Source of the DNA: an uncultured Verrucomicrobiota bacterium
GTDB taxonomy: Bacteria; Verrucomicrobiota; Verrucomicrobiia; Palsa-1439; CAZOTB01
Length of the DNA: 64,000 nt
Reading direction: 5' to 3'
Assembly (NCBI GenBank): GCA_964582645.1
Contig: CAZOTB010000006.1
Location: 1,972-65,971 of the forward strand
A model generated the notes under the pieces. The model saw nothing but the letters and a program-made list of their open reading frames with translations, ran no database searches and was not told the origin of the DNA. Shown here one piece after another: positions 1-64,000 of this stretch. The translations under genes were made by a program, and so were the position numbers. Positions within the stretch are counted from its first letter, which is position 1. Each line of letters opens with the position of its first letter.

Positions 1-830
1 ACCAGCATCGCCGTCGGAGCGGGGCGGCGCGCGAGGAGCGAGTCGAGCATCGTCTGAATGCCTTCAAGAGAGCCATCATGGTGCAGAACGCTCCCTTCCA
101 TGTCAGGATGACGAGTCTTGTGAACCGCCTCGAGAAACGCCCCCTCACTGAGCCGGTGACCTGCCGTGACGCCGCGTTCGCAGAACAGCACGACGTTCCG
201 ATGCCCCTTTGCCGCGAACAAGTCCACGGCATGTTGGTACGATGCCACGTAATCCATATCCACCGACGGCAGTTCGATGTCAGGCAAACAGGAACCAAAC
301 ACCATCGCGGGCAGACCACGGTCGGCGAACCACATGTGGCTCTCCGGTTGCAGGCTGCACAGAATCCACGCGGCAGCGCGGTGACGTCCAACGAGTTGGG
401 CCAGCGTCTTCGAACAATCGCGTCCGCGCAAGTAGGGGCTGATGGAGATTTCCAAGGTCAAGCCGGCATGATGCAACCGTTGCTGCATGTCCTCGATGAC
501 AAGCGTGACGGACTGCAGAATCTGAAACAGCGGCATGGCGCCCAGGAGAACGACCGTCCGGGACCGGGCCGCTGTTGCACGGGTCTTATCCGGTATGCGA
601 ATCAACCTGCGTCGTCCCACCACTGCAATCAGCCCTTCGCGTCTCAACACCTCCAGCGCCGCGCGTAATGTGTTGCGGCTGATTTGTAATTCATCGCAGA
701 GGTGCCGTTCCGCGGGCAACTGACCCTTCCACAGACCCTTCTGGAGTTTGGAGCGCAAGTTGTCGGCAACCTCGGCAGCGAGCGACGGACGCCGCGGGGA
801 TGCCACTGTCAACTGTTCAAGCTTGGTCAT
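1..830 (-). CDS. GntR-HTH / LacI-type periplasmic-binding-fold sugar regulator, 5'-partial in window (C-terminus beyond window start)
   Basis: Reverse-complement translation from ATG at 830-828 gives MTKLEQLTVASPRRPSLAAEVADNLRSKLQKGLWKGQLPAERHLCDELQISRNTLRAALEVLRREGLIA..., a paralog of the regulator at 6912..8099. The plus-strand ORFs 78..668 and 702..1025 are antisense artefacts of it. Confidence 0.7.
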   Translation of the reverse strand, partial: MTKLEQLTVASPRRPSLAAEVADNLRSKLQKGLWKGQLPAERHLCDELQISRNTLRAALEVLRREGLIAVVGRRRLIRIPDKTRATAARSRTVVLLGAMPLFQILQSVTLVIEDMQQRLHHAGLTLEISISPYLRGRDCSKTLAQLVGRHRAAAWILCSLQPESHMWFADRGLPAMVFGSCLPDIELPSVDMDYVASYQHAVDLFAAKGHRNVVLFCERGVTAGHRLSEGAFLEAVHKTRHPDMEGSVLHHDGSLEGIQTMLDSLLARRPAPTAML

Positions 831-842
831 GAGGCCGACCGC

Positions 843-2519
843 TCAGACATTCCATCCCGGGTGGTAGCGATCCACGACGAGGCCGTCCAGCGTTTTGGGT
901 TCGTGATAGATCGGACCTTGCTCGACGAACTGCCGCAGGCGCGCCCGGCCTTCTTTCGAGCCGAGATGGTAGGCGAACCGACGAAACGCCGGCTGCGCGA
1001 TGTAGCCGTCCAGGTCCCAGAATGAAAAACCGTCCACGCCTTCCTTGAGCCATTGCTCCGCGCGGTCGAGCATCGCCTTTGGCGTCTCGTAGATGCCGGC
1101 AGGTTCGTAGGTCATGCGATTGAGAATCGGGCAGAGCTTGGTGTTTGTCCCGCGCACGACCTCGATCCATTCCGGGACGGTGATCAGCGTCGGCTTGGCT
1201 TCGTAACCGTATGGGTACGGACACAACACATCCACCAGACGTTCCTTCGCCCACACATCGCAGTCCATGCCGAAGTGGCGATTGATGATCGGCTGCGCGA
1301 GCGTGAGCGCGATGATCTTCGTCTCGCGTCCCCTACCCGCTTCGGTGACGGTGCGGCGGATGTCACGCATGAGGCCGGTCACGAAATCAGCGCGCACCTG
1401 GCGCAATGCCGGATCGTCGGATTTCACAGAATGCATATCCCGGCCGGTTTTCGCGCGGAATGCGTCGGCCACCGGCTTCTCGAACAGAATCAGCGGCCAA
1501 CCGCGGTTGAAGACCAGGCACACGCCATCCGCGCCGAACTCGACGTTCTCGCGGAAGTGTTCGAGGAAGTACTGCCGCACCTCGGGATAGGCGATGGAAA
1601 GCCGGGAGATGGGCGTGCCGTCGAAGTCCACGCAGCGCCACTCGGGATGCGCGTCGTAGAACTCGTTGAAGAAGATGCTCTTGAACGGCGCGTACAACCG
1701 GGTGATCGCCATGCGATGATAGGCGTAGAGTTTCCGCCCGATGCTGTGCGCCGCGGCGATCGAGTCGCGCAACGGACAACGTCCCTCGCGCTCGAACTTC
1801 AGAAGTTGTTGCACCGTCCAGACGTAATACTCGTCGTCATCGGGATACGTCTCCTCGGCGACGCGCGCGGTGGGATACCGGTGCGCGGGCAACTTCGTGA
1901 TGTATTGCGCCGCGCCGTTGATGTCCGTGCCGTGGAGGATGTCGGTGACGTGCGTGTCCTCGAACTGCAATTCTTCTTCGAGCATATCGTCGAGGGGGAT
2001 CGGCCCCAAGTTGCCGGGCATGCCATCGGCGGTGGTAAGCATCAGAATCTCGGGCTTGGTCGGCGGTTGCGCGGGTGAGAGTTTGATGAAGGCCACGCCC
2101 GCGCGGCGCCGCATGGGGGCGTCCTGCTTCAGCAGCAACACGTCGCCGGGCTGCAGTTCCACGTCGCGCCACCAGCACTCCTCGAACGCTTGCGCCGACG
2201 GTGACGCGGGACCGTGGGCCAGCTTGCGCCAACAACGGTCGCGTTCGAGTTTCAGCAGCACCTTATCGCTGTAATTGACGACCATGCCGATGGTGATCGC
2301 GTAGCGACCCGTTACCGGCAGCGGGATGCGCAACTCGGGCGCGCGCTGGGGCGGGTTCGCCAGGATCATCGTGCCGGCGAAGTCCTTGGTTTCGTAGGTC
2401 GCGGTCTGCCAATAGCCCGGCAGCGCCCGCGTATGAAGCCCGCGCGTATCCGGGAGCTTGGTGAAATCGCAGAACCACCAGTCGTTGCCGCGTTGTTGCC
2501 AGGTTGTTTTCATAAGCAC
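843..2519 (-). CDS. hypothetical protein, possibly glycoside-hydrolase-like (558 aa)
   Basis: Long ORF with codon usage consistent with neighbouring genes. It lies in an operon-like arrangement upstream of the regulator at 830. The N-terminus MLMKTTWQQRGNDWWFCDFTKLPDT is duplicated at 3795..3867. Confidence 0.6.
   Translation of the reverse strand: MLMKTTWQQRGNDWWFCDFTKLPDTRGLHTRALPGYWQTATYETKDFAGTMILANPPQRAPELRIPLPVTGRYAITIGMVVNYSDKVLLKLERDRCWRKLAHGPASPSAQAFEECWWRDVELQPGDVLLLKQDAPMRRRAGVAFIKLSPAQPPTKPEILMLTTADGMPGNLGPIPLDDMLEEELQFEDTHVTDILHGTDINGAAQYITKLPAHRYPTARVAEETYPDDDEYYVWTVQQLLKFEREGRCPLRDSIAAAHSIGRKLYAYHRMAITRLYAPFKSIFFNEFYDAHPEWRCVDFDGTPISRLSIAYPEVRQYFLEHFRENVEFGADGVCLVFNRGWPLILFEKPVADAFRAKTGRDMHSVKSDDPALRQVRADFVTGLMRDIRRTVTEAGRGRETKIIALTLAQPIINRHFGMDCDVWAKERLVDVLCPYPYGYEAKPTLITVPEWIEVVRGTNTKLCPILNRMTYEPAGIYETPKAMLDRAEQWLKEGVDGFSFWDLDGYIAQPAFRRFAYHLGSKEGRARLRQFVEQGPIYHEPKTLDGLVVDRYHPGWNV
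2452..2506. repeat. 55-bp direct repeat, copy 1 (covers the 5' end of CDS 843..2519)
   Basis: gggagcttggtgaaatcGcagaaccaccagtcgttgccgcgttgttgccaggttg matches 3785..3839 with one mismatch. Weaker similarity extends about 10 bp on both sides. Confidence 0.9.
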
Positions 2520-2533
2520 AATCCTCGTGGGGT

Positions 2534-3685
2534 TCAGTCAAGGACGCTGCCGGTGGCCAAAGCCTTGAAGAAGCGTTGAAGCGGCCAGATGCGGATCGAA
2601 CCGTCCTTGAGTTCGGCGGATCCGGTGTAAACACCGTGGGCGCTGGTCAGAATCTTGTCGGCCAGCAGAGTCTTTAGCGACGTGCTGTATTCACTGCGCC
2701 ACGTGGCAGCCGCCTTGACCTCGATTCCCACGGCCCTCTTTGCGCGCGTCCAGATGAAGTCCACTTCGGTTCCGTTTGGAGTGCGCCAGTAATGGAGTTG
2801 GCCCCCGAGGTTTTGGAATGCAAGTGCTGCGCGCAATTCGTGGAGCACCCATGTTTCGAGCAGGAAACCGCGTTCGCTCCCCTCCAGCGGTTCGCGCAGG
2901 CGACCGGCCAGCGCGCGGGCCACCCCGGGGTCGAACAGGTAAAACTTCGGACTCGCGACCTCTTTGACTTTGGCGCGCCGCCGCCATGCCGGCAGCCAAA
3001 ACCCGATGAGGGTGTCCACCAAGGTCGAGAAGTAACCTTGCACGGTGGGTCGCGCCACGGCGGCATCGCGCGAAAGGCCGGCGACGTTGACGATCTGGCC
3101 ATTCATCAAAGCGGCGATTTCGAGGAAGCGAGCGAAAGAATCGAGGTTGCGGACAAGAGCCTCCTGCTGGATTTCCTCGCGGATGTAGTTCGCGACATAG
3201 GCATCGAGAGCTTCCACGGCGTGGGCCGGCTCCGTCACAATCTGCGGCAGCAAACCCGTGCGCAGCACACGGTCGAGGTCGCAGTTGTACTTCAACTCTG
3301 CCGCAGTCAAAGGGAAGAACTGGCGGTTGAGGGCGCGGCCGGCGAGGAGATTGACGTCGAGGCGTTTCAGTTTGCGGGCGCTCGAGCCGCTGAGAGCGAA
3401 ATGATAGGCGCGACCATGGTCCGCGATCAGGGAGTGGACCTCGTTGAGCAGTGACGGCAGCCGCTGAACTTCATCCACCACGATCCAGGTCCCGCGGGGA
3501 CACGCTTCGACCTGGTGGCGGAAGGACTCCGGTTGCCGGCTCATCGCCAGAATGGTCTGCGTTCGAAGCAGGTCAAACCAGAGCGCGTCGGGCAAGGCTT
3601 GCTTCAGCCAGGTCGTCTTGCCGGTGCCCCGCGGACCGAAAAGGAAGAACGAGCGATCCGGCAACGAAAGAAGCCGTGGAATCAT
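2534..3685 (-). CDS. AAA+ superfamily ATPase, DUF4143/COG1373-type
   Basis: Walker A motif GPRGTGKTT near the N-terminus and a DUF4143-like C-terminal region. A single gene bracketed by the 55-bp direct repeats. Confidence 0.9.
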   Translation of the reverse strand: MIPRLLSLPDRSFFLFGPRGTGKTTWLKQALPDALWFDLLRTQTILAMSRQPESFRHQVEACPRGTWIVVDEVQRLPSLLNEVHSLIADHGRAYHFALSGSSARKLKRLDVNLLAGRALNRQFFPLTAAELKYNCDLDRVLRTGLLPQIVTEPAHAVEALDAYVANYIREEIQQEALVRNLDSFARFLEIAALMNGQIVNVAGLSRDAAVARPTVQGYFSTLVDTLIGFWLPAWRRRAKVKEVASPKFYLFDPGVARALAGRLREPLEGSERGFLLETWVLHELRAALAFQNLGGQLHYWRTPNGTEVDFIWTRAKRAVGIEVKAAATWRSEYSTSLKTLLADKILTSAHGVYTGSAELKDGSIRIWPLQRFFKALATGSVLD

Positions 3686-3867
3686 CGCCAGCAGATTAGC
3701 GGTAAATCTGCTGGCGGTCTATGCAAATCTGCCTCCGCTTGCAGGCAGGTCGGCGGCACCCCGTTGCGCCAGCCGTGCGTGTCGGGGAGCTTGGTGAAAT
3801 CACAGAACCACCAGTCGTTGCCGCGTTGTTGCCAGGTTGAGCTCATAGGCAAAATGATTGCGGGCAA
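3682..3867 (-). pseudogene. Duplicated 5' fragment of the 843..2519 gene (only about the first 25 codons conserved, then divergent/out-of-frame)
   Basis: Encodes MSSTWQQRGNDWWFCDFTKLPDTHG... compared with MLMKTTWQQRGNDWWFCDFTKLPDTRG... in the full gene. It has no glycosidase-like body. Confidence 0.5.
3785..3839. repeat. 55-bp direct repeat, copy 2
   Basis: Near-identical to 2452..2506. Confidence 0.9.
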
Positions 3868-3900
3868 AATGATTCTGGCTTCAAATGATCTTGCCCGAAA

Positions 3901-5022
3901 TCATTTTGCCTGAGAAATCCTCAACCGCATCCACCGGATGTTCGTAATGGCATCCTCCTGACACCAGAAGACGAGGAATACTGCACCGCTGGGTAGCAGG
4001 GCCATCTGTGGAAAACCGAACTTCAGCCCGCTCAACTCCTCGCTTCGGTTGCCGACGCCCGTCATACCACTCGTCGCGCCCTGCCAAAGAGGGGCTTCGC
4101 ACAGATTGACCCATCGGTCCTTTTCGATGCGCGCGTGCGTGCCCCACAAGCCCGGCTTGTCGTGACGCCGATACGCTGCGAGCACGTGGTTGTCCCCGGC
4201 ATGAAGAAGCTTGCAAGTCTGAGCGAGAAAACCGGTGGGCCGCGGCGCCGAGAACGTACGTCCACGGTCGCGGCTGATGGTGTACGGCGTGGGATGTGTC
4301 TTGCCGGATTTCGGATCATAGACCCACGCCACGCTCACCAACCGTCCGTCAGCCAGCACGGTCACGCCTTGCTCCCAATGGATGCAGCCGGTCTTGCGTC
4401 CGTCGAATGTGCACCCCCAGATCGGCCATGTCCTGCCTCCGTCTTCACTGATGAGGATACCGGCTTGCTCGCCGTTGGGCAACTCGCCGTCCCAGCCGCG
4501 CCAGGTCGAGACGGGCGCGAACAAATCCCCACCCGGCATCTCGCGGACCGGATGACAGATCTCCCATGCGGGTCCACGAAATGGAGGCGTGAGAATGCGC
4601 GGCGCGGACCAACTCCGGCCGCCGTCCCGGCTTTCAACCGCGATCAGGTCGGAGGGAACGTAACCGAGGTTGGCGCGGTTGAGCACGCCTTCCTCCGGAT
4701 CGTCGCGATACATCAGCAGGCCGAACCCGAACATGCGCCCGTCGGAGAGCAGGCTCGTGCGGATCGTGTGCGTGGTCGGCCTGCCAGGGGGCGTCGAGAT
4801 CAACGGCCCTTGCAGTTCCCAACTCTTGCCGTCGTCGGTCGAGCGCGACAGTACGGTATGATAGTCCATACTCTCCGGCCCCTGGCCGATGTCGAACGTA
4901 CAAACCAACTCGCCGTTCGCCAGCCGTGAGATTGCCGGGTGCATCGCGTGGATGGCACGCAGATGCGGTTTGGGATTGCGGAAGACGAGGCCGGTCTCTG
5001 CGACGTGGATGGACGAAGTCAT
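3901..5022 (-). CDS. BNR/Asp-box repeat glycosyl hydrolase, exo-alpha-sialidase-like (GH33-like beta-propeller)
   Basis: Four Asp-box motifs (STDDGKSW, SRDGGRSW, SEDGGRTW, SRDRGRTF), 373 aa. Confidence 0.85.
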   Translation of the reverse strand: MTSSIHVAETGLVFRNPKPHLRAIHAMHPAISRLANGELVCTFDIGQGPESMDYHTVLSRSTDDGKSWELQGPLISTPPGRPTTHTIRTSLLSDGRMFGFGLLMYRDDPEEGVLNRANLGYVPSDLIAVESRDGGRSWSAPRILTPPFRGPAWEICHPVREMPGGDLFAPVSTWRGWDGELPNGEQAGILISEDGGRTWPIWGCTFDGRKTGCIHWEQGVTVLADGRLVSVAWVYDPKSGKTHPTPYTISRDRGRTFSAPRPTGFLAQTCKLLHAGDNHVLAAYRRHDKPGLWGTHARIEKDRWVNLCEAPLWQGATSGMTGVGNRSEELSGLKFGFPQMALLPSGAVFLVFWCQEDAITNIRWMRLRISQAK

Positions 5023-5087
5023 GGGAAGGTTCTACCAGAAGTCTCGGGAATCGCCATCGGAATGTGGGGTCCAAGCGCAGTTCGTCT

Positions 5088-5156
5088 CAAGCTGAAGCTG
5101 GTACTCCAACCGATAGCTGCTCGATGGCTTCCGTTGGGAGTACAAGCTTCAGCTTG
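5088..5156. repeat. Hairpin repeat element, copy 1 (25-nt arms caagctgaagctggtactccaaccg / cgttgggagtacaagcttcagcttg, 19-nt loop)
   Basis: Imperfect inverted repeat 66 bp upstream of the BNR gene start. Homologous to the elements at 19917..19985 and 41548..41616. Confidence 0.85.
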
Positions 5157-5200
5157 CGTTTGGTCGGGCTCGGAAAAAAACCGAAATGTGCCCGACGAGG

Positions 5201-5956
5201 TTACGGTCCCCAGAAGTCGTAGCCGCCGTAGGCGCACCACTGATTCCAATCCGACGGCCAGGGCAGCGTGTTCTGCCACCATGCGCTGCCGAAGTTCATT
5301 GGCCCGCTGTTGTGGATGAACTCACCGTGCCCGTCCACGAAAACGAAGTTCAACCCTCGCCCTTGATGCCGTGGATACTCGTAGGTGCCGGATCCCCACT
5401 CGCCAAATGCCGGCCGATCGAGATAGCTCGGTTCAATGAAGTACCACGCCAGACACTCCGCCACCAGCACAGTGGTGTGCCGCCTTCTGGCCTCCGCGAG
5501 CGAATGCGTGGTGGCCGAGCCGGTGGCGAGCACGAATGCGCTGTTGGCTCCGTAGGGAACGCTGCCGCTCAGCCCCGCGCGGAGACTCGGACATCCGCGA
5601 CTTCGTTCGTTGCCATAAATGCGATTGATCAATCCATTCCCATTCCAGACGTTCGAGCCGCCGAGGTACGGAATGACCGCGACGTCCCATGCGTTCCCGC
5701 AGTGGTTGGTGTCGAGGTAGCCGTTGTTGTCCTCCGCGAGTAACTGCGTGCCGATGCCGACCTGCCGGAGATTGGCGAGACAGGCCGTGCGTTTGGCGGT
5801 TTCCCGGGCGTTCTGCAGAGCAGGCAAAAGCATCGCGGCGAGGATTGCGATGATCGCGACAACGACGAGGAGCTCGATGAGGGTGAAACTGGCCCGATGC
5901 TGGATTCTGGATGCTTGGTACTGGATACCCAGCATCAAGGATCGAGCATCCAGCAT
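5201..5956 (-). CDS. Prepilin-type N-terminal cleavage/methylation domain protein with DUF1559 (H-X9/10-DG) C-terminus
   Basis: [25 protein letters not shown]-terminal pilin-like helix and C-terminal [10 protein letters not shown]. The start is taken at the internal Met (MLDARS...) because the ORF track's 6016 start overlaps the upstream PEP-CTERM gene. Confidence 0.8.
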
Positions 5957-5970
5957 CTGCTCTCCACGGC

Positions 5971-6840
5971 TCATTCGCGCCGACGAAGGACGAGCAGGAC
6001 GCCACTTGCCGCACACAACAGGGCCGCGCTTGTCGGCTCGGGGACCACCAGTGTGAAATCATCGAAGCCGGCTCGCCGGCTCGCCTCGCCGGTTGTAGTT
6101 CCAAGCGACAAGACAATGCTTTGAATCTTCGAAAGGTCCCCACCCGCCCAGGTCAGCCCGCTGACATCGGCGCCATTTAGCGCGAGGCGGAAGGTGTCGC
6201 TTACGAAATCCGCCTGGATGGTCAGGTCCTGCCACGTGTTGACCTTGAATACCATGCCGGGAATCGTGTGTGTACCGCTGCCGTCCACGTACTGCACCGT
6301 TCCATCCAATCCGGAGCCGCCGTCGCGCAATCGAATGTCGAAGGCCGGACTCGTACCAACTGTTGCAGCGCTATCATAGCCAGTGATTCGCACGGCGCCG
6401 CGCCAGCCATCGTGCCCCGAGAGGCCGAAAATCTTGGTCGTCAGATCGAGCGCGGTGGCTGATTGCATCAAGGCCTGATCTGTGACCGAGATCGGCGCCC
6501 ATGCCTGCCCGACATTGCCACCCGTGTCGAAGCTCTGCATCGTGTGGAGGTACTGTTGACCGGAGGCAGCGGCAAAGGACGGGTAAGAAAACCCACCGGT
6601 CAGGTTCTGTGGATGTCGCACCTCTTGCACGTAGTACACCTGGTCCTCGACGACCGCCCAACTCGGTCCGACCACCGGGGTGGTGGGATCGTTGTCACTC
6701 GTTTCCAGCCAGTACGTGGCCGAGGACACCGGACTCTCGAAATCGTCTTTGAAGATGACGGTCTGTGCAGTGGCCGATGCGGCCCATGCCCATGCGGCGG
6801 CGACTGCGATCAAAACTTTGCCGTAGCGTTGTGTGCTCAT
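5971..6840 (-). CDS. PEP-CTERM sorting-domain secreted protein
   Basis: Signal peptide [26 protein letters not shown]. The C-terminus [25 protein letters not shown] has a PEP motif, a TM helix and an Arg-rich tail. Confidence 0.85.
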
Positions 6841-6911
6841 AATGTTTCTCCGTCTTTGTTCGGAGCCTACGAGTCACACGCAACCGAGTCGAGGTGCTCG
6901 ATTTGGTCACC

Positions 6912-8099
6912 TCAGGTAACCAACCGTCGCGGGGCCGATACCGAACCGCCCGCGACGAATCGCGGCATGATTCGCACCGGCATGGGTCGGCGCGGCCCGT
7001 CACGCGCCGTCTGCAACACCATTCGCGCGAGCTGCCGGGCAAACGCAAACGGATCGAGCGCATATCGCGACACCGTTGGGATCACGTACCGCAGACAAGG
7101 ATCGTCGCCCATCGAGATGATTGACACATCCGCCGGCACGCGCAGCCCGATTCTCGTCAGGTGTCCGAGGACGGTCAGCACTTCCAGCGCGTCTGAAACC
7201 ACCAGCGCGGTCGGGGAGGATTGACTCTGTAACAGCGACTCCACCGTCCGACAGAGGGCTTCCACCGTACCGTCATGATGCACAATGCGCGCGGTCACTC
7301 GCCCTCGTTCGAGCTTCTGGACTGCGAACGAGAAGCCGCGTTCGAGTTGGTGGTATCCGGCTAATTCACTCTGGAGAATCAGCAGGGCGATGTTTTTGTG
7401 TCCTTTTGCCAGGAGCAAATCCACGGCATGCTGGGCGGCTGCCTGATTGTCAATGTCCACCGAGGGCAACGGCACGTCCGCCTCGCACGAACCAAACACG
7501 ACCGACGGCAACCCCCTCCCGGCGAACCAGCGATGTGTCTCCCGTTGCACGCTCCAGAGAATCCAGCAATCGGCGGGCATCTGCCCGACGGTCTTCGACA
7601 GCGTGCGCGCGCAATCATGGAGTCCGAACCGAGGACTGATGGCAATCTGCAGCTCCAGTCCTGCGCGATACAACTGTTTCTGCAAATCCTCCAGCACGAC
7701 AGTGAACCGCTGATGGACAACATCCAGCGGCGTTGCTCCCAGAATCTGCACCCGCCCGGTGGTCTCCCGCCGCGCTGCCCGCGCGGGACGAATCGTGATG
7801 AGACGTCGCCGAGTACTCGACATGCGGAGCCAGCCCTGACGTTGCAGTTGATCGAGCGCGGTGCGCAGTGTCTTGCGACTGACCTGGAGTTCGTCGCACA
7901 GGCGCCGCTCGGCGGGAAGCGACCCCTTCCACTCGCCCTCGCGCAGCTTTCCTTTCAGGATTTCCACGACCTGTGTGGCGAGCGGCAGCCGGTGAGGCAA
8001 TGCCGTTACATCCTTCCCCTGTGTCCGAGCAGCGCGCACGTCGTGGCATGTAGCAGAAGATGACGGGGAAAGCCAAGCACGTCGTTCGTGCGCGCGCAT
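6912..8099 (-). CDS. GntR-HTH / LacI-type sugar-binding transcriptional regulator
   Basis: GntR-like HTH (LCDELQVSRKTLRTALDQLQRQGWL) followed by a periplasmic-binding-protein-like effector domain. The true start may be downstream of 8099. The plus-strand ORF 7398..8063 is its antisense. Confidence 0.85.
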   Translation of the reverse strand: MRAHERRAWLSPSSSATCHDVRAARTQGKDVTALPHRLPLATQVVEILKGKLREGEWKGSLPAERRLCDELQVSRKTLRTALDQLQRQGWLRMSSTRRRLITIRPARAARRETTGRVQILGATPLDVVHQRFTVVLEDLQKQLYRAGLELQIAISPRFGLHDCARTLSKTVGQMPADCWILWSVQRETHRWFAGRGLPSVVFGSCEADVPLPSVDIDNQAAAQHAVDLLLAKGHKNIALLILQSELAGYHQLERGFSFAVQKLERGRVTARIVHHDGTVEALCRTVESLLQSQSSPTALVVSDALEVLTVLGHLTRIGLRVPADVSIISMGDDPCLRYVIPTVSRYALDPFAFARQLARMVLQTARDGPRRPMPVRIMPRFVAGGSVSAPRRLVT

Positions 8100-8200
8100 C
8101 CCTGAGACAGGACAGCAAGAATGATTTCACACTTCCCGAAGTATGCAATCATCCTTGCTGCGCGCCGCTGTCGCGGCACAGCGGGCATCCTGACGGTTGG

Positions 8201-8560
8201 TCACTTCAATGTTCCGTCCGGGTTATACTTGGCGCATTCCGCGAGATGGTCGCGCTCGATCATTTCGGCAAGTTCGTTGCGATCCTTGAAGACCTGCATC
8301 GTCGGCACCTTGAACTTTGTCTTTCTCCATCGCTTCCTCTTTTCGAAGTTCATCAGCAACGTCTGCCCGGTGGTGTTATCATCCACGATGAAGATCGGGC
8401 GTCGCTCCCACTTGATGGCGGGAAACAGCTCGTGCTGCTGCAACTCGTGGTCGGGCGGTAATGCTTCCTTGATCTGGGCAATGAACTCGTCCGCGAACTC
8501 AAGGTAGATCAAAGTCCATGGCCATTTGACTTCGAGAGCGTCGTTCTTGGTTGTTGTCAT
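8201..8560 (-). CDS. hypothetical small protein (119 aa), locally lower GC
   Basis: Clean ORF with GC about 52% against about 64% in the flanks. No recognisable motif. Confidence 0.45.
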   Translation of the reverse strand: MTTTKNDALEVKWPWTLIYLEFADEFIAQIKEALPPDHELQQHELFPAIKWERRPIFIVDDNTTGQTLLMNFEKRKRWRKTKFKVPTMQVFKDRNELAEMIERDHLAECAKYNPDGTLK

Positions 8561-8561
8561 A

Positions 8562-8690
8562 TCAAAGACGGCAGGAAGCGCCCCCGGGCAGCAACAGCGA
8601 GATGGTTGGATGCATCGCGTGGATCGCGCGCAGGTGCGGTTTCGGGTTGCGATAGACGAGACCGGTGTTGGTCACTGTCATCGAGTTCGA
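8562..8690 (-). pseudogene. Orphan 5' fragment of a BNR-sialidase paralog (about 30 codons)
   Basis: Encodes MSNSMTVTNTGLVYRNPKPHLRAIHAMHPTISLL compared with MTSSIHVAETGLVFRNPKPHLRAIHAMHPAISRL at 3901..5022. The nucleotide identity is about 75% over about 90 bp, and no body follows. Confidence 0.45.
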
Positions 8691-8783
8691 CATGCGGGAA
8701 GCTTGCGGCAAAGTCGGCGAAACTTGCAACTCCATTTTGCTTCGGCACGCGCGCGACATGTGCTCTAATTGCGGTTGAGTCTC

Positions 8784-9821
8784 ATGAGCGGGCAGAAGCA
8801 TGTCGAAATCCGTGAGTACCTGTTGAGCCGCATCCGCCGCGGATTGCTCCGGCCGGGGGACAAGGCACCGTCGGAATACGAGCTCGCGCGGCGATTCAAC
8901 GTCAACAAGACCACCGCGAACAAGGCTGTGGCGATGCTCGTCTCGGAAGGATTCCTCGAACGGCGCAAAGGCGCGGGCACGTTTGTCGTCAATGAATTCG
9001 CCACCGTCACTCCCGCGATTGGCATCTACACGAACCTCAAGTCGGGGTCGTACTTCCCGCAGTTGCTGATCGGAGTCGAAGAGGAAGCGTACGCGCGCGG
9101 GTACAGTGTCACGTTCTTGCAATTTCCCGGCTGGGGCGCCGAGTTCGATGCGGACCGATTCTGGAAATACGTCGCCTCCACCGGCATCAAGGGACTGATC
9201 ATCAACCGCCCGTTCCAGAAACCGCTGACGAACATCCCGACACTCTTCCTCGACACCGCGGCGCCTGCCGCCGATGTGGATCAGGTGCAGGTGGACAACG
9301 AAGAAGGCGGGCGATTGCTCGCGAAGCATTTCCTCGACATGGGACACAAGCACGTCGCGTTTGTCTCCCAGGATCCGTCGCGCGAGGATCTCGTCGCGCG
9401 AGCGCGCGGTTTTCTTGGCGCATTCGAGAAGCGCGGACTCGGCAAGCGATCGCACGATTTGCATTCCTTCTCACCCGCACAACACAACCTGCCCACCGTG
9501 TTGCGTCGGCTGCTCCTGACCAATGCGGAACTCACGGGGATCGGGTTCGACTCCGACCACGTGGCGCATCGGGCGATCGAGATTCTGCAAAAGCTGCCAA
9601 AGGCAAAGTGCGAGCAGATCTCCGTGGCGGGCTTCGGCAACGTCGCGCCCACGGGATTCCCGTACAAGCTAACGAGCATCGAGCAACACCCGCTCACGCT
9701 CGGCCATCTCGCCGCCAGCACGCTCATTGACCGTATCGAGGGACGAACGAAACATCCCGCCAGAGTTCTTGCGCCCGTCGAGTTGTTCCCGGGCGACACC
9801 GTCCGGCGCATCAACGCATGA
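8784..9821 (+). CDS. GntR-HTH / LacI-type sugar-binding transcriptional regulator
   Basis: EYELARRFNVNKTTANKAVAMLVSEGFL HTH followed by a PBP-like domain. It sits directly upstream of the PhyH-DapA-UroD operon. Start placed at MSGQKHVEIREYLL. Confidence 0.85.
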   Translation: MSGQKHVEIREYLLSRIRRGLLRPGDKAPSEYELARRFNVNKTTANKAVAMLVSEGFLERRKGAGTFVVNEFATVTPAIGIYTNLKSGSYFPQLLIGVEEEAYARGYSVTFLQFPGWGAEFDADRFWKYVASTGIKGLIINRPFQKPLTNIPTLFLDTAAPAADVDQVQVDNEEGGRLLAKHFLDMGHKHVAFVSQDPSREDLVARARGFLGAFEKRGLGKRSHDLHSFSPAQHNLPTVLRRLLLTNAELTGIGFDSDHVAHRAIEILQKLPKAKCEQISVAGFGNVAPTGFPYKLTSIEQHPLTLGHLAASTLIDRIEGRTKHPARVLAPVELFPGDTVRRINA

Positions 9822-9906
9822 CCCGCGCGGGGTGAATGAGTCGGAGCCGTCGGCTCAGACAGGATTTGCTTCTGCATCGGCTGCCACCCCGTGTAGGTTT
9901 TGCCGA

Positions 9907-10692
9907 ATGAACTGGGTCCATCCTGAGTTTCGCTACGGTGATGTCGAACATGACCAGTATCGGGAGCTTGGCTACAGCATCTTTCCGCGCTTCCTCTCGA
10001 CGCAAGCGGTGGCGCATGCGCGCAGCCACATGGATCGCATGCTCGGTCAACTCCAGCCCGGCAGGTTGTCCGATGAGATCTATTCGGCACACCAACAAGA
10101 GCCGTGGATCTTCGACCTCGCGACGCAGCCGTCCATCCTCGACATGATCGAACGACAGATCGGCCCGAACATCGTCCTCTGGTCGTCGCACCTGATCTGC
10201 AAACCGCCGCGCACGGGTCGCGCGATTCCGTGGCATCAGGATGCGCCGTACTGGAACGTTTCCGGCAACCTCTCGGGCGCGGTCTGGATCGCGTTCGACG
10301 ACATCGGCGCGGACAACGGCGGCATGGCGGTCCTGCCCGGCTGGCACAACAAGGGCACGCTCAAGGTCCGCGAGCGCGGCACGAGCTTCTTCAACGACGA
10401 GATTGATCCCTCCGCATTGCCGCCCAACCCTGATGCCGTGAAAGTGCAGTACGCCTTCCCAGCCGGTGGCGCGGCGACGCATCACGTGATGATGCCGCAC
10501 AACTCGATCCCCAACACCTCCGACCGCTGGCGGCGCGTGCTCGTGCTGCGTTACATGGCCGCCGACGGCGTCATGGGCGACAAGCTGTACGAGGATTACC
10601 GGACCGGCGCGAAGTTTCCGCGCGAGTTTTATCTCGTCCGCGGCCAGGATGTATTGCAACGAAGTCTGAAACGAAAACCGACTTATGACTGA
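9907..10692 (+). CDS. Phytanoyl-CoA dioxygenase (PhyH) family Fe(II)/2-oxoglutarate oxygenase
   Basis: WHQDAPYW (HxD) and a distal HNS histidine, a PhyH-like fold. ATG at 9907. Overlaps the next gene by 8 nt. Confidence 0.85.
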   Translation: MNWVHPEFRYGDVEHDQYRELGYSIFPRFLSTQAVAHARSHMDRMLGQLQPGRLSDEIYSAHQQEPWIFDLATQPSILDMIERQIGPNIVLWSSHLICKPPRTGRAIPWHQDAPYWNVSGNLSGAVWIAFDDIGADNGGMAVLPGWHNKGTLKVRERGTSFFNDEIDPSALPPNPDAVKVQYAFPAGGAATHHVMMPHNSIPNTSDRWRRVLVLRYMAADGVMGDKLYEDYRTGAKFPREFYLVRGQDVLQRSLKRKPTYD

Positions 10693-11620
10693 CAACTTTA
10701 CCGGATTGATTGCCGCGACGTTCACACCCTTCCATGCGGATGGGAGCTTGAATCTCGATGTGATTCCCGGCTACGTGGCGCGACTGCGTTCGCAGCATCT
10801 TGCGGGCGTCTTCGTCTGTGGCACGACCGGCGAGGGAGCTTCGCTGACGACCGACGAACGCACATTGGTCGCGGAACAATGGATGGCCGCGGTCGGGCGC
10901 GAACTGCCGGTGACGGTTCACGTGGGCCAAAATTCGCTTGAGGACGCGAAATCCCTGGCGCGGCATGCGCAGCAGATCGGAGCGAACGCGATCGCGGCCG
11001 TAGCACCCTCGTTCTTCCGGCCCGCGATGTCCGAACTGCTTTCGTTCTGCGCCGAACTGGCCGCCGGCGTGCCCGGCCTGCCGTTCTACTTCTATCACAT
11101 GCCTTCCTTGACAGGCGTCGAGTGCTCCCTGATCGAATTCCTCAAGGCCGCCACGGATCGCATTCCGAACTTCGCGGGCATCAAGTACACGCATGAGGAC
11201 CTTGACGAATTCGAGCGTTGCGTAGCGACCGCCGGTGCCCGCCAGCGGATGCTGTTCGGTCGGGATGAAATGCTCTTGTCGGGACTGGAATGCGGCGCGC
11301 ACGGCGCGGTGGGCAGCGCCTACAACTTCACCGCGCCCATGTTTCATCGTCTGCTCGCGGCCTGGCGCGACGGCGACCTCGCCACGGCAAAGCGGGAACA
11401 ACAACGCGCCGCCGACCTGATCACATTGCTGCGCGGATACGGCCTCATCCCCGCGCAGAAAGCATTGATGAAGCTGCTCGGAGTGGACTGCGGCCCGGCG
11501 CGTTTGCCGCTGCGGAGTCTTCCCGACGACGAATCCGCGCAATTGCGCGAGCAGTTAAGCCGGCTGGGGGTTTTTGATTGGGTCGCGACCCGTGATGACC
11601 TGCCGGCCCCCGCGTCTTGA
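10685..11620 (+). CDS. DapA/NanA-family class I aldolase (dihydrodipicolinate synthase / N-acetylneuraminate lyase family)
   Basis: GTTGE motif and a Schiff-base lysine context GIKYT. In a sialidase context an NanA-like function is plausible but unproven. Confidence 0.85.
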   Translation: MTDNFTGLIAATFTPFHADGSLNLDVIPGYVARLRSQHLAGVFVCGTTGEGASLTTDERTLVAEQWMAAVGRELPVTVHVGQNSLEDAKSLARHAQQIGANAIAAVAPSFFRPAMSELLSFCAELAAGVPGLPFYFYHMPSLTGVECSLIEFLKAATDRIPNFAGIKYTHEDLDEFERCVATAGARQRMLFGRDEMLLSGLECGAHGAVGSAYNFTAPMFHRLLAAWRDGDLATAKREQQRAADLITLLRGYGLIPAQKALMKLLGVDCGPARLPLRSLPDDESAQLREQLSRLGVFDWVATRDDLPAPAS

Positions 11621-11663
11621 TTCGCGGGCGCATCGAGTGCCGCTGCGCACTCGTCAGGGTTGT

Positions 11664-12788
11664 ATGAAGAACGTCCACCTCAAGCGATTGTTGGAACAAC
11701 TGGAGACAGCGATCCAGCCCGCGCGTCAAGCGGAGACGGACCGGCTGTACCAGCGGGCGCTTCGCTCGGAAGATACGGAGCGAATTCCGCTGAGCCTGGC
11801 CTATCCGCTGCCCGTGGACTCGTCGTTCAGTCCCTTTCCCCACCGCGAGTTGTTCGCTGATCCCGAGAAGATGCTGTTCAACGAACTCGTCCACGCCTTC
11901 GAGACCAGCATTCTGCATCACGCGACCGTGCAGGACGATTTGCCGTTCACGATCCGCGCGAACTTCGGCACCGGCGTGATCGCGCCGCTGTTCGGCGCGC
12001 GGGTCGAGCAAGTGGACGACAATCCGCCCTGGGTGCGCTCCTTCGAGAGCCTCGATGCATTCCAGCGCGTGTTCGACTGCGACCCGCTCGACTTCAGCCG
12101 GGGCTGGTGTCCGCGCGTCGTGGAACGCTACGAATTCTACCGCGCCACGCTCGCGGAATATCCGCGGCTCAACCGGGCGGTGTGGCGCGTGTTGCCCGAC
12201 CTGCAAGGGCCGATGGACACAGCGGAGATGTTGCGCGGCAGCGAATGGTATGAGGATTTGGTCGAGCGACCCGCGATGGTGAACAAGTTACTCGCGCTGC
12301 TGGCCCAGGCCCAGGTCGGGTTCGCGCGACGGCTGCAACCGTTGCTCAACGACGGCCCGCCCGGCTTCTGCCATCAGCACGCGAGCGCGTTGGCCGGTAA
12401 CATCCTCATCCGGAACGACTCCGCGATCATGATTTCCCCGGCGATGTACCGGGAACAGATCGCGCCGCACGACGAATGGGTGTTGCGGGAGATGGGCGGC
12501 GGCGGCATCCATTCCTGCGGCAACATCGGCCACCTGGCGGCGGAATATCTGCGACTGCCCTCGCTGCGCGCGCTCGATCTCGGCCAGCCGGAACTGAACG
12601 ATCTCGATTCCCTGTACGCGCTGGCCCGCGCGCGGAAGGTCGCGTTGATCCGGGTGGACGTACCCGAGGACGAACTCGTGTCGGGCCGCGTCCGCGAACG
12701 TTTTCCCACCGGCGTAACGCTGCGACACCGATCAGCGTCGCTGGCGGCGGCGGCGCAACTCATGGCCCGCTACCGGGGCGCATCATGA
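11664..12788 (+). CDS. Uroporphyrinogen-decarboxylase (URO-D) fold protein, MtaA/CmuA-like
   Basis: URO-D-like length with an H-S-C-G zinc-type motif (GGGGIHSCGNIGH). Its stop overlaps the start of the next gene (ATGA). Confidence 0.7.
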   Translation: MKNVHLKRLLEQLETAIQPARQAETDRLYQRALRSEDTERIPLSLAYPLPVDSSFSPFPHRELFADPEKMLFNELVHAFETSILHHATVQDDLPFTIRANFGTGVIAPLFGARVEQVDDNPPWVRSFESLDAFQRVFDCDPLDFSRGWCPRVVERYEFYRATLAEYPRLNRAVWRVLPDLQGPMDTAEMLRGSEWYEDLVERPAMVNKLLALLAQAQVGFARRLQPLLNDGPPGFCHQHASALAGNILIRNDSAIMISPAMYREQIAPHDEWVLREMGGGGIHSCGNIGHLAAEYLRLPSLRALDLGQPELNDLDSLYALARARKVALIRVDVPEDELVSGRVRERFPTGVTLRHRSASLAAAAQLMARYRGAS

Positions 12789-13780
12789 CCGCGCGCGCAT
12801 TGGCTTTGGAGGCGCTGGCGCACCGCGTGCCACCGCGAATCCCTTGGACACTCTACGTGGCCAAGCCGCTCGCGGCGAAGTTGGAGAAACTCTGGGGCGC
12901 GCGGGAAAACTGGCCGTGTCCGGCGGACGATCTCGTCCGCATTCTCTGGGATGTCGAGACCGAGGAGGTCGGCCCGGCCTTGTTCCGGGATCGGTTCGGC
13001 TGCGAATGGAAACGGGAGCCGGGCGGTTACGTGTTCGTCAACCCGCCACTGACCGAGCCGGACGCGCGCCTGATCCCGCGCATCGAGTTGATCACCGACG
13101 ACGACGTGCGCCTGATCTGCACCACCCGGCAACGCCACCCCGACCGGTTCATCTTCTACCAGTTCACCGCGACGCTGGGCGAACGGTTGTGGAACTTGCG
13201 CGGCATGGAACAGACGCTGATGGATTACCTGAGCGAACCGAATTTCGTCCACGCCGCGCTCGATTTGTTGCTGGAACTGCACCTCACGGCACTGGAGAAA
13301 CTGCTGCCGTTGCCGGTGGACGGCGTCACGTTCGGCGATGACTACGGCGCGCAGCGCGGCTTGATGATCAGCCGGGAAGTGTTTCGGAAGTTCTACAAGC
13401 CGCGGTTGGCGAAGTTGTACGAGAAAGTGCGCGCCGCCGGCAAGATCGTCGGCCATCACTCCTGCGGGGACAATACGCCCATCCTGCGCGACTTCGTGGA
13501 CATTGGGTTGCAGATGTTTCATCCGCTCCAGCCGGAAGCGATGGACATCCGGCAGGTGAAACGCGAATTCGGCCAGCACCTCACCTTCCGCGGCGGCATC
13601 GGCACGCAACGGGCGATTGTGTTCGGCACGCCCGCCCAAGCGCGGGCCGAAGTGCTCGAGGCCGTCCGCATTCTGTCCGCAGGCGGGGGCTATTTCCTCG
13701 AAACCGCCAAGCCGTTGCCGGAAGAAACACCCGTGGAAAACGCGGTGGCGGTAATCGAGGCGATGGTGGCCGCGAGATAG
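12785..13780 (+). CDS. Uroporphyrinogen-decarboxylase (URO-D) fold protein, second paralog
   Basis: GKIVGHHSCGDNTPIL motif. Translationally coupled to the preceding gene. Confidence 0.7.
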   Translation: MTARALALEALAHRVPPRIPWTLYVAKPLAAKLEKLWGARENWPCPADDLVRILWDVETEEVGPALFRDRFGCEWKREPGGYVFVNPPLTEPDARLIPRIELITDDDVRLICTTRQRHPDRFIFYQFTATLGERLWNLRGMEQTLMDYLSEPNFVHAALDLLLELHLTALEKLLPLPVDGVTFGDDYGAQRGLMISREVFRKFYKPRLAKLYEKVRAAGKIVGHHSCGDNTPILRDFVDIGLQMFHPLQPEAMDIRQVKREFGQHLTFRGGIGTQRAIVFGTPAQARAEVLEAVRILSAGGGYFLETAKPLPEETPVENAVAVIEAMVAAR

Positions 13781-13790
13781 GCTCGCCCTG

Positions 13791-14582
13791 TCAGCCCAGT
13801 TCGGCCTCGAACGCCGCGACTTCCGGGAAGCGCGTTCGCCCGCGCACCAATCGACCGAGGCGTGGCTTGCGATGGTTGTACACTTCGACCGCGTCCGCGT
13901 CGGCGTAGCGGAGGAACAGGATGCGCCGGTCGCGGTCCTTCGACCGGTTGCCTTCGGACTTGTGCAGCATCCAGCAGTTGAAGATCAGGCACTCGCCCGC
14001 TTGCAACGGCGCGGGGACAGCTTTTGATTCATCGGCCTCGACCACAACTTCCACACCGGCTTTCTTCTGCTCGGGCGTCATCTGGTTGCGAACGTTGATC
14101 TGGCCCTGGCGATGGCTGCCGGGGATGATCCAGAGACAGCCGTTCTCAACGTCGGCATCGTCGAGCGCGGTCAGGCAGGTAATCGCATTGTAGGGATCGA
14201 GTTCGCCGTAGCCGTTGTCCTGATGCCAGCCGAACGGTTTGGTGTTGCCGCGCATCTTGAAGGTGAGCTGCGAAGTCGCGCCCTTGATGTTCGGGCCGAT
14301 GATTTGTTCGGCCACGTCCACGAGCGGGCCGCGGAAGTAATAATCGCGAATGACCGGCGCCTTGTGATGAATGTTCTGGAGCAGCGCGTTTTGCAGCCAG
14401 GTCTTGGTCGGATCGAACGGCCCTTTCTCCGCTTCCCACGCACGCATCGCCTGCTCGCGCATCAGCGTCAGCCCACGGTTGGTCAACGTGCGACCCAGGA
14501 GCAGATAGCCGTCGTCCTGGTATTGCGCCAGGTTGGTCGCGGTGAGCTTCCGGTATTGAAACAGTTCGTTCAGTGGATTCAT
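13791..14582 (-). CDS. Phytanoyl-CoA dioxygenase (PhyH) family oxygenase
   Basis: WHQDNGY HxD motif and a PhyH-like length. Convergent with the plus-strand operon. Confidence 0.85.
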   Translation of the reverse strand: MNPLNELFQYRKLTATNLAQYQDDGYLLLGRTLTNRGLTLMREQAMRAWEAEKGPFDPTKTWLQNALLQNIHHKAPVIRDYYFRGPLVDVAEQIIGPNIKGATSQLTFKMRGNTKPFGWHQDNGYGELDPYNAITCLTALDDADVENGCLWIIPGSHRQGQINVRNQMTPEQKKAGVEVVVEADESKAVPAPLQAGECLIFNCWMLHKSEGNRSKDRDRRILFLRYADADAVEVYNHRKPRLGRLVRGRTRFPEVAAFEAELG

Positions 14583-14615
14583 GGCGTCACTCTGGTCGTC
14601 GAGGTGGTCAACCTT

Positions 14616-16859
14616 TCATGGTCGGAGCCGGATGGTTTGTCTCCGTTTCAAGGAGAGCGTGATGATCTTGTGTCGCCACGGGCTTTTGACGCGCGCCGTG
14701 CCGCCGAGTTCGCTGTGGATGATGATCTCCACCGTCCGACCTTTGCGCCGGCGGGCCGAAACCAGAAACGCCCCGGCTGCTCGCAATTTCGCGAACGACA
14801 CATCTTTCCAGTCGCGTGGCACAGCGGGAAAGACACGGATCATACCGTTGTGGCTTTGCAGCAGCATTTCCAGCAGGGCGGCGCTGAAACCGGAGTTGGT
14901 CTCGTTGGTGAAGATTTTCGCCGCGGCCATGCCGCGACCGGTGCCCCGGAAATCAAAGTTCCAGTTGAACCCGCCCGTCGCCGACGTGTACACGTCCATG
15001 AATTCGCGCAACAAGTCCCGCGCTTGGTCGCCCCGGCCCACCCGCGCGCACGCGGCGGCGACCCAGACGGGTGAGAATCCGCCCCACAGCCAGCGGCCTT
15101 TCTCGATGAACCGGTCAAGCGACCGTTCCGCCGGCGGGCCGGTCAGGTCGGCACACGGATACACAGGAGTCAACACGCCCGGATGCCGGTGCGAATACAG
15201 AAACTCCTTGCTCTCCATTTCGATCAAATGACCCCGACGCATTGGGTAGGGGGGTAGATGGGCGAGTCGTTCCCGACATTGTCTCGCCAGGTCGGCATCG
15301 CACCCTAGCGTGTCGCAGCTTTCCATGACCGCGCGGAAGAGCAACCGGATCAGCGCGAGGTCCATCGCGGGGTTCTTGCCCCACGCTTCGTAGCTCCCCT
15401 CGCCCGCTTCCGGGGTGTTCGACGGCCAGATGTCGTATTGGCCACGCCGGTTCTTCGTCAGGAAATCCAAGTAGAACGCGGCGCACTCTTTCAGGAACGG
15501 ATACGCCACCTCGCGCAGAAACCTTTTGTCGCGCGAATACTGGTAATGCGTCCAGAAATTCTGCGCCACAAACGCCGCGTGACCGGCCCAGTGGAGCGTC
15601 GTCACGTAACCGCGCGGTGCGAGGCCCGCATGCGGCGACGCGCAACAGGAGAACTGCACCCCGCGACAGCCCCAGTACTCCCGCGTGAACCGCCGGCTTT
15701 CCACCAGCCAGCCCCGGACCGTGTCATAGTACGGCCAACCCAGTTCCAGGTGGTTGCTGGCGTAGATCGGCCAGTAGTTCATCTGGATGTTCAGGTCGTT
15801 GGTGTAATCGTTCCAGCTCTTTCCCTCCGGCTCCATCCGCCACAACCCTTGCAGCCCGGGCATCAGGCAGCCGCGCCGGGAGGAACTCCCGAGCAGGTAC
15901 AGGCCGAAATGATATTGGCGCAGGAGGTTCGTGTCGGGAATCTGCACACGCGACGCGTTCCAGAACATCGTCCACCAGCGCCGATGCGTGGTGTGAATGC
16001 GCCCGAACCCCGCGGCGGCTGCCGCCCAGACGCGCCGGCAGGCTTCCGTTTTGGCCGCCGGTGTATCGCGGTGGGACACCAATGCCAGATAGATCACGAA
16101 CTCCGCGCGGCTCTCCGCCGTCAGCGTGATGCGCTGCGCGCTCGCGGCGACCTGCGACCCCCGCGCCGCGCCCTGCGCCAGGACCGCGATTGTATAGTCC
16201 TCGTTGTGCCAGCCGCGCACGCGATGCCAGAGAATCCCGCCGGTGCAACCGGCGGCCACGGTCGCTTTGGGGTCCTGCGGCTGGTTCTCCAGCGTCAGGT
16301 CCATCCCGAACGTCATCGGCCGGGGCGGGTTGCCGCGCCGCCAGTCCATCTGATGGCGGACGCGGATCGCCAGCACCTGATGCTCGACGCTGACCAGCGC
16401 TTCGATCAGTTGGCGGCGGACGCGCGTCTGGAACGACGTGGCAACCAGCGCCCGTTGCATGTCGAGCCGGTAGCCAAAGTCCAGCAACTCGATCTCATGC
16501 TCGAACCGGCTGGTGTCGAGCACCAGCGCGCCCGCCGGCAACAGACAGAATTTGCCGCGCCATTTCCGGGTGGCTTCCGCAAACGCCAGCTCAATGCGCT
16601 CCCATTGCTCGCGTTCGATCCACTGGCGCACCGTGGCGAACCGCTCGGCGACGCGGAAGGAGCGCCGTCGGCCCGTACCGTCGTCGCAGCGTTCGTCCCA
16701 GACGTTGGATTTCGCGAGGCGGAACGTGGTTCGCTTGTGGTACGGGATCACCAGCGCGCCGAGGTCGCCGTTGCCAAGTGGCACGCCGTCCGGGATCTCG
16801 CAGCAGAAATTGTGGTGCGCGAAGTTCCAGGCGTCAGATTGGATGGTGTTCACGGTCAA
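14616..16859 (-). CDS. Glycoside hydrolase family 95-like (alpha-L-fucosidase-type, six-hairpin) protein
   Basis: 747 aa with an NDLNIQMNYWP motif resembling the GH95 catalytic N-x-N region. Confidence 0.65.
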   Translation of the reverse strand: MTVNTIQSDAWNFAHHNFCCEIPDGVPLGNGDLGALVIPYHKRTTFRLAKSNVWDERCDDGTGRRRSFRVAERFATVRQWIEREQWERIELAFAEATRKWRGKFCLLPAGALVLDTSRFEHEIELLDFGYRLDMQRALVATSFQTRVRRQLIEALVSVEHQVLAIRVRHQMDWRRGNPPRPMTFGMDLTLENQPQDPKATVAAGCTGGILWHRVRGWHNEDYTIAVLAQGAARGSQVAASAQRITLTAESRAEFVIYLALVSHRDTPAAKTEACRRVWAAAAAGFGRIHTTHRRWWTMFWNASRVQIPDTNLLRQYHFGLYLLGSSSRRGCLMPGLQGLWRMEPEGKSWNDYTNDLNIQMNYWPIYASNHLELGWPYYDTVRGWLVESRRFTREYWGCRGVQFSCCASPHAGLAPRGYVTTLHWAGHAAFVAQNFWTHYQYSRDKRFLREVAYPFLKECAAFYLDFLTKNRRGQYDIWPSNTPEAGEGSYEAWGKNPAMDLALIRLLFRAVMESCDTLGCDADLARQCRERLAHLPPYPMRRGHLIEMESKEFLYSHRHPGVLTPVYPCADLTGPPAERSLDRFIEKGRWLWGGFSPVWVAAACARVGRGDQARDLLREFMDVYTSATGGFNWNFDFRGTGRGMAAAKIFTNETNSGFSAALLEMLLQSHNGMIRVFPAVPRDWKDVSFAKLRAAGAFLVSARRRKGRTVEIIIHSELGGTARVKSPWRHKIITLSLKRRQTIRLRP

Positions 16860-17530
16860 AACTTGCGGGCGGCGCGGTCAATCCGCACCTCGTCGATCAG
16901 ACCTTCAAAGTCGCCATCGTGCGCCCGGTCGCCGATGCGCAGCGTGCGGTAGGGATTCGTGATGTCGAGCAACTCCTTCGTTGATACCGGCGTGCCCGCA
17001 ACGCCATCCACCACGAGCATCGCATTCGCTTTACGCTCGGCCACGAGCACAATGTGATGCCACTGACCGTCGGTGACCGTCGTCGGATGGGCGATGATGA
17101 TTCGGTGCTGGCCGTCGGCGATGACCGCCACGACCCTGCCAGCATCCAGCACGATCATCCAACCCGGCTCGACCTCGTCGCCCCGGCACTTTTTGTTGAT
17201 CAGATGCGCCCACCGGTTCGTCGTGGTGGTACGCATCCACAACTCGACGGTAAAATCGGTGGTTTCCCCAAAATCAAGGTCGGGTCGCTCGCCGCGTTCG
17301 CCGCCGCAGTCCACGAAATCATCGTCGCCGTCGAACTGCAGCGCCTGGCCGACCTTGCCGGGCATCAGTTTCGCGCCCGTGATCTGGCCGTGGTTGTTGC
17401 GCCCGCTCGTATCGCGCGCGACGCGGTTCGTGGCTTCGTCGAAATGCAGGAGCAGGATCGGGGCGTCCTCCGCGCAGGCGAGGGTTGTAGCGAGCAAAAG
17501 CAGCGTGAAGGCAAAAAAGGGGACATTCAT
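16856..17530 (-). CDS. Secreted LamG/concanavalin-A-like lectin domain protein
   Basis: Signal peptide MNVPFFAFTLLLLATTLACA and a Laminin_G_3-like body. The stop overlaps the GH95 start (ATGA). Start chosen at 17530 rather than the track's 17614. Confidence 0.7.
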   Translation of the reverse strand: MNVPFFAFTLLLLATTLACAEDAPILLLHFDEATNRVARDTSGRNNHGQITGAKLMPGKVGQALQFDGDDDFVDCGGERGERPDLDFGETTDFTVELWMRTTTTNRWAHLINKKCRGDEVEPGWMIVLDAGRVVAVIADGQHRIIIAHPTTVTDGQWHHIVLVAERKANAMLVVDGVAGTPVSTKELLDITNPYRTLRIGDRAHDGDFEGLIDEVRIDRAARKF

Positions 17531-17605
17531 AATTTTCGCCGCCAAAGATGGTTCTCTTTCGATTCGCGCATCGATGGCGAAAATTATGAATGTCCCCTTT
17601 TTTGC
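17511..17605. repeat. 30-bp perfect inverted repeat with a 35-nt spacer (17511..17540 / 17576..17605)
   Basis: gcaaaaaaggggacattcataattttcgcc and its exact reverse complement. The left arm contains the LamG start codon, and the structure lies 6 bp downstream of the DUF4838-like gene stop. Confidence 0.9.
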
Positions 17606-17610
17606 CTGGT

Positions 17611-20085
17611 TCATTCAAACCTCCATTCGCCGAAATTGTTGGGTTCGGCGAAATGTGCTTCGACGCTGTTCCAACTCGTGTACTCGTTGGCAGGACGTTC
17701 TTCGCGGGTCAGGTTCCCGAACCACACTGCGCCCGCGGGCGCTTCTTTCAGGCCGAGCGTGGCAAACGGAATCCGAAGTTCCGCCGTCCACGACGCGCCG
17801 TTGGTCCGGACGGCGCACGTCCACTCCAGGTTGTAGGCGGCGTTGTGCTTGAGGCCGTCCCACTGCGCGCCGGTCGGGTTCGTGGCGAGATGCCACCACT
17901 GATTGCGGTCCGACGTGTGACTGAAAAACACCTCGGCCACATCGTCCGCGTGGTAGAACCGGTCCGCATCGCGCGGCCATGACTGGCCCACGATCTCATC
18001 CGGTTTGGGTTCGGCGCAGTCGAACGCGATGTAGAGGTTCTGGTCGTCGTACACCAACCGGGCGGTGGTTGCCTTCGTGCCCGGTACGCGCATGCCGCGC
18101 ACCCGAAACGCATCCGCCACCGCCGCCTTCTGCCAAGCCGCGTCCGAGAGAGCGCCATTGACGGTTGGCGCAGCGACTCCCGCCGGCAGGCGCGGGATGG
18201 TCAGCGTGCGCGTCTCCGGCGCCCAAACGGGCTGCGGGTGGCGCGCGATGACGAACGAGTCGGTGGCCGGGACGGGGGGCCCGGGCGGGAGGTTGAGCAG
18301 TCCCGCTTGTCGCAGGTTCTCGCGAAGCAGGGCCAGGTTGGCGCCAAACATTTCCAGCCGTTTGCGTTGCGGTTCGGTGGCGGCGCGGTTCAACGCCTGC
18401 TGGTAGAGCGTCTCCATCCGGCCGTAAAGCGGCAGGTAAACGTCGCGCACCATTTCATAGTTCACTTCGTAATTGCGTATTGCGGTTTCAGTGAGCTTGT
18501 ACCGGCGAATGGCGTCATCGAGCATCGTGAACAAGTCGCGCATGGAAGTCCAGCCGGGGCCGTAGGCGCGGCGCAACCATTCTTCATACGTGCGCCGCAC
18601 ATCGAGGTCGCCGTCCCACGCCAGCTTGGCGTAGAGGTAATTGATCGGCGCGCCGTAACCCCAGGCTTCCGCGCCGACCAGGTACAGGCCGGTGCCGCCA
18701 AGGCGGTGGATGGTGGGAATCTCCAGGCTCAACAGTTCGAGGCTCGGCGGCGTGGGCGTGCCCGAGGCCGAGCGCAACCACACCGTGTAGCTCTGGTAGC
18801 TGAAGTGCCGGGTCAACTGCGCCCACTCACGCGCCACGCGCACGAACTCCTGCCGGTACTGCGGCTTGTACAAGGCATAGCCGTAGTAGTCGATGTGGGC
18901 CCAGTTGAGCGCGACGTTGGGTTCGAGCGTGATCGGTCGTTGCGGCGGGTACTGGTAGTTGAAGTACACGAGGCCGCAGAGCAGTTTGTCGGGATGCCTG
19001 GCGGCGACGAGCCGCGCGACGTCGTTGTAGAACTTGAGGATCAGGTAACTAAACGAATCGTTGCCGTGCGGGTCTTTCTCGATCAAGGGCCGGCACCGGT
19101 CGCACCGGCAAAAACCGGGGCCGTCGGCGGGCGAGATCGAAAGGACCGGGTACTCGGGATGTCGTTCAATGCTGCGGATCACGCCGTCAGCGAACGCGCG
19201 CACCACGTCTTCCCGGCTGGTGCAGAATTTGTCTTTGTCGCCGCCGACCGCGAGCCATTCGGGATGTTGTTTCAACAAAGCGGAGGGGATGTGGTCATCC
19301 CACGCATGCGCCATCTGCAACAGCAGCGTGCCGCCGAGTTTCTGGCGGCGCACCCATTCGTCCACAGCCGGGTGACCCGGATTGTGGGCGCCGTGTCCGC
19401 TCTCGTGGATGTACGCGAGCCGGCGCATCTGGAAATCGGGCGCCTCGGTGAGATTGATCCGCGGCAACCGCCACGTCGCGCGCTGGGGGATGTCCTCGCC
19501 CCATTCGCCCGGCAACAGCCAACGCACGTCGAGATACCTTTCGAGGAACGTGTACGTGCCGAGCAGTGTCCCACGGCTGATCCGCAAGTCACTGGGGGCG
19601 TACCCCGGTTGGAAGATCTGCTTGGAATCCGGATCATCGCGCCCGGCGATGAACAGGTCCGCGCCGCGCGTCCGAATCACAAAGCCGTCATCCGGCAGCC
19701 CGGACAAGTCAATCTGCCCGGTGTCACCGAGGGCGATCATCGGCGAGGCGGGTCTGTGGACGATGGGCAGTTTCTCCCCGGTGGCGATTTCGATGACGCG
19801 CTGGAGTTCCTGCGCGGCGAGCGTCACGGAAGAGGGCGCGTTGGCGTCATGATAGATCCGGTACGACGACTGAGTGCCGGTGTGAACACAAGAGACAAGG
19901 AAGAACGCGACGAAGAGCAAGCTGAAGCTTGTACTCCAAACGCAAGCTGGGAATGGTCTCGTTCGGAGTACAAGCTTCAGCTTGCTTCGTTTGCCCGTTC
20001 TCAAATCAATCCCTCGGCCCGCGCCAGCCAATACGCCCACAACCAGTGGACCAGCGCGTCGCCGTCGAAGGCGCGGGTCATCCAT
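17611..20085 (-). CDS. DUF4838-like putative glycoside hydrolase with a C-terminal CBM9/DOMON-like domain
   Basis: About 800 aa with a lipoprotein-like signal (LLFVAFFLVSC). The true start is probably the TTG near 19920 inside hairpin copy 2, because the 20085 ATG overlaps the upstream gene by 85 bp. Confidence 0.7.
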   Translation of the reverse strand: MDDPRLRRRRAGPLVVGVLAGAGRGIDLRTGKRSKLKLVLRTRPFPACVWSTSFSLLFVAFFLVSCVHTGTQSSYRIYHDANAPSSVTLAAQELQRVIEIATGEKLPIVHRPASPMIALGDTGQIDLSGLPDDGFVIRTRGADLFIAGRDDPDSKQIFQPGYAPSDLRISRGTLLGTYTFLERYLDVRWLLPGEWGEDIPQRATWRLPRINLTEAPDFQMRRLAYIHESGHGAHNPGHPAVDEWVRRQKLGGTLLLQMAHAWDDHIPSALLKQHPEWLAVGGDKDKFCTSREDVVRAFADGVIRSIERHPEYPVLSISPADGPGFCRCDRCRPLIEKDPHGNDSFSYLILKFYNDVARLVAARHPDKLLCGLVYFNYQYPPQRPITLEPNVALNWAHIDYYGYALYKPQYRQEFVRVAREWAQLTRHFSYQSYTVWLRSASGTPTPPSLELLSLEIPTIHRLGGTGLYLVGAEAWGYGAPINYLYAKLAWDGDLDVRRTYEEWLRRAYGPGWTSMRDLFTMLDDAIRRYKLTETAIRNYEVNYEMVRDVYLPLYGRMETLYQQALNRAATEPQRKRLEMFGANLALLRENLRQAGLLNLPPGPPVPATDSFVIARHPQPVWAPETRTLTIPRLPAGVAAPTVNGALSDAAWQKAAVADAFRVRGMRVPGTKATTARLVYDDQNLYIAFDCAEPKPDEIVGQSWPRDADRFYHADDVAEVFFSHTSDRNQWWHLATNPTGAQWDGLKHNAAYNLEWTCAVRTNGASWTAELRIPFATLGLKEAPAGAVWFGNLTREERPANEYTSWNSVEAHFAEPNNFGEWRFE
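19917..19985. repeat. Hairpin repeat element, copy 2 (26/25-nt arms gcaagctgaagcttgtactccaaacg / gttcggagtacaagcttcagcttgc, 18-nt loop)
   Basis: Near-perfect inverted repeat whose arms encode the first residues of the downstream secreted protein. Confidence 0.9.
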
Positions 20086-21452
20086 TTCTGATCGGGCGGC
20101 AACTGGTCGCGGTAATCAATCTTCCAGCGCATCTGTGGCAGGTCCATCGCTTCGAGAATGTCCCGCCCGGTATCCGCAGCGCCAAGGTCGGCGTGATACC
20201 GGTGAATCTGGAACGCCGCGCGCGCGAACATCGTCGGCGAATGGCCCGACTTCACGTCGGCCACGAAGCCTTTGTGGCGCCAGACGGGATTGGGTTGGCC
20301 GCCGGCGTAGAACGGTTTCTCGACTGGTTGTATCGCGCCCGTGGCCGGGTCGTAATAGAAATGGCCGCGCTCCAGGCAATCGTCGCCGATGGCCCGGCGG
20401 CCGGTCTCGTAAGCGACGCGGAGTTGACGCAGCCACGTGTCGCGTTGCGGGGCGTCGTGCTCCAGCAGGGGGATCAGCGACGCCGCGGCGGAGGCGGTAT
20501 GTTCGGGTACGGCTGGCCAGAGGAAGGGTTCCATTTCAGGTTGTGCGCCGGTCTCCTGACCGCGCACTACGTCCGACCGAAGGTCTCCAGTCCGGCGCGG
20601 GAGACCTGCGGTCGATGCCCCGGCGCGGTCGGGAGACCGGCGCCGAACACCGGTGCGGATTCCGCCTAAAGGCGGGACACCGAACATCGGCACGAAGGGC
20701 GGACCGGCTTTCACTTCCGGCAGCGCGGCGAGGCGCTCGAATTCGGCGCGGAAACGCTGTTCGCCGGTATGTTTCCAGGCGAGCCAATTGAAGACCGGAA
20801 ACCGGTTGAGCGGCCATTGCCAGTCGTGGGTGCGTTCGCGATAGGGATGCCGGTACTGCCGCCGCAACCACATCCCGGCAATGCCGCCGATGATCTCGCG
20901 AATCTTCGCGCGCTCGGCGTCGGTGGCCAGCGGGGCGAACTGGTCGAGACCGACCATGGCGTAGAGGCACTGGTCGGTGGACATCTCCCGGCTCAACCGA
21001 CCGCAGTGAAATTTGCTGAAGAACCCCGGCTCGACCGCCTGGGAGAGGTCGTACAGTTTCGCCAACGCGCGGAAGGTGCGCCGCGCTTGATCGAGCGCCG
21101 ACGCTTCCGCAGTGACGCGGTATTTCCACACCAGCGCGGCGAGATACGCGCCCGTGCACATGCCGGTATTCTCGTAGGCCATGTACGCGCCAAACTCCGC
21201 TTCGGTCGCCGCGCCGGGATGGCGCAGGATGTCCATGTCGGGCGTGAAGAAACCGCGCGCGAACGGGCGCATCGCTTCGGCGTCGATCCACGACAACACC
21301 AAGCCGTGGGCATTCACGAGAGATTGCTCGACGGCGTCCTCGAATTGGGCGGCGCGCTCGTTCGTAGTTAGGCACGGAGCGTCAGCGGAGTGCCGTGCCG
21401 TTCGGGGCCGAGCCTCAGCCACGACGCCACTCCGCTTCGCTTCGTGGCTCAC
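20001..21452 (-). CDS. hypothetical protein (483 aa), possibly an alpha/alpha-toroid hydrolase/epimerase-like fold
   Basis: Long ORF 16 bp downstream of the prepilin gene. It contains an internal low-complexity, palindrome-rich segment at about 20560-20660. Confidence 0.65.
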   Translation of the reverse strand: MSHEAKRSGVVAEARPRTARHSADAPCLTTNERAAQFEDAVEQSLVNAHGLVLSWIDAEAMRPFARGFFTPDMDILRHPGAATEAEFGAYMAYENTGMCTGAYLAALVWKYRVTAEASALDQARRTFRALAKLYDLSQAVEPGFFSKFHCGRLSREMSTDQCLYAMVGLDQFAPLATDAERAKIREIIGGIAGMWLRRQYRHPYRERTHDWQWPLNRFPVFNWLAWKHTGEQRFRAEFERLAALPEVKAGPPFVPMFGVPPLGGIRTGVRRRSPDRAGASTAGLPRRTGDLRSDVVRGQETGAQPEMEPFLWPAVPEHTASAAASLIPLLEHDAPQRDTWLRQLRVAYETGRRAIGDDCLERGHFYYDPATGAIQPVEKPFYAGGQPNPVWRHKGFVADVKSGHSPTMFARAAFQIHRYHADLGAADTGRDILEAMDLPQMRWKIDYRDQLPPDQKWMTRAFDGDALVHWLWAYWLARAEGLI

Positions 21453-21467
21453 TACAAACGCCCTCGA

Positions 21468-22175
21468 TCACTGATTCCATCGGTCGGTGTTGTTGACGAC
21501 GTTCAGGACCGGTTGTTTCTCCGCGTGGCCGTCCACGAACGCGGCGATGGTCGTGCGGTTGTGGCGACCGAAGATGGAGTCTCGGGTGTAGCGCTCATCG
21601 TACATCGGGATGGCGTTCGGGTTGTGCCCCGGCATGTACCAGTAGGCGTAGCCGGGCGACTGGGCCATGGTCTGGTTCAGTAAATAGCCGCCGGCGTCCA
21701 ACAGCAAGTAGGTCTGGGCGGGGCGCGGGATACTGGCGAACTTGCTCGGCGGGACGGGCGTGCCTTGGAGCAGGTGGCCGCAGACGTTGTAATTCAAACC
21801 GTAGTTGCCGAAGCCGAGGTTGCGGGAGTTGCGGACGCCGCCCGGGCAATTGATCCAGGCAGGTTGCGGGTCCATGTCCATCGCGATCTGGCTGACGGGT
21901 TTGCCTTGGAGCATCCCCACCGCGTTCTGTTGCCAGAAATAGGCGATGTCCACTCCGTTGGCTTGCGGGCTGGCTGGCGGCGGGCACGTCCCAGCGTATT
22001 CGTCGGCGTACAGCATCAAGGCTTGGTGGATTTGGCGGACGTTGGACAGACACGTGGCACCCTTGGCTGTCTCGCGGGCGCTTCTCAAGGCCGGCAAGAG
22101 CAACGCCGCCAGAATTGCGATGATGGCGACGACGACCAGCAACTCAATTAAGGTGAATCCGGTTCGTCCTTTCAC
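21468..22175 (-). CDS. Prepilin-type N-terminal cleavage/methylation domain protein, DUF1559 (H-X9-DG)
   Basis: GTG start at 22175 gives (M)[30 protein letters not shown]-terminal [13 protein letters not shown]. The longer ATG-initiated ORF in the track has an implausible Arg/Cys-rich leader. Confidence 0.8.
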
Positions 22176-22254
22176 ACAATTGTCATCGCGGCGTTCTGCC
22201 GCCGCGCTCCGTCCTCTTGCCGCATCAACCGCACACGCCGCCAGCGCGGCGTGG

Positions 22255-23037
22255 CTACACCGCCTTCCGCCGTCGGCACCTCCACAACACCAACCCACCG
22301 GTGACCAGGAGCAATCCCGTGCTCGGTTCGGGCGCCTCGAAGCCGATGGCCCAGCGGATATAATCGTATTCAGCCGAACCAGAAGGCGCCCCCCAATCAC
22401 CGAACTCAAGCCAGCGATTGCCGCCTGCGGTTGAACTGGCAACCGACAACACGGGATTGAACATGTCATCCACAAACAGCTTGCTGGTGCCGCCGGCGGA
22501 GACCACCCGGTACGTGTGCCAATCCGTGCCCAGCGCCAGGTTGGAGACGACGGTACTTGTCCCGGTCAAGACGGCGGCGTTTTGTGAGGCGCGCGCTACG
22601 AAGCCCGCCGCGTCGCCGGCGGTGCGGAATTCCACGCCGAACGCGGCGTTGAACGGATGACCGGTCAGCATGCGCATGCGATACTCGACCGTCCACACGT
22701 TGGTGGCCGGCAACACGGTCGAGGGACCGTATAACCGAAAGCCCATACCATCGTTATTGACTCCGGTATCGATCGTCAACCCCTCGCTCGTGACTGTCAC
22801 CGAGCCGCCCGCGCCCTGCAGGTCTTCGGCAAAGAAGTTGCCGGCACCAAATCCGTTGGTGGGATACGTGCCGCCTTCGTAACCGTAGCTCCAGAGCACC
22901 CCATTGGCGGACAGGTTCGTCGAGAAACCGACCGCGCCAAGCTCGCTCGAACTCACCCCGATGGCCAGCGCCAGCGCGCCGGCCAGTTTCAGGATCTTAC
23001 CGACTTTGTTGTTGTGTCTAACTGATTTGCTTTTCAT
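22255..23037 (-). CDS. PEP-CTERM sorting-domain secreted protein
   Basis: Signal peptide present. C-terminal [25 protein letters not shown]. Confidence 0.85.
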
Positions 23038-23047
23038 GCTTTTCTCC

Positions 23048-25198
23048 CTAGTTTGTCCGTGATTGGTTCTGCGCCTTCAAAGTGCTGGTCACGGCGGCCG
23101 GATTGGCCTGCGCCGACTGGCGGACAACCACCGCCTGGTACAACCCAAGGCGCGGCAGCACCAGCCGCCGGCCCGCGAGCGGGAGCGGTTTCCCGTCCGG
23201 CTCTGATTGCGCTTGCGCCTCCAACTCTCCCAGCACCCCCCCCAGCTCGATTTCGATGTCGGCCAACTGCTCGCATTCGCCCGCCCCCGAAATGAAGTCG
23301 CCGGCATCGTACTGATGATTCAAGAAATGCAGCGTGATCGCGTCGCCCCGGCGGGTCGCCAGCACTTCGACGCATTCGTGACCGCGCAGGCGCACCGCTT
23401 GGCCGCCGAGCAGTTCGTTCAACAGGTTGATGGCCAGCCGGTGCGGCCAGGGATGCCGGGTCTGGTGTTCGTCGGCGCAGGTCAGTTGCAGCGCGCAGGC
23501 GATGACCCGGCCTTTGCCCACTTGATTGATCGTGATGCCCGGATGCCAATCGGCTTGCTCGCGCGTCGCCGGCCAGTTGGGCGGGTTTTGGATATCCGAC
23601 GTGCGCACCTTGTCCATGAACTGCGGCACCAGATGCGCCAGCGGCCGGGCCGTCGCGCAATGCAACACCTGGGCTTGGCCGCATTGGAAATACACCGGTT
23701 CATCGGCGAGCAATCCCGCGCTAATGGCGGGAGTCGCCGGCTGAAGATAAAATCCATACCCGCGCAACGTGCCGTGCGGCGCGCAGCCGACGAGCGATTC
23801 CAGCATGAACGGCCCGTCGGTGTTGCGGCGCGCCAGCGGGCCTTCGACCAACAACCGTCCGCCGTGTCGCACGTAAGCTTCGAGCGCGATGGCCAGTTCG
23901 TCGTCGATTTCGAGCGCGGCGGGCACGATCAGCGCCCGGGGCGCATGCGCCGCGTCGAGTGTGCGGACGATGGTGAAGAGGAAATGGCCGTTGCGCAGCC
24001 ATTCGACCCATTTCCAGATCGCGGTCGGGCGGTCAACGAGGCAGCACTGGCCGGCTTCAAGCAGGCCGATCTCGGCGACGGGCTGGCCGCCGGTGAGCAG
24101 GGGGCGGTTGGTCCGCACCCACGCGCCCCATTCGGCCAGCCGGTCCATGTTGCCGGCCGACAACCGGCCATCGGGGGCGTGATTGATGCCGAGAGTGTAC
24201 GTGCCGCCGCCGATCAAGGTGGCGAGCGATTCGAGCTGGATGAGCGTGAGCGGCTTGGCCACGTTGTGCGACCACTCCAGTTCGGCGCAACTCATCAATT
24301 CATACGGCCGCCCGTCCTGGGGCAACAACTTCGTCCACAGGCACCGGGCCGGCGGGTGGTGTGCCTCGCCGGTGTAGTAGTCGGAGAGCTCGTCCACCCG
24401 GTCGTTGAACGGGTGGCGCCGTTTGCCCGCACCGTTGAAGCTCAGCAGCAGCGGCCGCGGCAGCTTGAGCAGGTCGCGTTTCACTTCAATCAGGAAGCGC
24501 CGGTAGCTCTCCGCGCGGAACTCGTCGTGGCGCGTGGTACCGAATGCGTCGGTCAGATGCTCGCCGCCGAACCACTCCGAATAGGCCCGGTGACAGTGTT
24601 CGCAGAAACAGGTGTCCTGGCCCTCTTTCAGGTCACAAGCCGGCGGATGCGGCGGCAGATAGAGAATGTCGAGCCAGTAGCCCACGATCGGGTAACGCTC
24701 GGCCAGTTCACGCAGTTGGGCGCGCACGAAATCGCGGAACGGGCTGTTCACGCACAGCCAATGATAGTGGAAGAAGTACTTGTGGTCGGGCACGAGAACC
24801 CGGTCATGCACATCCCGAATGCGCCACTCGGGATGTTCGCTGCCCACGAGGCTGTTCAGCGAGAGCGAGTAGTAGGCGATGACGCGAATGTCGCGTTTGC
24901 GGCAGGCGGCCACCTGTTCGCCAAAGAAATCGCGCGTGGGCTGCGCCTTCGTGTGCGCCGACGGCCAAAGCTGGAAGCCGTCATGGTGCTGCGTGAGCAG
25001 CGTGACTGTCTCGAACCCGATCCTGGCCCACGTGGCCGCGTAGTGGTCGGGATCGAACTGACTCTTGTCCGCCGCCCATGCCGGCGAGATGAAATGGGGA
25101 ATGCCGCGGATGAGGTCCGTCTTGAGCCACGGAAACAGTCGCGCCACCTCTTCGGCGCTTCGCACCACATCGTCCGCCTGTGCTGGTATCAATGGCAT
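23048..25198 (-). CDS. GH29-like alpha-L-fucosidase domain protein with additional C-terminal domains (716 aa)
   Basis: HHDGFQLWPS motif typical of GH29 TIM-barrel fucosidases. Confidence 0.6.
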   Translation of the reverse strand: MPLIPAQADDVVRSAEEVARLFPWLKTDLIRGIPHFISPAWAADKSQFDPDHYAATWARIGFETVTLLTQHHDGFQLWPSAHTKAQPTRDFFGEQVAACRKRDIRVIAYYSLSLNSLVGSEHPEWRIRDVHDRVLVPDHKYFFHYHWLCVNSPFRDFVRAQLRELAERYPIVGYWLDILYLPPHPPACDLKEGQDTCFCEHCHRAYSEWFGGEHLTDAFGTTRHDEFRAESYRRFLIEVKRDLLKLPRPLLLSFNGAGKRRHPFNDRVDELSDYYTGEAHHPPARCLWTKLLPQDGRPYELMSCAELEWSHNVAKPLTLIQLESLATLIGGGTYTLGINHAPDGRLSAGNMDRLAEWGAWVRTNRPLLTGGQPVAEIGLLEAGQCCLVDRPTAIWKWVEWLRNGHFLFTIVRTLDAAHAPRALIVPAALEIDDELAIALEAYVRHGGRLLVEGPLARRNTDGPFMLESLVGCAPHGTLRGYGFYLQPATPAISAGLLADEPVYFQCGQAQVLHCATARPLAHLVPQFMDKVRTSDIQNPPNWPATREQADWHPGITINQVGKGRVIACALQLTCADEHQTRHPWPHRLAINLLNELLGGQAVRLRGHECVEVLATRRGDAITLHFLNHQYDAGDFISGAGECEQLADIEIELGGVLGELEAQAQSEPDGKPLPLAGRRLVLPRLGLYQAVVVRQSAQANPAAVTSTLKAQNQSRTN

Positions 25199-25282
25199 GA
25201 CAACGCCATCCTAGACATATCCCGTGGCCACTCAATGCAGAATCGGGCTGGGCCGATCAACGTGAATGAGTCACGGTATCCG

Positions 25283-26224
25283 CTACCCGAGGCGTGCCCT
25301 CTGTCGCAGGTAGGTTTGCAACAACTCCGCAAACGGCGTGGAAGTACGGGCGAGACAATATCCAATGCGGTTGGTGTGGCATGCGTTCTCGAGTTCGTGC
25401 ATGTACTCGCCCATCAACTGCCGGTAACGCTTGCGCACGTGACGCGGGTCGAGCTTGAGTTGCTCGAAGGTTTCCATGTCCTGAAAGATGGCTCGTCGGT
25501 CAAAGGTGAAATCAATCTCGGCATCGTCGAGCACGTGGAAGACGATGATGTCGTGCCGCAGATGCTGGAAATGTTTCAAGCCCTGGAGGATCTTCTGCGC
25601 ATCGTCGAGCAGGTCGCTGATGATGATGATCAACCCTCGGCGTTTGATGTTCGCGGCGAGCGCGTGCAGCACGGCGCCGGCATCGGTCTCGCCTCCCGGC
25701 TGGGCGTTGGCCAGCATCTCCAGGATCTTCTTCTTTTGGTTGGGCGTTGCCCGAGGGGGAAGGCTCCGGCGCAATTCCGTGTCGAACATGACCAAACCCG
25801 TGGCGTCCTGCTGCCGAAGAAGCAACTGCGTCAGACACGCCGCCAGGCACGAGCCGTAATGCAGCTTGGTGAGCGTGCCGCTGGTGAATCCCATCGAACC
25901 GCTGGTGTCGAGCAGGATGGTCGAGCGAAGATTGGTCTCAGCTTCGTACTGTTTGACGTAGTAGCGGTCGGTCTTGGCGAACACCTTCCAGTCAATGTGC
26001 CGAAGTTCGTCGCCCGGGGAGTACTCGCGGTGTTCGCTGAACTCGATGCTGAACCCGTGAAACGGGCTTTTGTGCATCCCGCTGATGAAACCCTCGACGA
26101 CGCGGCGCGCGAGCAGTTTGAGATCGCCGAGGCCGGTGACGATACGCGGGTCGGCAAGGTGCGGGGGGAGTTCGGAGGATGGCAGGCCTGTCGAGGATAG
26201 ACGATAGAGGATAGAGGATTGCAT
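25283..26224 (-). CDS. DUF58 family protein (vWA-like partner of MoxR)
   Basis: DUF58-like conserved core (FHGFSIEFSEHREYSPGDELRHIDWKVFAKTDRYYVKQYE) downstream of MoxR. The first 15 codons are encoded by the heptamer repeat. Confidence 0.85.
   Translation of the reverse strand: MQSSILYRLSSTGLPSSELPPHLADPRIVTGLGDLKLLARRVVEGFISGMHKSPFHGFSIEFSEHREYSPGDELRHIDWKVFAKTDRYYVKQYEAETNLRSTILLDTSGSMGFTSGTLTKLHYGSCLAACLTQLLLRQQDATGLVMFDTELRRSLPPRATPNQKKKILEMLANAQPGGETDAGAVLHALAANIKRRGLIIIISDLLDDAQKILQGLKHFQHLRHDIIVFHVLDDAEIDFTFDRRAIFQDMETFEQLKLDPRHVRKRYRQLMGEYMHELENACHTNRIGYCLARTSTPFAELLQTYLRQRARLG
26193..26218. repeat. GGATAGA-type heptamer tandem repeat (gaggatagacgatagaggatagagga), left partner of an inverted pair
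   Basis: Reverse complement of 26637..26662 with one mismatch. Confidence 0.85.
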
Positions 26225-26230
26225 TGCGGG

Positions 26231-26617
26231 CTAGCGAGAGGCGGTCCGACAAAAGTCGTCTGCACGCTCGATCATTCGATTCAGCATTGCGCCGACGTGT
26301 TGCCATCGGTCGTCCATTTCCCGGTGCTGCGCCAGGGTCAGGTAACCGCAGTCCACGGCGTGATCAAGCCAAGCCTGTGTTTCCATTGCTTCACCCAGAG
26401 CATCGTCAATCTTGCTGATAAAGGACGCCGGATACCGTCGGCGCGCCCAAGCTTCCGCGATCATCGCATTCACCGCGCGGGAGGAACGCCGTATCTGGTC
26501 GGTGAGTGAGTACTTCTCTTCGGGCGGAAATCCGTTTGTGATCAAGAATACCTTCTTTGCTTCTGCACGGGCGAGCTTGTAAACCTCCAAGTCCCGAAAA
26601 CTCCGAATAGCCGGCAT
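26231..26617 (-). CDS. Four-helix-bundle protein (23S rRNA intervening-sequence protein family, PF05635/TIGR02436-like)
   Basis: FRDLEVYKLARAEAKKVFLITNGFPPEEKYSLTDQIRRSSRAVNAMIAEAW matches the family signature. Strong RBS ggaaggag. Inserted between MoxR and DUF58. Confidence 0.85.
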   Translation of the reverse strand: MPAIRSFRDLEVYKLARAEAKKVFLITNGFPPEEKYSLTDQIRRSSRAVNAMIAEAWARRRYPASFISKIDDALGEAMETQAWLDHAVDCGYLTLAQHREMDDRWQHVGAMLNRMIERADDFCRTASR

Positions 26618-26636
26618 GAGTTGCTCCTTCCTGCGA

Positions 26637-26662
26637 TCCTCTATCCTCTATCCTCTATCCTC
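26637..26662. repeat. CCTCTAT heptamer tandem repeat (tcctctatcctctatcctctatcctc), right partner of the inverted pair
   Basis: Its reverse complement equals the 26193..26218 repeat with one mismatch. It lies in the 5' UTR of the four-helix-bundle gene. Confidence 0.85.
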
Positions 26663-27674
26663 GAGCTTTTGCGTAATCCGCTTCCGTGGGTTCGGGGACG
26701 TTCTGGAGCAACTGCTCGATGATGTTCACCGAAGAAATCCCTTTCGCTTCCGCAGCGAAACTCGGCAGGATGCGGTGACGCAATACCGGCTTGGCGACGG
26801 CGCGGATGTCTTCGCAGGAGACATTATAGTGGCCGTGCAGCGCGGCGTGAGCCTTCGCGCCGAGCACCAGGTACTGCACGGCGCGCGGGCCGGCGCCCCA
26901 ATCAATCAGTTGCTTCGCAAAATCAGCCGAGTCAGTTTCCTTGGGGCGTGTGGCGCGGACGAGGTTCACGGCGTAGCCGGCCACGTGCGGCGTGATCGGG
27001 ATCTCGCGGACGAGGCGCTGGAAGTTGATGATGTCCGCGCCGCTGAAAACTGCCTCGAGCGCGGGCTTCTCCATCCCGGTTGTTCGCAGAGCGATCTGCA
27101 GCTCTTCTTCCTTCGTGGGATACGTGATCGCCACTTTGAACATGAACCGGTCGAGTTGCGCCTCGGGCAACGGATATGTTCCTTCCTGCTCGATCGGGTT
27201 CTGCGTCGCGAGCACGAAGAATGGTTCGTCCAGTTTGTAGTCGCCGCCGCCGATGGTGATCTTGTGTTCCTGCATCGCTTCGAGCAAGGCAGCCTGCGTC
27301 TTGGGCGGGGTGCGGTTGATTTCGTCGGCGAGGATGATGTTGGCGAAAATCGGCCCGTGAATGAACCGCACGCTGCGTTTGCCGGTGGTCATGTCTTCCT
27401 CCATCACGTCCGTACCGAGAATGTCCGACGGCATCAGGTCGGGCGTGAACTGGATGCGCTTGAACTTGAGGTGCAGTAGCCGGGCGAGCGTCGAGATCAT
27501 CAACGTCTTCGCCAGCCCGGGCACGCCTTCGAGCAGGCAGTGTCCCCCGCAAAGCACGGTGGTGAGCAGTTCATCCACCACATGCGTCTGGCCGATGATG
27601 ACCTTGGACAATTCGGCCTGGATTTTGTCGCGGCCATCGCGAAGCAGTTCGATCGAGTCGGTTGTTTGTGTCAT
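26655..27674 (-). CDS. MoxR-family AAA+ ATPase
   Basis: Walker A GVPGLAKT, Walker B LADEINR and a MoxR-like C-terminus, 339 aa. Confidence 0.95.
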   Translation of the reverse strand: MTQTTDSIELLRDGRDKIQAELSKVIIGQTHVVDELLTTVLCGGHCLLEGVPGLAKTLMISTLARLLHLKFKRIQFTPDLMPSDILGTDVMEEDMTTGKRSVRFIHGPIFANIILADEINRTPPKTQAALLEAMQEHKITIGGGDYKLDEPFFVLATQNPIEQEGTYPLPEAQLDRFMFKVAITYPTKEEELQIALRTTGMEKPALEAVFSGADIINFQRLVREIPITPHVAGYAVNLVRATRPKETDSADFAKQLIDWGAGPRAVQYLVLGAKAHAALHGHYNVSCEDIRAVAKPVLRHRILPSFAAEAKGISSVNIIEQLLQNVPEPTEADYAKARG

Positions 27675-27890
27675 GATTTCAAGATTCTCCTATGGGACAA
27701 ACGCGGCGAGTTAAACATGGTGACGCAGAGAATGCCAAGCTTGAACTCCCTCGTCACCGAAACTTTTTTTCCTTCTATTTCGTGACACGATTTTCTGTTT
27801 GCCGTTTCGCAAAGGCCTTAGCCTGCGTCAAATCCAGAAGCGGGTCGTCAAGGCTATTTTCGTTTGTTTTCCTCAGCAAAAAGAAAGATT

Positions 27891-27917
27891 TTGACATGGG
27901 GGGGGGGCACCTATGGT
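27891..27917 (+). promoter_or_regulatory. Sigma70-like promoter candidate with a G10 homopolymer in the spacer (TTGACA - t G10 cacc - TATGGT)
   Basis: -35 hexamer at 27891-27896, -10 at 27912-27917, 15-nt spacer containing the G10 tract 27898-27907. It lies about 60 bp upstream of the lipoprotein start in an AT-rich intergenic region. Confidence 0.35.
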
Positions 27918-27976
27918 AGAGCCCACGACAGTTCGGAAAAGCGATTGTGAAACGACAAGGACAAGGCGCCGTCGGG

Positions 27977-29656
27977 ATGAGAGCGGTAATTTCAGTTCTG
28001 CTCGCGAGCGTGCTTCTCGTGGCGATCAGTGCATGCACCACGAGCAAGCAAGCCAAGCGTGAGAAGCAGCCCACGACTGAAACAGTGTTCGCGCTCCCGG
28101 AAGGTTTGCACGCGGAAGCGCAGTACCGGCCGGGAGTGGACTCCTCGAAATACCCACTGATCGAAGTCTATCTGCACAATCAAACGAGCCAGCCGGTGGA
28201 ATGGAAGCGTGCCTCTCTGAACGGGAACCAATTGCAGATGCTGACGAACGGGGTCGTGTGGTTCCAGTTCTATCCGACGGAGAAGGCCAATCCCGGTGAG
28301 ACGGTTCTCCTTCAAGTCAATCTGGTGGCGAATCCCCGGAACGAACAGACGGTTCGCTGTGAGACACAGGATGGGCGAATCATCGAAGTCAAACTGCCAC
28401 CCTTCTCAATACCTGCGGTGAAGATGGACGCGGTTACGTTCAGTTGGGACTTCCGTCAGATGTTCGTCGCGTATTCTCCGGGGAGCTACTTCGACTGCTC
28501 TCAGTTGGTGCCCTCGCGTGTTCTCGTGAATGGCGTGGATGCAACCGCAACTTCGGAACTCCTTTCCCCGCCCACTCTGAAAGAGCCTGCCTTTCTCCGA
28601 GTGAAGCTGCCGGAGCCGACCGAGCAAGGCCGCCCTATGTACGTGCGACTGGAGTTGAGGAATGGGATCGTGCGCCACTGTTTGGTTCGAGCTTGGAAGG
28701 GGTTTTTCCTCGACGCGTTCGCGGTGGACGAAAAGAATGCCAAGCTTCGCAAAGCTCTCGGGCTCGATCATCGCCCATTCGGCCGCCACTGCGGTGGCGA
28801 TCCAGCGTGCAATGATCTCGCGCTGGGCAGAAAGTACGGGGCATCCATGGATTCAGTCTTGGAAGAAAGAAAGGCTTCGTGGAAAGAAAAGGATAATCGC
28901 CTCAGCTACGTCTCCCTCTGTACAGCGGCCACGCCAAACGCAGCCTATTCCATCTATGGGCAGTGCATGGACGCGGCCCAAGCCAACCCTTATCGTCTGC
29001 ATTGGTCGCAAGAGGAAAAGTTTGTTGAAACGGAGGAGCGATACCTTCGCTGGTGCCGGCAGGCTGCTTCCCCTCGCCCATGGTTCTGGTTTCCAGAAAC
29101 CTTTGAAGTGCACGGTCGCATTCTGGAAGCCGAGGAGTTGCGCCTGCTGGCGTGCGCAGCGGTCGGCCAAGGGGTAAAAGGCATCAATTATTTCTGCCAT
29201 TCCTATGCTGGACCCCCTCCAGTCCATGGCTTCGATAAGAGTCCGAGGCTGCTTGCCGAAGTTAGAACTCTCAACCGTATGTTCAAAAAATACGAGCACA
29301 TCTTTTCGACCGCCATTCCAATTTCAGACGAAAGTTCTACCGATCAAGCGGATAAGATGGCTGTCAAGACACTCTGGTGCGGAGACCCATCTGGAGTCTT
29401 GGTCGTAATTCGCAACATGGACTATTCGACGGACCGCACTCCCAACGAGTACGGCTCCCATGCCCGATTCCATTGGAAGCCTAATAAAGAGCCGGCAAAA
29501 ATCAGTATTGGTAAGCCCATCTGGATGCCGCTGTGCAAGCATGGCTATGCAACTGATCTGCTAAGTGGAAGACAGGTTCATTACACCGTGAAGGATGCCG
29601 CGATATGGTTGGACATTCAACTGGACCTAGCGAGTCTCATTTTCATCCCGAGCTAA
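27977..29656 (+). CDS. Lipoprotein, function unknown (about 560 aa)
   Basis: MRAVISVLLASVLLVAISAC lipobox signal peptide with AAGGA upstream of ATG 27977. The track starts at an upstream GTG (27947). GC is lower than the flanks. Confidence 0.75.
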   Translation: MRAVISVLLASVLLVAISACTTSKQAKREKQPTTETVFALPEGLHAEAQYRPGVDSSKYPLIEVYLHNQTSQPVEWKRASLNGNQLQMLTNGVVWFQFYPTEKANPGETVLLQVNLVANPRNEQTVRCETQDGRIIEVKLPPFSIPAVKMDAVTFSWDFRQMFVAYSPGSYFDCSQLVPSRVLVNGVDATATSELLSPPTLKEPAFLRVKLPEPTEQGRPMYVRLELRNGIVRHCLVRAWKGFFLDAFAVDEKNAKLRKALGLDHRPFGRHCGGDPACNDLALGRKYGASMDSVLEERKASWKEKDNRLSYVSLCTAATPNAAYSIYGQCMDAAQANPYRLHWSQEEKFVETEERYLRWCRQAASPRPWFWFPETFEVHGRILEAEELRLLACAAVGQGVKGINYFCHSYAGPPPVHGFDKSPRLLAEVRTLNRMFKKYEHIFSTAIPISDESSTDQADKMAVKTLWCGDPSGVLVVIRNMDYSTDRTPNEYGSHARFHWKPNKEPAKISIGKPIWMPLCKHGYATDLLSGRQVHYTVKDAAIWLDIQLDLASLIFIPS

Positions 29657-29663
29657 AGGAGGA

Positions 29664-31478
29664 ATGCTGATGACAGCGATGACGAGAAACTTGAGCATTA
29701 AGTTGCGACACTATGGATTTTTGTTGAGTCTTGTGCTCGTCCAACATTGCTCTGCGCAGACTCCCGACGTGAGCCCGGACATCTCCATCTCTGTCGGCGG
29801 CGTTGCGCGAAGCCAACTTTGTGTGGGCGAACAAGCCACGTTCAGCGCCGAGAATCAGTGCACTGCTGATCCCGATGGCCCAATCAACTATTCTTGGAGT
29901 GGCGCAGTGTCGGGGACAAATCAAACCGTTTACGGATCTTTTACAACGACAGGGAACCGGACGGCTACAGTGAATGTCCATTACAATACAGCCGAGGGCG
30001 GCGTGTACGATGGTTCCACCAATTCACAGTTTACCGTTAAGACAGTATCTTCAATCACCTATGCGAAGAGCGCTGTTTGCCTCGGACAACAAGAACCTTT
30101 CCAGGTGGCGACCGATCCTGCAAATTGCTATGAAGGGATAACGATCACCGTTCCTGATGGCGAGCTCATATCCTACAGTACAAGTACGGGAATCGCCCAA
30201 GTAAAGTTGAACGTTCTTTCCACCGACAATAATGACAAGAAAACCGTCACGGCGAAGTGTGGGGATCCGTCCTGTTCAACCTGCACAGGCCAGGCAAGTA
30301 CTCAAGTTGTCGTGGCTAAAGTGGCCTCTATCACACGGTCGCCATCGGATGGTCCGACTACTGTTTGTAAGGATGAATTTCAGCAGTTTCAGGTGGAAAC
30401 CGAGCCAACCGGACATTACGATAAACCCATTGTTGTTTCCGCATTCGCGTCAGTTAATTATGATACGAATTCAGGGATTGCAACGGTGCACTTTACGAAT
30501 GCATCTCAGACCGCCGTTAATATTTGGGCGAGTTGCGGTCCTGACTCAAAAAACATCGAAACGACAGTGGTAGATGTCGGACCCATTTACGCGACATGCA
30601 CAAATAGAGTTGGAGCCGATGGTGGTCAGATAGGCTTTATGGTGACCCCAACGCCCTCAAATAGGCAGATCGAATGGCGCTACGAAGGAAGCTCTCAAGT
30701 GTGGACCGGTACTACTTTCACTGTTACAGCCCCCTCGGGAAATGGTTTCTTCACAGTGACAGCAAGCGACAAAGACTTGCCGACGTGCTCCGAGACTTTC
30801 GAGGTCGAGGTCGTGGGACATTGTGGTGCGAACTATCCGTGGGAAAATTTCGCCTACGATTCGACCGAAGAAGGAAGGCCGGCCAATTGCGGCGGAGACC
30901 TAGCTTTGTTTGAGCCGCCTCCATTTGCGGTTGCGATCACGGGCAATTACACTGCCTGCCATGGAGTGATCAGTAACACCACTGCATGGTTTCCCCGCAT
31001 AGTCGCACTCGGTTTCACCTATTACAAGGATGTGTGTTGCGGCAGTAGGACCGCTATTACAAACGCGACCATGGTCACGAGCAACGACTTCTGCAATGGC
31101 ATCTTGGCTGAACTTGAACCCCCTGGAGCGTATACAAATTACTGCGCGCCGACGTGCCTCGAAGACTACGTCAGCGTGGGCAACGATGCCTACTGGGCAA
31201 TCTGTACCAACCAGTGGGCGGTGGGAGAAGCTATAGTGGAATCCAAGACGAAGTCATTCGTCTGCATCCAGCGCGACGCCGTCGATGAGGCAGAACGTGA
31301 CCTGGAGGACGATGTCAACAGCGCATTACAGAGTGTCTACAACAACATTATCGCTCAATGGAATAGTCAGTTTGCTACGATTGAGGAAGCCGCCTACGAC
31401 GCTGAAGAGGCCTGCTTGCAGGCACTATCAAGCGAGATCGAACAAAAGGCCTATATTAATGGTTGGACGTGCCCTTGA
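29664..31478 (+). CDS. Secreted Cys-rich protein with internal Ig-like repeats and a distinct C-terminal Cys-rich domain ending ...WTCP
   Basis: Signal peptide present. About 85-aa internal repeats. GC about 47-50%. The C-terminal about 100 aa are homologous to the fragment at 34141..34671. Confidence 0.75.
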   Translation: MLMTAMTRNLSIKLRHYGFLLSLVLVQHCSAQTPDVSPDISISVGGVARSQLCVGEQATFSAENQCTADPDGPINYSWSGAVSGTNQTVYGSFTTTGNRTATVNVHYNTAEGGVYDGSTNSQFTVKTVSSITYAKSAVCLGQQEPFQVATDPANCYEGITITVPDGELISYSTSTGIAQVKLNVLSTDNNDKKTVTAKCGDPSCSTCTGQASTQVVVAKVASITRSPSDGPTTVCKDEFQQFQVETEPTGHYDKPIVVSAFASVNYDTNSGIATVHFTNASQTAVNIWASCGPDSKNIETTVVDVGPIYATCTNRVGADGGQIGFMVTPTPSNRQIEWRYEGSSQVWTGTTFTVTAPSGNGFFTVTASDKDLPTCSETFEVEVVGHCGANYPWENFAYDSTEEGRPANCGGDLALFEPPPFAVAITGNYTACHGVISNTTAWFPRIVALGFTYYKDVCCGSRTAITNATMVTSNDFCNGILAELEPPGAYTNYCAPTCLEDYVSVGNDAYWAICTNQWAVGEAIVESKTKSFVCIQRDAVDEAERDLEDDVNSALQSVYNNIIAQWNSQFATIEEAAYDAEEACLQALSSEIEQKAYINGWTCP

Positions 31479-31500
31479 TAACCGTGAAGAGGAGAAGAAT

Positions 31501-32313
31501 ATGAGCACAAACAGTATGCTAGACAGCGCCAACGGTCAGAGGCTAGTTGCGAGTTTAGTTGCGTGTTTCAGCCTTCTGGGATTGGGAGCCGGGGATTTAT
31601 CCGCCCAATCCCACGGGGGAATGAACAAGTCAACTCCTGAGAAGCAGTTGCTTTCAATGGGATTCGGAACATCCGCAGAAGACCTGCGTAACGCCCTGGG
31701 CAATTCCAACTTGCTGGCCAGGGTCTTCGCTACCCAATTTATCAAAGAGCAAAATGATAAAGCCTTCACCTCTGACATAAAGAAGCTCTTGGACGACAAG
31801 GAGTCGTGCGTTCGTGTTGAAGCCGCAATGGTATTGGCTCCATGGGGAGAAGCAAAGGCTTCGGAGGTCCTTCGTTCGGAGTTGCAGACTTCCGAAGATG
31901 TGAATGTAAGATTGCGTGCAGCGGGGGCACTGGCTGATGTTGGTGATAGCAGAGGGTTCGGCTTGGTCAAAGCCACCTTGCTTGATGAACGCTCTCCCGT
32001 GCAAACGTACGCCGCAACCATGATACAGAAGTTCGCCCGCTTCCGCGGCCAAGGCATAGACAGCCTCGCCGTTCAACTGCAAGCAATGGACATCGCTGTT
32101 AAGAAGGCCGAGAAGAAAGAAAGTGAGGGTGCGGTCAGACAAGCAGCATGGCTGTTCAGAGTCTTGGCGCATGACTTGGAGCAATCCGAGGACAGCCGGG
32201 CGGTGGCCAAGTTGCATGAGGCTTCCAAGTCGAAGGATCCCAAGATTCGTTTTGCCGCTGAACAAAGCCTGAAAAGAAGCGAGCAGAAGCAGGCTAGCGG
32301 GAAACAGCATTGA
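31501..32313 (+). CDS. Secreted HEAT/PBS-lyase-like repeat protein
   Basis: RBS GGAGAAG followed by ATG 31501. Signal peptide LVASLVACFSLLGLGAGDLSAQS. HEAT-like repeats. Paralog of 34727..35530. Confidence 0.75.
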   Translation: MSTNSMLDSANGQRLVASLVACFSLLGLGAGDLSAQSHGGMNKSTPEKQLLSMGFGTSAEDLRNALGNSNLLARVFATQFIKEQNDKAFTSDIKKLLDDKESCVRVEAAMVLAPWGEAKASEVLRSELQTSEDVNVRLRAAGALADVGDSRGFGLVKATLLDERSPVQTYAATMIQKFARFRGQGIDSLAVQLQAMDIAVKKAEKKESEGAVRQAAWLFRVLAHDLEQSEDSRAVAKLHEASKSKDPKIRFAAEQSLKRSEQKQASGKQH

Positions 32314-32363
32314 GATGGCTTAAAGCCTCAAAGCATTGAACCCAATGCGAGACGCGTCTCGGC

Positions 32364-32870
32364 TTGAACCGCTCGGGGCGCGGTTATACCATCGCGGGCC
32401 GGATGAGATGCTTGCGGATGAAGCAGTTTATAGCGTCGGCATGGACGAGGTCGAAATGCCTGACCAGCAAACTTAGCGAAATCCTCAAACACAACAATGC
32501 CTCTGGGTGGGCAACTTTTCTCGTGTCACTCGTGATGGTATACGCCCTCCTCCAGACCAACAGGGCCATCAAGCAGACCGCTGAGTCTATCGAACTCCAG
32601 AGGTCTGCTAACTCTAACGCTGCCGTACAACTGCGAATCGAGCAGGATACGAGGTTATACCCGGAACTAGAATGCCGGTGGGACACCATCAGCGGCCTCG
32701 TCCTCCGCAACGTGGGTACCGCGCCTGCGACGAACATCAATCTTCGCACTGCCGTTGTCTGCGTCACGTCCAATGTTTCATACGACTTCCGAGCGCGGCG
32801 GGGTCACATCTTCAATTTTCACAAAGGAATTTTCCGTCCCGCCAATCCTCAGTCGGTTTGTGACAATTGA
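32364..32870 (+). CDS. hypothetical protein with one TM helix
   Basis: ORF with a hydrophobic segment WATFLVSLVMVYALLQT. Low-GC island context. Confidence 0.4.
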   Translation: MNRSGRGYTIAGRMRCLRMKQFIASAWTRSKCLTSKLSEILKHNNASGWATFLVSLVMVYALLQTNRAIKQTAESIELQRSANSNAAVQLRIEQDTRLYPELECRWDTISGLVLRNVGTAPATNINLRTAVVCVTSNVSYDFRARRGHIFNFHKGIFRPANPQSVCDN

Positions 32871-32989
32871 AGATCAGACCCCGGCTGGCCCTGCCGAGCC
32901 GTGTGGCCTTTCGAAGATGCATTCGAAGATGCACTGGGAGAGGATCACGAAGGTTTCACAGCTTGCTACGTTTCAAGCGCTGATTCGTG

Positions 32990-34134
32990 GTATTCTCCGC
33001 GCGGTCATAGATTGAGCTTCTGAGAGGCTGGCGTGGACAGCGCAAATCCAGTACAATCAGATCGAGTTGGTCGCTTGACGATCATGCTTCAACTGGAATT
33101 CCGTTTCGAGGACATCGAGTTCTTCGAACGCCAGCGGTTCGAGCATCCTCACCCCTGGCTGCAACGCAAGTTTGAAGCCCTCTTCCTCAAAAGCCACCAC
33201 CTGCCGCATCAGACCATCTGCGAACTGTGCGGGATTTGTGGCAACACCTTGCGCCGCTACCTCATCGAGTACCAGCAGGGGGGCCTCGCCCACGTGCAGG
33301 AACTACCCTTTCACCGTCCCTCCAGCGTCTTGGAATCGCATCGCGGCTTCCTGCGAGAGGAGTTCACGCTGCGACCGGTGGCTACCGTCCGAGAGGCGGC
33401 GGCGCGCATCGCTGAACTCACCGGCGTGCGCCTGTGCCTGACCCAGACCCGGGATTGGTTGCATCGGCTCGGTCTGAAGTGGCGCAAGGTGGCACCGATC
33501 CCGGCCAAGGCCGATCCGGCCGCCCAAGCCGAGCTCAAGGCTCAGAAGCTCGAACCGCGTCTGCAGGAGGCGCGGGCGGGCCAACGGGCGGTCTATTTCG
33601 TGGATGCGGCTCACTTTGTCTATGGGGCATTTCTGGGGTGTTTATGGTCGCTGACGCGGGTGTTTGTGCGCACGCCGTCCGGTCGGCAGCGCTTCAACGT
33701 GCTGGGGGCGCTCGATGCGCTGACGCACGAACTGATCACGGTGACCAACGAGACGTATATCAACGCGCTGAGTGTGTGTCAGTTGCTGCGACAACTGGCG
33801 GCGCAAGCCGGGGGCAAGGCGGTGACCGTGGTGCTGGACAACGCGCGCTACCAGCACTGTGCGCTGGTGGAGACGGAGGCGGCGGCGTTGGGGATCGAGT
33901 TGCTGTTTTTGCCGCCGTATTCGCCGAACCTGAACTTGATCGAGCGGTTGTGGAAGTTTGTGAAGAAGCGCTGTTTGAACTCGAGGTATCATGCAGATTT
34001 TGGGGTGTTTCGGGGTGCGATCCAGGAATGTTTGGCGAAGATTGGAACCCGCCACAAAGCGGAGCTCGATACGCTACTGACCCTCAATTTCCAGACGTTT
34101 GAAAAAGCTCAATCTATGACCGCGTGAAGAATAC
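32990..34134 (+). mobile_element. IS630-family insertion sequence (about 1.15 kb) with 29-bp imperfect terminal inverted repeats
   Basis: TIRs gtattctccgcgcggtcatagattgagc (32990..33017) and gctcaatctatgaccgcgtgaagaatac (34107..34134) share 26/29 identity. A single transposase ORF lies inside, and the element's GC is higher than the surrounding island. Confidence 0.8.
33033..34127 (+). CDS. IS630/Tc1-mariner family transposase (DDE_3)
   Basis: Hallmark LLFLPPYSPNLNLIERLW motif. An N-terminal HTH region is present. The start may be the internal Met at 33084. Confidence 0.85.
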   Translation: MDSANPVQSDRVGRLTIMLQLEFRFEDIEFFERQRFEHPHPWLQRKFEALFLKSHHLPHQTICELCGICGNTLRRYLIEYQQGGLAHVQELPFHRPSSVLESHRGFLREEFTLRPVATVREAAARIAELTGVRLCLTQTRDWLHRLGLKWRKVAPIPAKADPAAQAELKAQKLEPRLQEARAGQRAVYFVDAAHFVYGAFLGCLWSLTRVFVRTPSGRQRFNVLGALDALTHELITVTNETYINALSVCQLLRQLAAQAGGKAVTVVLDNARYQHCALVETEAAALGIELLFLPPYSPNLNLIERLWKFVKKRCLNSRYHADFGVFRGAIQECLAKIGTRHKAELDTLLTLNFQTFEKAQSMTA

Positions 34135-34140
34135 ATCCGA

Positions 34141-34671
34141 GTGACAGGCATAAAAATCAAAGTTTTTATCAATGTTTGTCGGCCACCGCCGACGGCTGGT
34201 GTACCTTTCATAGAGGGAGCCGGCGATCCACAGATTAACTCAGGTAACGTTTGCTCTGTTCTTTGCAGCTTTACCCCTAATCAGACTGGTTGCGCACCGT
34301 ATTCGAACTTTGCTTCTGAGGACTGTCTCAAAGCTCATGAAGAACAACATTTTCAGGATTTTGACGATGAATTTGACTTTATCTGGGCGTATTATGAAGA
34401 TGAGATCGAAGACCTCCACGTCCCTTTTGCCTGTACAGACATGGATGACCCTGCGGAGGCTGTTGAAGCCATCTTTTGGTCCGAAGACGGCAACGGCATA
34501 GGGGATCAACTATCCGAAGCGTACCTCGCTGCTGCTGACATTTTCAATGATGCCACTTGGCGGGCTCAATCTGAAGTCAACGCAATCGCAGCAGAAAACA
34601 CTTGTTTATCAGGACAGCGGGCGCAAATCCAGCAGCGATTTGGCCAACCCAGTTGTCCGAGCTGCCCGTGA
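34141..34671 (+). CDS. Orphan C-terminal module homologous to the C-terminus of 29664..31478 (GTG-initiated at the IS630 right end, no signal peptide)
   Basis: Shared pattern CAP..., F[VA]C..D, A.W..Q....AA..E..CL......Q......CP, ending SCPSCP versus WTCP. The reading frame is closed by a stop 24 nt upstream inside the IS TIR. Confidence 0.45.
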   Translation: MTGIKIKVFINVCRPPPTAGVPFIEGAGDPQINSGNVCSVLCSFTPNQTGCAPYSNFASEDCLKAHEEQHFQDFDDEFDFIWAYYEDEIEDLHVPFACTDMDDPAEAVEAIFWSEDGNGIGDQLSEAYLAAADIFNDATWRAQSEVNAIAAENTCLSGQRAQIQQRFGQPSCPSCP

Positions 34672-34726
34672 AATAATGCTACAATACAATCTGCAAAGAA
34701 TGAGCGGAACAGAAGGGAGAATACAA

Positions 34727-35530
34727 ATGGAACTTAGTAGAGGACGAACAGTAACTATTTCTATTTCGTTGGTTACTTTGTGTCTCGCAATTAACGCAGT
34801 GAGTTTGCATGCCCAAACACCGGCAGGCAGGGGTGACGACATGCCCGTACCAACCTCAGAGGAGCAACTCAAGGCGAAGGGATTCGACACGACGGAGGAA
34901 GGACTTCGAAGTGCCCTGAGCACTTCGAATACGTTGACCCGCGTTTACGCGGTTCGAGTTATCAAAGAGAAGAACATCAAATCACTCATACCGGATCTGG
35001 AACTGCTGCTCGACGACAGTAAATCGAGGACTAGGGCCGAGGCCGCTATGGCGCTCGCCAAGTTGGGGAGCCCTAGAGGGCTCCCGTCCCTAAAAATGGA
35101 AATGAAAACATCCAAGGAACAGGGCGTCAAGCTTGATGTTGCAGGAGCACTCGCTGAGTTAGGCGACAGCAGTGGCTATTCTGTTGTCAAAGCCTGCCTG
35201 TTGGATAGTAAGAACCTTGGGTTGCAGCACATGGCCTCGCACCAAGTACACAAATTCTCTGGTCTCAAGGGGGGAGCAGACGCACAATCGCTTTACCTGC
35301 TAGGCATGGATGCAGCGGGTCGCCAGGCGAAAAGCGAGAACGAGAAAGAGGCCAAATCAGCCCGTGTGTTGTTTAGACTGATGGTGAGCGGGCTTGGGAT
35401 GGTTGGTGATGAAGGGGCAATGCCAAAACTACAAGAAATGACCCAATCGGATGATCCTGAACTGCGTGAGGCAGCCGAAAGAGCTTTGAAAACCATCGAG
35501 AAGCGAGTCGAAAGTAAAACGAAGAAATGA
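34727..35530 (+). CDS. Secreted HEAT/PBS-lyase-like repeat protein, paralog of 31501..32313
   Basis: RBS AAGGGAGAA followed by ATG 34727. Signal peptide TVTISISLVTLCLAINAVSLHAQ. About 35% identity to the first HEAT gene, visible by eye. Confidence 0.75.
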   Translation: MELSRGRTVTISISLVTLCLAINAVSLHAQTPAGRGDDMPVPTSEEQLKAKGFDTTEEGLRSALSTSNTLTRVYAVRVIKEKNIKSLIPDLELLLDDSKSRTRAEAAMALAKLGSPRGLPSLKMEMKTSKEQGVKLDVAGALAELGDSSGYSVVKACLLDSKNLGLQHMASHQVHKFSGLKGGADAQSLYLLGMDAAGRQAKSENEKEAKSARVLFRLMVSGLGMVGDEGAMPKLQEMTQSDDPELREAAERALKTIEKRVESKTKK

Positions 35531-35612
35531 GTTTAGGATGGGTTGTAATTATTGAAAATCTGATCGACTGTCATGGACTCATCCCAATCCATTCCACACA
35601 TTCGATTGTTTC

Positions 35613-35993
35613 TCACAGTTGATCCTTCTTTTCTGAAACTTGAGCAGACTCTTTCACGGAAGCTTGTTCATCGGCGATACTTGGGCGTTTGTTTATCTTA
35701 GTCTGGCATTCTTCCGTCACGGTCTGGCGTGTTTCTGTCGCAGTCTGGCGTTCTTCCGTGAGAAATTGGCGTTTGTCTTTCATACTTTGGTCAGCTTTCG
35801 ACACACTCTGGCCGTTGTTCTTAACCCAGATGTCTTTGTCTTTACCGCTTTTGTGCGCGGGTGCGACGGATTGACCGTGGCGAGGCCGGCGTAGCCGCGG
35901 TTCTGGGCAGCGCGCGAGTTTACAGATTTGTCTTCCTGGAAGGGGAAATTCCCCTTCACCTTTATCCTCTCCCGCGCTGGGGAGAGGAAACAA
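35613..35993 (-). CDS. Possible small heptad-repeat protein (RQTATETRQTVTEECQTK...) spanning the 21-bp array; coding status uncertain
   Basis: Longest ORF across the array. The alternative plus-strand ORF 35640..35894 is also open. Confidence 0.25.
   Translation of the reverse strand: MFPLPSAGEDKGEGEFPLPGRQICKLARCPEPRLRRPRHGQSVAPAHKSGKDKDIWVKNNGQSVSKADQSMKDKRQFLTEERQTATETRQTVTEECQTKINKRPSIADEQASVKESAQVSEKKDQL
35680..35826. repeat. 21-bp degenerate tandem repeat array (about 7 units, consensus GTCTGGCGTTCTTCCGTCACG)
   Basis: Units at 35680, 35701, 35722, 35743, 35764, 35785 and 35806. It would encode 7-aa periodic peptides on either strand. Confidence 0.8.
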
Positions 35994-36269
35994 AGCTCTT
36001 CGTGTGACAACCGCTCAGTCTGCGGGTTCGATTTCGACCACCCGCACCTCCTTCGCGAGATGGTCTCTCCAAAATGTTATCAGGAATTCGTGGTGCAATT
36101 TGACATCCAATTCGCGTCCCGTGTCGTCCTTCTCCGTGAAATCACCGGCCACAGCCTGGCTCGCTTTGAGTGCATCGAGGAATTGAAAAAAGCTTGCGTC
36201 GTTTCACGCCTCGTATCGAGAGCAGGAACTGCAGCGCGTCCTCGTCAAGCACAAGCTTCCAAGCCCGAC

Positions 36270-36482
36270 TCATAGGCCCGCAGCCCGCAATTCCCTGTCG
36301 AGCCGCTTCGCAGTATCAAGGGTTACCTTCCCACCGGCATCCATTCGACGCATGCGCGCGCCGAGCTTGGCCTGGTGGGTCGGATCATCCATTCTTGCGA
36401 GATGCTTGAGGTACGCGCTCGCAAAAAGCCGATTCTCACCGCTCATCTTGTCAATGGACTTTCTGATTTGCGTCGTGCTCAT
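36270..36482 (-). CDS. hypothetical small protein (70 aa)
   Basis: Short ORF in the AT-richer tail of the island. Followed by another sub-60-aa ORF at about 36018-36131 with only a GTG start. Confidence 0.3.
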   Translation of the reverse strand: MSTTQIRKSIDKMSGENRLFASAYLKHLARMDDPTHQAKLGARMRRMDAGGKVTLDTAKRLDRELRAAGL

Positions 36483-36532
36483 TGCGGCTCATCATAGGCT
36501 ATCAGGGAACAACTGCAAGCGATTCATTACAA

Positions 36533-39355
36533 CTATGGCGCCAGAAACACATCCGCCGCGTCCACGTAAATCCGCGTGCCGGCAGGGATGACTTTCCGCC
36601 CCTCCTTTGCCGAGCCGAGGAAGTGCATATATCCCTTGGGTTCGCCCGTGGTGGCCGGACCGGTGCGCCAACTGAACGTCCGCCACGGTTCGACGTTGTT
36701 GATCGGTTCAAGCCAGCCCCATTGCTGCAAGGTGACGGCAGGAGCGCCCACGATCGAGTACACACCATCGCTTTGCGTGGTCGAACGGCGCAGCTCCGAC
36801 CAGCGAAAATCCGCGTCGGTGCAGAGGATGTTACACCGCGCGAACAGCCGGTCGCCAATGCCGGTGGGAAATCGGATTGTGACGTACACGGGCGGGGCCA
36901 CCGCCTGGGGGAGTTCGATCTGCACACATTTGCGTCCGTCCGTTCCGAATCCATCCACGATGGAAAACTTCGCAGCCTGTGCCTTCGGCGGTTCGGCGGG
37001 CGTCGAGAACTCGACGTGCGCGATGGCGTTGCTCACCACCTCGGTTTTCTCGAATGATGGATCCGGCAACAGCGGCGTCGGCCAGTATCGTTTCGCCGCG
37101 TCGGCGAACAGCGCTTTGCTCTGGATCGCGTCCTTGACGAGCGCCTGGAGGGCGGTCGCTTCCTTGACGGCCTCCTCCTCCTTGGTTGTCTTAAGGACCG
37201 CCTCGACGAGCCCTGCGGCCTTCTCGTACTCCTTCTTGAAATAGGCCGCGCGAATCTCAAGCAAGGTCGAACGCAGCGCATACCGTCCGGTCGGCTCGGC
37301 CTTGGTCAAGGTCTTGAGTTCGGCGAGCGCAGCGTCGGTGTCCTGGGTTGCGAGCAGCAACTGCGCGTTCAGATACACCACGTCGGGATTCAATCGGGCA
37401 TCGGGAAACTCGAACACGAGGCTGTCGAAACTGGTGCGAACCTTGTCGGCGAGCGCGGTGATCGTGTCCCGGCTTCCGATTTCCGAGTAGCCGCCGGGAT
37501 CGAACACCATCTTCGTCAACTCGCCCACGCCCTGCCGCAAGGTGCTGTAGAGCGACCCGCGACGGATGGCCTGTTCCCGTTCGGTGCGTCCGTCCCCCAC
37601 CTCGACCAGTTTGGCTTCGTCGTAGGCCTTGCGCGCAGAAGCGAGGTCGCCTTGCTGCAGGAACGCATCGCCGAGCGCGATTTGCGCCGAGCGTTCCAGT
37701 TTGGGATCGTCGCCACCCTTGTCCTTGATAATCTGGTTGAACGCCTCGATGGACTGCGGATACCGAGCCGCGCGCAACTGCAGCTTCCCGATTTCCAGAC
37801 GAACTCTCGTCCGCAACGTCCGCTGCTTCTCGAGCTTGGCGTCCATCTGTTGCAGTTCCGCCACCGCGGCGTCCCACTGCCCGAGGTCGGCTTTTGCGTC
37901 GGCGATCTTTTGTCGCGCGGAAAGCTCCACCGTCGTCGGAACCGTGCCCGACTTCGTGAGGTACAATGGCGCGAGCTTCAGGATCGTCTCGGCGCGCAGC
38001 TTGCGGTCAGAGATTTGTTCGGCGATGGCGATCAACGTCCACAACGTCCCCGGCTCGTACTGGCCGAGCATCGGCGTGACGAGGCGAATCATCTCCTGCG
38101 CGGCAACGGGGCTGACCGAGTTGGACATCGGGATTTTCTGCTTTGGCAACGCCGAGAAACTGGTGGCGAGCACCACCTTTTGAAACTTCGATGCGCCCGC
38201 GGTGAGCGTGACGGTGTAGCGGCCCGGCTTGACGTACACGTGCGCCGGGTTCGGTTCGGCGCTCGTCGTTCCGTCGCCGAAGTCCCACTGATACGTCACG
38301 CCCTCCGTTTTTCCGACCGTGCGGTTGTGAAACCGCACCATCACGACCGGCTGGTCCGCGCCGAGAAGCATGTCGGTTTGGAAATCGTTGAAGAATGCCG
38401 CGGTCGCCTGATCGCACAGCCTGTAGTCGCGCACCATGCTGCCGACGACCGATGGATGCCACACCGGCGCGACCGGCTTCGCGACGAGGTTTGCATAGTG
38501 GTACTCGGGCCATGGCACCAGCCACGAAATGCCCGTCACGCCGAACCCGGACACGCGCGCCTGGAGAATTTCCAGCGCCTGCGTGCCGCGCGGTAGCAGC
38601 ACGTCGGCGATGCTTGGCGTCTTGACGGTCACGTCGGCAGGAGTCGAGGCCACCGGCTGCCCGTTCACCGCCAGAAAACCATGATCTTTCGCAAAGAGGC
38701 CAACCTTGTACACGTCTTCACGCGGGGTCTGCCACGCACCCCATGTGCGCGACATGAACTGGTTCTCGGACTCGTCGAACGGGTTGCAGCGGGATTGGGT
38801 GTCGTCAAGGACCGCCACACCCATGCTGGTCGCGGCGGCGCTCCACAGTTTCCGCATCGAGTCCCACGTGCTCGAATCGCCATCGGGGCGTGCACGCGTC
38901 TCGTAGAAGAGGCCGCGACCGAAGTTGGTCGGTGCCACTCCGCTGGTGAGCGATCCGCCGAAGAACAGATGCGCCGTGTCCTCTCCCGGCGGGACAGAGA
39001 ACAAAACCATGCTCGCGTTGAGCGGGTGGGTGTAGATAATTTCGATGGGGCGCGCGTTGCCCTTGGAGTCCGTCACGCGGACGTTCTGCGAACCCGCAGC
39101 GAGGATGCCACCGGAAAAGAAGCGAACGGCACAGACCGCAACGTCGTTGGTGGGACGCTCGCCGGACATCTCCACCCGGTAGCGAGCGACCGCGCCGTCC
39201 GGCCAGGGGACGTCGCCCTGCGCGAGGATGGAGGATAGAGGATAGAGGATGGCCGGGATCAGCCAACGCGCATTCTTGATGGCGGATTCCATTCTCCATC
39301 TTCCATTCTCCATCCTCCCGCGCTTCACAGCACACCTCCCGGGGGCGAGGTGCAC
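36533..39355 (-). CDS. Secreted PKD-domain and TPR-repeat protein (940 aa)
   Basis: PKD signature WDFGDGTTSAEPNPAHVYVKPGRYTVTL, followed by TPR-like helical repeats and an N-terminal signal-like leader. Confidence 0.85.
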   Translation of the reverse strand: MHLAPGRCAVKRGRMENGRWRMESAIKNARWLIPAILYPLSSILAQGDVPWPDGAVARYRVEMSGERPTNDVAVCAVRFFSGGILAAGSQNVRVTDSKGNARPIEIIYTHPLNASMVLFSVPPGEDTAHLFFGGSLTSGVAPTNFGRGLFYETRARPDGDSSTWDSMRKLWSAAATSMGVAVLDDTQSRCNPFDESENQFMSRTWGAWQTPREDVYKVGLFAKDHGFLAVNGQPVASTPADVTVKTPSIADVLLPRGTQALEILQARVSGFGVTGISWLVPWPEYHYANLVAKPVAPVWHPSVVGSMVRDYRLCDQATAAFFNDFQTDMLLGADQPVVMVRFHNRTVGKTEGVTYQWDFGDGTTSAEPNPAHVYVKPGRYTVTLTAGASKFQKVVLATSFSALPKQKIPMSNSVSPVAAQEMIRLVTPMLGQYEPGTLWTLIAIAEQISDRKLRAETILKLAPLYLTKSGTVPTTVELSARQKIADAKADLGQWDAAVAELQQMDAKLEKQRTLRTRVRLEIGKLQLRAARYPQSIEAFNQIIKDKGGDDPKLERSAQIALGDAFLQQGDLASARKAYDEAKLVEVGDGRTEREQAIRRGSLYSTLRQGVGELTKMVFDPGGYSEIGSRDTITALADKVRTSFDSLVFEFPDARLNPDVVYLNAQLLLATQDTDAALAELKTLTKAEPTGRYALRSTLLEIRAAYFKKEYEKAAGLVEAVLKTTKEEEAVKEATALQALVKDAIQSKALFADAAKRYWPTPLLPDPSFEKTEVVSNAIAHVEFSTPAEPPKAQAAKFSIVDGFGTDGRKCVQIELPQAVAPPVYVTIRFPTGIGDRLFARCNILCTDADFRWSELRRSTTQSDGVYSIVGAPAVTLQQWGWLEPINNVEPWRTFSWRTGPATTGEPKGYMHFLGSAKEGRKVIPAGTRIYVDAADVFLAP

Positions 39356-40548
39356 GCGACATAAAGCACGCCGTTCTTTGCGACCACCATGTCGTTGATC
39401 ATGGTCGCCTTCAGGTCAAACCGCTGCGGCTCTCCCTTGGGGAGGCCGTCTGCATCGAGGGAGTAAATCGAGAGAAGCGACCGCGAGTTGGCGATGCAGA
39501 GACGGTCGTGGACATCGTCCACGCACGCGAGGCGAACCGGATCCACCTGTACGAACTGAGGCACGCTCGTGAGCCGACCCTCGCGCGTGAGTTGATAAAT
39601 CCCCATCTCCGAGCCGCGGGCATTCGGGACGTACAGCTTCCGATGGCGGACGCTGACCGGCGGGGCAGAATTGTACTTGCTCTGCGTCGCGATCGCCTGT
39701 GTGAAGGAGAGGGCACGGCCATCTTCGGTGAACGTAAACACGATCTTGGTGGTGCCGACGTCGCTTCCATAACAACGCCGCCATTCCGGCACGCGCCTCC
39801 ATTCCGAGAGTCTGATCGGGGTCTTCAACTGGAAATCGGATGGCTGCCGCCCCGATCTCTTCGGCCTGGGCGCGCCGCGGCGTGGAGGGGGCGCCGGTTG
39901 AGTCTTCAAGGTCTGAACCAACTCCTCGTCCGCAACCGGCCAGAGGCTCACCCACGCGTGGCTTTCGCCGAAATACAGGAATCGTCCCAGCGGGTCCACG
40001 AACAAGGAGCGAATCGCCAAGGTGCGTCGCGTTGCCCGGAGTCGCTGCAAGGGTTCATGGGGCATCCCTTCCTCGTCCAAGGCCAGCGCGGCAACGAAGG
40101 CAACGTTGGTATCCTGTCGAAAGGTGGCGAGCTTATCGGGCGTGGCATTGACGTAGAGCTGCGCCTGGGTCGGGTCCACCGCGATGTCGGTGATCGCGTA
40201 CTGGGAACCCGGCAAGGGAACTCCCTCGACGATCCCATCGGCGTGTTGCCGGCGGCTGTCGGAAATCAGTCTGCCTTCGCCGTCGAGTTGGAACGTCGTC
40301 AACGCCATGCCGTTCGTCCTACCGGCAAGACCGACGTAGAGCAGCGGTTTTGTCGGATGCAACTCCACTGAACGCGCGCCGAGGACGGGGACCGGGATGA
40401 CGTGGGGAGGGAGTTCCTGCGCAAGACACCGGGTGAGAATGGAGGAAAGAAGATAGAGGATGGCAAAGCAGCTTGCGCGGCGAACCAGCGCCCTCTTCCC
40501 TCGTCCATTTTCCATCTTGAATTCGTTCATGGCGCGGGAATGACACAC
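39325..40548 (-). CDS. Secreted lactonase-like 7-bladed beta-propeller family protein
   Basis: Signal-like leader ...CFAILYLLSSILTRCLAQ and beta-propeller-like repeats. Overlaps the downstream gene by 31 bp. Confidence 0.7.
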   Translation of the reverse strand: MCHSRAMNEFKMENGRGKRALVRRASCFAILYLLSSILTRCLAQELPPHVIPVPVLGARSVELHPTKPLLYVGLAGRTNGMALTTFQLDGEGRLISDSRRQHADGIVEGVPLPGSQYAITDIAVDPTQAQLYVNATPDKLATFRQDTNVAFVAALALDEEGMPHEPLQRLRATRRTLAIRSLFVDPLGRFLYFGESHAWVSLWPVADEELVQTLKTQPAPPPRRGAPRPKRSGRQPSDFQLKTPIRLSEWRRVPEWRRCYGSDVGTTKIVFTFTEDGRALSFTQAIATQSKYNSAPPVSVRHRKLYVPNARGSEMGIYQLTREGRLTSVPQFVQVDPVRLACVDDVHDRLCIANSRSLLSIYSLDADGLPKGEPQRFDLKATMINDMVVAKNGVLYVACTSPPGGVL

Positions 40549-41663
40549 CGAAAACCAATCGTCACCGAATGCGGCACCGGAGCGGGCTCAAGGGCAGCTT
40601 CGTCGGCATTCGAACGGCGCGCCCAGGCCCGTGATTGCACGAAACCGATGTAGCCCCAATGCCCGCCCTTGACGACGTGGAAGGCATTCGTGCCCGGCAA
40701 CACGGCTGGGACAACACTCGGAGCAGGAACAACATTCGTGGCCGCGACCACATTCGTAGCGGCAACGGGCGGCACATTCGTGCTTGGTTGCGGGGGCAAA
40801 ACCGTGACGGCCGTCCACTCATCCGCGGTCCATTCCGAGACGTTGCCGGCCAGGTCCATCACGGCGAACGTGCTGCGGTCGTTGGTGGTGGTGCCGCAGG
40901 GTCGCGTGGCCCGGTCGCCGCGCTCGGCGGTATTGGCGTTGTCGGGATTCCACTGCTCGCCCCATGGAAACGACCAGTTGTTCGTCCCGCGCGCAGCTCG
41001 TTCCCATTGCACCTCGGTGGGCAAGGCTTTGCCGGCCCACTTCGCGTACGCCATCGCGTCGTCCCACGTGACGCAGGTGACCGGATAATCCGCCGCATCA
41101 TAAATCGGATCGGCGCTGGTGAACCACGTGCCATTCGGCCACGTGAACGCCTGATAGAACCAGTGTGAGAACGCCGCCAGCGGCACGGGCGCGGCGTGTT
41201 TGGTGGCGTCCATGAATTTCTTGTAGCGGCGATTGCTGACTTCGAAGCGATCCATGAAGAAACCGTTCACGAAGATGTTGGTCGCAGGCAGCACGTACTT
41301 GAAAAGCTCTTTCCCGGCGACGCGCACGTGACTGGCGGAAAGGTCGGCGCCGCCGGCAGGTTTCACCCCGGTATTGATCAACCCGCCATCGGCACCGGGA
41401 AACGATCCGGGCGCGAGCCCGATGATGCATTCCCCGGGCGGCACAAAAACCATTTCGGCGCCGTCGGTTTGGGAGATGTAGAAATCGCCCTGAGCGACGA
41501 CGCCGGGAGGAAGCGTGGCCGGTTTCTGCGCGAGCGAAGGAAACGAGCACGACAGAAGCAAGCTGAAGCTGGCACTCCAAACGAGAGCCTGAAAAGCCGA
41601 TGTTTGGAGTACAAGCTTCAGCTTGCCGGCCCCGCTCGCTGTTGACCCGTCTCGCCGCCTCAT
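40527..41663 (-). CDS. Formylglycine-generating enzyme (FGE-sulfatase / SUMF1) family protein
   Basis: GNVSEWTADEW, KGGHWGY and IGFRCV signature motifs. The start is uncertain because hairpin copy 3 spans the N-terminal codons. Confidence 0.85.
   Translation of the reverse strand: MRRRDGSTASGAGKLKLVLQTSAFQALVWSASFSLLLSCSFPSLAQKPATLPPGVVAQGDFYISQTDGAEMVFVPPGECIIGLAPGSFPGADGGLINTGVKPAGGADLSASHVRVAGKELFKYVLPATNIFVNGFFMDRFEVSNRRYKKFMDATKHAAPVPLAAFSHWFYQAFTWPNGTWFTSADPIYDAADYPVTCVTWDDAMAYAKWAGKALPTEVQWERAARGTNNWSFPWGEQWNPDNANTAERGDRATRPCGTTTNDRSTFAVMDLAGNVSEWTADEWTAVTVLPPQPSTNVPPVAATNVVAATNVVPAPSVVPAVLPGTNAFHVVKGGHWGYIGFVQSRAWARRSNADEAALEPAPVPHSVTIGFRCVIPAP
41548..41616. repeat. Hairpin repeat element, copy 3 (arms gcaagctgaagctggcactccaaacg / tttggagtacaagcttcagcttgc, 19-nt loop)
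   Basis: Homologous to the elements at 5088 and 19917. The arms overlap the signal-peptide codons of the FGE-family gene. Confidence 0.9.
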
Positions 41664-44600
41664 TGATCTTCCGCCAATCGGCGATAGTAGCGCTTCAACG
41701 CTTCCTCATCACGCTTGGGAAACTCCTCCTGCCGCGGGTTGAGGACGAGTGGGTTGGCGCTCTTGCTCAAGCCAACGTCGAAATCGAACGCTGCGCCGGG
41801 CGCGATCTCGCGATACACCCGCTTGAGCTTGTCGAGCGCCTGCTCCTGCATGTGCCAGAGCTTCTCGCTCGGCCCCTTGCGGACTTCTTCTTCGATCTGC
41901 CGCATCAAATCCACCCCTTTGAACCAATCCGCCGACGGCGTGAACATCTGCTCGAATTGCTTCGTGACTTCCTCCGCGCGTTTCACCAGTTGCGCCTGAC
42001 GGTTCGCCAGGTCGCGTTTCAGTCCTTCCGCGCTCACGTCCATATCCTTCGAGCCCTTGCCTTCCTGGATGATGTCCGCCGAAGCAATGCCCGCGTACTG
42101 CGCGGCCTCGCTCGCTCGTGGCTTGCCGAGTTCGCCCTCGCCTTTCTCGTGGCCCGCGAGCTTTCCGCCCGTCGCCGTGGTCGGGTCGGCGCCGGGATCG
42201 CCCTCGACCTTTTCGTCCTGAACGAAGCCCTTCTGGTCCGGCGCGTTGAGTCCTTCGCCGGGCCGACCCTTCATGTCCTTGGCCTTGTCCATGCCGAGTT
42301 CACCGAAGGTCGGCCCCTGCCGTCCGCTGCGGGAACGGCCGCCGATGTTGAGCGACGCGGGCATTTTGTTGCCGGTCTTGCCGCGCATGGCATAATTGCC
42401 CATCGGCGCATCCATGTCGCCCACATCGCCGGTGTCTTTCATGTCGGTGTTCATCTCCATGAAACTCGTGATCATCTTTTCGCGCAGCCGTTCCTGCTGG
42501 TCAATCAGGTCGCCGATCAAGTCCTCCATCATCTCGGGCTTGGCGTCCTTCTTGATGTCCTTCGGGCCGCCGCGCGCGCCCTCGAACTGCGACCAATCCT
42601 GGTTGCGCGCCGAGTCCTTGCCGGGTGTGAGATGGTACTTCGACGGGTCCACTTCCTTCGGGTCGCGGTACTCCTGATAGCTGGCCGCCATCTTCTGTTG
42701 ATATTCGAGATTGTTCCAATCGGCGTTCTTGATCTCTGCTTTCGCCTGCTCGGCTTGCCGGGCGGCGTCCTGCAAGCGCTTCAGATACTTCGCAATCTCG
42801 TCCGCCGCCATCTCGTCGGCAAGGGGTCGCTCCGGCACGTTGGTTTGTTTGCTGGGCGCAGATTTCTTTTCCGTACCCTCCCTGGCAAGTCCCTCGGCGG
42901 TCTTGAGCGCCTTGTAAATCGACGCCTGCGCGTCCGAGCCAACCGGTGCCTTCTTCAACTCCTCCCGCAGACTCGAGGCGATGGACTCGGCGACCTTGGC
43001 GAGTTCGCTGCGGATCATCGCGAGCAGCGATTGGAGGCTGTCCACCGCGTGTGTCTCAGCTTGCAATGCCGGTGCCCATTGCTGCGCGCGCAACGACGCC
43101 TCGGCGGTCTGCATCACGGGCGGGATGTTTTTCGCTTTGAACGCCGTGTTGAGATCCATGAAGACTTTCGCCGCGGCGATCTTCTCCGCCGAGAGACGGG
43201 CGGTCGTGTCGTCGAGTCGTTTCTGCAAATCGGCGAGCCAGACGGACGCCTCTTTCTGCCGATCAGCCAACTTGGTCGTGCCTGCCGCGTCGGGCGCGGA
43301 GGCATTGGGCGGCGTCTTGGTAACGAGATCCTGTTCCACGGCAAGAATCTTCTCCAAGCCGGCCACGACCGTCTGGAGGGCAATCTCCGTTTCGAGATTG
43401 GAAGCTTGTTCAAGCAACCCTTTCAATGTGTCCAGAATCACGTTCTGCACCTGGAGACTCGCCTGCAGCTTTTCGCGTCGCTCGGTGAGTTCTGTGAGAC
43501 CCAAGCCCTGCGTCAGGTGATCGGCGGCCAGAACCATCTCGCGTTGGGTGAGTCCATCGAGCGCCTCGCGGATGCCGTTGAACACCCCCACCTCGATTCG
43601 CTTGCTCAAGTCGGTCGTCTTGACGCGGATTGTGATCTGGTTCGTTGCCGCGTTCTCGAAATGCTTCATGGTGAGCGTGGCGAAAGCGGCGTCGGACCAC
43701 TTGGTGATCTTGTCGGCCTCAAAATCGGGCGCGATGGTCTTGCAGATGTCCACGTTCGCCTGCTGCAACTGGATCAACTCCGTCAGCCCGCGCTTCAGCT
43801 CCGCGGCGGCGAGCAACTTCGCATCCACCAAATCGCGTGTGGCAACCAGGCGCACTCGCACCGGCTGGCTGCGCGACGGCTTGCGTTCCTTGTCAGGGTT
43901 GAAGTCAGTTGCTTCGGCCACGACCGTCCATGTCTCGCCGACCGCGCCGAGATCGGTGACGGCCACGGCGTGCGCTTGCTCCATGTTGTGCTGTGTCTTG
44001 CTGCCCGGCTGGGTCAGTAAGACCTTGGGGGCATCGGCCTCGTTCTTCCACGCGAGCAGGCGAACTTCGCGCAACCCGAAATCGTCCTCAGCCGTGAGCG
44101 TGAGCGATTGCGCCTGATCAGGAGTGACGGCGATGTCTTCCTTGGGTTTGAGTTCCACCGATGGCAGCCGGTCGGGTTGCACTTTGAAGTCGCGTTCGAT
44201 CGGGAGCGTATTCTTGAAACCACGGGTGTCCCGAAATGTGAGTTGGTAGGCGCCGCTTTGCTCGATTGGTCCTTCCCACTCAAAGGTGTCGGGACGACTC
44301 CCCTTCATCGTGACGCTCTTCGCAGCCGGCAGTGTGATCTCCGCCCGCGACAACGCCCTGTTCGCGCGCACGGTCAACCGTACCCGGCTGCCTTGCGGGG
44401 CAAGGACGTCGCCGTGACCTTCCTTCTCCGTTTTCTCGGGGAGACCCGTCCATTCGGGATACTGATAGCCGACGGTGATTCCCGCGATATCCGGGCCTTC
44501 GACAGCGCGAATGCGGAACCGCTCCGAGCGTGCGTCGCCCGCGCGAACGGAGTAGGTGATCGTCTGGCGCACATCGAGAAACGTGTGGGCGTACTTGTTC

Positions 44601-45370
44601 GGCGCGCTGGGAGAAAGATCGAGGTGTTGCCAATCGCCACCACGGGAGAAATGAAGGGTGACTTTGTCCGGCGTCTTTCCGCCCGTGGTGATCTGCACCT
44701 CGGCAACGCTGCCCATGGGGACTTCCATCGAGCCCGGCTTCACCTCGAGCGTGGTATCGGTGATTGGCTGGATGTTCGATAGCGGACGTGCGAGCCGGGC
44801 GGTCGCGTTGCTGAATTGCTTCGGGAACATCTTGGCGTAGCCGACGATCAGCACCGCGATCAACACAAAGGCCCCGAGCCATTGCGCGGCGCGCTTGATT
44901 GGCAGCGCCCGCTCCAGCGGTGGCCCTTTCTGGAGCGCATCGCTGTTTTCGGCGAGCGCTTTTTCGATCGCGTCTCCACGTTCCGTGCCGCCAAGTCTGC
45001 CCAGTTGCACCGAGTTGATGATGCGGTTCTGTCGGTCGCCGAGGCGGCCTTCGAGGTGGACCGCCACCGCTTCGTCGGTGTACGGCTGACGCAACGGCAC
45101 CACCACGCGCATGACGAAGAGCCAGATGGAAAAAGACACGAACACGACGAGCAAGAGCAGCCGCACGGCCCAGGGAAGATGCAGCCAGTTGTCGAGGGCA
45201 GCCGCGCCCAGGAAGATTCCAAACACGGCGGCGAGCGCGATGCCGAGCCCTTCGGCGAGGGTCAACAGCCGCCAGCGCTTCCGCAAGCGGCGGATGTGGG
45301 CGAGGAAATTGCCAATCGAATCAGGCTCTGAACTCATTCCGTGTAACAGAGTAAACGCTGCATTGGACAC
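41660..45370 (-). CDS. Large membrane-anchored coiled-coil protein (1236 aa), possibly DUF4175-like
   Basis: Two N-terminal TM helices. Long Ala/Glu/Lys/Gln-rich coiled-coil and low-complexity Gly/Asp/Lys segments. Continuous ORF with coherent codon usage. Confidence 0.8.
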   Translation of the reverse strand: MSNAAFTLLHGMSSEPDSIGNFLAHIRRLRKRWRLLTLAEGLGIALAAVFGIFLGAAALDNWLHLPWAVRLLLLVVFVSFSIWLFVMRVVVPLRQPYTDEAVAVHLEGRLGDRQNRIINSVQLGRLGGTERGDAIEKALAENSDALQKGPPLERALPIKRAAQWLGAFVLIAVLIVGYAKMFPKQFSNATARLARPLSNIQPITDTTLEVKPGSMEVPMGSVAEVQITTGGKTPDKVTLHFSRGGDWQHLDLSPSAPNKYAHTFLDVRQTITYSVRAGDARSERFRIRAVEGPDIAGITVGYQYPEWTGLPEKTEKEGHGDVLAPQGSRVRLTVRANRALSRAEITLPAAKSVTMKGSRPDTFEWEGPIEQSGAYQLTFRDTRGFKNTLPIERDFKVQPDRLPSVELKPKEDIAVTPDQAQSLTLTAEDDFGLREVRLLAWKNEADAPKVLLTQPGSKTQHNMEQAHAVAVTDLGAVGETWTVVAEATDFNPDKERKPSRSQPVRVRLVATRDLVDAKLLAAAELKRGLTELIQLQQANVDICKTIAPDFEADKITKWSDAAFATLTMKHFENAATNQITIRVKTTDLSKRIEVGVFNGIREALDGLTQREMVLAADHLTQGLGLTELTERREKLQASLQVQNVILDTLKGLLEQASNLETEIALQTVVAGLEKILAVEQDLVTKTPPNASAPDAAGTTKLADRQKEASVWLADLQKRLDDTTARLSAEKIAAAKVFMDLNTAFKAKNIPPVMQTAEASLRAQQWAPALQAETHAVDSLQSLLAMIRSELAKVAESIASSLREELKKAPVGSDAQASIYKALKTAEGLAREGTEKKSAPSKQTNVPERPLADEMAADEIAKYLKRLQDAARQAEQAKAEIKNADWNNLEYQQKMAASYQEYRDPKEVDPSKYHLTPGKDSARNQDWSQFEGARGGPKDIKKDAKPEMMEDLIGDLIDQQERLREKMITSFMEMNTDMKDTGDVGDMDAPMGNYAMRGKTGNKMPASLNIGGRSRSGRQGPTFGELGMDKAKDMKGRPGEGLNAPDQKGFVQDEKVEGDPGADPTTATGGKLAGHEKGEGELGKPRASEAAQYAGIASADIIQEGKGSKDMDVSAEGLKRDLANRQAQLVKRAEEVTKQFEQMFTPSADWFKGVDLMRQIEEEVRKGPSEKLWHMQEQALDKLKRVYREIAPGAAFDFDVGLSKSANPLVLNPRQEEFPKRDEEALKRYYRRLAEDQ

Positions 45371-45422
45371 TACAGGCTGAGGTTTTGTTGCACAAGATTG
45401 CAGCGCAAACTAGGTTTCGATC

Positions 45423-46346
45423 TTACGCGTCGCCGCCGGCGTGTTTCACCAGCGCCGCGATGGCGATGGAATGGATCTTCGTCTGCGCCGTCTCGGCCCG
45501 GGACAGCAGTATGATCGGCACCTTCGCGCCGACGATGATTCCGCCGCTCTCGCCTTTTGCAAAGTAGATGACGGCACGATAGAAAATGTTGGCCGCCTCG
45601 ATGTCGGGATGGAGAAATATGTCGGCGCTGGCCACGACCGGGCTCTTGATTCCCTTTCGGTCGGCGGCGAATTCACTCAGCGGCACGTCGAGCGCCAGCG
45701 GGCCCTCGATGTATGCGCCGGTAATCTGACCGCGCCGGTTCATCATCGTCAACGCGGCCGCGTCCACCGTCGCGGGCATGTCGGGGTTCACGAATTCGAG
45801 CGCGCACAACGGCACCAACTTCGGCTCGGCGATGCCGATGGCGTGGGCGACCTCGATGCAGTTCTTGGCGATCTCCGCCTTCTGCGCGAGCGTGGGCGCG
45901 ATGTTGATGGCGGCGTCGCTCATGATCATGAGTCGCTTGAAGCCCGGCACCTCAAAGACGACCACCTGGCAAAGGTGCCGACCCGTGCGCAGACCGGTTT
46001 CCTTGTCGAGGACGGTTTTGATCAACGTCGCCGTGCTGACTTTGCCCTTCATCAACAGATCGGCCTTGCCTTCGCGAACCAACCCGGTTGCCTTTTGCGC
46101 ACAGGCGGACGGATCGGTCTCGTGAATCAACTTCGAAGCGGGAATCTTGAGGCCCACCTTGTCGGCCAGGCTCTGGATTTTCGACTTGTCGCCGACGAAG
46201 ATGCCTTCTGCCAATCCCATCTCGCCCGCGAGCTTGATGCTTTCGATCACATCGGGGTCCTGTCCCACGGCGACGGCGATGCGCTGTTTGCCGAGTTGCC
46301 GGGCAGAATCTACCAGTTCCTTCAGCGACTTGAACGGCTGTTTCAT
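45423..46346 (-). CDS. ptb: Phosphate butyryltransferase / phosphate acetyltransferase family (PTA_PTB)
   Basis: 307 aa with characteristic DPDVIESIKLAGEMGLAEGIFVGD and SRAETAQTKIHSIAIAAL regions. No adjacent buk gene. Confidence 0.8.
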   Translation of the reverse strand: MKQPFKSLKELVDSARQLGKQRIAVAVGQDPDVIESIKLAGEMGLAEGIFVGDKSKIQSLADKVGLKIPASKLIHETDPSACAQKATGLVREGKADLLMKGKVSTATLIKTVLDKETGLRTGRHLCQVVVFEVPGFKRLMIMSDAAINIAPTLAQKAEIAKNCIEVAHAIGIAEPKLVPLCALEFVNPDMPATVDAAALTMMNRRGQITGAYIEGPLALDVPLSEFAADRKGIKSPVVASADIFLHPDIEAANIFYRAVIYFAKGESGGIIVGAKVPIILLSRAETAQTKIHSIAIAALVKHAGGDA

Positions 46347-46481
46347 AACGTGATGCCGAAAAACGCGGTGATGCTAGGAGACTGCGCCATTCACGTCAAC
46401 GGGATTCAGGATTCCGCGCGCTCAACGGTGCTGGCATCGGCACTGCTAAACGGGCTGAACCCAATCGAAAGGAAATTACTC

Positions 46482-47120
46482 ATGAAAATCAGATCAACGT
46501 CGTGTTTGTTCGCAGCAATGCTGGCGGTGTTTTACTTTTTCGTCGGACAACCTACCACGGGCCGCGCGGGCGGACTTCCCGTCGAGGTGCTCGAGCTCCA
46601 GACCTCGATGAAAGGAGCAGAACAGGAATACGATGGAGAAACACCGGTCATCGCCAAGGTCACCATCACCCCGGACATCCTGATCAACCTGGCTCTCGGA
46701 CGACCCATCGCAAATCCAGTTGGCGATACCGAGGTGCTGGGTTTCATCGTTTGCTGGGAAGGTCCTCCCGTGATCGTCGTGTATGATACCGAGTCCGAAG
46801 AAATCCTCGCCACCATCGCCGTCGGCGAGGCGATCTATGCGGCGGATTCACAATCGAAATCGGTGGTCCTGGTCGTGTTCGACATTCAGGAGACGGGAAA
46901 TGAGAACAACGGCCTCAGCGGCGGTTTCCTGATTCTGACCGGCGGCTCGACGAACGGCGAGGACGAGTGTCCCACGTCGGTTTTGGGCACGCTGGTCGGC
47001 GTGTTACAGGGCGTCACGACGGACGAATTCTCCACCGAGGAATTCGAGGTCATTATCAACAAAGGAAAACTCAGCGTGAAGGCGCCCCCCATCGGCGTCG
47101 TGATCGGTGGACCGCTCTAA
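46482..47120 (+). CDS. Small secreted hypothetical protein (212 aa)
   Basis: RBS aaaggaa followed by ATG 46482 and signal peptide MKIRSTSCLFAAMLAVFYFFVG. The track ORF 45441..47120 is over-extended because the upstream region lacks stops. Confidence 0.6.
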   Translation: MKIRSTSCLFAAMLAVFYFFVGQPTTGRAGGLPVEVLELQTSMKGAEQEYDGETPVIAKVTITPDILINLALGRPIANPVGDTEVLGFIVCWEGPPVIVVYDTESEEILATIAVGEAIYAADSQSKSVVLVVFDIQETGNENNGLSGGFLILTGGSTNGEDECPTSVLGTLVGVLQGVTTDEFSTEEFEVIINKGKLSVKAPPIGVVIGGPL

Positions 47121-47156
47121 GCGTGTTTGCGTTTCATCCTCCATTCATTGCGGACC

Positions 47157-47197
47157 GAAGAAACGCCGCCTTCGAAGGGCGGCGTTTCTGCTTTGGG
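47157..47197 (+). terminator. Rho-independent terminator candidate (10-bp stem aaacgccgcc/ggcggcgttt, 7-nt loop, followed by ctgctttggg)
   Basis: Perfect stem-loop at 47161..47187, 40 bp after the stop of 46482..47120. Confidence 0.5.
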
Positions 47198-47296
47198 AGC
47201 AACATTGTAGGAGCCGTTCCCCGAACAGCGAACGTGGAAGATCGCGATTCGGGGAACTGCTCCTGCGAGTGAAGTGCGGGCTTGGGCAAAAGGCAA

Positions 47297-47370
<74 letters not shown>

Positions 47371-47423
47371 ATCAACGGCGGCAGAATGGTAGATGGGGAA
47401 TGGGAAATGGTCAATCAGTTCCC

Positions 47424-47834
47424 TCACGTCACCGGCTTCTTCCAGATCGGCACGACCTGTTTGAGACGATCAATCAAATACTGCGCTGCCTGAAACGCCT
47501 CACCGCGATGACCGGAGACCACGCACACGTAGAGCGATGGCTCGCCCACCCGGATTACGCCAACGCGATGGACCACCTTGAGCGAGGAGATCGGGAACTT
47601 CGCGAGCGTCTCGTCCATGATCTTGTGGAACTGAAACTCCGCCATCTCGCGATACGCCTCATACTCGAGCGCGGTGATGGGTTGTCCAGACTCCATGTCG
47701 CGCACGACGCCGAGAAACTCGACCACCGCGCCGCAATCGGAGGGAATGGCGCGAGCGCGCACCAATTGTTGCTGGTCAATCGCCTCCGGAGTAATGACCA
47801 ATTCCTTCTTCATCCTTCCTTCTTCATCCTTCAT
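47424..47834 (-). CDS. moaE: Molybdopterin synthase catalytic subunit MoaE
   Basis: MoaE-like length and conserved C-terminal region. Possible alternative start at the second Met (47813). Confidence 0.85.
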   Translation of the reverse strand: MKDEEGRMKKELVITPEAIDQQQLVRARAIPSDCGAVVEFLGVVRDMESGQPITALEYEAYREMAEFQFHKIMDETLAKFPISSLKVVHRVGVIRVGEPSLYVCVVSGHRGEAFQAAQYLIDRLKQVVPIWKKPVT

Positions 47835-47844
47835 CCTTTTATCG

Positions 47845-48090
47845 TCACCCTCCCGCGACCGGCGGCATCAGCGAAATCTCATCGCCCTCGCTCACCAGTT
47901 CATCCGCGACGGCAAATTCCATCCCGCGCGCGACCAATGTGCTCTTGGCGTAGTTCCGCAGCACAGGGTACCGTGCCCGCGCCGCCTCCACCACGTCCCC
48001 CACCCTCGCGGCAGCCGGCAACTCCACTTCGAACCGCTCGATGCCGGTGACACGACGAAACTCGGCGAATAGCTGCACCGTCACCTTCAC
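47845..48090 (-). CDS. moaD: Molybdopterin synthase sulfur-carrier subunit MoaD (ThiS/MoaD fold)
   Basis: 81 aa ending in GG. Located immediately upstream of moaE. Confidence 0.85.
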   Translation of the reverse strand: MKVTVQLFAEFRRVTGIERFEVELPAAARVGDVVEAARARYPVLRNYAKSTLVARGMEFAVADELVSEGDEISLMPPVAGG

Positions 48091-48638
48091 TTCTTGTACA
48101 CGCCTTTCTTGAGCACCGCGAGATAGGGCAGGTTGCGATACAAGTCCGCGTAATCGAGTCCGTACCCGACCACGAAATCATCCGGGATCTCGAACCCGCG
48201 AAAGTCGGGCTTGATGTCCACTTTGCGCCGCGACGGTTTGTCGAGGAGCACGCACGTCTTCAAATCGAGCGGCCGCAACGCGCGGATCACGTCCGACAGA
48301 TACCTGAGCGTATGCCCCGTATCCAGGATGTCGTCCACGAGCAACACGTGCCGGTCCTGCACGCCCACGCGGAGTTGTTTCGTGATCGTGATCACGCCCG
48401 AGGATTTGGTCGAGTCGCCATAACTCGACGCCCCGATGCAATCGAGGTGCAATCGAATCGGCAGCAGGCGGATGAGGTCGGAGATGAACATGAGGCTTCC
48501 CGTGAGCACGCAGATGATGGTCAGCGGTTTTTCCCGGTACTCGATCAACACTTCGCCCGCCAGCCGATGCACCGCCTTCTCGATTTCCTCCGGCGTAAAA
48601 AGGATCCGTTCGATGTCATCCTCGAAGCGTTGGCTCAT
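48087..48638 (-). CDS. hpt: Hypoxanthine-guanine phosphoribosyltransferase
   Basis: PRPP-binding motif VLLVDDILDTGHTL, 183 aa. The stop overlaps the moaD start. Confidence 0.9.
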   Translation of the reverse strand: MSQRFEDDIERILFTPEEIEKAVHRLAGEVLIEYREKPLTIICVLTGSLMFISDLIRLLPIRLHLDCIGASSYGDSTKSSGVITITKQLRVGVQDRHVLLVDDILDTGHTLRYLSDVIRALRPLDLKTCVLLDKPSRRKVDIKPDFRGFEIPDDFVVGYGLDYADLYRNLPYLAVLKKGVYKK

Positions 48639-48926
48639 GGCGGGAAGAAGTTAACGCGATAGGCGCACTCAAAGCAACACTCACGCGACAGCCCTGTCTC
48701 CCGCGTTCGAGGTTGAACCGCCTCGCAGAGCGAATGGCAATGCTCGGAGGCTCACTTGGAGGGCGTCGCGGAGTATGCGCGCGATTTTGCCTCTGGGTTT
48801 GCGTCGAAAGACTCGACGTGCAATGCCGGGTGGTTCCATGATCTCGGTAAAGCGTTGAAGCTCGCGTCGCTGTCGGTCACGATCACGACATGGATGAAGT
48901 CCGCGTCCACGCTCACTATCCCCGGA

Positions 48927-50855
48927 CTATCGAACCGGCGCGTCCCCTTTCCCATCAATGAACGTCTGCAGCCAGAGTTCGAGTGTCACCAGCGCCCAGA
49001 TGCGGAGGCCGTAGTCTTCGCGGCCGGCAAGGTTGTCGTCCCAGATTTTGTTCACCATGGCCGGATCGAGAAAGCCTCGTTTCAGCAAGTGCGATTCTCC
49101 GATCAACTCGCGAATGCGCTCGCGGTACTCGTTGCGAATCCACGCGCGCACAGGGCCGCTGAATCCCGCCTTGCGTCGGCGCAGGATCGAGCGCGGCAGA
49201 ACCGGCTCGAGCGTCCGGCGCAGGATGTATTTCTGCTGCAGACCCTGCACCTTGAGCGTATCGGGGATTGAGAATGCGAGTTCGACGAACCGATGGTCGA
49301 GCATCGGAATGCGCACCTCAACCGAGCTGGCCATGCTGGCTTTGTCGGAGTAGGCGAGATTGAGAAAGGGCAGGAACGTCTTGAGATCGAGATAACAGAT
49401 GCGATTGAGGGGCGATAGCTTGGAAGCACGACGCAGGCAGCGCAGGTGCGTGCCATACAGTTCCTCGCGGCCCACGGCCTTTCCGAGCAACTGGCTCACC
49501 TCTTCGGGCGTGTAGTACGAACAGAAGCCGAGGTAGGAGTCCTCGAAGGCGAGGTCGGCGCTGCGGAGAAACTTTTTCAGGTTGCGCGTCGGCGCGTACA
49601 TGCGGGTGCGACTCGCGACGCTTTGCGTGGCAACATGGCCGCCCAGCAACCGACGCAGCTCGGCCGGCAATCCCCGATACTGCAATGCCAGTTTCGCCGC
49701 GAGGTGTCGCGGATAGCCGGCAAACAATTCCTCCCCGCCCACGCCCGCGAGCATCACCGTCGCCTTCTTGCGCGCCTCGCGACAGATGAGATAGGTCGAG
49801 ATGGCGGCGGGATCGGCGATTGGCTCGTCAAGATGCCACACCAGTTTCGGCCAGATGTCGAACCCGCCCGGGTCGAGGATGATCTCGTTGTAATCGAGCG
49901 GTTGGTTCAACTCCGCGGCAACGCGCGCGAACTTCACGTCGTCGGGAATGATGTCGAGCTTCAGGTCCTGCGAACGAAACCCGACCGTGTACGTGATGAT
50001 GGGAGTGGTGAGTTCGCGGCGCATCAACGTCAGGATCGCGCTCGAGTCCAGGCCGCCACTCAGGAAGGTCCCCACCGGCACATCGCTGACAAGGCGACGC
50101 TTGATGGAATTGCGCAGCAATGAGACGAGCTTTTTCTGATAGTTGGGCGTGGTGAGCGGCTCCTGCGGTTCGAGCGGCACATCCCACCACTCGCGGATTT
50201 CGACGTGGCCATCCTTCCATTTGAGCCAGTGCCCCGGCGGGAGCTTTGAGATGCCCCGAAAGAGCGTGTCGGGATCGGGCACCCAGAGGAAACTCAGGTA
50301 GCGGCTCAGATTTTCCGTGGCGAGTTCGCGTCGCACTCCCGGCAGTTGCAAAAGCGCCTTCGCTTCCGACGCGAACGCGATCCCGGCATCCGGCAGGCTT
50401 GCGTAGTACAACGGTTTCTCGCCGAGCCGGTCGCGAGCGAGGAACAGGGTGTGTTCCTGCTTGTCCCAGATGCCGAACGCAAACATGCCGTTGAATCGGT
50501 CCAGACACGACGCGCCCCATTGCCGGTAGGCGTACAACAACACCTCGGTGTCGCAGGTCGAGCGGAACTGAATCCCCCGAGCAGCGAGGACGTCACGGAC
50601 ATCCTGAAAGTTGTAGATCTCGCCGTTGAACACGATCCAGTAGCGCCCGCTGTCGTCCGACATGGGCTGATGTCCCGCGGCGGACAGATCGAGGATGCTC
50701 AGTCGCCGATGCCCGAACCAGACGTGGTAGTTCGCGTTGCGGAAATGCTCGACGCCGGCGTCATCCGGGCCGCGGTGCTGAAGCATCGACAACGCGGCAC
50801 GGAAGGTCTGCTCTTCCGTGTTGCTGCGTGTGATCCAACCGAGAATGCCGCACAT
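48927..50855 (-). CDS. asnB: Asparagine synthase (glutamine-hydrolysing) family amidotransferase
   Basis: N-terminal MCGILGW (Cys2 nucleophile), a GATase-2 domain and an Asn-synthase domain with SGGLDSS. Confidence 0.9.
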   Translation of the reverse strand: MCGILGWITRSNTEEQTFRAALSMLQHRGPDDAGVEHFRNANYHVWFGHRRLSILDLSAAGHQPMSDDSGRYWIVFNGEIYNFQDVRDVLAARGIQFRSTCDTEVLLYAYRQWGASCLDRFNGMFAFGIWDKQEHTLFLARDRLGEKPLYYASLPDAGIAFASEAKALLQLPGVRRELATENLSRYLSFLWVPDPDTLFRGISKLPPGHWLKWKDGHVEIREWWDVPLEPQEPLTTPNYQKKLVSLLRNSIKRRLVSDVPVGTFLSGGLDSSAILTLMRRELTTPIITYTVGFRSQDLKLDIIPDDVKFARVAAELNQPLDYNEIILDPGGFDIWPKLVWHLDEPIADPAAISTYLICREARKKATVMLAGVGGEELFAGYPRHLAAKLALQYRGLPAELRRLLGGHVATQSVASRTRMYAPTRNLKKFLRSADLAFEDSYLGFCSYYTPEEVSQLLGKAVGREELYGTHLRCLRRASKLSPLNRICYLDLKTFLPFLNLAYSDKASMASSVEVRIPMLDHRFVELAFSIPDTLKVQGLQQKYILRRTLEPVLPRSILRRRKAGFSGPVRAWIRNEYRERIRELIGESHLLKRGFLDPAMVNKIWDDNLAGREDYGLRIWALVTLELWLQTFIDGKGDAPVR

Positions 50856-50954
50856 GATTCAATTCTGACTCCAGAAAAGATTAGCCGGGAACGCAGGGGA
50901 CAGAAAGCGCAAAGATCGAAGGAGATGCCGGGTTCGGGACTATGTGGTCGCCGA

Positions 50955-52397
50955 TCATCCGGCAGCCTCGGCATCGGTCATCTGAAACTCGCGCGGACGC
51001 CGGGGCAGGTTGGCAATGAGAAATGTGAAGAACAGCACCGATGGCCACAATTGGAGGAGTAATCGCTCCATGACGGGCGGGAGCCACCGCTCGATCCCTG
51101 AACCCGCGTCTGCAGGGGCGACCAACGAGCACGCCACGATTCCGCCCCAGCTAAACAGCAGGAATACGCAGAACGCCATCACGTCCGTCCTGTCCGACTC
51201 GCCCACCACTTTTCCGCAAACGAGAATCAGCACCACCAGCACCGCGACGGCCCCCCCGCTGAAGGAGACGACGGTCTCGACGAAAGTCCGCACGATCAGG
51301 AGCAACCGGATCGGTTCGGCCAGGCTTTGAACAACCCCGCTCGGCTGTGGCGCGGCAAAGAGGAACTGGAGCTGCGGCAACCCGAGATTGAAGTGAAGCG
51401 CGACCAGAATCGGCGGCAGCAGACCGGCAGCCAGGCATAGCGCTTCGCGAATAAACGCCGTCCAACCATTTGCCGCCACCACCATGATCGCCCGCGCCAG
51501 CAGTAGTGCAAGCACAAGCCAGAAGCCGTCGTGTTTCGTCCACACCATGAAACCGGCGGCCAACCCGGCCAGCACGAGTAATCCCCGGCTGCTTTTCGCG
51601 CTGCATTGCCCCGAGAGATGCAACAGGATGAACACCGACAGCAGGAAGAAACCGACCGGCACATCCGCTTGTTGATACGCGCCGTGGCGGATCCACAGGG
51701 TGGTCCCCAGGAGAAAGACGCAGGCCAGCACGCCGCGGATCTCGCCTCGGAGCAGATACAGCGCGGTGACGAGCAATCCCGCGGCGCCGAACGTGAAGAA
51801 CATCGCCAGCAGCGACGGCGCCCATTGGGTTTCCTTCCCCACGCAATGCCAGACGCGCGCGATCGAACACGGGAGCAGCATCGGCGATGAAGCACTCTCC
51901 AGGAGCGGACTGAATACGTTCTGCCAATGTTGGCCTCCCCGGTAGAGGAACGCAGCGCGCAAGTTCCAGTTGCCCAGTGCCTCCCAACCACCGCTCGAAT
52001 GGTTGATGGTCCAAAAAGCGAAATTGATCACCGCCAGCGAAAGGACGAAACAAAGCCCGCCCCACAGCAGATGCGAAAGCAGCGAGCGGGGTTCGACGGG
52101 ATACCGAAACGGGCTGTCGGTGGCAGGCGTTCGCACCACGAGTCGCCACACGAGAAAGACCGACACGATCACGGTCAGCGCGATCTCCACGAGCAGGAAC
52201 ATCGGCCTCCATGATCCGGCGACCTCGAGATACAGGAGCAGAATCATCGAGGAAAATCCCAATGCCAGGCCAAGCGCCAGGATCACCTTGAACGGAAACG
52301 GCGGTTGAAAGGAGTTCTCCTTCGGCCACAGAATCCATACGAGCAGCAGCGAGGGAAGCAGCGGAAGCAAGACCCAGAGTATGCCGAGGAGGATCAT
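50955..52397 (-). CDS. Polytopic integral membrane protein (at least 10 TM helices); possibly an exosortase-like or GT-C-type glycosyltransferase
   Basis: 480 aa, highly hydrophobic. Adjacent to the asnB-like amidotransferase, an arrangement seen in exosortase/EPS loci. No catalytic motif was verified. Confidence 0.7.
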   Translation of the reverse strand: MILLGILWVLLPLLPSLLLVWILWPKENSFQPPFPFKVILALGLALGFSSMILLLYLEVAGSWRPMFLLVEIALTVIVSVFLVWRLVVRTPATDSPFRYPVEPRSLLSHLLWGGLCFVLSLAVINFAFWTINHSSGGWEALGNWNLRAAFLYRGGQHWQNVFSPLLESASSPMLLPCSIARVWHCVGKETQWAPSLLAMFFTFGAAGLLVTALYLLRGEIRGVLACVFLLGTTLWIRHGAYQQADVPVGFFLLSVFILLHLSGQCSAKSSRGLLVLAGLAAGFMVWTKHDGFWLVLALLLARAIMVVAANGWTAFIREALCLAAGLLPPILVALHFNLGLPQLQFLFAAPQPSGVVQSLAEPIRLLLIVRTFVETVVSFSGGAVAVLVVLILVCGKVVGESDRTDVMAFCVFLLFSWGGIVACSLVAPADAGSGIERWLPPVMERLLLQLWPSVLFFTFLIANLPRRPREFQMTDAEAAG

Positions 52398-52825
52398 TTG
52401 GTGCGTGCGCGAAACAACGCGACCCCATTTCCGTAATCGGAAACGAGTGCCCGCACCGCGTTCGTGGCAAGCTCGGGCGGGATTGTTCCCGATTTGAAGT
52501 TCCCGACGGCGATGGGCGGTTTCTGGCCGCGAGTCAACACCACGGGTGCGAGCACGTACTGCGTAAACGCGAAATGGGAGGCAGAACCGGTATCCGAAAC
52601 GTACCCAACCACACGTTTGGGATCCAGCTCGGCCCGGATCTTTGCGAAGCGGCGTTTGTACTTCGCGAGTTCATTCCATGGGTCGTAATACGCGATCTCG
52701 CTCTCCGGGTACGGGCTGGAGTACCGTTTCGCCTCCCGCCCGAACAGGATCAGGTTGGAAACCAGCGCGAACGAACCCACCAGAAAAATGGCCAGGACGC
52801 GACGGACGGGCAGATCAAGTTTCAT
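52394..52825 (-). CDS. Small membrane-anchored hypothetical protein (143 aa)
   Basis: N-terminal TM helix. The stop overlaps the downstream membrane-protein start (4 bp). Confidence 0.55.
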   Translation of the reverse strand: MKLDLPVRRVLAIFLVGSFALVSNLILFGREAKRYSSPYPESEIAYYDPWNELAKYKRRFAKIRAELDPKRVVGYVSDTGSASHFAFTQYVLAPVVLTRGQKPPIAVGNFKSGTIPPELATNAVRALVSDYGNGVALFRARTK

Positions 52826-52904
52826 GACGCGGCGGCGAGCATAGCTGGTGTGCGCCGGTCGTCAAAGCTGTTTCCGATCATCCACCCGCGCAAGAATGGA
52901 GTGA

Positions 52905-53774
52905 TCAATGTCCCCGCCCCATCAGTCCACGGAACTGGCTCGGGGACTTGCCGGTGACCTGCTTGAAGCGGCGCGAAAAATGAAACTCGTCGCAGAACCC
53001 CAGTGCGGCGGCGATCTCGCGGTTGCTCAACTTCCCTTCATGGACCATCTCACACGCGCGATCCATCACACGGGCCATGCGATACTGACCGGGTGAGGCG
53101 CCGGCAAGCTTGAGAAATCGCTTCCGAAACGTCTCGTACGACATCGTCATCCGCTTGGCCACGGTCTGGAAGTACATCGGCTGTTCTAGATCCGCTTCCA
53201 GGAACGCGCATGCGCGAGCCAGCCACTCAGTGTCGCCTTCCGCCGCCGGATCACGTCGGTCGCCCTGCAACACGTCGGCGAGAACCTGCTGCAATTTGCA
53301 GAGTTGGGCGAGAGATTGTTTCTCATCCAGAGGCACGCGCCCGGCTACCACCTCCTCGAAACGGCGAACCCAGTAATCCACCGGCTCGACATGATGGATC
53401 GGTTTCGACGGATCAATGAGTCGCCGCTTGCGCCACAATTCGATCATCGGGCCTTCAAAGACGATCCAGAACTCCTCCCAGGAACGGTCCGGGCTCGCGC
53501 CGTAGCGATGCGGGTGATCGGGAAACACGATGATGGCGTCGCCCGGTCGCAGCTCCTGGTGAAGCCCGCGTGCGTCATGATACTGCCCGAGTCCATCCAA
53601 CGTGTACACGATGGCAAAGCTTCCCAAAATCCGCATTGGCATCAGAGGCGTGCCTGCCTTCACCTGGCTGTGGCCCGCCTGCGTGATGCGTCCCAATGGG
53701 CTCTTTGCCGCGTTTTGAAAGACAAGCCCGCTTCGCTTTCCCTTCTGCATTACATCCCAAATCGTACATGCCAT
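52905..53774 (-). CDS. AraC-family transcriptional regulator (cupin-like N-terminus, AraC HTH C-terminus)
   Basis: C-terminal AraC signature ...LSNREIAAALGFCDEFHFSRRFKQVTGKSPSQFR. Divergent from the oxygenase at 53825. Confidence 0.85.
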   Translation of the reverse strand: MACTIWDVMQKGKRSGLVFQNAAKSPLGRITQAGHSQVKAGTPLMPMRILGSFAIVYTLDGLGQYHDARGLHQELRPGDAIIVFPDHPHRYGASPDRSWEEFWIVFEGPMIELWRKRRLIDPSKPIHHVEPVDYWVRRFEEVVAGRVPLDEKQSLAQLCKLQQVLADVLQGDRRDPAAEGDTEWLARACAFLEADLEQPMYFQTVAKRMTMSYETFRKRFLKLAGASPGQYRMARVMDRACEMVHEGKLSNREIAAALGFCDEFHFSRRFKQVTGKSPSQFRGLMGRGH

Positions 53775-53824
53775 TTACCAAGTTTGCCATTCCCTTTTCA
53801 CAGTGTGTGTGGAATGTTGGCCGC

Positions 53825-54751
53825 ATGAGCACGTTACAAGCAGTGGAACTTTCGGCACGCGGATTCAAACTGGACACATCGGAAAGCGCATTCGGAGAGC
53901 TGCGCAGTTCGATGGACATCATCGAGGATGCCGATGCGTTGCGCGAGCGGATGCGCCAGGATGGCTATCTCTACCTGGCGGACTACCTGGATCGTGACGA
54001 AGTCATGGAAGCGCGGCGCGTAATCACGAACCGCCTCTGGGAGAAAGGAATCTTGGACCCGGCTCGCGATCCAATGGACGCAATCCGAAAGCCGGGCATC
54101 GAGATGGGCTGGATGCCCGAGTTAGCGAAGGACAATCCCGCCCTGGAGAAGCTGCTGTATTCCGGGAGGATGATGAAGTTTTACGAGCATTTTCTTGGCG
54201 GCCCCGTGCGACATTTCGACTACACGTGGTTTCGCGCGGTGTGTCGCGGCCCGCAGCATACCACGGCGCCGCATTGTGACATCGTCTATATGGGACGCGG
54301 CACAAAACAACTTTACACCGCCTGGACGCCGATCGGCGACGTGACGCTCGAGATGGGCGGCTTGATGATTCTCGAAGGATCGAACCGCAAGGCAGACAAA
54401 CTCAGGAACTATCTCGAACGCGACGTGGACACCTATTGCATCAATGGTCGTCACGCCCATGACATCGAATCGGGCAAGAAGACATGGGAATGGCCGGGTT
54501 GGCTTTCGCCGAATCCGGTATCGCTGCGCGAGAAGCTCGGGGGTCGTTGGCTCACCACCGAGTACGGCGCAGGCGACTTGCTGACCTTCTCCATGGCCAC
54601 CGTGCACGCCGCGCTCGACAACCACACGAACCGGATTCGTCTTTCCTCCGACTCGCGTTACCAACTCGCCTCCGAGCCCGCGGACGAACGCTGGATCGGC
54701 GAGAACCCGGCACGACACGGTCGCGCAGCGAAGCGTGGACGGATTTGTTGA
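53825..54751 (+). CDS. PhyH-family Fe(II)/2OG-dependent oxygenase (ectoine-hydroxylase-like)
   Basis: HCDIVYM HxD motif and a distal His in TVHAALDN. ATG at 53825, 50 bp from the AraC start. Confidence 0.8.
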   Translation: MSTLQAVELSARGFKLDTSESAFGELRSSMDIIEDADALRERMRQDGYLYLADYLDRDEVMEARRVITNRLWEKGILDPARDPMDAIRKPGIEMGWMPELAKDNPALEKLLYSGRMMKFYEHFLGGPVRHFDYTWFRAVCRGPQHTTAPHCDIVYMGRGTKQLYTAWTPIGDVTLEMGGLMILEGSNRKADKLRNYLERDVDTYCINGRHAHDIESGKKTWEWPGWLSPNPVSLREKLGGRWLTTEYGAGDLLTFSMATVHAALDNHTNRIRLSSDSRYQLASEPADERWIGENPARHGRAAKRGRIC

Positions 54752-54861
54752 ACGGCGCCTCACCCGATTTCCACCCGCCGCGCGCCTCGCCCGCCGAAAT
54801 CTTTTGCGGTCCCGCCTGTCTGCCTTACAATCCCGTCCATGCCCACGGAGAATGACGTTCC

Positions 54862-56400
54862 ATGACACCGACTCGACTCCTGCCGGATCTGTTCCTGTTT
54901 CGCGATCGCTGCAATGTCTATGTCGTGCGCGACGGCGACGAAGCGATTGCGATTGATTTCGGCTCGGGGAAATGGATTCGAGCGCTGCCAAAACTCGGGA
55001 TTCACAGGCTGAAGCACGTGTTCCTGACGCATCATCATGTGGACCAAAGCGCGGGGCTCTTGGCGCGAAAGAATTGGCCGTTCACCATCCACGCGCCAGC
55101 GGGTGAAGATCCGTTTCTCTCGCCGGATGGCGTCCGCAAGTTTTGGGAAGCGCGCAAGCAGAGCGGGCCTTGCCCGCCGAGCTACTCCGTACTCCCGCGC
55201 GGCATCCCCGGTATTCGCCACGACATGACGGGATTCTCGGACGTGTTTTGCGGTAACCGACGCATCCGATTCATCCACACTCCCGGCCATGGACCCAATG
55301 CGGTTTCCGTCATCGTCACGCTCCACGGCAAACAGATCGTGCTCTGTGGCGACGCCGCCCATACCGGCGCCACAATCTGGCAACCCCATCATCTCGAATG
55401 GGATCATTGGACGGGGGCCGGCGCGCTCGCAGCGTGGGAGGGAATTCAGCGGCTGACCAATCTGGGCATGAACATGCTCTGCCCATCGCATGGGTCGGTG
55501 ATTCAGCATCGCCCTCGTCAGATGCTGACGAAACTCGCCGGCAAGCTCCTCGAATTCTATCAGGTCAAAGGTCACATCTGCCCAGGCGAACGCGACTACT
55601 ACCTCACGCCCGAGTTTCTCAAGTGCGGCGCGCGACGGATTCTGCCTCATCTTTACCAATTCGGCTGCAACAGCTACTTGTTGCGTTCCGATCGCGGCGA
55701 GGCGCTGGTGGTGGACCCGTATTCGGCTGACTTCGCGCAGGTGAGACCGTTGCTGTCGGAATTGGGCGATCCCAAGGTCACGGTTGCCACCGCGACGCAC
55801 TATCATTCCGATCACAGCGATGGCCTGCCGCTCGCACGGCAGGAATACGGCGCGAAAATCTGGCTCCATCCGTGGGTCGCAGCGCCACTCTACAGGCCGG
55901 ACAGTTCACGCTTTCTCTGGCTTCCCAAGGAGCCCATCCGCGCCGGCGCGCTCTGGCCGGAACGCTGTGTCTGGCGCTGGAACGAATACGAGTTCCGCAT
56001 AGCACCGTTCCCGGGTCAGACATGGTGGCACTGCGCGTTCATGACGAACGTGGACGGCAAGCGCGTGTTGTTCGGTGGCGACAACTTCCAGCCCGCGTCG
56101 CGATGGAATGCCACGGGCGGTTTCTGCGCGGCCAACGGCAGTCGCTTCGAGGGATTCGTCCGGAGCGCCCGCCTCGTGTTGGATTGGAAACCGCACATCC
56201 TCGTTTGCGGCCACGGCACCTACTACGAGTTTCGCGCGAGCCAGTTCCGCAAGATCATCGCCTGGGCCCGACGCGCCGAGGCCGCCACAAAAGCCTTGTG
56301 TCCGTCGGGGGACTTGGAGAATGATTACTACCTCCACCACCCCGGCGACGCATGCAGACTGAGCCCCAATCGTCCGCGCCGAAAATCCTCGAGGACCTGA
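54862..56400 (+). CDS. Tandem metallo-beta-lactamase-fold hydrolase (two MBL domains)
   Basis: HHHVDQ motif in the first domain and THYHSDH in the second. The minus-strand ORF 54760..55869 is its antisense. Confidence 0.75.
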   Translation: MTPTRLLPDLFLFRDRCNVYVVRDGDEAIAIDFGSGKWIRALPKLGIHRLKHVFLTHHHVDQSAGLLARKNWPFTIHAPAGEDPFLSPDGVRKFWEARKQSGPCPPSYSVLPRGIPGIRHDMTGFSDVFCGNRRIRFIHTPGHGPNAVSVIVTLHGKQIVLCGDAAHTGATIWQPHHLEWDHWTGAGALAAWEGIQRLTNLGMNMLCPSHGSVIQHRPRQMLTKLAGKLLEFYQVKGHICPGERDYYLTPEFLKCGARRILPHLYQFGCNSYLLRSDRGEALVVDPYSADFAQVRPLLSELGDPKVTVATATHYHSDHSDGLPLARQEYGAKIWLHPWVAAPLYRPDSSRFLWLPKEPIRAGALWPERCVWRWNEYEFRIAPFPGQTWWHCAFMTNVDGKRVLFGGDNFQPASRWNATGGFCAANGSRFEGFVRSARLVLDWKPHILVCGHGTYYEFRASQFRKIIAWARRAEAATKALCPSGDLENDYYLHHPGDACRLSPNRPRRKSSRT

Positions 56401-56720
56401 TCCGCCAGGCGGAGAGCGCGGGCGCGAGCGACATCCATCTTCAGATGCTCTCAGGCGAGCCACTGCCGGCGCTTTCAAGCCAACCACTAGCGCGCCGTAG
56501 CCATGGAGATAGTAGATCGAGAGATGGAAGTTCTCGCCGCGGGCGAAAGGAAGGCCTTCAAACCAGGACAACAGGAGTACCCCATCCGCTCCGAGGCGGC
56601 CGTCAACCTTCCCCAAGGAAAGTTCGTGCTGAACCTCGACAACAAAAGCATCCGACTGGAGTGGAGACTGGCCAACGCAGACCAAGGAGGGCCGGTAGCA
56701 CGTGAAGCGGTCCTGCAATA
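56340..56720 (+). pseudogene. Possible frameshifted N-terminal remnant of a PilT/GspE-type secretion ATPase
   Basis: ILEDLIRQAESAGASDIHLQ resembles the ...GASD[IL]HL... N-terminal motif of PilT/GspE. The following segment (IVDREMEVL..., VLNLDNK) is in another frame, and no Walker-A domain follows. Confidence 0.25.
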
Positions 56721-56750
56721 AGCACTCGAACGAAGCTCCGAGCCTGGACG

Positions 56751-57185
56751 TTGATCCTGTGCCTGATCTACATCGGTCTGCTCGCGGTCTTGCTGGCGCT
56801 TGGGTTTTCCTCCCTGATCCGCTGCGAGGAGAACCACCGCAATCTCAGGCGCAACGCCAACGACATCGAACGAACCTTGAAGGCCGGCGAACGCGGGCGG
56901 GCAGATGTGCGCGACGCCGTCGCAGCTCCAGAGCCTTCCGCCGATGGCCGCGTATTGCGGACTCCCCAGCGATCCGGCGAGGTGACGTCTCACTTCGACG
57001 GCAACACCGTCTGGCGCGATTCCGACGATCGCCACATCACGTTCCTGAAATCGGTGAAGAGTTCACAAATGTTTTCCGCCCCGCGCGAGCACGTCCATGC
57101 ATGGCGATGGGAAGTCGAATTGGCCAGTCCGCAGAAGATCGTGCGCGTGCGCCCGTTGTTCACCTTCCAGGCGGTGCCCAGGTGA
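56751..57185 (+). CDS. hypothetical single-TM protein (TTG start)
   Basis: LILCLIYIGLLAVLLALGFSSLIR TM helix followed by an about 110-aa soluble domain. Start codon uncertain. Confidence 0.35.
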   Translation: MILCLIYIGLLAVLLALGFSSLIRCEENHRNLRRNANDIERTLKAGERGRADVRDAVAAPEPSADGRVLRTPQRSGEVTSHFDGNTVWRDSDDRHITFLKSVKSSQMFSAPREHVHAWRWEVELASPQKIVRVRPLFTFQAVPR

Positions 57186-57379
57186 AACGGAAGTGAACTC
57201 AAGGCTCAGCGCTCATGGTCGTGATCGTCGTGCTGGCGATTGTCACGATGTATGCAGTCACCCACACCGCTGTGCTGCACCATCTGCGAGCGGAACTTCG
57301 ACTGATCGAGACGGAGCAGGTCAAGAAGCTGGACCGTCCGTAAGCTACGAGGCGTCACCTTTGCCGCGAAAGCACTTTA

Positions 57380-57413
57380 CCAAAAAAGTGGCTCACGTGA
57401 GCCACTTTTTTGG
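57380..57413. terminator. Perfect 34-bp palindrome ccaaaaaagtggctcacgtgagccacttttttgg; bidirectional intrinsic-terminator-like hairpin
   Basis: GC-rich 7-bp stem gtggctc/gagccac with loop acgt, flanked by A6 and T6 symmetric on both strands. About 55 bp downstream of the small basic ORF. Confidence 0.6.
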
Positions 57414-57466
57414 TAAAGTGGAACACGTGACAAGCGCGGGACAACAGCGTGCGCGGTGGGTTTGGA

Positions 57467-57637
57467 TCAACGCGAAGGGCGCGGGGAACGTGCGGCGCGC
57501 TTGCGCCACGAATCGCTCTCGGAGAGTTCGTCGGCGCGCCAGGTCAAATCCATACGGGCGGCACGACGCGGCTTTTGGGCCGCCCATGAGACACCCATCT
57601 CGGTTTCTTTGGCTTTTTTTGCGCCGCCCTTTTTCAT
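57467..57637 (-). CDS. Candidate small, highly basic protein (56 aa) with a strong Shine-Dalgarno
   Basis: cagGGAGGgaacgATG followed by MKKGGAKKAKETEMGVSWAAQKPRRAARMDLTWRADELSESDSWRKRAARSPRPSR, then the palindromic terminator. Confidence 0.3.
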   Translation of the reverse strand: MKKGGAKKAKETEMGVSWAAQKPRRAARMDLTWRADELSESDSWRKRAARSPRPSR

Positions 57638-57749
57638 CGTTCCCTCCCTGAGAACAGACACCGCCCTGGTGGAAGCGTTCGATTTCAATGCAGTTTCGAG
57701 GCCATTCTCTGCCGTGCTCCTGAGACCGCACAAATACAACCGCCTGCCG

Positions 57750-59030
57750 CTACAGGATCGGGTTTCCTCGGAAAAACGCGCCTCGCGTGAGGACCTCGAA
57801 GCGCAGGTGGGTCGCGGACAACAACGCCACGAGGAATTCCCCGGAGGTGGAATGCCGTGACGCTTTGGGAGCATCGAGTAAGAGGAAGTTTGCTTCCTTG
57901 CCAACGTCGAGATTCCCGCAACAAGTGCCGGAGCCCAGCGCCTCCGCTCCGGCCAGCGTGGCCCGGTAGAATGCAGCAACGGGGGTGAATGGCAACCCGG
58001 CCTCGGCATGCACGCGCAGGAAGGTTTTCATCACGTGCAACATGCTCAAGCTCGGCCCCGCGGCGATGTCACTCGCGAGCGCCCAGCGGATACCGGCCTT
58101 GCGGATTCGCTCGATCGGCATGCGACCGCTTCCGAGCGCTTCGTTGGAAGTGGGACAGTGCGCCACGACCGCATCGGCGGCTTTGAGCATCGCGAGTTCG
58201 TCGTCGTCGAGGTAGATGCAATGAGCGAGGATCGTCCGCGGGCCGAGTAACCCGGCACGGTGATAGACCTCGGTGTAACTGTGGCAATCCGGGAAGAGTT
58301 TGTGCACCCACGCGATCTCCTCAAGGTTTTCGGCGAGGTGGGTTTGAACAAAACAACCGTGTTGTTTCGCGATTTCGCTCGCCCGTTTCATCAGCGCCAT
58401 CGAACAGGTCGGCGCGAACCGGGGGGAGACGGCGTATTGTAGCGGCGGACGTTGACCGCGGGTGGTCCCTCCACCGCCGCCCTCCACGCGGGCGGCTGCA
58501 GCCCGCTCCGTAATCGCCATCGCTTCGTCCTCGGTTTGGGTCAGTTCCCTGGGTGCGTTCTCCGTCATCATCACGTTGCCGACAACAAAATGCCCAAACG
58601 GAGGCGTGAAGGCTTCCAGGGCGGTCTCGTGGATGGAGGAATAAACGGCCCCGACCATTGTCCCGCTGCGCGCAAGATCGGTGAAGCACTGGACCGCGGC
58701 GTCCCGCGCATAGGCTGCATCCGCAAATCGGGTTTCCTCGGGCCAGACATGCTCGTTCAACCACGGCAGCAGACCCTGTCCTGTGGCGGTGCCTTTGACT
58801 CGGTTCTGAACCCAGTGAAAGTGCACGTCGGTGAATGCCGGCAGGATCAGCGGCGCAGGGTTCGATTCCACAATTTCGAGCGCGCCCTTGCCGAATCGTT
58901 TCGTCACCGCCTCGGTCGAGCCGATGGCACCGACCTGCCCGGCGTCATTCACCACGAGCAGACCGTCGGCGTAGAGCGCGCAATGGCTCTCGCTCCGCGG
59001 ATTCAGGATTGTACCTCGATAGGCGCGCAT
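57750..59030 (-). CDS. Amidohydrolase-superfamily deaminase (guanine deaminase / chlorohydrolase-like)
   Basis: HFHWVQ metal-binding motif, QTHLAEN and AHC motifs. Start set at MRAYRGTILNP (59030). The track's longer N-terminal extension is antisense to the small gene at 59121..59405. Confidence 0.8.
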   Translation of the reverse strand: MRAYRGTILNPRSESHCALYADGLLVVNDAGQVGAIGSTEAVTKRFGKGALEIVESNPAPLILPAFTDVHFHWVQNRVKGTATGQGLLPWLNEHVWPEETRFADAAYARDAAVQCFTDLARSGTMVGAVYSSIHETALEAFTPPFGHFVVGNVMMTENAPRELTQTEDEAMAITERAAAARVEGGGGGTTRGQRPPLQYAVSPRFAPTCSMALMKRASEIAKQHGCFVQTHLAENLEEIAWVHKLFPDCHSYTEVYHRAGLLGPRTILAHCIYLDDDELAMLKAADAVVAHCPTSNEALGSGRMPIERIRKAGIRWALASDIAAGPSLSMLHVMKTFLRVHAEAGLPFTPVAAFYRATLAGAEALGSGTCCGNLDVGKEANFLLLDAPKASRHSTSGEFLVALLSATHLRFEVLTRGAFFRGNPIL

Positions 59031-59120
59031 GAGAGGGCACTGTATGGGGTCGAGAGTGGGTAGTCGAGGATGGAGCGCGAAGACTTTTGCTTTCAGGGAA
59101 CGGTTTGCTAGACTTCCAGC

Positions 59121-59405
59121 ATGGCAATGAAATCCGCATACGAACTGGCGCTCGAACGCATGGGCAAAGGCGCCTCGACGCCCAAGTTGACGGAGGAACA
59201 GAAGAAGCAACTCGCCGAGTTGGACAGCCGTTACAAGGCGAAGATCGCCGAGACGGAACTGCGGCTGAAGCCCAAAATCCAGGAGGCATCTTTTGCCGGC
59301 AACGAAGAAGAGGCCGACAAGCTCCGTGCTCAACTCGCGAAAGATCTCCAGTCGCTCCGCGAGGAACTCGAGGCGAAGAAGGAGAAAGTGAGGAAGAGTG
59401 GTTAA
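59121..59405 (+). CDS. hypothetical small coiled-coil protein (94 aa)
   Basis: Lys/Glu-rich heptad-like sequence. Weak RBS. Confidence 0.4.
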   Translation: MAMKSAYELALERMGKGASTPKLTEEQKKQLAELDSRYKAKIAETELRLKPKIQEASFAGNEEEADKLRAQLAKDLQSLREELEAKKEKVRKSG

Positions 59406-59440
59406 GTGCCCACGTGCCCAAGAGTCTGAGTTTAGAAAAA

Positions 59441-59513
59441 GCACTCAAGCACTCAGGCACTTGGACACTCAGGCACTTAGACACTGAGCCACTTAGTCAC
59501 TCAGGCACTCTAT
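59441..59513. repeat. 16-bp tandem repeat, about 4.6 copies (CACTCAGGCACTTRGA)
   Basis: Units at 59450, 59466, 59482 and 59498. The last unit overlaps the ATG of the HAD gene. Confidence 0.85.
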
Positions 59514-60279
59514 GCTTGCCCGCTCCTGGCTCATGGACCTTGATGGGGTCGTGTATCGCGGCAGCCAACCGGTCCGCGGCGCGGCGGAGTTCATTCGCTG
59601 GCTGATCGAAACGAACCAGCCGTTTCTGTTTCTGACCAACCACGCTGCGCGCACGCCGGAGAGTTTCGCTCAGAAGCTGCAGGGCATGGGCATTCCCGCC
59701 GAACCACGACACATCCTGTCGTCCGCCATGGTGACGGCGATGTTCCTCCAGCGCGAACGCCCGGGCAAGACCGTGTTCCTGATTGGCGAAGAAGGTCTGC
59801 GTCACGCGTTGGCGGGGGCCGGCGTGCAAATTGTGGAGCATCAGCCCGACCTCGTCGTGGTCGGGCTCGATCGCGGCATCCACTACGACCTGCTGGTGCG
59901 CGCGTCGCGATTCATTCTGGGCGGCGCCGAGTTCATCGGCACGAACGGCGACGGGTCGTATCCACTGGAGGACGGCCCCGCGCCGGAGTGCGGGGCGTTG
60001 CTGGCAGCCATCCAGGCGGCCACGGGAAAGACGCCACTCGTGATGGGAAAACCGGAAAGGTTCATGTACGAGGAAGGATTGCGGACGCTGGGCGCGACGA
60101 AGGAGCACGCGATCATGGTTGGCGACCGGCTCGATACCGACATCGCAGGTGCCAAACGGCTGGGAATTCGCAGCGTGCTTGTTCTCTCGGGAGCCACCAG
60201 CCGGTCCGAGGCGGATGCTTCGCCCACCAAGCCGGACGTCATCGTCCCCGATCTCGCTGCGTGTCGGGACTCGCATTGA
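59512..60279 (+). CDS. HAD-superfamily subfamily IIA hydrolase (NagD-like sugar phosphatase)
   Basis: Motif I DLDGVVY and a HAD-IIA-like C-terminal cap arrangement. Confidence 0.85.
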   Translation: MLARSWLMDLDGVVYRGSQPVRGAAEFIRWLIETNQPFLFLTNHAARTPESFAQKLQGMGIPAEPRHILSSAMVTAMFLQRERPGKTVFLIGEEGLRHALAGAGVQIVEHQPDLVVVGLDRGIHYDLLVRASRFILGGAEFIGTNGDGSYPLEDGPAPECGALLAAIQAATGKTPLVMGKPERFMYEEGLRTLGATKEHAIMVGDRLDTDIAGAKRLGIRSVLVLSGATSRSEADASPTKPDVIVPDLAACRDSH

Positions 60280-60368
60280 AACCAGCGGACGCAAGCTGGC
60301 TCGGACATCTTTTCTCTTGTTGAAACTCCCGCCCAAACTTATACGATACGTGGCGCACGAGGAAACCC

Positions 60369-60608
60369 ATGGCTGAAATCGCAAACAAATACAAAGAAAA
60401 CGTGGTGGGCAAATTCTACGTGGACACGAATTGCATTGATTGCGATCTGTGCCGCGAAACGGCACCCGCCAACTTCACCCGCAACGAAGACGGGGGCTAT
60501 TCCTACGTCTATAAGCAGCCCACCACGCCCGAGGAAGAGGCGCTCTGCAAGGAAGCCAAGGAAGGCTGCCCCGTCGAGGCCATTGGGGACGACGGCGACA
60601 AGTCGTAG
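60369..60608 (+). CDS. Single-cluster [3Fe-4S]/[4Fe-4S] ferredoxin
   Basis: CIDCDLC...CP cysteine pattern, 79 aa. Confidence 0.85.
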   Translation: MAEIANKYKENVVGKFYVDTNCIDCDLCRETAPANFTRNEDGGYSYVYKQPTTPEEEALCKEAKEGCPVEAIGDDGDKS

Positions 60609-60641
60609 TGCATCGTCCCCCCGCCGCTGCGGGGCTGTTTT

Positions 60642-61082
60642 ATGCCTGGCCACACGGTTGAAACCTCCGCCAGCGTCGAGGATTACCTCGAACGCATCCA
60701 TGAGTTGATCGAGGAGAAGGGTTCCGCCCGCGTGGTGGACATCGCTTCTTCGCTCGAAATCGCCAAGGCATCCGTCACGCGCATGGTGCAGAAGTTGGAT
60801 GAGAAAGGACTCGTCGTGTACGAGCGGTACGGGGCGCTGGGACTCACGCCGAAAGGCCGGCAGGTCGCGCGCGCCATTCAGCATCGGCACAGCGTGCTGA
60901 CCGAGTTTTTCCGCAAACTCGGCGTGGATGAAGCCACACTCCAGAAGGACGTCGAGGGGATTGAACACCATCTCAGCCCGACCACGTTCACCTGCCTGCA
61001 AGACCTGGTGCAGTTCCTCACGGAGCACCCCAAACTGTTGAACGAGTTCGTGGCGTACCGCAGCGGGACAGCGAAGAAGTGA
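60642..61082 (+). CDS. DtxR/MntR-family metal-dependent transcriptional repressor
   Basis: N-terminal winged HTH (SVEDYLERIHELIEEKGSARVVDIASSLEIAKASVTRMVQKL) and a dimerisation/metal-binding domain. Confidence 0.85.
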   Translation: MPGHTVETSASVEDYLERIHELIEEKGSARVVDIASSLEIAKASVTRMVQKLDEKGLVVYERYGALGLTPKGRQVARAIQHRHSVLTEFFRKLGVDEATLQKDVEGIEHHLSPTTFTCLQDLVQFLTEHPKLLNEFVAYRSGTAKK

Positions 61083-61113
61083 ACGATTGGTCCCCTGCCG
61101 AGACATCCCCGGC

Positions 61114-61833
61114 ATGATGCTCATCGCACATCGTGGCGCCTCCGGCACGGCGCCGGAGAATACGCTGGCGGCGTTTCGTCAGGCCATCAAAGTCGGCGCT
61201 CTCTGGCTTGAGATGGACGTGTGCTCGTCGCGTGATGGCGAGATTGTGGTGATCCATGACGATACACTGGAACGCACCACGAACGGGCGGGGACGGGTGC
61301 GCGATTGTTCGCTGGCGGAACTGAAGCGGCTCGATGCGGGTTCCTGGTTTCACAAGCGTTTCAAGGCGGAACGAATCCCCACGCTTCGTGAGGCGCTGCT
61401 GCTGGCGAGACGAAGTGGAGTTGGACTGTTGATCGAGATGAAGCCGGGCACTTACCTCGACGGCAGGTTCGAGCGCGATTTGGTGCGATTGCTGGAGCGG
61501 GAGCGGATGATCGGAAAGGCGTTCGTCATGTCCTTCAACCATTCCGCCGTGGGACGAGTCAAGCGGATCGAACCCCGAATCAAGACGCTGCTGCTCGTCG
61601 CAAGACGTACTGCACTTTCGAGATTGCTGAGGCAGATCAGGACGCACCGCGCCGACGGTCTTTCCGTAGCCGCCCGGCTGGCGGATAAGACCCTCGCGAA
61701 TAGTCTTCACGTCCACGGCAAGCTGTTGATCACCTGGACCGTGAACTCCCTGCGCGAGGCGAAACGGCTCACCGCGGCGGGTGTGGATGGACTTACGACG
61801 GATTGGCCGGAGCGGTTGGGAGGTCGTGGTTGA
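61114..61833 (+). CDS. Glycerophosphodiester phosphodiesterase (GDPD/UgpQ family)
   Basis: IAHRGASGTAPENTLAAF catalytic-His motif. Start chosen at MMLIAHRG; an alternative ATG lies at 61087. Confidence 0.85.
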   Translation: MMLIAHRGASGTAPENTLAAFRQAIKVGALWLEMDVCSSRDGEIVVIHDDTLERTTNGRGRVRDCSLAELKRLDAGSWFHKRFKAERIPTLREALLLARRSGVGLLIEMKPGTYLDGRFERDLVRLLERERMIGKAFVMSFNHSAVGRVKRIEPRIKTLLLVARRTALSRLLRQIRTHRADGLSVAARLADKTLANSLHVHGKLLITWTVNSLREAKRLTAAGVDGLTTDWPERLGGRG

Positions 61834-61947
61834 GTCACGCTCGGCGTTCGGCGAACGCCTCCGACAGCAGACCGCACTGCTGCACCGACCAAATTGATGT
61901 TTCCTTCTTCTCTCGCCCTCGCTAGAATTGCGCCCGCGTCGGCACTA

Positions 61948-64000
61948 TGAAGCAGTCCACGGAACGCAGATCAATCCTCGTCGGATTCGCGGTGGCCGTC
62001 GGCATTCTCGCGGCCATCGGACTGGTTGCGTATTACCAGATTCACGATCTCATTGAGACCAGCCAGTGGGTGGCGCGGACGCACGCGGAAGCGGAGAAAC
62101 TCGAGGCCATTCTCGCCCACCTTGCCAGGGCGGAACTGGGACGCCGGGGGTACATCATCTCAGGACAATCCCGCTACCTCGAACGCTACCAGGAAGCGGC
62201 GACAGCGACGACCAGGGACCTCGACGCCTTGGAGCAATTCACCCGGGCGAATCCATCCCAGCAACGCCGGTTGCAAACGCTGCGTCCGTTGATCGCGGAA
62301 CGATTCAGCCTGCTCGAGCGCTCGATCGAGTTGCGCAAGAGCGGCGACGTGAGCGGGGCAACGAGGCTGTTTCTCGCAGGTAAGGACGACGCCGTCACCG
62401 AGGAGATCCGCAACCTGATCACCCTGATGATCACGGTTCAGGAATCCTTGCTCGCCGATCGCAACGCCCGGGCCACGGCGAGTTCGCGTCGAACATTCCT
62501 GCTCTTGTTGGTCGGATCACTGACCGCGTACGCCCTGCTGACGATCGTGTTCAGTCGCCTCGAACGGGCGGTGGTGGTTCGCCAGAAATCGGAGGAGGAA
62601 CTGCGGCGGGTGCAGGAGCAACTCGAACAGCGCGTCGCCGCGCGTACCGCCGACCTGGCCAGGGCAAACCGCGAACTGGAGCAGAAGATCGCCGAACAGT
62701 CGCGTGCCGAGCAGTTGCTGCGGGAAAGCCAGTCGTTGTTCACGACCCTGGCGAGCGTCTCGCCGGTCGGGATTTTTCGCGCCGATGCGGAAGCCCGATG
62801 CACGTACGTCAACACGCGGCTCTGTCAGATTGCGGGCCGGCCTGCCGAGAGCCTGCTGGGGGAAGGTTGGCGCGACGCCGTGCATCCGGACGACCGCGAA
62901 CGTGTGACCACCGACTGGCCGCACGCCACCTATTCGTTCCAGCGGTTCGAGACGGAAATGCGATTGCAGCGTCCCGATGGAAAGGTCGTGTGGGTACTGT
63001 GCCAGTCGGTCGCCGACCGGGACGAACATGGCACGTTGCTTGGCCACATCGGCACGGTGACCGACGTCACCGCTCGCGTGCAGATTGAAGAGTCCATGCA
63101 TCAATCCCGGCAGTTGTTGCAGGCGACGATTGACGCGTTGTCGGCACACGTGGCGATTCTCGACGACCACGGCACCATCCTCGCCGTGAACCGGGCATGG
63201 CGTGACTTTGGCGCGCGGAACAATTTCCGGGACAAGAACCACGGCGTGGGCATGAACTATCTCCGCGTATGCGACGCTGCGGAAAACACCGGCGACCGGG
63301 ATGCCGCGCAGATCGCCCATGGCATCCGGGACGTGATCAACGGGATGCGCACCGAGTTTCGACATGAGTATCCCTGCCACAGCCCTACCGACACACGTTG
63401 GTTTCAGGCGCGCGTGACCCGGCTCGAGAAGCACAAGCCCGTACGTCTGGCCGTGGCGCATGAAGATGTAACGGAAATCAAGCGCGCGGAACACTCGCTC
63501 CGCCAACTCTCGGGGCGACTGCTGAAGTTGCAGGACGACGAGCGCCGTCACATCGCCCGCGAACTGCACGATGTGACGGGCCAGAATCTGTCGGCCGCAG
63601 CCTTGAACCTGGGCCGGCTTCAGAAGCTTGACCCCGGGCTCGATGAGAGGGGGCGCCAATTGCTGGCCGAGGCGTTGGCGTTGACCGAGCAGGCGCTCCA
63701 GGAGATCCGCACCATGTCCTACCTGTTGCACCCGCCGTTCCTCGACGAGGCCGGGCTCGTGGACGCGTTGAGCTGGTACGTGGAAGGTTTCGCCAAACGC
63801 AGCGGGATTCATGTTGACCTGGTGTCGTTGCCGGGTCTGGGCCGGCTGCCCGCCGAGGTGGAAACGGCGTTATTCCGCGTGGTGCAGGAGAGTCTGTCCA
63901 ATATCCACCGCCACAGCGGCAGCAAGACGGCGGCGATTCAGGTGGCGCGCGACAACGGCATGGTCCGGCTCGAAGTGCGCGACACGGGCGGCGTGACGAT
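61948..64000 (+). CDS. CHASE3-PAS-PAS sensor histidine kinase with a HisKA_3 (NarX/DegS-type) kinase core, 3'-partial (runs off window)
   Basis: Manual translation from ATG 61948: MKQSTERRSILVGFAVAVGILAAIGLVAYYQ... (TM plus CHASE3), a second TM, PAS regions, the H-box DDERRHIARELHDVTGQNL, then the start of an ATPase domain. There is no stop before 64000, so it is absent from the ORF track. The minus-strand ORF 62517..63812 is its antisense. Confidence 0.85.

Follow-up and report, generated by a model that had tools for sequence, protein, structure and literature searches.

The 64-kb window (the whole stretch of DNA that was analysed, from an uncultured soil bacterium) carries a segment of approximately 8.8 kb that appears to be a compositionally foreign, accessory region inserted in a PKD/TPR-MoxR-DUF58 operon, in the short gap between the PKD/TPR and MoxR genes. 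We put the probability of this reading at about 80%. The segment displays a sharp compositional break, its site is empty in relatives, its main gene cassette is present in other genomic contexts, and it contains an IS630 element with complete anatomy. The first three of these support horizontal acquisition, as the original prediction had proposed: the base composition, the empty site in two relatives (L011 and L012), and the presence of the cassette in unrelated contexts. The event was probably a gain rather than a loss, and the island probably came first and the IS630 element later.

In the proposed course of events, an island with a three-gene cassette encoding exported proteins, moving as a unit, would have inserted into the operon spacer. 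A second module may be a leftover downstream of the cassette, i.e. a 5′-truncated C-terminal domain together with its own HEAT partner. Once the island was in place, a host-like IS630 would have entered the leftover domain at a TA.

Seen as an islet that carries an IS element, the segment is routine; its cargo is unusual. The locus may serve as a clean example of gene gain in an operon spacer of a poorly sampled, uncultured bacterium, with an empty-site relative for comparison. The cargo is the more useful product: a rare three-gene exported cassette, for which just a handful of relatives exist in collections of billions of proteins. This cassette appears to move between genomic contexts and to undergo modular recombination in which a partner protein tracks one module.

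Base composition and limits of the island

The GC content is 0.535 at positions 27675–36532 and 0.620 elsewhere in the window. Non-overlapping 1-kb windows outside the island (n = 54) have a mean GC of 0.620 (sd 0.022, minimum 0.573). Those inside the island show 0.575, 0.523, 0.506, 0.521, 0.549, 0.612 (the IS element), 0.488, 0.512 and 0.587, the lowest of which corresponds to z = −6.1. An unsupervised two-breakpoint GC segmentation of the whole 64 kb, done blind, returned positions 27601–36600 (0.535 inside, 0.620 outside), nearly the same limits as the low-GC block that had been placed at 27700–36520.

Codon usage follows the same pattern. GC3 is 0.76–0.82 in MoxR, DUF58, a fucosidase, PKD/TPR and the gene next to it, and 0.45–0.65 in six island open reading frames; the IS630 transposase shows 0.76. 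In tetranucleotide usage, the L1 distance from the remainder of the window is 0.30–0.42 inside the island, compared with 0.18 ± 0.02 outside, which places the island 6–12 SD above background. The composition-normalised tetranucleotide correlation is 0.65–0.75 inside and 0.875 ± 0.03 outside. Since both GC3 and the normalised tetranucleotides deviate, the break reflects more than amino acid content. Uniform GC or codon usage across the region is excluded by GC, GC3 and tetranucleotides. The features of the island and of its flanks are listed in Table 1.

Table 1. Positions of the island, its genes and its two flanking genes in the window.
Feature	Position	Strand	Remarks
MoxR AAA+ ATPase, left flank, native	26655..27674	-	Pfam AAA_3 1.9e-63; GC3 0.79
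Putative inserted island, ~8.8 kb	27721..36532	.	from conserved motif upstream of MoxR (27708-27720) to PKD/TPR stop codon (36533)
Lipoprotein, 569 aa (JGI: 559 aa from 27977)	27947..29656	+	predicted tandem beta-sandwich domains, glycoside-hydrolase-like (beta/alpha) barrel, beta-sandwich
Secreted 604-aa protein	29664..31478	+	signal peptide; Ig/PKD-like repeats ~40-380; cysteine-rich C-terminal domain ~383-604
HEAT1, secreted HEAT-repeat protein, 272-284 aa	31459..32313	+	Pfam HEAT_2 8.5e-12
150-aa ORF, one hydrophobic helix	32418..32870	+	no homologue found
5′ piece of truncated 604-aa C-terminal-domain paralogue	32955..32992	+	interrupted by IS630
IS630-family element, 1.14 kb	32990..34134	+	inverted ends 32990-33019 and 34105-34134; TA 32991-32992 and 34132-34133
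IS630 transposase	33084-34127 (or from GTG 33033)	+	192 bits, NCBIfam transpos_IS630 NF033545, cut-off 100; Pfam DDE_3, HTH_33
3′ piece of truncated C-terminal-domain paralogue, 176-aa ORF	34134..34671	+	HExxH motif kept (AHEEQH)
HEAT2, second secreted HEAT-repeat protein, 267 aa	34727..35530	+	39% identical to HEAT1
Small low-complexity ORF, 56 aa, doubtful gene	35613..35783	-	overlies tandem repeat 35700-35759
70-aa ORF (36270-36482) overlapping frameshifted ~86-aa ORF (36015-36273)	36015..36482	-	
PKD/TPR protein, right flank, native	36533..39292	-	Pfam PKD and TPR; GC3 0.81

The island resembles known genomic islands and islets in its break in GC, GC3 and tetranucleotides, its clean empty site and presence/absence among relatives, and also in its accessory exported-protein cargo, IS element and gene decay. 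It is unlike them in its small size (8.8 kb) and its position inside an operon spacer. In addition, no integrase or recombinase was found in it with Pfam and NCBIfam, no tRNA target is present at its borders (the sole tRNA of the 64-kb window is at 47296–47371), and no flanking direct repeats bracket it at the borders. The only recognisable mobility gene is the IS630 transposase, itself a probable later arrival. An Rfam search of the island yielded no RNA family, and promoter and terminator scans gave results below chance.

The same sequence is present in JGI assemblies 3300037465, 3300043177 and 3300043178 and in Logan assembly SRR12686701; the island is 100% identical in three of these other assemblies and the fourth differs at one base. 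This recurrence in JGI and Logan assemblies shows that the junctions did not arise during assembly, and a chimera is rejected. The region had been described as still evolving. Decay is indeed evident in the truncated paralogue and the IS insertion, but the four assemblies are nearly identical and give no sign of ongoing change.

The empty site in related genomes

MoxR orthologues in relatives show 85–92% identity. In the two soil-metagenome relatives L011 and L012, whose MoxR is 88% identical in aa sequence to that of the window, the gene order is PKD/TPR (913 aa), spacer, MoxR and DUF58, and the island is absent. The spacer consists of 79 nt from the PKD/TPR stop codon to the MoxR start and has no gene in it. 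The PKD/TPR gene displays about 71% nt identity in both relatives, in L011 over 2.67 kb. A motif upstream of MoxR, CATG(C/T)TTAACTC, is present in the L011 spacer and is kept in the window at positions 27708–27720. The block is thus not syntenic in all relatives, since its flanks are 79 nt apart in L011 and L012. Other genes are found upstream of MoxR in L007–L010 and L013, and this region is variable among relatives. The genes of the cargo cassette are oriented opposite to the PKD/TPR-MoxR-DUF58 operon.

A different history, in which the ancestor already had the block at this site and the L011/L012 lineage lost it by deletion, with the low GC resulting from gene-specific constraints or relaxed selection, is quite unlikely. 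It is consistent with the variable region upstream of MoxR and with an empty site that is known from one relative lineage only, the L011/L012 pair. However, both GC3 and composition-normalised tetranucleotide usage deviate, and in other contigs too the cassette is low in GC relative to its flanks and lies in unrelated neighbourhoods. The strand of the island genes opposes the operon, and the MoxR upstream motif is kept in the short spacer of L011. The ancestral state rests on composition and parsimony, because only the L011/L012 pair has the empty site and the other relatives differ upstream of MoxR.

The right flank shows two further features. The predicted start codon of the 940-aa PKD/TPR open reading frame is wrong, and at the false N-terminus there is a heptamer hairpin that is translated and that matches a Gemmataceae MAG.

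The IS630 element

An IS630 element had been predicted at exactly 32990–34134, and this is borne out by 30-nt inverted ends and by flanking TA dinucleotides that correspond to the TA target-site duplication of the family. The ends are 93% complementary (0 matches expected by chance). Both the GC (0.60) and the GC3 (0.76) of the element are host-like, and its GC is above that of the island (0.535), as had been noted originally.

The element is similar to other members of the IS630/Tc1-mariner family in its single DDE_3 transposase, N-terminal HTH domains, 30-bp inverted repeats and TA at both ends. It differs in having less than 60% identity to any transposase of the plasmid collection searched, where its closest relatives are of the ISAcma14 type (49%–53% aa identity), and in being seen in one copy. 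No second copy was found, the inverted-end sequence being unique within the 64 kb, and the exact transposase is recorded at this locus only.

Removal of positions 32993–34133 (the IS and one TA) leaves a continuous reading frame across the junction. This IS-free frame aligns with the C-terminal domain of the 604-aa protein family from residue ~429 (tblastn E = 5e-9). At the junction the alignment, with the IS removed, is FTACYVSSADSW followed by YIRVTG, compared with YTACHGVISNTTAWFPRVTG. IS630 interrupts a homologous reading frame, a remnant of the C-terminal domain. Since the element is host-like in composition and lies inside a gene remnant, it would have arrived after the island.

It is highly improbable that IS630 brought the island in, whether by forming a composite transposon or by transducing the DNA that flanks it: although the island has no other recognisable mobility gene, the element is a single copy whose inverted-end sequence is found nowhere else in the 64 kb, it lies mid-island inside a gene remnant, its GC3 matches the host and not the island, and no IS ends are present at the island borders. 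A composite transposon was rejected on the single copy and the borders.

The exported-protein cassette

The cassette consists of the genes for the 569-aa lipoprotein, the 604-aa protein and HEAT1. Secreted proteins and lipoproteins had been predicted for the island, and a lipobox or signal peptide can in fact be seen in the translated sequences of the 569-aa protein, the 604-aa protein and both HEAT proteins. A Pfam search with the 604-aa protein gave no match, and neither PDB sequences nor Pfam gave one to a profile of its C-terminal domain. The protein has 27 relatives among 1.84 billion representatives. Outside the island, the 64-kb window has no cassette paralogue.

Three contigs (L014, L015 and L019) display a cassette encoding proteins of 580, 608 and 285 aa, which are 64%, 39% and 31% identical, respectively, to their island counterparts. 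It is located downstream of LigD and DUF2442, which are unrelated to the island neighbours, and has a GC of 0.51–0.55 compared with ~0.60 in its flanks. The L014 and L019 contigs probably come from relatives of the window organism, judging by shared samples and GC only. A further contig of 2.3 kb (L017) contains the lipoprotein gene's final 31 codons, a 598-aa protein and a partial HEAT gene, with identities to the island of 39%, 54% and 56%, respectively.

The 604-aa protein appears as a mosaic. Its N-terminal half is 50%–70% identical to the L014 homologue and its C-terminal half 15%–33%; with the L017 homologue the values are 34%–48% for the N-terminal half and 66%–88% for the C-terminal half. 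The breakpoint is near residue 280–300, as placed from few sequences. HEAT1 appears to track the C-terminal half, with 56% identity to its L017 partner and 31% to its L014 partner; three loci and one paralogue are the source of this co-variation. The lipoprotein seems to go with the N-terminal half (64% identity in L014; 39% in L017, over the last 31 residues only). Some members of the 604-aa family have the N part only or the C part only. The C-terminal domains diverge too strongly for their alignment to serve in scanning metagenome loci, and the full-length alignment yielded a single informative locus, L019.

Possible functions of the cargo

The secreted HEAT protein most likely binds the C-terminal domain of the 604-aa protein. 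The cellular role of the cargo can be interpreted in two ways.

One possible, though tentative, interpretation is a cell-surface glycan-handling module that fits the flanks, made up of a lipoprotein of glycosidase-like type, a binding or scaffold protein with Ig repeats and a HEAT accessory. Variability would then represent substrate or surface diversification and not conflict. The island was originally described as being without the glycan-utilisation character of its flanks; this contrast is overstated, because a glycoside-hydrolase-like fold is predicted for the lipoprotein, the product of the first gene in the island. As in the PULs of Bacteroidota, a lipoprotein with a predicted glycosidase-like barrel lies beside an exported multi-Ig-domain protein in a glycosidase-rich region. 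Unlike PULs, the island has no SusC/SusD pair or CAZy-family sequence match, and its HEAT partner and cysteine-rich domain have no PUL counterpart. The lipoprotein itself has no match to a glycoside-hydrolase sequence family in Pfam and NCBIfam, no catalytic residues were identified, and residues 275–354 of its model, the central barrel region, have a pLDDT below 50. Glycan handling also leaves unexplained the co-variation of HEAT with the C-terminal domain and the orphan module. If correct, this interpretation would bring to light a glycosidase-like family that has gone unrecognised.

The cargo may otherwise be a Sec-exported system similar to polymorphic toxin-immunity systems, which is doubtful: an Ig-repeat carrier with an exchangeable C-terminal effector and a periplasmic HEAT inhibitor, in which the truncated domain and HEAT2 would be an orphan module displaced by past recombination. 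Among polymorphic toxins, Imm-HEAT immunity proteins are known, as are delivery through Sec and recombination involving standalone cassettes (Zhang et al. 2012, PMC3482391). As in the CdiA-CT/CdiI, Rhs-CT/RhsI and Imm-HEAT systems, the C-terminal part and the downstream partner appear to change together, and the N-terminal part seems to have another history; the putative breakpoint in the 604-aa protein, with the HEAT partner apparently tracking the C-terminal half, would point in this direction. A promoterless, truncated C-terminal fragment with a second partner gene downstream is also a property of polymorphic toxin systems, as is a HEAT-repeat partner, and the island has the orphan fragment followed by a second HEAT gene. 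The C-terminal domain is found on varied N-termini, and the N-terminal repeats are found without it (P0136, P0149, P0151; L016). Of 11 family members, 5 have an HExxH motif at one alignment column, and the orphan is among them.

Several properties argue against a toxin-immunity-like role. In Pfam, NCBIfam and PDB profile searches the C-terminal domain matches neither a known toxin nor any other family. The same three resources show no RHS, filamentous-haemagglutinin, PAAR, LXG, VENN or pre-toxin domain, and the Sec signal peptide is the sole export feature. The island thus differs from polymorphic toxin systems in that it lacks any known domain of the toxin, pre-toxin or trafficking type, and also in that the partners carry signal peptides. 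The intact 604-aa copy has no HExxH, and the orphan begins within the domain (~residue 429), not at a module boundary. An AF2 model of the 604-aa protein, made from a 2-sequence alignment, has a pLDDT of 31. The cassette always opens with the glycosidase-like lipoprotein, a further difference, and a toxin-immunity-like role gives no part to this conserved protein. The likeness is based on a sample of three loci.

A more specific proposal, which is speculative and rather unlikely, is that the cargo represents an undescribed Sec-exported polymorphic effector-immunity family of an uncultured soil lineage. It would consist of an Ig-repeat carrier, an exchangeable disulfide-rich effector (in some members of the HExxH...E zincin-like type), a periplasmic HEAT immunity protein, a conserved lipoprotein helper of glycosidase-like type and a displaced orphan module. 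If an effector-inhibitor pair is indeed present, the bacterial conflict systems of Verrucomicrobia/Planctomycetes-like soil bacteria would gain a new family.

Small open reading frames and repeat DNA

The overlapping open reading frames at 36015–36482 on the minus strand were considered as a decayed toxin-antitoxin module of type II, which was rejected as they gave no match in Pfam, NCBIfam, PDB or plasmids. Tandem-repeat DNA had also been predicted for the island. A repeat is present at 35700–35759, but it is merely a 21-nt unit in 2.9 copies with 74% matches.

Composition and borders of the island

The original prediction of a lower-GC island of about 8.8 kb is correct as an observation, and its interpretation is essentially correct: the region appears to be a small accessory islet, horizontally mobile, that inserted into an operon spacer and was later struck by an IS630 of host type. 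Such islets are ordinary as a class. What adds a modest interest is the cargo, a modular, near-orphan cassette for exported proteins.

Outside the island, 54 non-overlapping 1-kb windows have a mean GC of 0.620 (sd 0.022, minimum 0.573). Inside, the values in order are 0.575, 0.523, 0.506, 0.521, 0.549, 0.612, 0.488, 0.512 and 0.587, the lowest with a z of -6.1; the 0.612 value comes from the insertion sequence. A blind two-breakpoint segmentation of the entire 64 kb gives breaks at 27601 and 36600, essentially equal to the predicted 27700-36520, so the compositional dip is confirmed and its borders are sharp. GC3 is 0.63, 0.56, 0.59, 0.65, 0.45 and 0.54 in the island open reading frames, and 0.79 (MoxR), 0.79 (DUF58), 0.82 (fucosidase), 0.81 (PKD/TPR) and 0.76 (next gene) around it. 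Thus the GC difference goes beyond amino acid content. Measured against the rest of the window, strand-symmetrised tetranucleotide usage lies at an L1 distance of 0.30-0.42 within the island and of 0.18 +/- 0.02 outside it; with composition normalised, the tetranucleotide correlation drops from 0.875 +/- 0.03 outside to 0.65-0.75 in the island.

There are no bracketing direct repeats around the island, no tRNA genes near it and no Rfam families in it. Elsewhere, a mild GC dip (46000-48000, down to 0.574) adjoins the tRNA-Arg gene. AT skew reaches -0.38 near 42-43 kb (42000-44500) and +0.30 near 51-52.5 kb (50500-53000) at normal GC, which may reflect large genes of biased composition lying on opposite strands.

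Features of the island and its surroundings
Feature	Position	Strand	Remark
bAvd-like four-helix-bundle (23S-rRNA-intervening-sequence-protein) gene	26231-26617	minus	between MoxR and DUF58
MoxR	26655-27674	minus	left flank
569-aa lipoprotein	27947-29656	plus	lipobox AISAC
604-aa secreted protein	29664-31478	plus	
Secreted HEAT-repeat protein (HEAT1)	about 31459-32313	plus	
150-aa ORF	32418-32870	plus	single hydrophobic helix
IS630 inverted ends	32990-33019 and 34105-34134		30 nt, 93% complementary
176-aa ORF	34141-34671	plus	
Second secreted HEAT-repeat protein (HEAT2)	34727-35530	plus	39% identity to HEAT1
PKD/TPR gene stop codon	36533	minus	right border
tRNA-Arg CCG	47296-47371	minus	only tRNA gene of window

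All island genes are oriented opposite to the flanking genes. The stretch of about 1 kb after HEAT2 holds just small doubtful open reading frames and a weak tandem repeat (21 nt x 2.9). On the minus strand at 36015-36482, a 70-aa ORF and the start of a frameshifted ~86-aa ORF share 4 nt; the layout is like that of a decayed toxin-antitoxin pair, but no database supports this assignment.

The window matches contig Ga0394876_0000091 (238 kb) of JGI metagenome 3300037465 in all but six bases. Five of these are outside the island, clustered at 18343-18408, and the sole difference within it (34709, A versus C) is just upstream of HEAT2. Stretches of the island are also 100% identical in JGI 3300043177, JGI 3300043178 and Logan SRR12686701. 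This rules out an assembly artefact at the junctions and shows that the island, including the IS, is fixed in this population.

The empty site

MoxR homologues form six clusters at 85-92% identity and then drop to 65% or less; this drop indicates a thinly sampled lineage. L011 and L012, contigs of different soil metagenomes (MoxR 88% aa identity), carry in one orientation a 391-aa gene, PKD/TPR (913 aa), MoxR and DUF58, with 79 nt from the PKD/TPR stop to the MoxR start. Nucleotide identities to the window are 71% (PKD/TPR), 84% (MoxR) and 78% (DUF58), and the alignment has no counterpart of 27675-36532. The motif CATG(C/T)TTAACTC is common to the L011/L012 spacer and window positions 27708-27720, which precede the MoxR start by about 35 nt. 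The L011/L012 spacer is an empty site.

In other relatives MoxR is preceded by genes for a 438-aa protein and GntR (L007-L009), by DUF4340 (L010) or, in the more distant L013, by beta-helix and DUF4159 genes. The island is absent from all of these loci. The differing upstream genes show that the MoxR neighbourhood is variable.

The IS630 element and the gene it interrupts

The transposase has the Pfam domains DDE_3 and HTH_33 and scores 192 bits against NCBIfam transpos_IS630 (cut-off 100). With a GC of 0.60 and a transposase GC3 of 0.76, the element is host-like in composition, unlike the island, and is richer in GC than its surroundings, as predicted. Its end sequence has no further occurrence in the window (0 matches expected by chance). 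No second copy is in evidence, because the exact transposase sequence is recorded at this locus alone (three or four assemblies) and assembled contigs run uninterrupted through the element. The closest plasmid-borne relatives of the transposase are cyanobacterial ISAcma14-type elements (49-53% identity).

A TA is present just within each end. When 32993-34133 (the IS630 plus one TA) is removed, an open frame continues across the junction, where FTACYVSSADSW is joined to YIRVTGIKIKVF and aligned with YTACHGVISNTTAWFPRVTGIGFTYY. From about residue 429 on, the rejoined frame aligns with the family's C-terminal domain, the family being that of the 604-aa protein (tblastn E-values: L017 homologue 5e-9, L014 homologue 3e-6, the window's own 604-aa protein 8e-5); upstream of 32955 no similarity is detectable. 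The restored frame, aligned across the junction, confirms the TA duplication model, and the 176-aa ORF is thus the tail of a 5'-truncated, IS-interrupted paralogue.

The exported cassette

A collection of 5.8 billion clusters contains a single homologue of the 604-aa protein (54% identity) and five of the 569-aa lipoprotein (64-32%), one of these five in a Verrucomicrobia MAG. Searched exhaustively with a profile, 1.84 billion representatives yield 27 relatives of the 604-aa protein, of which only three are full-length besides P0122, itself part of the query.

The order lipoprotein, ~600-aa protein and HEAT protein is seen again in L014, L015 and L019, and in L017 as far as its 2.3-kb contig extends. 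The first three are from the same three samples as L007-L009 (a MoxR-90% relative with other MoxR neighbours). In L019 the cassette follows LigD and a DUF2442 gene, and the contig is otherwise without similarity to the window; the GC of the cassette there is 0.51-0.55 versus about 0.60 in the flanks. A cassette with its own lower GC in differing neighbourhoods is a prediction of horizontal or intragenomic mobility.

The 604-aa protein, which has no match in Pfam, NCBIfam or PDB, displays Ig/PKD-like repeats followed by a ~220-aa C-terminal domain. In the family alignment this domain has six invariant positions, among which are four cysteines. Five of 11 domains have HExxH in one column, with a nearly invariant Glu about 25 residues on: P0132, P0133, P0149, P0151 and the IS-interrupted paralogue (AHEEQH, window 34330-34350). 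The intact 604-aa protein is without HExxH. The combination may be a zincin-like signature and is a lead only.

Identity along the 604-aa protein is mosaic. The L014 homologue shows 49-70% in residues 1-250 and 15-33% from residue 300 to 600; with the L017 homologue this is reversed (34-48% N-terminal, then 66-88%). HEAT1 tracks the C-terminal half (56% to the partner protein in L017, 31% to that in L014), and the lipoprotein appears to track the N-terminal half (64% in L014; 39% in L017, over the last 31 residues only). L016, from a Verrucomicrobia MAG, has a lipoprotein and then a protein made of N-terminal repeats only, with neither the C-terminal domain nor a HEAT gene.

The cargo could tentatively be a surface glycan-handling module. 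Somewhat less probable, and on balance unlikely, is a locus resembling polymorphic toxin-immunity systems, for which the literature describes HEAT-repeat immunity proteins as well as Sec-dependent delivery (PMC3482391). The likeness lies in two points taken together: the C-terminal domain and HEAT protein would act as a single exchangeable module, and a truncated second module is downstream of the cassette. This likeness is drawn from a sample of three loci, however; a defining toxin or trafficking domain is absent, and the scheme gives the glycosidase-like lipoprotein no role.

A second insertion in the operon and a heptamer hairpin

The bAvd-like gene is flanked by 33-nt inverted arms of GAGGATA heptamers (26191-26223, 26632-26664). 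In L010, L011 and L007 the MoxR-DUF58 gap is 24-170 nt, without this gene. Thus 26177-26664 holds a second insertion (~460 nt) in the same operon.

A gene-less hairpin of ~100 nt, built from the same GAGGATA-type heptamers as these arms, lies at the 5' end of PKD/TPR (39220-39320; DNA fold -25.7 kcal/mol, z -2.7), with a weaker copy 1.2 kb further (40442-40463). It adds a false N-terminus (MENGRWRMES...) to the long PKD/TPR ORF, and this accounts for the match of that ORF to a Gemmataceae MAG, where a similar gene-less hairpin is present (L002, about 9990-10110).

Follow-up and report, generated by a model that had tools for sequence, protein, structure and literature searches.

A G10 homopolymer in the putative promoter spacer of a lipoprotein operon from an uncultured Verrucomicrobiota bacterium: a candidate contingency locus

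The lipoprotein cassette and its upstream region

The window (i.e., the whole 64-kb stretch of DNA analyzed here, 61% GC) contains a cassette of three genes on the forward strand. The first encodes a lipoprotein (27947..29656, +), the second a 604-aa secreted protein of no known family (29664..31478, +, an open reading frame), and the third a HEAT-repeat protein (31459..32313, +, Pfam HEAT_2) taken from the gene call of an identical JGI contig. The same gene order is kept in the cassette of the ortholog described below, in which the lipoprotein, the secreted protein, and the HEAT-repeat protein comprise 580, 608, and 285 aa, respectively. The divergent neighbor, a gene for a MoxR AAA+ ATPase (26655..27674, -, Pfam AAA_3), lies outside this unit and is separated from the lipoprotein gene by an intergenic region of 272-302 nt that has a GC content of 47% versus 61% for the window. 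Between the MoxR gene and a DUF58/VWA gene there is an inserted gene (26231-26617, -) whose product is a four-helix protein of the 23S rRNA intervening-sequence (bAvd-like) type; this gene is missing from the same operon of a related contig (L126) whose MoxR is 90% identical to that of the window.

Two starts are available to the lipoprotein gene, a GTG at 27947 that yields 569 aa and an ATG at 27977 that yields 559 aa in the public gene calls. The original prediction had placed the start at 27977 and thus agrees with the annotation, but sequence conservation makes the in-frame GTG at 27947 the more likely true start, because (G/A)TGAARCG and an MKR N-terminus are shared with the ortholog (MKRQGQ in the window when read from GTG and MKRGEQ in the ortholog). 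This codon follows an RBS-like GGAAAAG (both within 27935..27949, +), of which GAAAAG is also kept in the ortholog. Reading from GTG 27947, the distance from the -10 element to the start is 24 nt, versus 22-28 nt in the relatives. The predicted lipobox of the protein reads LLVAISAC (AISAC), with the codon of the cysteine at 28034-28036.

Searches of the lipoprotein against Pfam and NCBIfam returned no family match. In its AF2 model (pTM 0.80), a pair of Ig-like beta-sandwiches is combined with a (beta/alpha) barrel and with another beta-sandwich at the C-terminus. The best matches of a Foldseek comparison against the PDB were glycoside hydrolases and transferases (isoamylase, GlgE, GH36, PslG, and GH29), all with low TM-scores. 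On the basis of these structural matches to glycoside hydrolases and of a marginal match to GH35-like enzymes in an HMM search (E = 0.02), a role as a glycan-active envelope lipoprotein is a reasonable but weak assignment. The product, a candidate surface or envelope component, has a lipobox signal peptide and a secreted partner, and the copies of the gene that bear the homopolymer described below diverge faster. Regarding the size of this protein family, 7 clusters were first found among 5.8 billion proteins and 524 representatives were later retrieved by profile search. A 559-aa open reading frame elsewhere in the window (45441-47120) was considered as a further relative of the lipoprotein and was found to be unrelated.

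With the cassette begins a stretch whose composition is atypical (27.9-36.3 kb): its GC content is 50-58% versus ~62%, and its GC content at third codon positions (0.53-0.75) is mostly below the 0.6-0.8 usual elsewhere in the window. This region holds, besides the cassette with its HEAT-repeat gene (31459-32313), an IS630-like DDE_3 transposase (33033-34127) and a second HEAT-repeat gene (34547-35530), and possibly represents a horizontally acquired island (27900-36300). The closest named homologs of MoxR are 62-65% identical and come from Poribacteria, Planctomycetota, and Armatimonadota; that of the lipoprotein comes from a Verrucomicrobia MAG and is 44% identical.

Upstream of the lipoprotein gene, positions 27889-27922 of the forward strand consist of TTTTGACA, T, GGGGGGGGGG, CACC, TATGGT, and AGAGC, in this order. 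Specifically, the -35 element TTTTGACA (27889..27896, with TTGACA at 27891-27896) is followed by a single T (27897), by a homopolymer of ten Gs (27898..27907), and by CACC (27908..27911). After these come two overlapping candidates for the -10 element, namely TATGGT (27912..27917), which leaves a 15-nt spacer at G10, and TAGAGC (27917..27922), which leaves a spacer of 20 nt. The original prediction had given the coordinates of TTGACA, T, G10, CACC, and TATGGT, as well as the 15-nt spacing, exactly. Of the hexamers close to the tract, TATGGT comes nearest to a -10 element, with T1, A2, and T6 present, and TTGACA-15-TATGGT is the sole TTGAC..TAnnnT pair at this promoter locus. The three nucleotides before TAGAGC are TGG and thus similar to an extended -10 (TGn). 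Immediately 5' of the -35 element there is an A-rich block (27878-27888) that falls within the upstream regulatory DNA travelling with the cassette (27748..27890, +), as delimited by local alignment with the region upstream of the ortholog (L005). The same DNA includes a GTCAAGG (27847-27853) that is conserved in the ortholog alignment. Short inverted repeats were sought in the intergenic region, and none involved the G10 tract.

Sigma70-type promoters could be recognized at two other places in the window, which lends credit to the promoter type originally proposed. TTGACC-17-TACCAT (47386-47414, -) stops 15 nt short of the mature 5' end of tRNA-Arg(CCG) (47296-47371, -), and TTGACG-16-TATGCT (52838-52865, -) stops 12 nt short of an ATG start codon at 52825 (-). 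Since these promoters of the window itself follow TTGACx-N16/17-TAnnnT, spacers of 15, 19, and 20 nt are off-optimum. At the lipoprotein promoter the -35 element is perfect and the spacer is 15 or 20 nt, outside the 16-18 nt that usually part the two hexamers. A scan for consensus sigma70 promoters between 27500 and 28200 reported no site, because it demands a spacer of 16-18 nt.

G10 is the longest homopolymer of the window, in which all other G runs have a length of at most 6. The second-longest homopolymer is a C8 (23236-23243), i.e., a coding-strand G8 located ~650 codons into a 716-codon GHL6/alpha-L-fucosidase-like gene (23048-25198, -). When the window was simulated 300 times with a third-order Markov model, a run of at least ten G or C arose five times (~2%). 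A single window would thus rarely contain a run like G10, whereas a whole genome is expected to contain a few. Likewise, a scan of 185,579 genomes for TTTTGACA followed by nine or more Gs retrieved 84 loci, which is approximately what a rough chance estimate gives. Both figures speak for a neutral run that arose by chance, which together with a sequencing or assembly artifact makes up a functionless reading of G10 that we consider highly improbable. Against it, the tract was reproduced across independent assemblers and samples: assemblies from JGI, ENA, and Logan and those derived from NCBI all show it identically, so that an assembly artifact is excluded as its source. Only three G or C runs of at least 9 nt were present in related DNA amounting to 125 kb after removal of redundancy, every one of them upstream of a member of the lipoprotein family.

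Promoters of the related lipoprotein genes

Look-up of the exact protein recovered the window locus from one Logan run and from a pair of JGI metagenomes. In this lineage, three contigs are 100% identical to the window and another (L124) is 99.77% identical (13 mismatches and 2 gaps), and G10 is found in all of them. The closest relative of the lipoprotein (P0002/P0009, hereafter the ortholog) shares 64% identity and is encoded at a non-syntenic locus that adjoins DUF2442 and LigD genes and is devoid of MoxR. About 53 nt 5' of its start codon it carries TTTTGACA-GGGGGGGGGG-CGTTCGCGGTACATG. This second lineage is represented by five assemblies (JGI, ENA, and Logan) that fall into three haplotypes with 13-28 substitutions over 5.6 kb and no indels, all of which have G10. 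The databases searched contained these two tract-bearing lineages only; exact look-up of the second gene of the cassette brought no further copies of the promoter, and exact look-up of P0010, introduced below, found no gene on record.

The two tract-bearing lineages can be aligned over ~200 nt of upstream DNA (~27748-27976 of the window). The original prediction is supported in that the G tract lies in the putative spacer and is conserved, and in that the gene downstream of it has a lipobox. No similarity was found between the DNA on the MoxR side of the window cassette and the ortholog locus. The MoxR gene of L126, which derives from the same samples as the ortholog lineage, has a different gene upstream; the region 5' of it showed no similarity to the upstream DNA of the cassette, and did not yield an alignable 'empty site'. 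Since the upstream DNA is shared and MoxR is not adjacent in the relatives, the cassette moves with its own regulatory region. Within this region the promoter flanks are ~65% identical between the lineages, and the ten Gs are uninterrupted in both. The survival of an unbroken tract at the homologous position of a 64%-identical ortholog, although its flanks have diverged, counts against a chance run. A recent exchange of promoters between the lineages would revive that explanation, but is disfavored by this same level of flank identity. Given the comparative conservation, an origin by chance or artifact is very unlikely.

Other relatives of the lipoprotein are preceded by promoters that carry no homopolymer (B-type, as opposed to the tract-bearing A-type). 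Their genes, P0003 (on L096) and P0004/P0010 (on L007 and L008), encode proteins with ~50% identity to that of the window and 77% identity to each other. Once the gene starts were corrected to the ATG of the lipobox-containing frame, both B-type promoters read AAATGTTTTGACT-N18-TACTGT, then 22 nt, then ATG. At the position of the tract, they carry TCGTTTGAGC or CCCTTTGAGG. A four-way MAFFT alignment of tract-bearing and tract-free promoters left AAA..TTTTGAC and GGTA (27915-27918 in the window) as the sole invariant blocks 5' of the RBS region, and a search of the window and the related loci for this TTTTGAC...GGTA architecture found none outside the lipoprotein family. Because TTTTGAC(A/T) is invariant in the four family promoters, TTGACA is credible as the -35 element, in agreement with the original prediction. 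The conserved GGTA, in turn, makes TAGAGC the homologous -10 element of the window and TACATG that of the ortholog, both of which align with TACTGT of the tract-free copies. By this homology, the spacer between the -35 and -10 elements amounts to 20 nt in the window, 19 nt in the ortholog, and 18 nt in the tract-free relatives, and the A-type promoters thus exceed the B-type arrangement (TTGACT-N18-TACTGT) by +2 and +1 nt. The latter has the spacing of an ordinary sigma70 promoter, while TAGAGC and TACATG do not have the usual final T. G10 begins 0-1 nt after the -35 element, and the extra T between the two is present in one lineage only.

The homology-based position of the -10 element bears directly on the reading that TATGGT is the -10 element, that its 15-nt spacer is too short at G10, and that expansion to G11-G12 turns the promoter on, as had originally been proposed. 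The matches of TATGGT at T1, A2, and T6, and its place in the only TTGAC..TAnnnT pair of the locus, recommend this hexamer. However, it is not conserved: the ortholog has CGCGGT instead and contains no -10-like hexamer at a spacing of 14-16 nt, and the GGTA block sets the -10 element of the family five nt further downstream. Homology hence makes the spacer too long rather than too short, with G8 rather than G11-G12 restoring the family spacing, and we regard this reading as improbable. TATGGT may nevertheless be a second -10 element that is specific to the window.

A third member of the family (P0005 on L009, from a Verrucomicrobia MAG, 44% identity) provided a further homopolymer, a C9 (L009:3827-3835) located ~80 nt before the probable GTG start of the gene (3905). 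Compared to G10, this tract belongs to the opposite strand and has other local surroundings. If an ATG at 3821 were the start, C9 would fall in codons 2-5; the annotated start is probably too far downstream, and the annotated starts of both P0004 and P0005 cut off the signal peptides. The recurrence of partly independent G:C tracts 5' of one gene family argues against chance and resembles what is seen at contingency loci. Likewise, that G10 has stayed uninterrupted across such divergence, together with the C9 of this third member, argues, on comparative grounds, for the maintenance of G10 by selection on the tract itself.

Protein divergence is larger within the tract-bearing pair (64% identity) than within the tract-free pair (77%), and one tract-bearing and one tract-free copy occurred in each of the two sampled communities. 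This pattern is compatible with a switchable and fast-evolving copy beside a constitutive one, a pairing that is seen at the level of the community.

No length polymorphism was found: the tract is exactly G10 in nine of nine assemblies, which represent five haplotypes (0.2-0.5% divergent) and two deep, species-level lineages, although these lengths were read from assembly consensus sequences, in which minority alleles are invisible. The original prediction had looked to differences in tract length across strains, and the comparison returned the same length throughout. Contigs from three assemblers (Logan, JGI, and ENA) also cross the tract unbroken, which likewise counts against a switch. Because a consensus hides minority alleles, this uniformity weakens the hypothesis of a switch without refuting it. 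A scan that allowed for variable lengths (TTTTGACA N0-1 G6 N7-16 GGTASA) retrieved one known contig and 21 unrelated chance matches from a collection of metagenome contigs that apparently does not include the other source samples. As the tract length is equal in the two lineages even though their spacers differ (20 versus 19 nt), the constraint seems to act on the tract rather than on the spacing.

A proposed length-dependent promoter switch and other readings of the tract

We tentatively favor, at a probability that we place somewhat short of even, the reading that the locus is a promoter-spacer contingency switch of the porA / tp0126 type that acts on the lipoprotein operon and rests in a low or off state. 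According to this proposal, G10 would sit between the -35 and -10 elements of a sigma70-type promoter that drives the three-gene cassette, and would serve as a slipped-strand switch or rheostat whose output depends on tract length (i.e., a contingency locus). The tract is uninterrupted and lies above the length of ~7-8 nt or more that marks the threshold for slipping. With G10, the resting state would probably be low or off, because the spacer to TAGAGC has 20 nt and is thus 2 nt above the 18 nt of the tract-free relatives. Loss of two Gs in the window (G8), or of one in the ortholog (G9), would regain the 18-nt spacing of the family. Conversely, a gain of one to three Gs (G11-G13) would bring the window-specific TATGGT to a spacing of 16-18 nt, and G9-G10 may therefore represent a trough between two 'on' length classes. 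The site of transcription start, a useful rate of length change, and expression that follows tract length are the parts of this proposal that we infer. Its context is supportive, in that the target is a lipoprotein operon, located in an atypical region with a transposase, that diverges faster than its tract-free counterpart.

The uniform tract length also fits a different explanation, in which G10 is a functional spacer element of fixed length that is selected as such, and in which expression is constitutive or conventionally regulated. In this case the tract could be a contact site for a regulator or for a sigma region, or it could act through its geometry. Poly(dG).poly(dC) DNA has an A-like geometry with a shorter rise and a lower twist, which might make 19-20 bp behave like ~18 bp. 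The strongest point for a fixed element is the equal tract length within unequal total spacers (20 versus 19 nt), to which can be added that every assembly of both deep lineages has exactly G10 despite the extra T in one of them, and that the conservation of ~200 nt of upstream DNA, including GTCAAGG, suggests conventional regulation. On the other hand, the C9 of the third family member, on the opposite strand and at another position, fits better with a mutable tract under selection, and an ordinary spacer of 18 nt serves the tract-free relatives. To our knowledge, no protein requires a G10 promoter spacer. We see a fixed element as the main rival account of the tract, less probable than a switch.

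The tract could also act at the level of RNA, either because it is transcribed from a promoter further upstream or because it is itself a site of initiation, with reiterative transcription or a structure in the 5'-UTR as the effector. A precedent is found in Bacillus subtilis pyrG, in which G runs at the start site drive reiterative transcription. Nevertheless, an Rfam search of the leader and promoter region gave no match at E <= 1, and the folding of this region (z = +0.27 and +1.0) was no more structured than that of shuffled sequences. With neither an RNA family nor significant structure, RNA offers no competitor to a role at the DNA level. Moreover, no convincing -10 element was seen ~7 nt 5' of the tract, and the conserved blocks fit a pair of -35 and -10 elements flanking it. 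An action through RNA is thus most improbable.

A two-sided formulation, which we hold to be unlikely, is that the locus is either a fixed G10 module (i.e., a structural device for an over-long spacer, or a dock for an unknown regulator) or a genuine contingency locus, with a free-living and uncultured bacterium of the environment as its host. Should the contingency alternative be true, the lipoprotein would exist as a switchable copy and, beside it, a tract-free copy that is expressed constitutively. Under either reading, the mechanism is not new in kind.

Known promoter-spacer repeats and other poly-G loci

Promoter-spacer homopolymer switching is textbook knowledge for the surface antigens of Neisseria, Treponema, and Bordetella. 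[quoted passage not shown] These systems differ from the window locus, which has no known activator, in the type of repeat or in their dependence on the activator BvgA.

The closest parallel to the switch that we propose is the porA gene of Neisseria meningitidis. As summarized in a published account, it has a G tract of ~9-11 nt between the -35 and -10 elements, and the length of the spacer sets expression, with an optimum at 17 nt (PMC7864442). What the window locus would have in common with porA is a G:C homopolymer in the promoter spacer of a gene for an outer-surface protein, here a predicted lipoprotein. They differ in that the link between length and expression is here deduced from sequence, in that the resting spacer would be too long (19-20 nt) instead of shortened from an optimum, and in the host, which is an uncultured environmental bacterium and not a host-adapted pathogen. 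In the case of opc, the poly-C overlaps the -35 element, whereas the tract of the window starts 0-1 nt after it.

Treponema pallidum offers three further examples (PMC7864442). The OmpW homolog tp0126 has a poly-G between the -35 and -10 elements, and its transcription is optimal at a 17-nt spacing. The promoters of tprE/G/J are permissive only with eight Gs or fewer, so that contraction turns these genes on. For tprL, G9 is the modal length in several strains, and minority lengths from G7 to G11 are visible only by fragment analysis. Length variation and its effects on the promoter were measured in this species, whereas in the window they are predicted from sequence, and the proteins encoded downstream belong to unrelated families. 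Long mononucleotide repeats in coding regions of Akkermansia have been noted as possible sites of phase variation (PMC3048395), and our search of the literature found no example of a promoter-spacer homopolymer from this part of the tree.

The most direct comparison is offered by the tract-free copies of the family (P0003 on L096 and P0004/P0010 on L007). They resemble the window promoter in the context of the -35 element (AAATGTTTTGAC), in a -10 region that contains GGTA, in the short leader, and in the encoded lipoprotein, which belongs to the same fold family. They differ in having an ordinary 18-nt spacer of mixed sequence with no homopolymer. Tract-bearing and tract-free copies that share their -35 and -10 elements therefore amount to a natural experiment. 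If the proposed switching is true, promoter-spacer homopolymer switching would extend to uncultured environmental bacteria, beyond host-adapted pathogens. Its target would then be a surface lipoprotein resembling polysaccharide-active enzymes, which is presumably under pressure from phages, predators, or fluctuating substrates. The locus could also serve as a test of whether mutational equilibrium or a direct function is the reason why tract length is conserved so exactly.

Poly-G tracts of other kinds were encountered during the searches. In MAGs of Melainabacteria (Gastranaerophilales) and in one 'Fusobacterium' MAG, ~25 copies of ATGAAAAAC..GTAAACATTTTGACA-G(9-16) were found, most of which are followed by a prepilin-like N-terminus (FTMAEILLSLTIIGVV), the poly-G being situated near the 5' end of the coding sequence in genes that resemble those of type IV pilins. 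These loci are distributed over MOYE01 (L016, L028, L062, L076, L083, and L085), CAMUPF01 (L043, L047, L052, L056, L061, and L065), OZ007029 (L059 and L089), and the 'Fusobacterium sp.' MAG NALB_7963_5 (L013, L021, L023, L045, L050, L063, L067, L070, L075, and L090), with another at L022. The copies differ in tract length, which ranges between G9 and G16, and in some assemblies the tract is interrupted by NN gaps. Judging from these sequences, the genes seem to form a large pilin family with phase variation at the level of translation. Another poly-G promoter spacer was observed in an Opitutae MAG of the Verrucomicrobia (CAIYEN010000256, L027:140-250), where TTGACA-G12-C-TATAAG, with a spacer of 13 nt, is followed after 8 nt by the ATG of a secreted protein with a signal peptide.

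Follow-up and report, generated by a model that had tools for sequence, protein, structure and literature searches.

An exported Cys-rich domain with an adjacent HEAT-repeat partner, and its IS630-interrupted second copy, in an uncultured Verrucomicrobiota bacterium

Results

Locus organization

We analysed a 64,000-nucleotide stretch of an uncultured Verrucomicrobiota genome (assembly GCA_964582645.1, contig CAZOTB010000006.1), hereafter the window. At ~27.9–35.5 kb it contains a lower-GC block (GC 0.50–0.55 vs about 0.62 in the flanks) of plus-strand genes amid minus-strand genes, the sole plus-strand gene cluster of the region (Table 1). This block carries a rare three-gene unit for exported proteins, namely a lipoprotein, a signal-peptide protein (gene A), and a separately Sec-exported HEAT-repeat protein (HEAT-A); the last two genes of this unit, the domain gene and the HEAT gene, occur again downstream as copy B. 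All ORFs were found where a first-pass annotation of this DNA had placed them, and the two-gene cassette that it had described as occurring twice was borne out. No nucleotide homology arms between the two cassettes were detected by blastn. The lipoprotein gene had no Pfam or NCBIfam match. Nearby genes include many for glycan degradation (fucosidase, DUF4838/CBM9, and FGE-sulfatase).

Table 1 Coordinates of the features in the window.
Feature	Position	Strand	Remarks
Lipoprotein gene, 559 aa	27977..29656	+	Lipobox ...AISAC; first gene of the unit
Gene A, 604 aa	29664..31478	+	Signal peptide, ~90-aa beta-rich repeats, fourth segment, C-terminal Cys-rich domain
Gene A, detectable ~90-aa beta-rich repeats (n=3)	about 29760-30575	+	Shuffle-tested self-comparison
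Gene A, fourth ~80-aa segment	30576-30815	+	Repeat similarity not detectable
Domain copy A, ~220 aa, disulfide-rich alpha/beta	30816..31475	+	LEDYV (31158-31172) at the HExxH position
HEAT-A, 270 aa, Sec-exported partner of gene A	31501..32313	+	Pfam HEAT_2 E 8e-12
150-aa ORF, N-terminal signal-anchor helix	32418..32870	+	Same frame as restored domain B
Domain B 5' part (...FTACYVSSADSW)	32856..32990	+	Profile positions 44-56; ends exactly at IS boundary
IS630-family insertion	32991..34133	+	TA duplication, 30-nt inverted repeats, transposase
IS630 30-nt inverted repeats	32990-33019 and 34105-34134		93% complementary; unique in window
IS630 TA duplication	32991-2 and 34132-3		TA at both ends
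IS630 transposase ORF	33033-34127	+	DDE_3 E 2e-25, HTH_33 E 2e-10
Domain B 3' part, incl. 176-aa ORF 34141-34671	34132..34671	+	HEEQH at 34336-34350
HEAT-B, 267 aa, intact Sec-exported partner of broken copy	34727..35530	+	Pfam HEAT_2 E 1.4e-18

Gene A and its recombinant 3' half

The signal peptide and tandem repeats assigned to gene A in the first pass were both recovered, with at least three repeats of ~90 aa; comparison with shuffled sequences gave z=10.2 for repeat 2 vs 3 and z=4.5 for repeat 1 vs 2. Gene A matched nothing in Pfam or NCBIfam at E<=1, and profile searches of these databases detected neither a known toxin family nor any trafficking, RHS, FHA, or pre-toxin domain. It contains no RHS/YD, PAAR, LXG, WXG, or TPS/FHA scaffold, only the Sec signal peptide and the unclassified ~90-aa repeats. 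A word-indexed search returned a single non-self homolog, P0002 (54% identity), to which the domain was 75% and the N-terminal body 43–49% identical.

Gene A and P0002 agreed at 16/74 fourfold sites (22%) of the N-terminal half and at 60/113 (53%) of the C-terminal half (p=1.8e-5), a contrast that supports the recombination of the C-terminal half implied by the first reading of the locus. The 3' half of gene A is recombinant and recently acquired, and we infer that family members swap 3' halves by recombination. The recently shared segment did not visibly reach the HEAT gene, in which 7/25 fourfold sites were identical.

Homology of the two C-terminal regions

Direct comparison of the gene A C-terminus with the 176-aa ORF was marginal (BLASTP E 0.004, 23% identity; hhalign probability 32%), with a score of 66 vs 33±5.3 for shuffled sequences (0/2000 shuffles, z=6.2). 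A nine-sequence family profile from which the ORF was excluded matched it decisively over positions 56–217 of 218 (E 1.6e-30), upholding the homology that had been claimed. The residue pattern noted at first pass as common to both regions overlooked the main difference between the copies, which is HEEQH in copy B vs LEDYV in the same alignment columns of gene A.

Interruption of copy B by IS630

The element between the two pairs was correctly assigned to IS630, with DDE_3 and HTH_33 domains in its transposase and 30-nt inverted repeats. The 176-aa ORF, by contrast, had been taken for an orphan C-terminal module, whereas excision of the element leaves frame and homology unbroken and reveals a full gene split by IS630. 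In silico excision with one TA kept restored the frame (...TACYVSSADSW-Y-IRVTGIKIKVFINVC), which matched P0006 (TACYDSSQDEWRIRVVSVQPKVYQNVC), and brought back the invariant Cys and Trp in copy B, whose columns are contained in the 5' part of domain B. Removal of the element raised the score against a non-circular profile from 97 to 123 bits, with a seamless alignment over the junction (profile positions 44–217). The copy B domain gene is a pseudogene in which IS630 inserted at a TA within the domain coding sequence, and the 176-aa ORF is simply the sequence 3' of the insertion, starting where it does because the element entered a longer coding sequence.

It is very improbable that this fragment is still translated from the GTG at 34141 as a stand-alone module acting with HEAT-B. 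Its 176 codons are open, the HExxH motif is kept, and several metagenome samples show the same arrangement, but the first quarter of the domain is missing (beta-strands, conserved Cys and Trp columns), the fragment has no signal peptide, despite the disulfide-rich domain, and direct reading found no evident Shine-Dalgarno sequence before the GTG, which is just the first start codon following a stop that lies within the element.

The 150-aa ORF upstream ends in a TGA (32868-32870) three codons past the family's first invariant Cys (VCDN-stop); this Cys aligns to invariant column C3. On sequence grounds, the same-frame TGA is rather probably a second lesion, and the 150-aa signal-anchor ORF the former N-terminus of gene B; both may nevertheless lie outside gene B because profile positions 1–43 had no detectable HMM alignment in the restored gene. 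The toxin/immunity orphan-cassette layout seen in the first pass is an artefact of the IS630 insertion, probably together with this nonsense codon, and the ORF is not a displaced CT module.

An undescribed domain family with a variably retained HExxH motif

A search of 1.84 billion proteins gave 8 cluster representatives for the family of the ~220-aa domain. The domain had no sequence match in Pfam, NCBIfam, or PDB, in line with its initial placement outside recognised families, and the AF2 model of homolog P0006 (pLDDT 90.4, pTM 0.83) had no matching fold among solved structures. This disulfide-rich alpha/beta domain constitutes an undescribed family. Its Cys columns appear and disappear pairwise, which points to disulfide bonds and thus to an exported protein; domain copy A has an additional clade-specific Cys pair. 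The C-terminal domain is constant across the family, and the N-terminal architectures vary (about 250 to 604 aa), the opposite of the conserved body with variable C-termini that the first-pass annotation had envisaged.

HExxH was present in six of ten members (copy B, P0005, P0006, P0008, P0009, and P0010) and missing in gene A, P0002, P0004, and P0007; gene A and its clade are without both histidines. The longer form HExxHxxEW occurs in most family members, including the broken copy. In the AF2 model the motif maps to helix 113–143, and a zincin fold was rejected; the domain also matched no zincin family in Pfam. The motif may not be catalytic because the fold is not zincin. The gene A clade seems to have kept domain and partner under strong constraint despite the loss of both histidines, as the higher identity of gene A and P0002 in the domain than in the N-terminal body suggests, so that gene A, the sole intact copy in the genome, is probably a non-catalytic binding derivative.

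HEAT-repeat proteins and homologous loci

HEAT-A and HEAT-B both passed the Pfam HEAT_2 cutoff, carried Sec-type signal peptides by direct reading, and were 39% identical over 262 aa (E 6e-53), confirming them as paralogous secreted HEAT proteins. HEAT-A shared 49–56% identity with the HEAT genes that follow P0004 and P0002. Identification as a housekeeping phycobilisome lyase/NblB was rejected (32–33 bits vs an NCBIfam cutoff of 300), as was CpcE (14–20 bits vs 330), and the similarity to NblB/CpcE is generic to HEAT repeats. The housekeeping annotation that the first pass had named as counter-evidence was thus not found, with scores far below these cutoffs and signal peptides present.

A same-subfamily HEAT gene was located directly downstream of the domain gene in 9/9 loci examined, and the HEAT proteins of all these loci had N-terminal signal peptides. 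The lipoprotein gene precedes the domain gene in four loci (the window, L001, L008, and L012), its directly upstream homologs being 49% identical in L008, 46% in L012, and matched over the tail only in L001; shorter family members are without it. In L008, an HExxH-type main gene is followed by an extra, partnerless A-type HEAT gene; L010, L011, and L007 encode fused double HEAT modules, and L009 has an IS200/605 transposase as a neighbour. The extra HEAT gene, the fused modules, and this transposase are suggestive of a conflict system. Domain and HEAT pairwise identities were uncorrelated over 8 pairs (Mantel r=0.22; 780/5000 permutations at least as high), and therefore gave no signal of co-evolution.

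Discussion

Proposed function of the domain and its partner

The best fit to these results is an exported domain with a dedicated HEAT-repeat binder; we assign this full explanation, including the split of copy B by IS630, a probability of roughly 0.55. The domain and the HEAT protein would associate outside the cytoplasm as a dedicated one-to-one complex. The ancestral domain, represented by copy B and five homologs, would bind a metal through HExxH(xxE), which sits on the first of three bundled helices, and act as an enzyme, and the gene A clade would have lost both histidines and retained domain and partner. We tentatively regard the HEAT protein as the exported cognate of the domain, binding or inhibiting it much as in effector-immunity pairs; its alternative role as a cooperative subunit is a slightly more doubtful proposal.

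That alternative is taken furthest in a cooperative envelope complex, in which the lipoprotein, the repeat/Cys-rich protein, and the HEAT protein, as subunit or chaperone rather than inhibitor, would form a periplasmic or surface structure that serves, for instance, in adhesion or in the capture of substrates. Such a complex is favoured by the conserved order of all three genes, lipoprotein included, in the window, L001, L008, and L012, by the persistence in the HExxH-less clade of a HEAT gene alongside a strongly conserved domain, by the lack of a recognised toxin family or fold, and by the surrounding glycan-degradation genes. We consider it rather unlikely in view of the partnerless extra HEAT copies and fused double modules, the very patchy distribution in a low-GC island beside mobile elements, and the missing lipoprotein gene beside shorter family members.

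The original proposal, that gene A is a polymorphic toxin and the 176-aa ORF with HEAT-B an orphan CT/immunity cassette for CDI/Rhs-style recombinational switching, is improbable and is strongly disfavoured by the IS junction, since IS630 made the 5' end of the fragment. The partner gene does adjoin in every locus, gene A is a mosaic with a recently acquired 3' half, and L008 has the reciprocal layout, in which an additional A-type HEAT gene accompanies a main gene of HExxH type; moreover, Imm-HEAT is a documented HEAT-repeat immunity class (PMC3482391), and toxin domains with HExxH are known. Against this, the cassettes are without nucleotide homology usable as recombination arms, RHS, FHA, PAAR, LXG, and pre-toxin domains are all absent, the constant part is the C-terminal domain and the variable part the N-terminal architecture, gene A has no candidate catalytic motif, and the partner of Imm-HEAT is the all-alpha Ntox34, not the present domain.

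Returning to the exported domain with its dedicated binder, an effector-immunity-like function is possible for the pair. That the HExxH-less clade keeps its HEAT gene argues against a pure toxin-immunity logic, and the conserved upstream lipoprotein, unusual for such pairs, weakens the effector-immunity reading further. In its most specific form, which is speculative and on balance unlikely, the domain would be a metal-dependent (HExxHxxE) secreted effector of new fold from PVC-superphylum-like bacteria, neutralised by the HEAT protein in the producer's periplasm and diversified through exchange of 3' modules. If so, the gene A clade would be an inactivated "pseudo-effector" serving another role, and HEAT-B and the solitary L008 HEAT gene would be orphan immunity genes.

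An effector with its inhibitor would contribute both a new enzyme fold and a periplasmic immunity protein of the HEAT type to bacterial antagonism, in a poorly studied lineage that offers natural variants with and without the catalytic motif for comparison. Whatever its function, the domain is confidently modelled, with no Pfam entry and, for the predicted structure, no solved-structure match, and its invariant genetic partner makes it well suited to structural and binding work. For genome scans, a "full gene plus orphan tip" beside an IS element should first be checked for insertional truncation.

Comparison with known systems

Pairs of an exported effector and a periplasmic immunity protein include T6SS amidase/immunity pairs and colicin M with Cmi. 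In such pairs both proteins are exported and strictly adjacent, solitary extra partners occur, and the context is mobile and patchy. The genes described here appear likewise exported and adjacent, with extra HEAT genes and a mobile, patchy context; they differ in having no linked secretion-system genes, an intact copy without the enzyme motif, and a conserved upstream lipoprotein.

The CDI (CdiA-CT/CdiI) and Rhs orphan modules are alike in that a small partner gene comes after that of a large exported protein, a further C-terminal piece lies downstream with a partner of its own, and 3' halves recombine. Unlike in CDI/Rhs, the "orphan" here arises by IS630 insertion into a complete gene, homology arms and TPS, FHA, RHS, and VENN features are absent, and the C-terminal domains all belong to a single homologous family rather than to unrelated toxins.

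Ntox34 is an all-alpha domain with GNxxD and WxCxH motifs that is found on RHS proteins and paired with Imm-HEAT (Zhang et al. 2012, PMC3482391). There too a HEAT-repeat protein is encoded beside the C-terminal module of a secreted protein, but the present domain is alpha/beta, carries HExxHxxEW, and has no sequence match to Ntox34. The zincin toxin domains (Tox-MPTase1-5, HopH1, and ALF-type) resemble the modelled domain in a helix-borne HExxH with beta-sheet before and helices after it, and in a conserved Glu or Asp following the motif; they differ in that the present domain is disulfide-rich and without a Pfam zincin match. The break in copy B itself, with its DDE_3 transposase, terminal inverted repeats, TA duplication, and broken frame, is an ordinary case of gene disruption by an IS630/Tc1-mariner element.

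Two paralogous cassettes of a Cys-rich domain gene and a HEAT gene

All ORFs named in the first-pass annotation are present in the window, and the features analyzed are listed in the table. Gene A has three or more ~90-aa repeats in tandem (repeat 2 versus repeat 3, z = 10.2 in a shuffle test) and ends in a Cys-rich domain of ~220 aa. HEAT-A, its downstream partner, and HEAT-B, the partner in the second cassette (copy B), both passed the Pfam HEAT_2 cutoff, carry Sec-type signal peptides (last residues ...SAQ or ...HAQ) by direct sequence reading, and are paralogs, as had been proposed, with 39% identity over 262 residues (E = 6e-53). The gene A C-terminus and the 176-aa ORF of copy B, also claimed to be homologous, share a likeness that is weak yet non-random in pairwise comparison (BLASTP, 23% identity, E = 0.004; hhalign, probability 32%; Smith-Waterman score 66 versus 33+-5.3 for shuffled sequences, with 0/2000 shuffles as high). 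The homology was firm by family profile: a profile of 218 positions, built without any window copy-B sequence, matched the 176-aa ORF at positions 56-217 with an E-value of 1.6e-30. No nucleotide similarity usable as recombination arms was found between the two cassettes.

Features of the cassette block and its surroundings (window positions)
Feature	Position	Description
128-aa gene	26231-26617 (-)	four-helix bundle, between MoxR and DUF58 genes
Block	27750-36300	GC 0.44-0.59
Gene A	29664-31478	604 aa
LEDYV of gene A	31158-31172	HExxH site, both histidines gone
HEAT-A	31501-32313	
150-aa ORF	32418-32870	N-terminal signal-anchor helix
TGA	32868-70	stop in restored gene B frame
Inverted repeats, 30 nt	32990-33019; 34105-34134	93% complementary
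TA at IS edges	32991-2; 34132-3	
Transposase	33033-34127	DDE_3 + HTH_33 (Pfam)
176-aa ORF	34141-34671	
HEEQH of copy B	34336-34350	HExxH motif
HEAT-B	34727-35530	
1236-aa ORF	41660-45370 (-)	no Pfam match
tRNA gene	47296-47371	only tRNA gene of the window

A rare exported domain with HExxH in six of ten members

A profile search with the C-terminal 220 residues of gene A returned only eight proteins from 1.84 billion cluster representatives, and another, word-indexed homolog search with the family alignment added no further members. The domain had not been placed in any recognised family, and this held: 0/10 members matched Pfam at E<=1, NCBIfam gave no match for window proteins, and the family profile had no significant match among PDB sequences (best E 0.14). 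The AlphaFold2 model of the domain of the homolog P0006, based on a 10-sequence alignment, reached a pLDDT of 90.4 and a pTM of 0.83; the gene A domain, modelled with a 2-sequence alignment, reached a pLDDT of only 38.7. The P0006 model opens with a beta-sheet (strands 16-18, 28-31, 39-48 and 53-69); a short helix, the long helix 113-143, one strand and a further pair of long helices follow in that order. It lacks the zincin fold and matched neither solved structures nor the viral fold library.

An HExxH motif followed by xxEW is present in 6/10 members (copy B, P0005, P0006, P0008, P0009 and P0010), where the long helix begins and directly after an invariant Cys. Both histidines are gone in gene A, P0002, P0004 and P0007. 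Cysteines change in pairs: P0009 and P0010 have both lost columns 30 and 87, P0008 has lost columns 112 and 185, and gene A's clade has gained columns 92 and 140, as expected of disulfide bonds in an exported domain. As searched and modelled here, the exported domain family is very rare, not previously described, and confidently modelled.

Two members are irregular. P0006 seems to be split from a 91-aa signal-peptide ORF upstream by a frameshift or assembly error (L009 2718-2993, 2948-4660), and P0009 stops early within the domain (L014 862-1671). Additional family members may be decaying or mis-assembled.

Conserved HEAT partner and neighborhood

A signal-peptide HEAT gene of one subfamily lies directly 3' of the domain gene in every locus with a visible downstream gene (L001, L007, L008, L009, L010/L011, L012, L013, the start of L014, and both window copies). 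Upstream of the ~600-aa forms (gene A, P0002, P0004 and P0005) is a lipoprotein homolog with 46-49% identity to the window's 559-aa protein; this lipoprotein matched no Pfam or NCBIfam family and had no significant match among PDB sequences, nor did the N-terminal repeats of gene A. PADLOC returned only a generic HEAT-ARM match. Neither the gene A domain alignment nor the lipoprotein alignment found relatives in genome contigs, and the A-type HEAT alignment found none in metagenome contigs; a scan of viral contigs likewise gave none. The back-translated pattern CxxxHExxHxxEWxxxFxxxW also had no match in metagenome contigs; since it matches L008 and L009 directly, that collection does not hold those two contigs.

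Several loci vary in layout. At the P0005 locus, a second, A-type HEAT gene (L008 4500-5479; 42-50% identical to HEAT-A and the L001 HEAT protein) follows an unrelated 172-aa cytoplasmic-looking ORF and has no adjoining Cys-rich domain gene. Double-length partners with two tandem HEAT modules in one polypeptide occur at L010 11624-12838, L011 6878-8287 and L007 1443-2708, and L007 has, upstream of the domain gene, the last part of a HEAT gene with 84% identity. The L009 locus adjoins an IS200/605 transposase. The small ORFs beside or between cassettes (150 aa in the window, 172 aa in L008, 171 aa in L009) are unrelated to one another and to the domain. The strand opposite the P0010/HEAT pair encodes, 3.6 kb away, an RHS/YD-shell protein of 2065 aa (DUF6531, RHS_repeat, TEN_YD-shell; L010 15043-21240, -), a nearness that is probably a coincidence.

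Gene B is split by an IS630-family element

The transposase gene is bounded by inverted repeats with TA at both edges; IS630 elements duplicate a TA target on insertion. The 176-aa ORF starts 7 nt past the right end, and in the family alignment it corresponds to the last ~three quarters of the ~220-aa domain, with the match beginning at its first residues. When the element and one TA were removed in silico, ...FTACYVSSADSW was joined in frame to Y-IRVTGIKIKVFINVC, and P0006 reads ITACYDSSQDEWRIRVVSVQPKVYQNVC at the matching position. Excision raised the copy-B-free profile score from 97 to 123 bits, with a single alignment (positions 44-217) spanning the junction, which places the insertion within the domain coding sequence. 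The 176-aa ORF, first described as an orphan C-terminal tip, is instead the 3' piece of an IS-split gene, given that frame and homology are continuous after excision.

Upstream, the restored frame meets a TGA three codons past the Cys aligned to the family's first invariant Cys (VCDN*). The 150-aa ORF is in the same frame and ends at that TGA; it probably formed the N-terminus of gene B (~370 aa), which would now have two lesions, and the profile lends no independent support over its own positions 1-43. All contigs bearing the 176-aa fragment carry the IS or break at it, and no pre-insertion allele was found among them.

Recombination between family members

Gene A and P0002 (L001 122-1918) share 75% identity in the domain and 43-49% in the N-terminal body, with the shift near residue 305 in sliding windows, close to the start of the last beta-repeat. 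At fourfold-degenerate sites, 16/74 are identical and saturated in the N-terminal half (codons 31-304), versus 60/113 (53%), unsaturated, in the C-terminal half (codons 305-604; Fisher p=1.8e-5). This makes gene A a mosaic, and judging from these sites, 3' halves have been exchanged between family members. There is no clear continuation of the recently shared 3' segment into the HEAT gene, where the first 108 codons have 7/25 identical fourfold sites and look saturated. The reverse pattern, at marginal significance (p=0.04), was seen between gene A and P0005, which are closer at synonymous sites in the N-terminal half (26/66) than in the C-terminal half (9/44).

Two pairs had given the impression that domain and HEAT gene co-vary as a cassette; this was not upheld by a mirror-tree comparison of domain and HEAT identities over eight pairs (Mantel r=0.22, not significant). 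HEAT-A and HEAT-B are near-closest to each other (40% identity), while few domain pairs are as distant as the two domains of these cassettes (23%).

Genomic setting

The block is the sole + strand gene cluster within a run of - strand genes, with a GC of 0.50-0.55 versus ~0.62, and it is neighbored by a MoxR/DUF58 operon, a fucosidase, a PKD/TPR protein and an FGE-sulfatase protein. Its low GC and strand switch are consistent with horizontal acquisition between the MoxR/DUF58 operon and the PKD/TPR gene. Neither flanking repeats nor a tRNA gene were detected at the block, and a promoter/terminator scan found fewer sites than in shuffled sequence and was uninformative. Elsewhere, the 128-aa gene matches 23S_rRNA_IVP and, weakly, bAvd (a DGR accessory protein family), as annotated on the identical contig L004. 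The 1236-aa ORF coincides with a strong AT-skew excursion of -0.28 (bin 42001-44000); a second excursion, of +0.18, lies in bin 50001-52000.

Interpretation

The genomic anatomy is solid; the function of the domain-HEAT unit is inferred. The IS630-disrupted paralog is the ordinary part of the finding; the unusual part is a very rare domain without a solved-structure match, whose HEAT partner is invariant and whose family divides naturally by presence or absence of the motif. The two genes are strictly adjacent and were duplicated together, and each protein is exported separately, which suggests that domain and HEAT protein would form a dedicated extracytoplasmic complex. Our candidate role, to which we assign a probability of about 40%, is that of an enzyme, metal-dependent in its ancestral state and paired with a cognate HEAT binder or inhibitor, much like an effector-immunity pair; it is suggested by the conserved HExxH(xxE), the solitary and fused HEAT copies, the patchy rarity, the island context and the recombination of 3' halves. 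A cooperative, non-antagonistic complex, which we hold to be a somewhat less probable alternative, would fit the clade without HExxH, which keeps its HEAT gene and a domain under strong constraint, as well as the conserved lipoprotein, the absent co-evolution signal and the non-zincin fold.

The first-pass annotation is confirmed in part as an observation and supported in part as an interpretation. Its CDI/Rhs-like reading, a polymorphic-toxin orphan cassette in the strict form, is improbable, with four of five defining tests going against it. A HEAT-type immunity class is on record (Zhang et al. 2012, PMC3482391), but its partner there is Ntox34, an all-alpha domain unlike the one encoded in the window.
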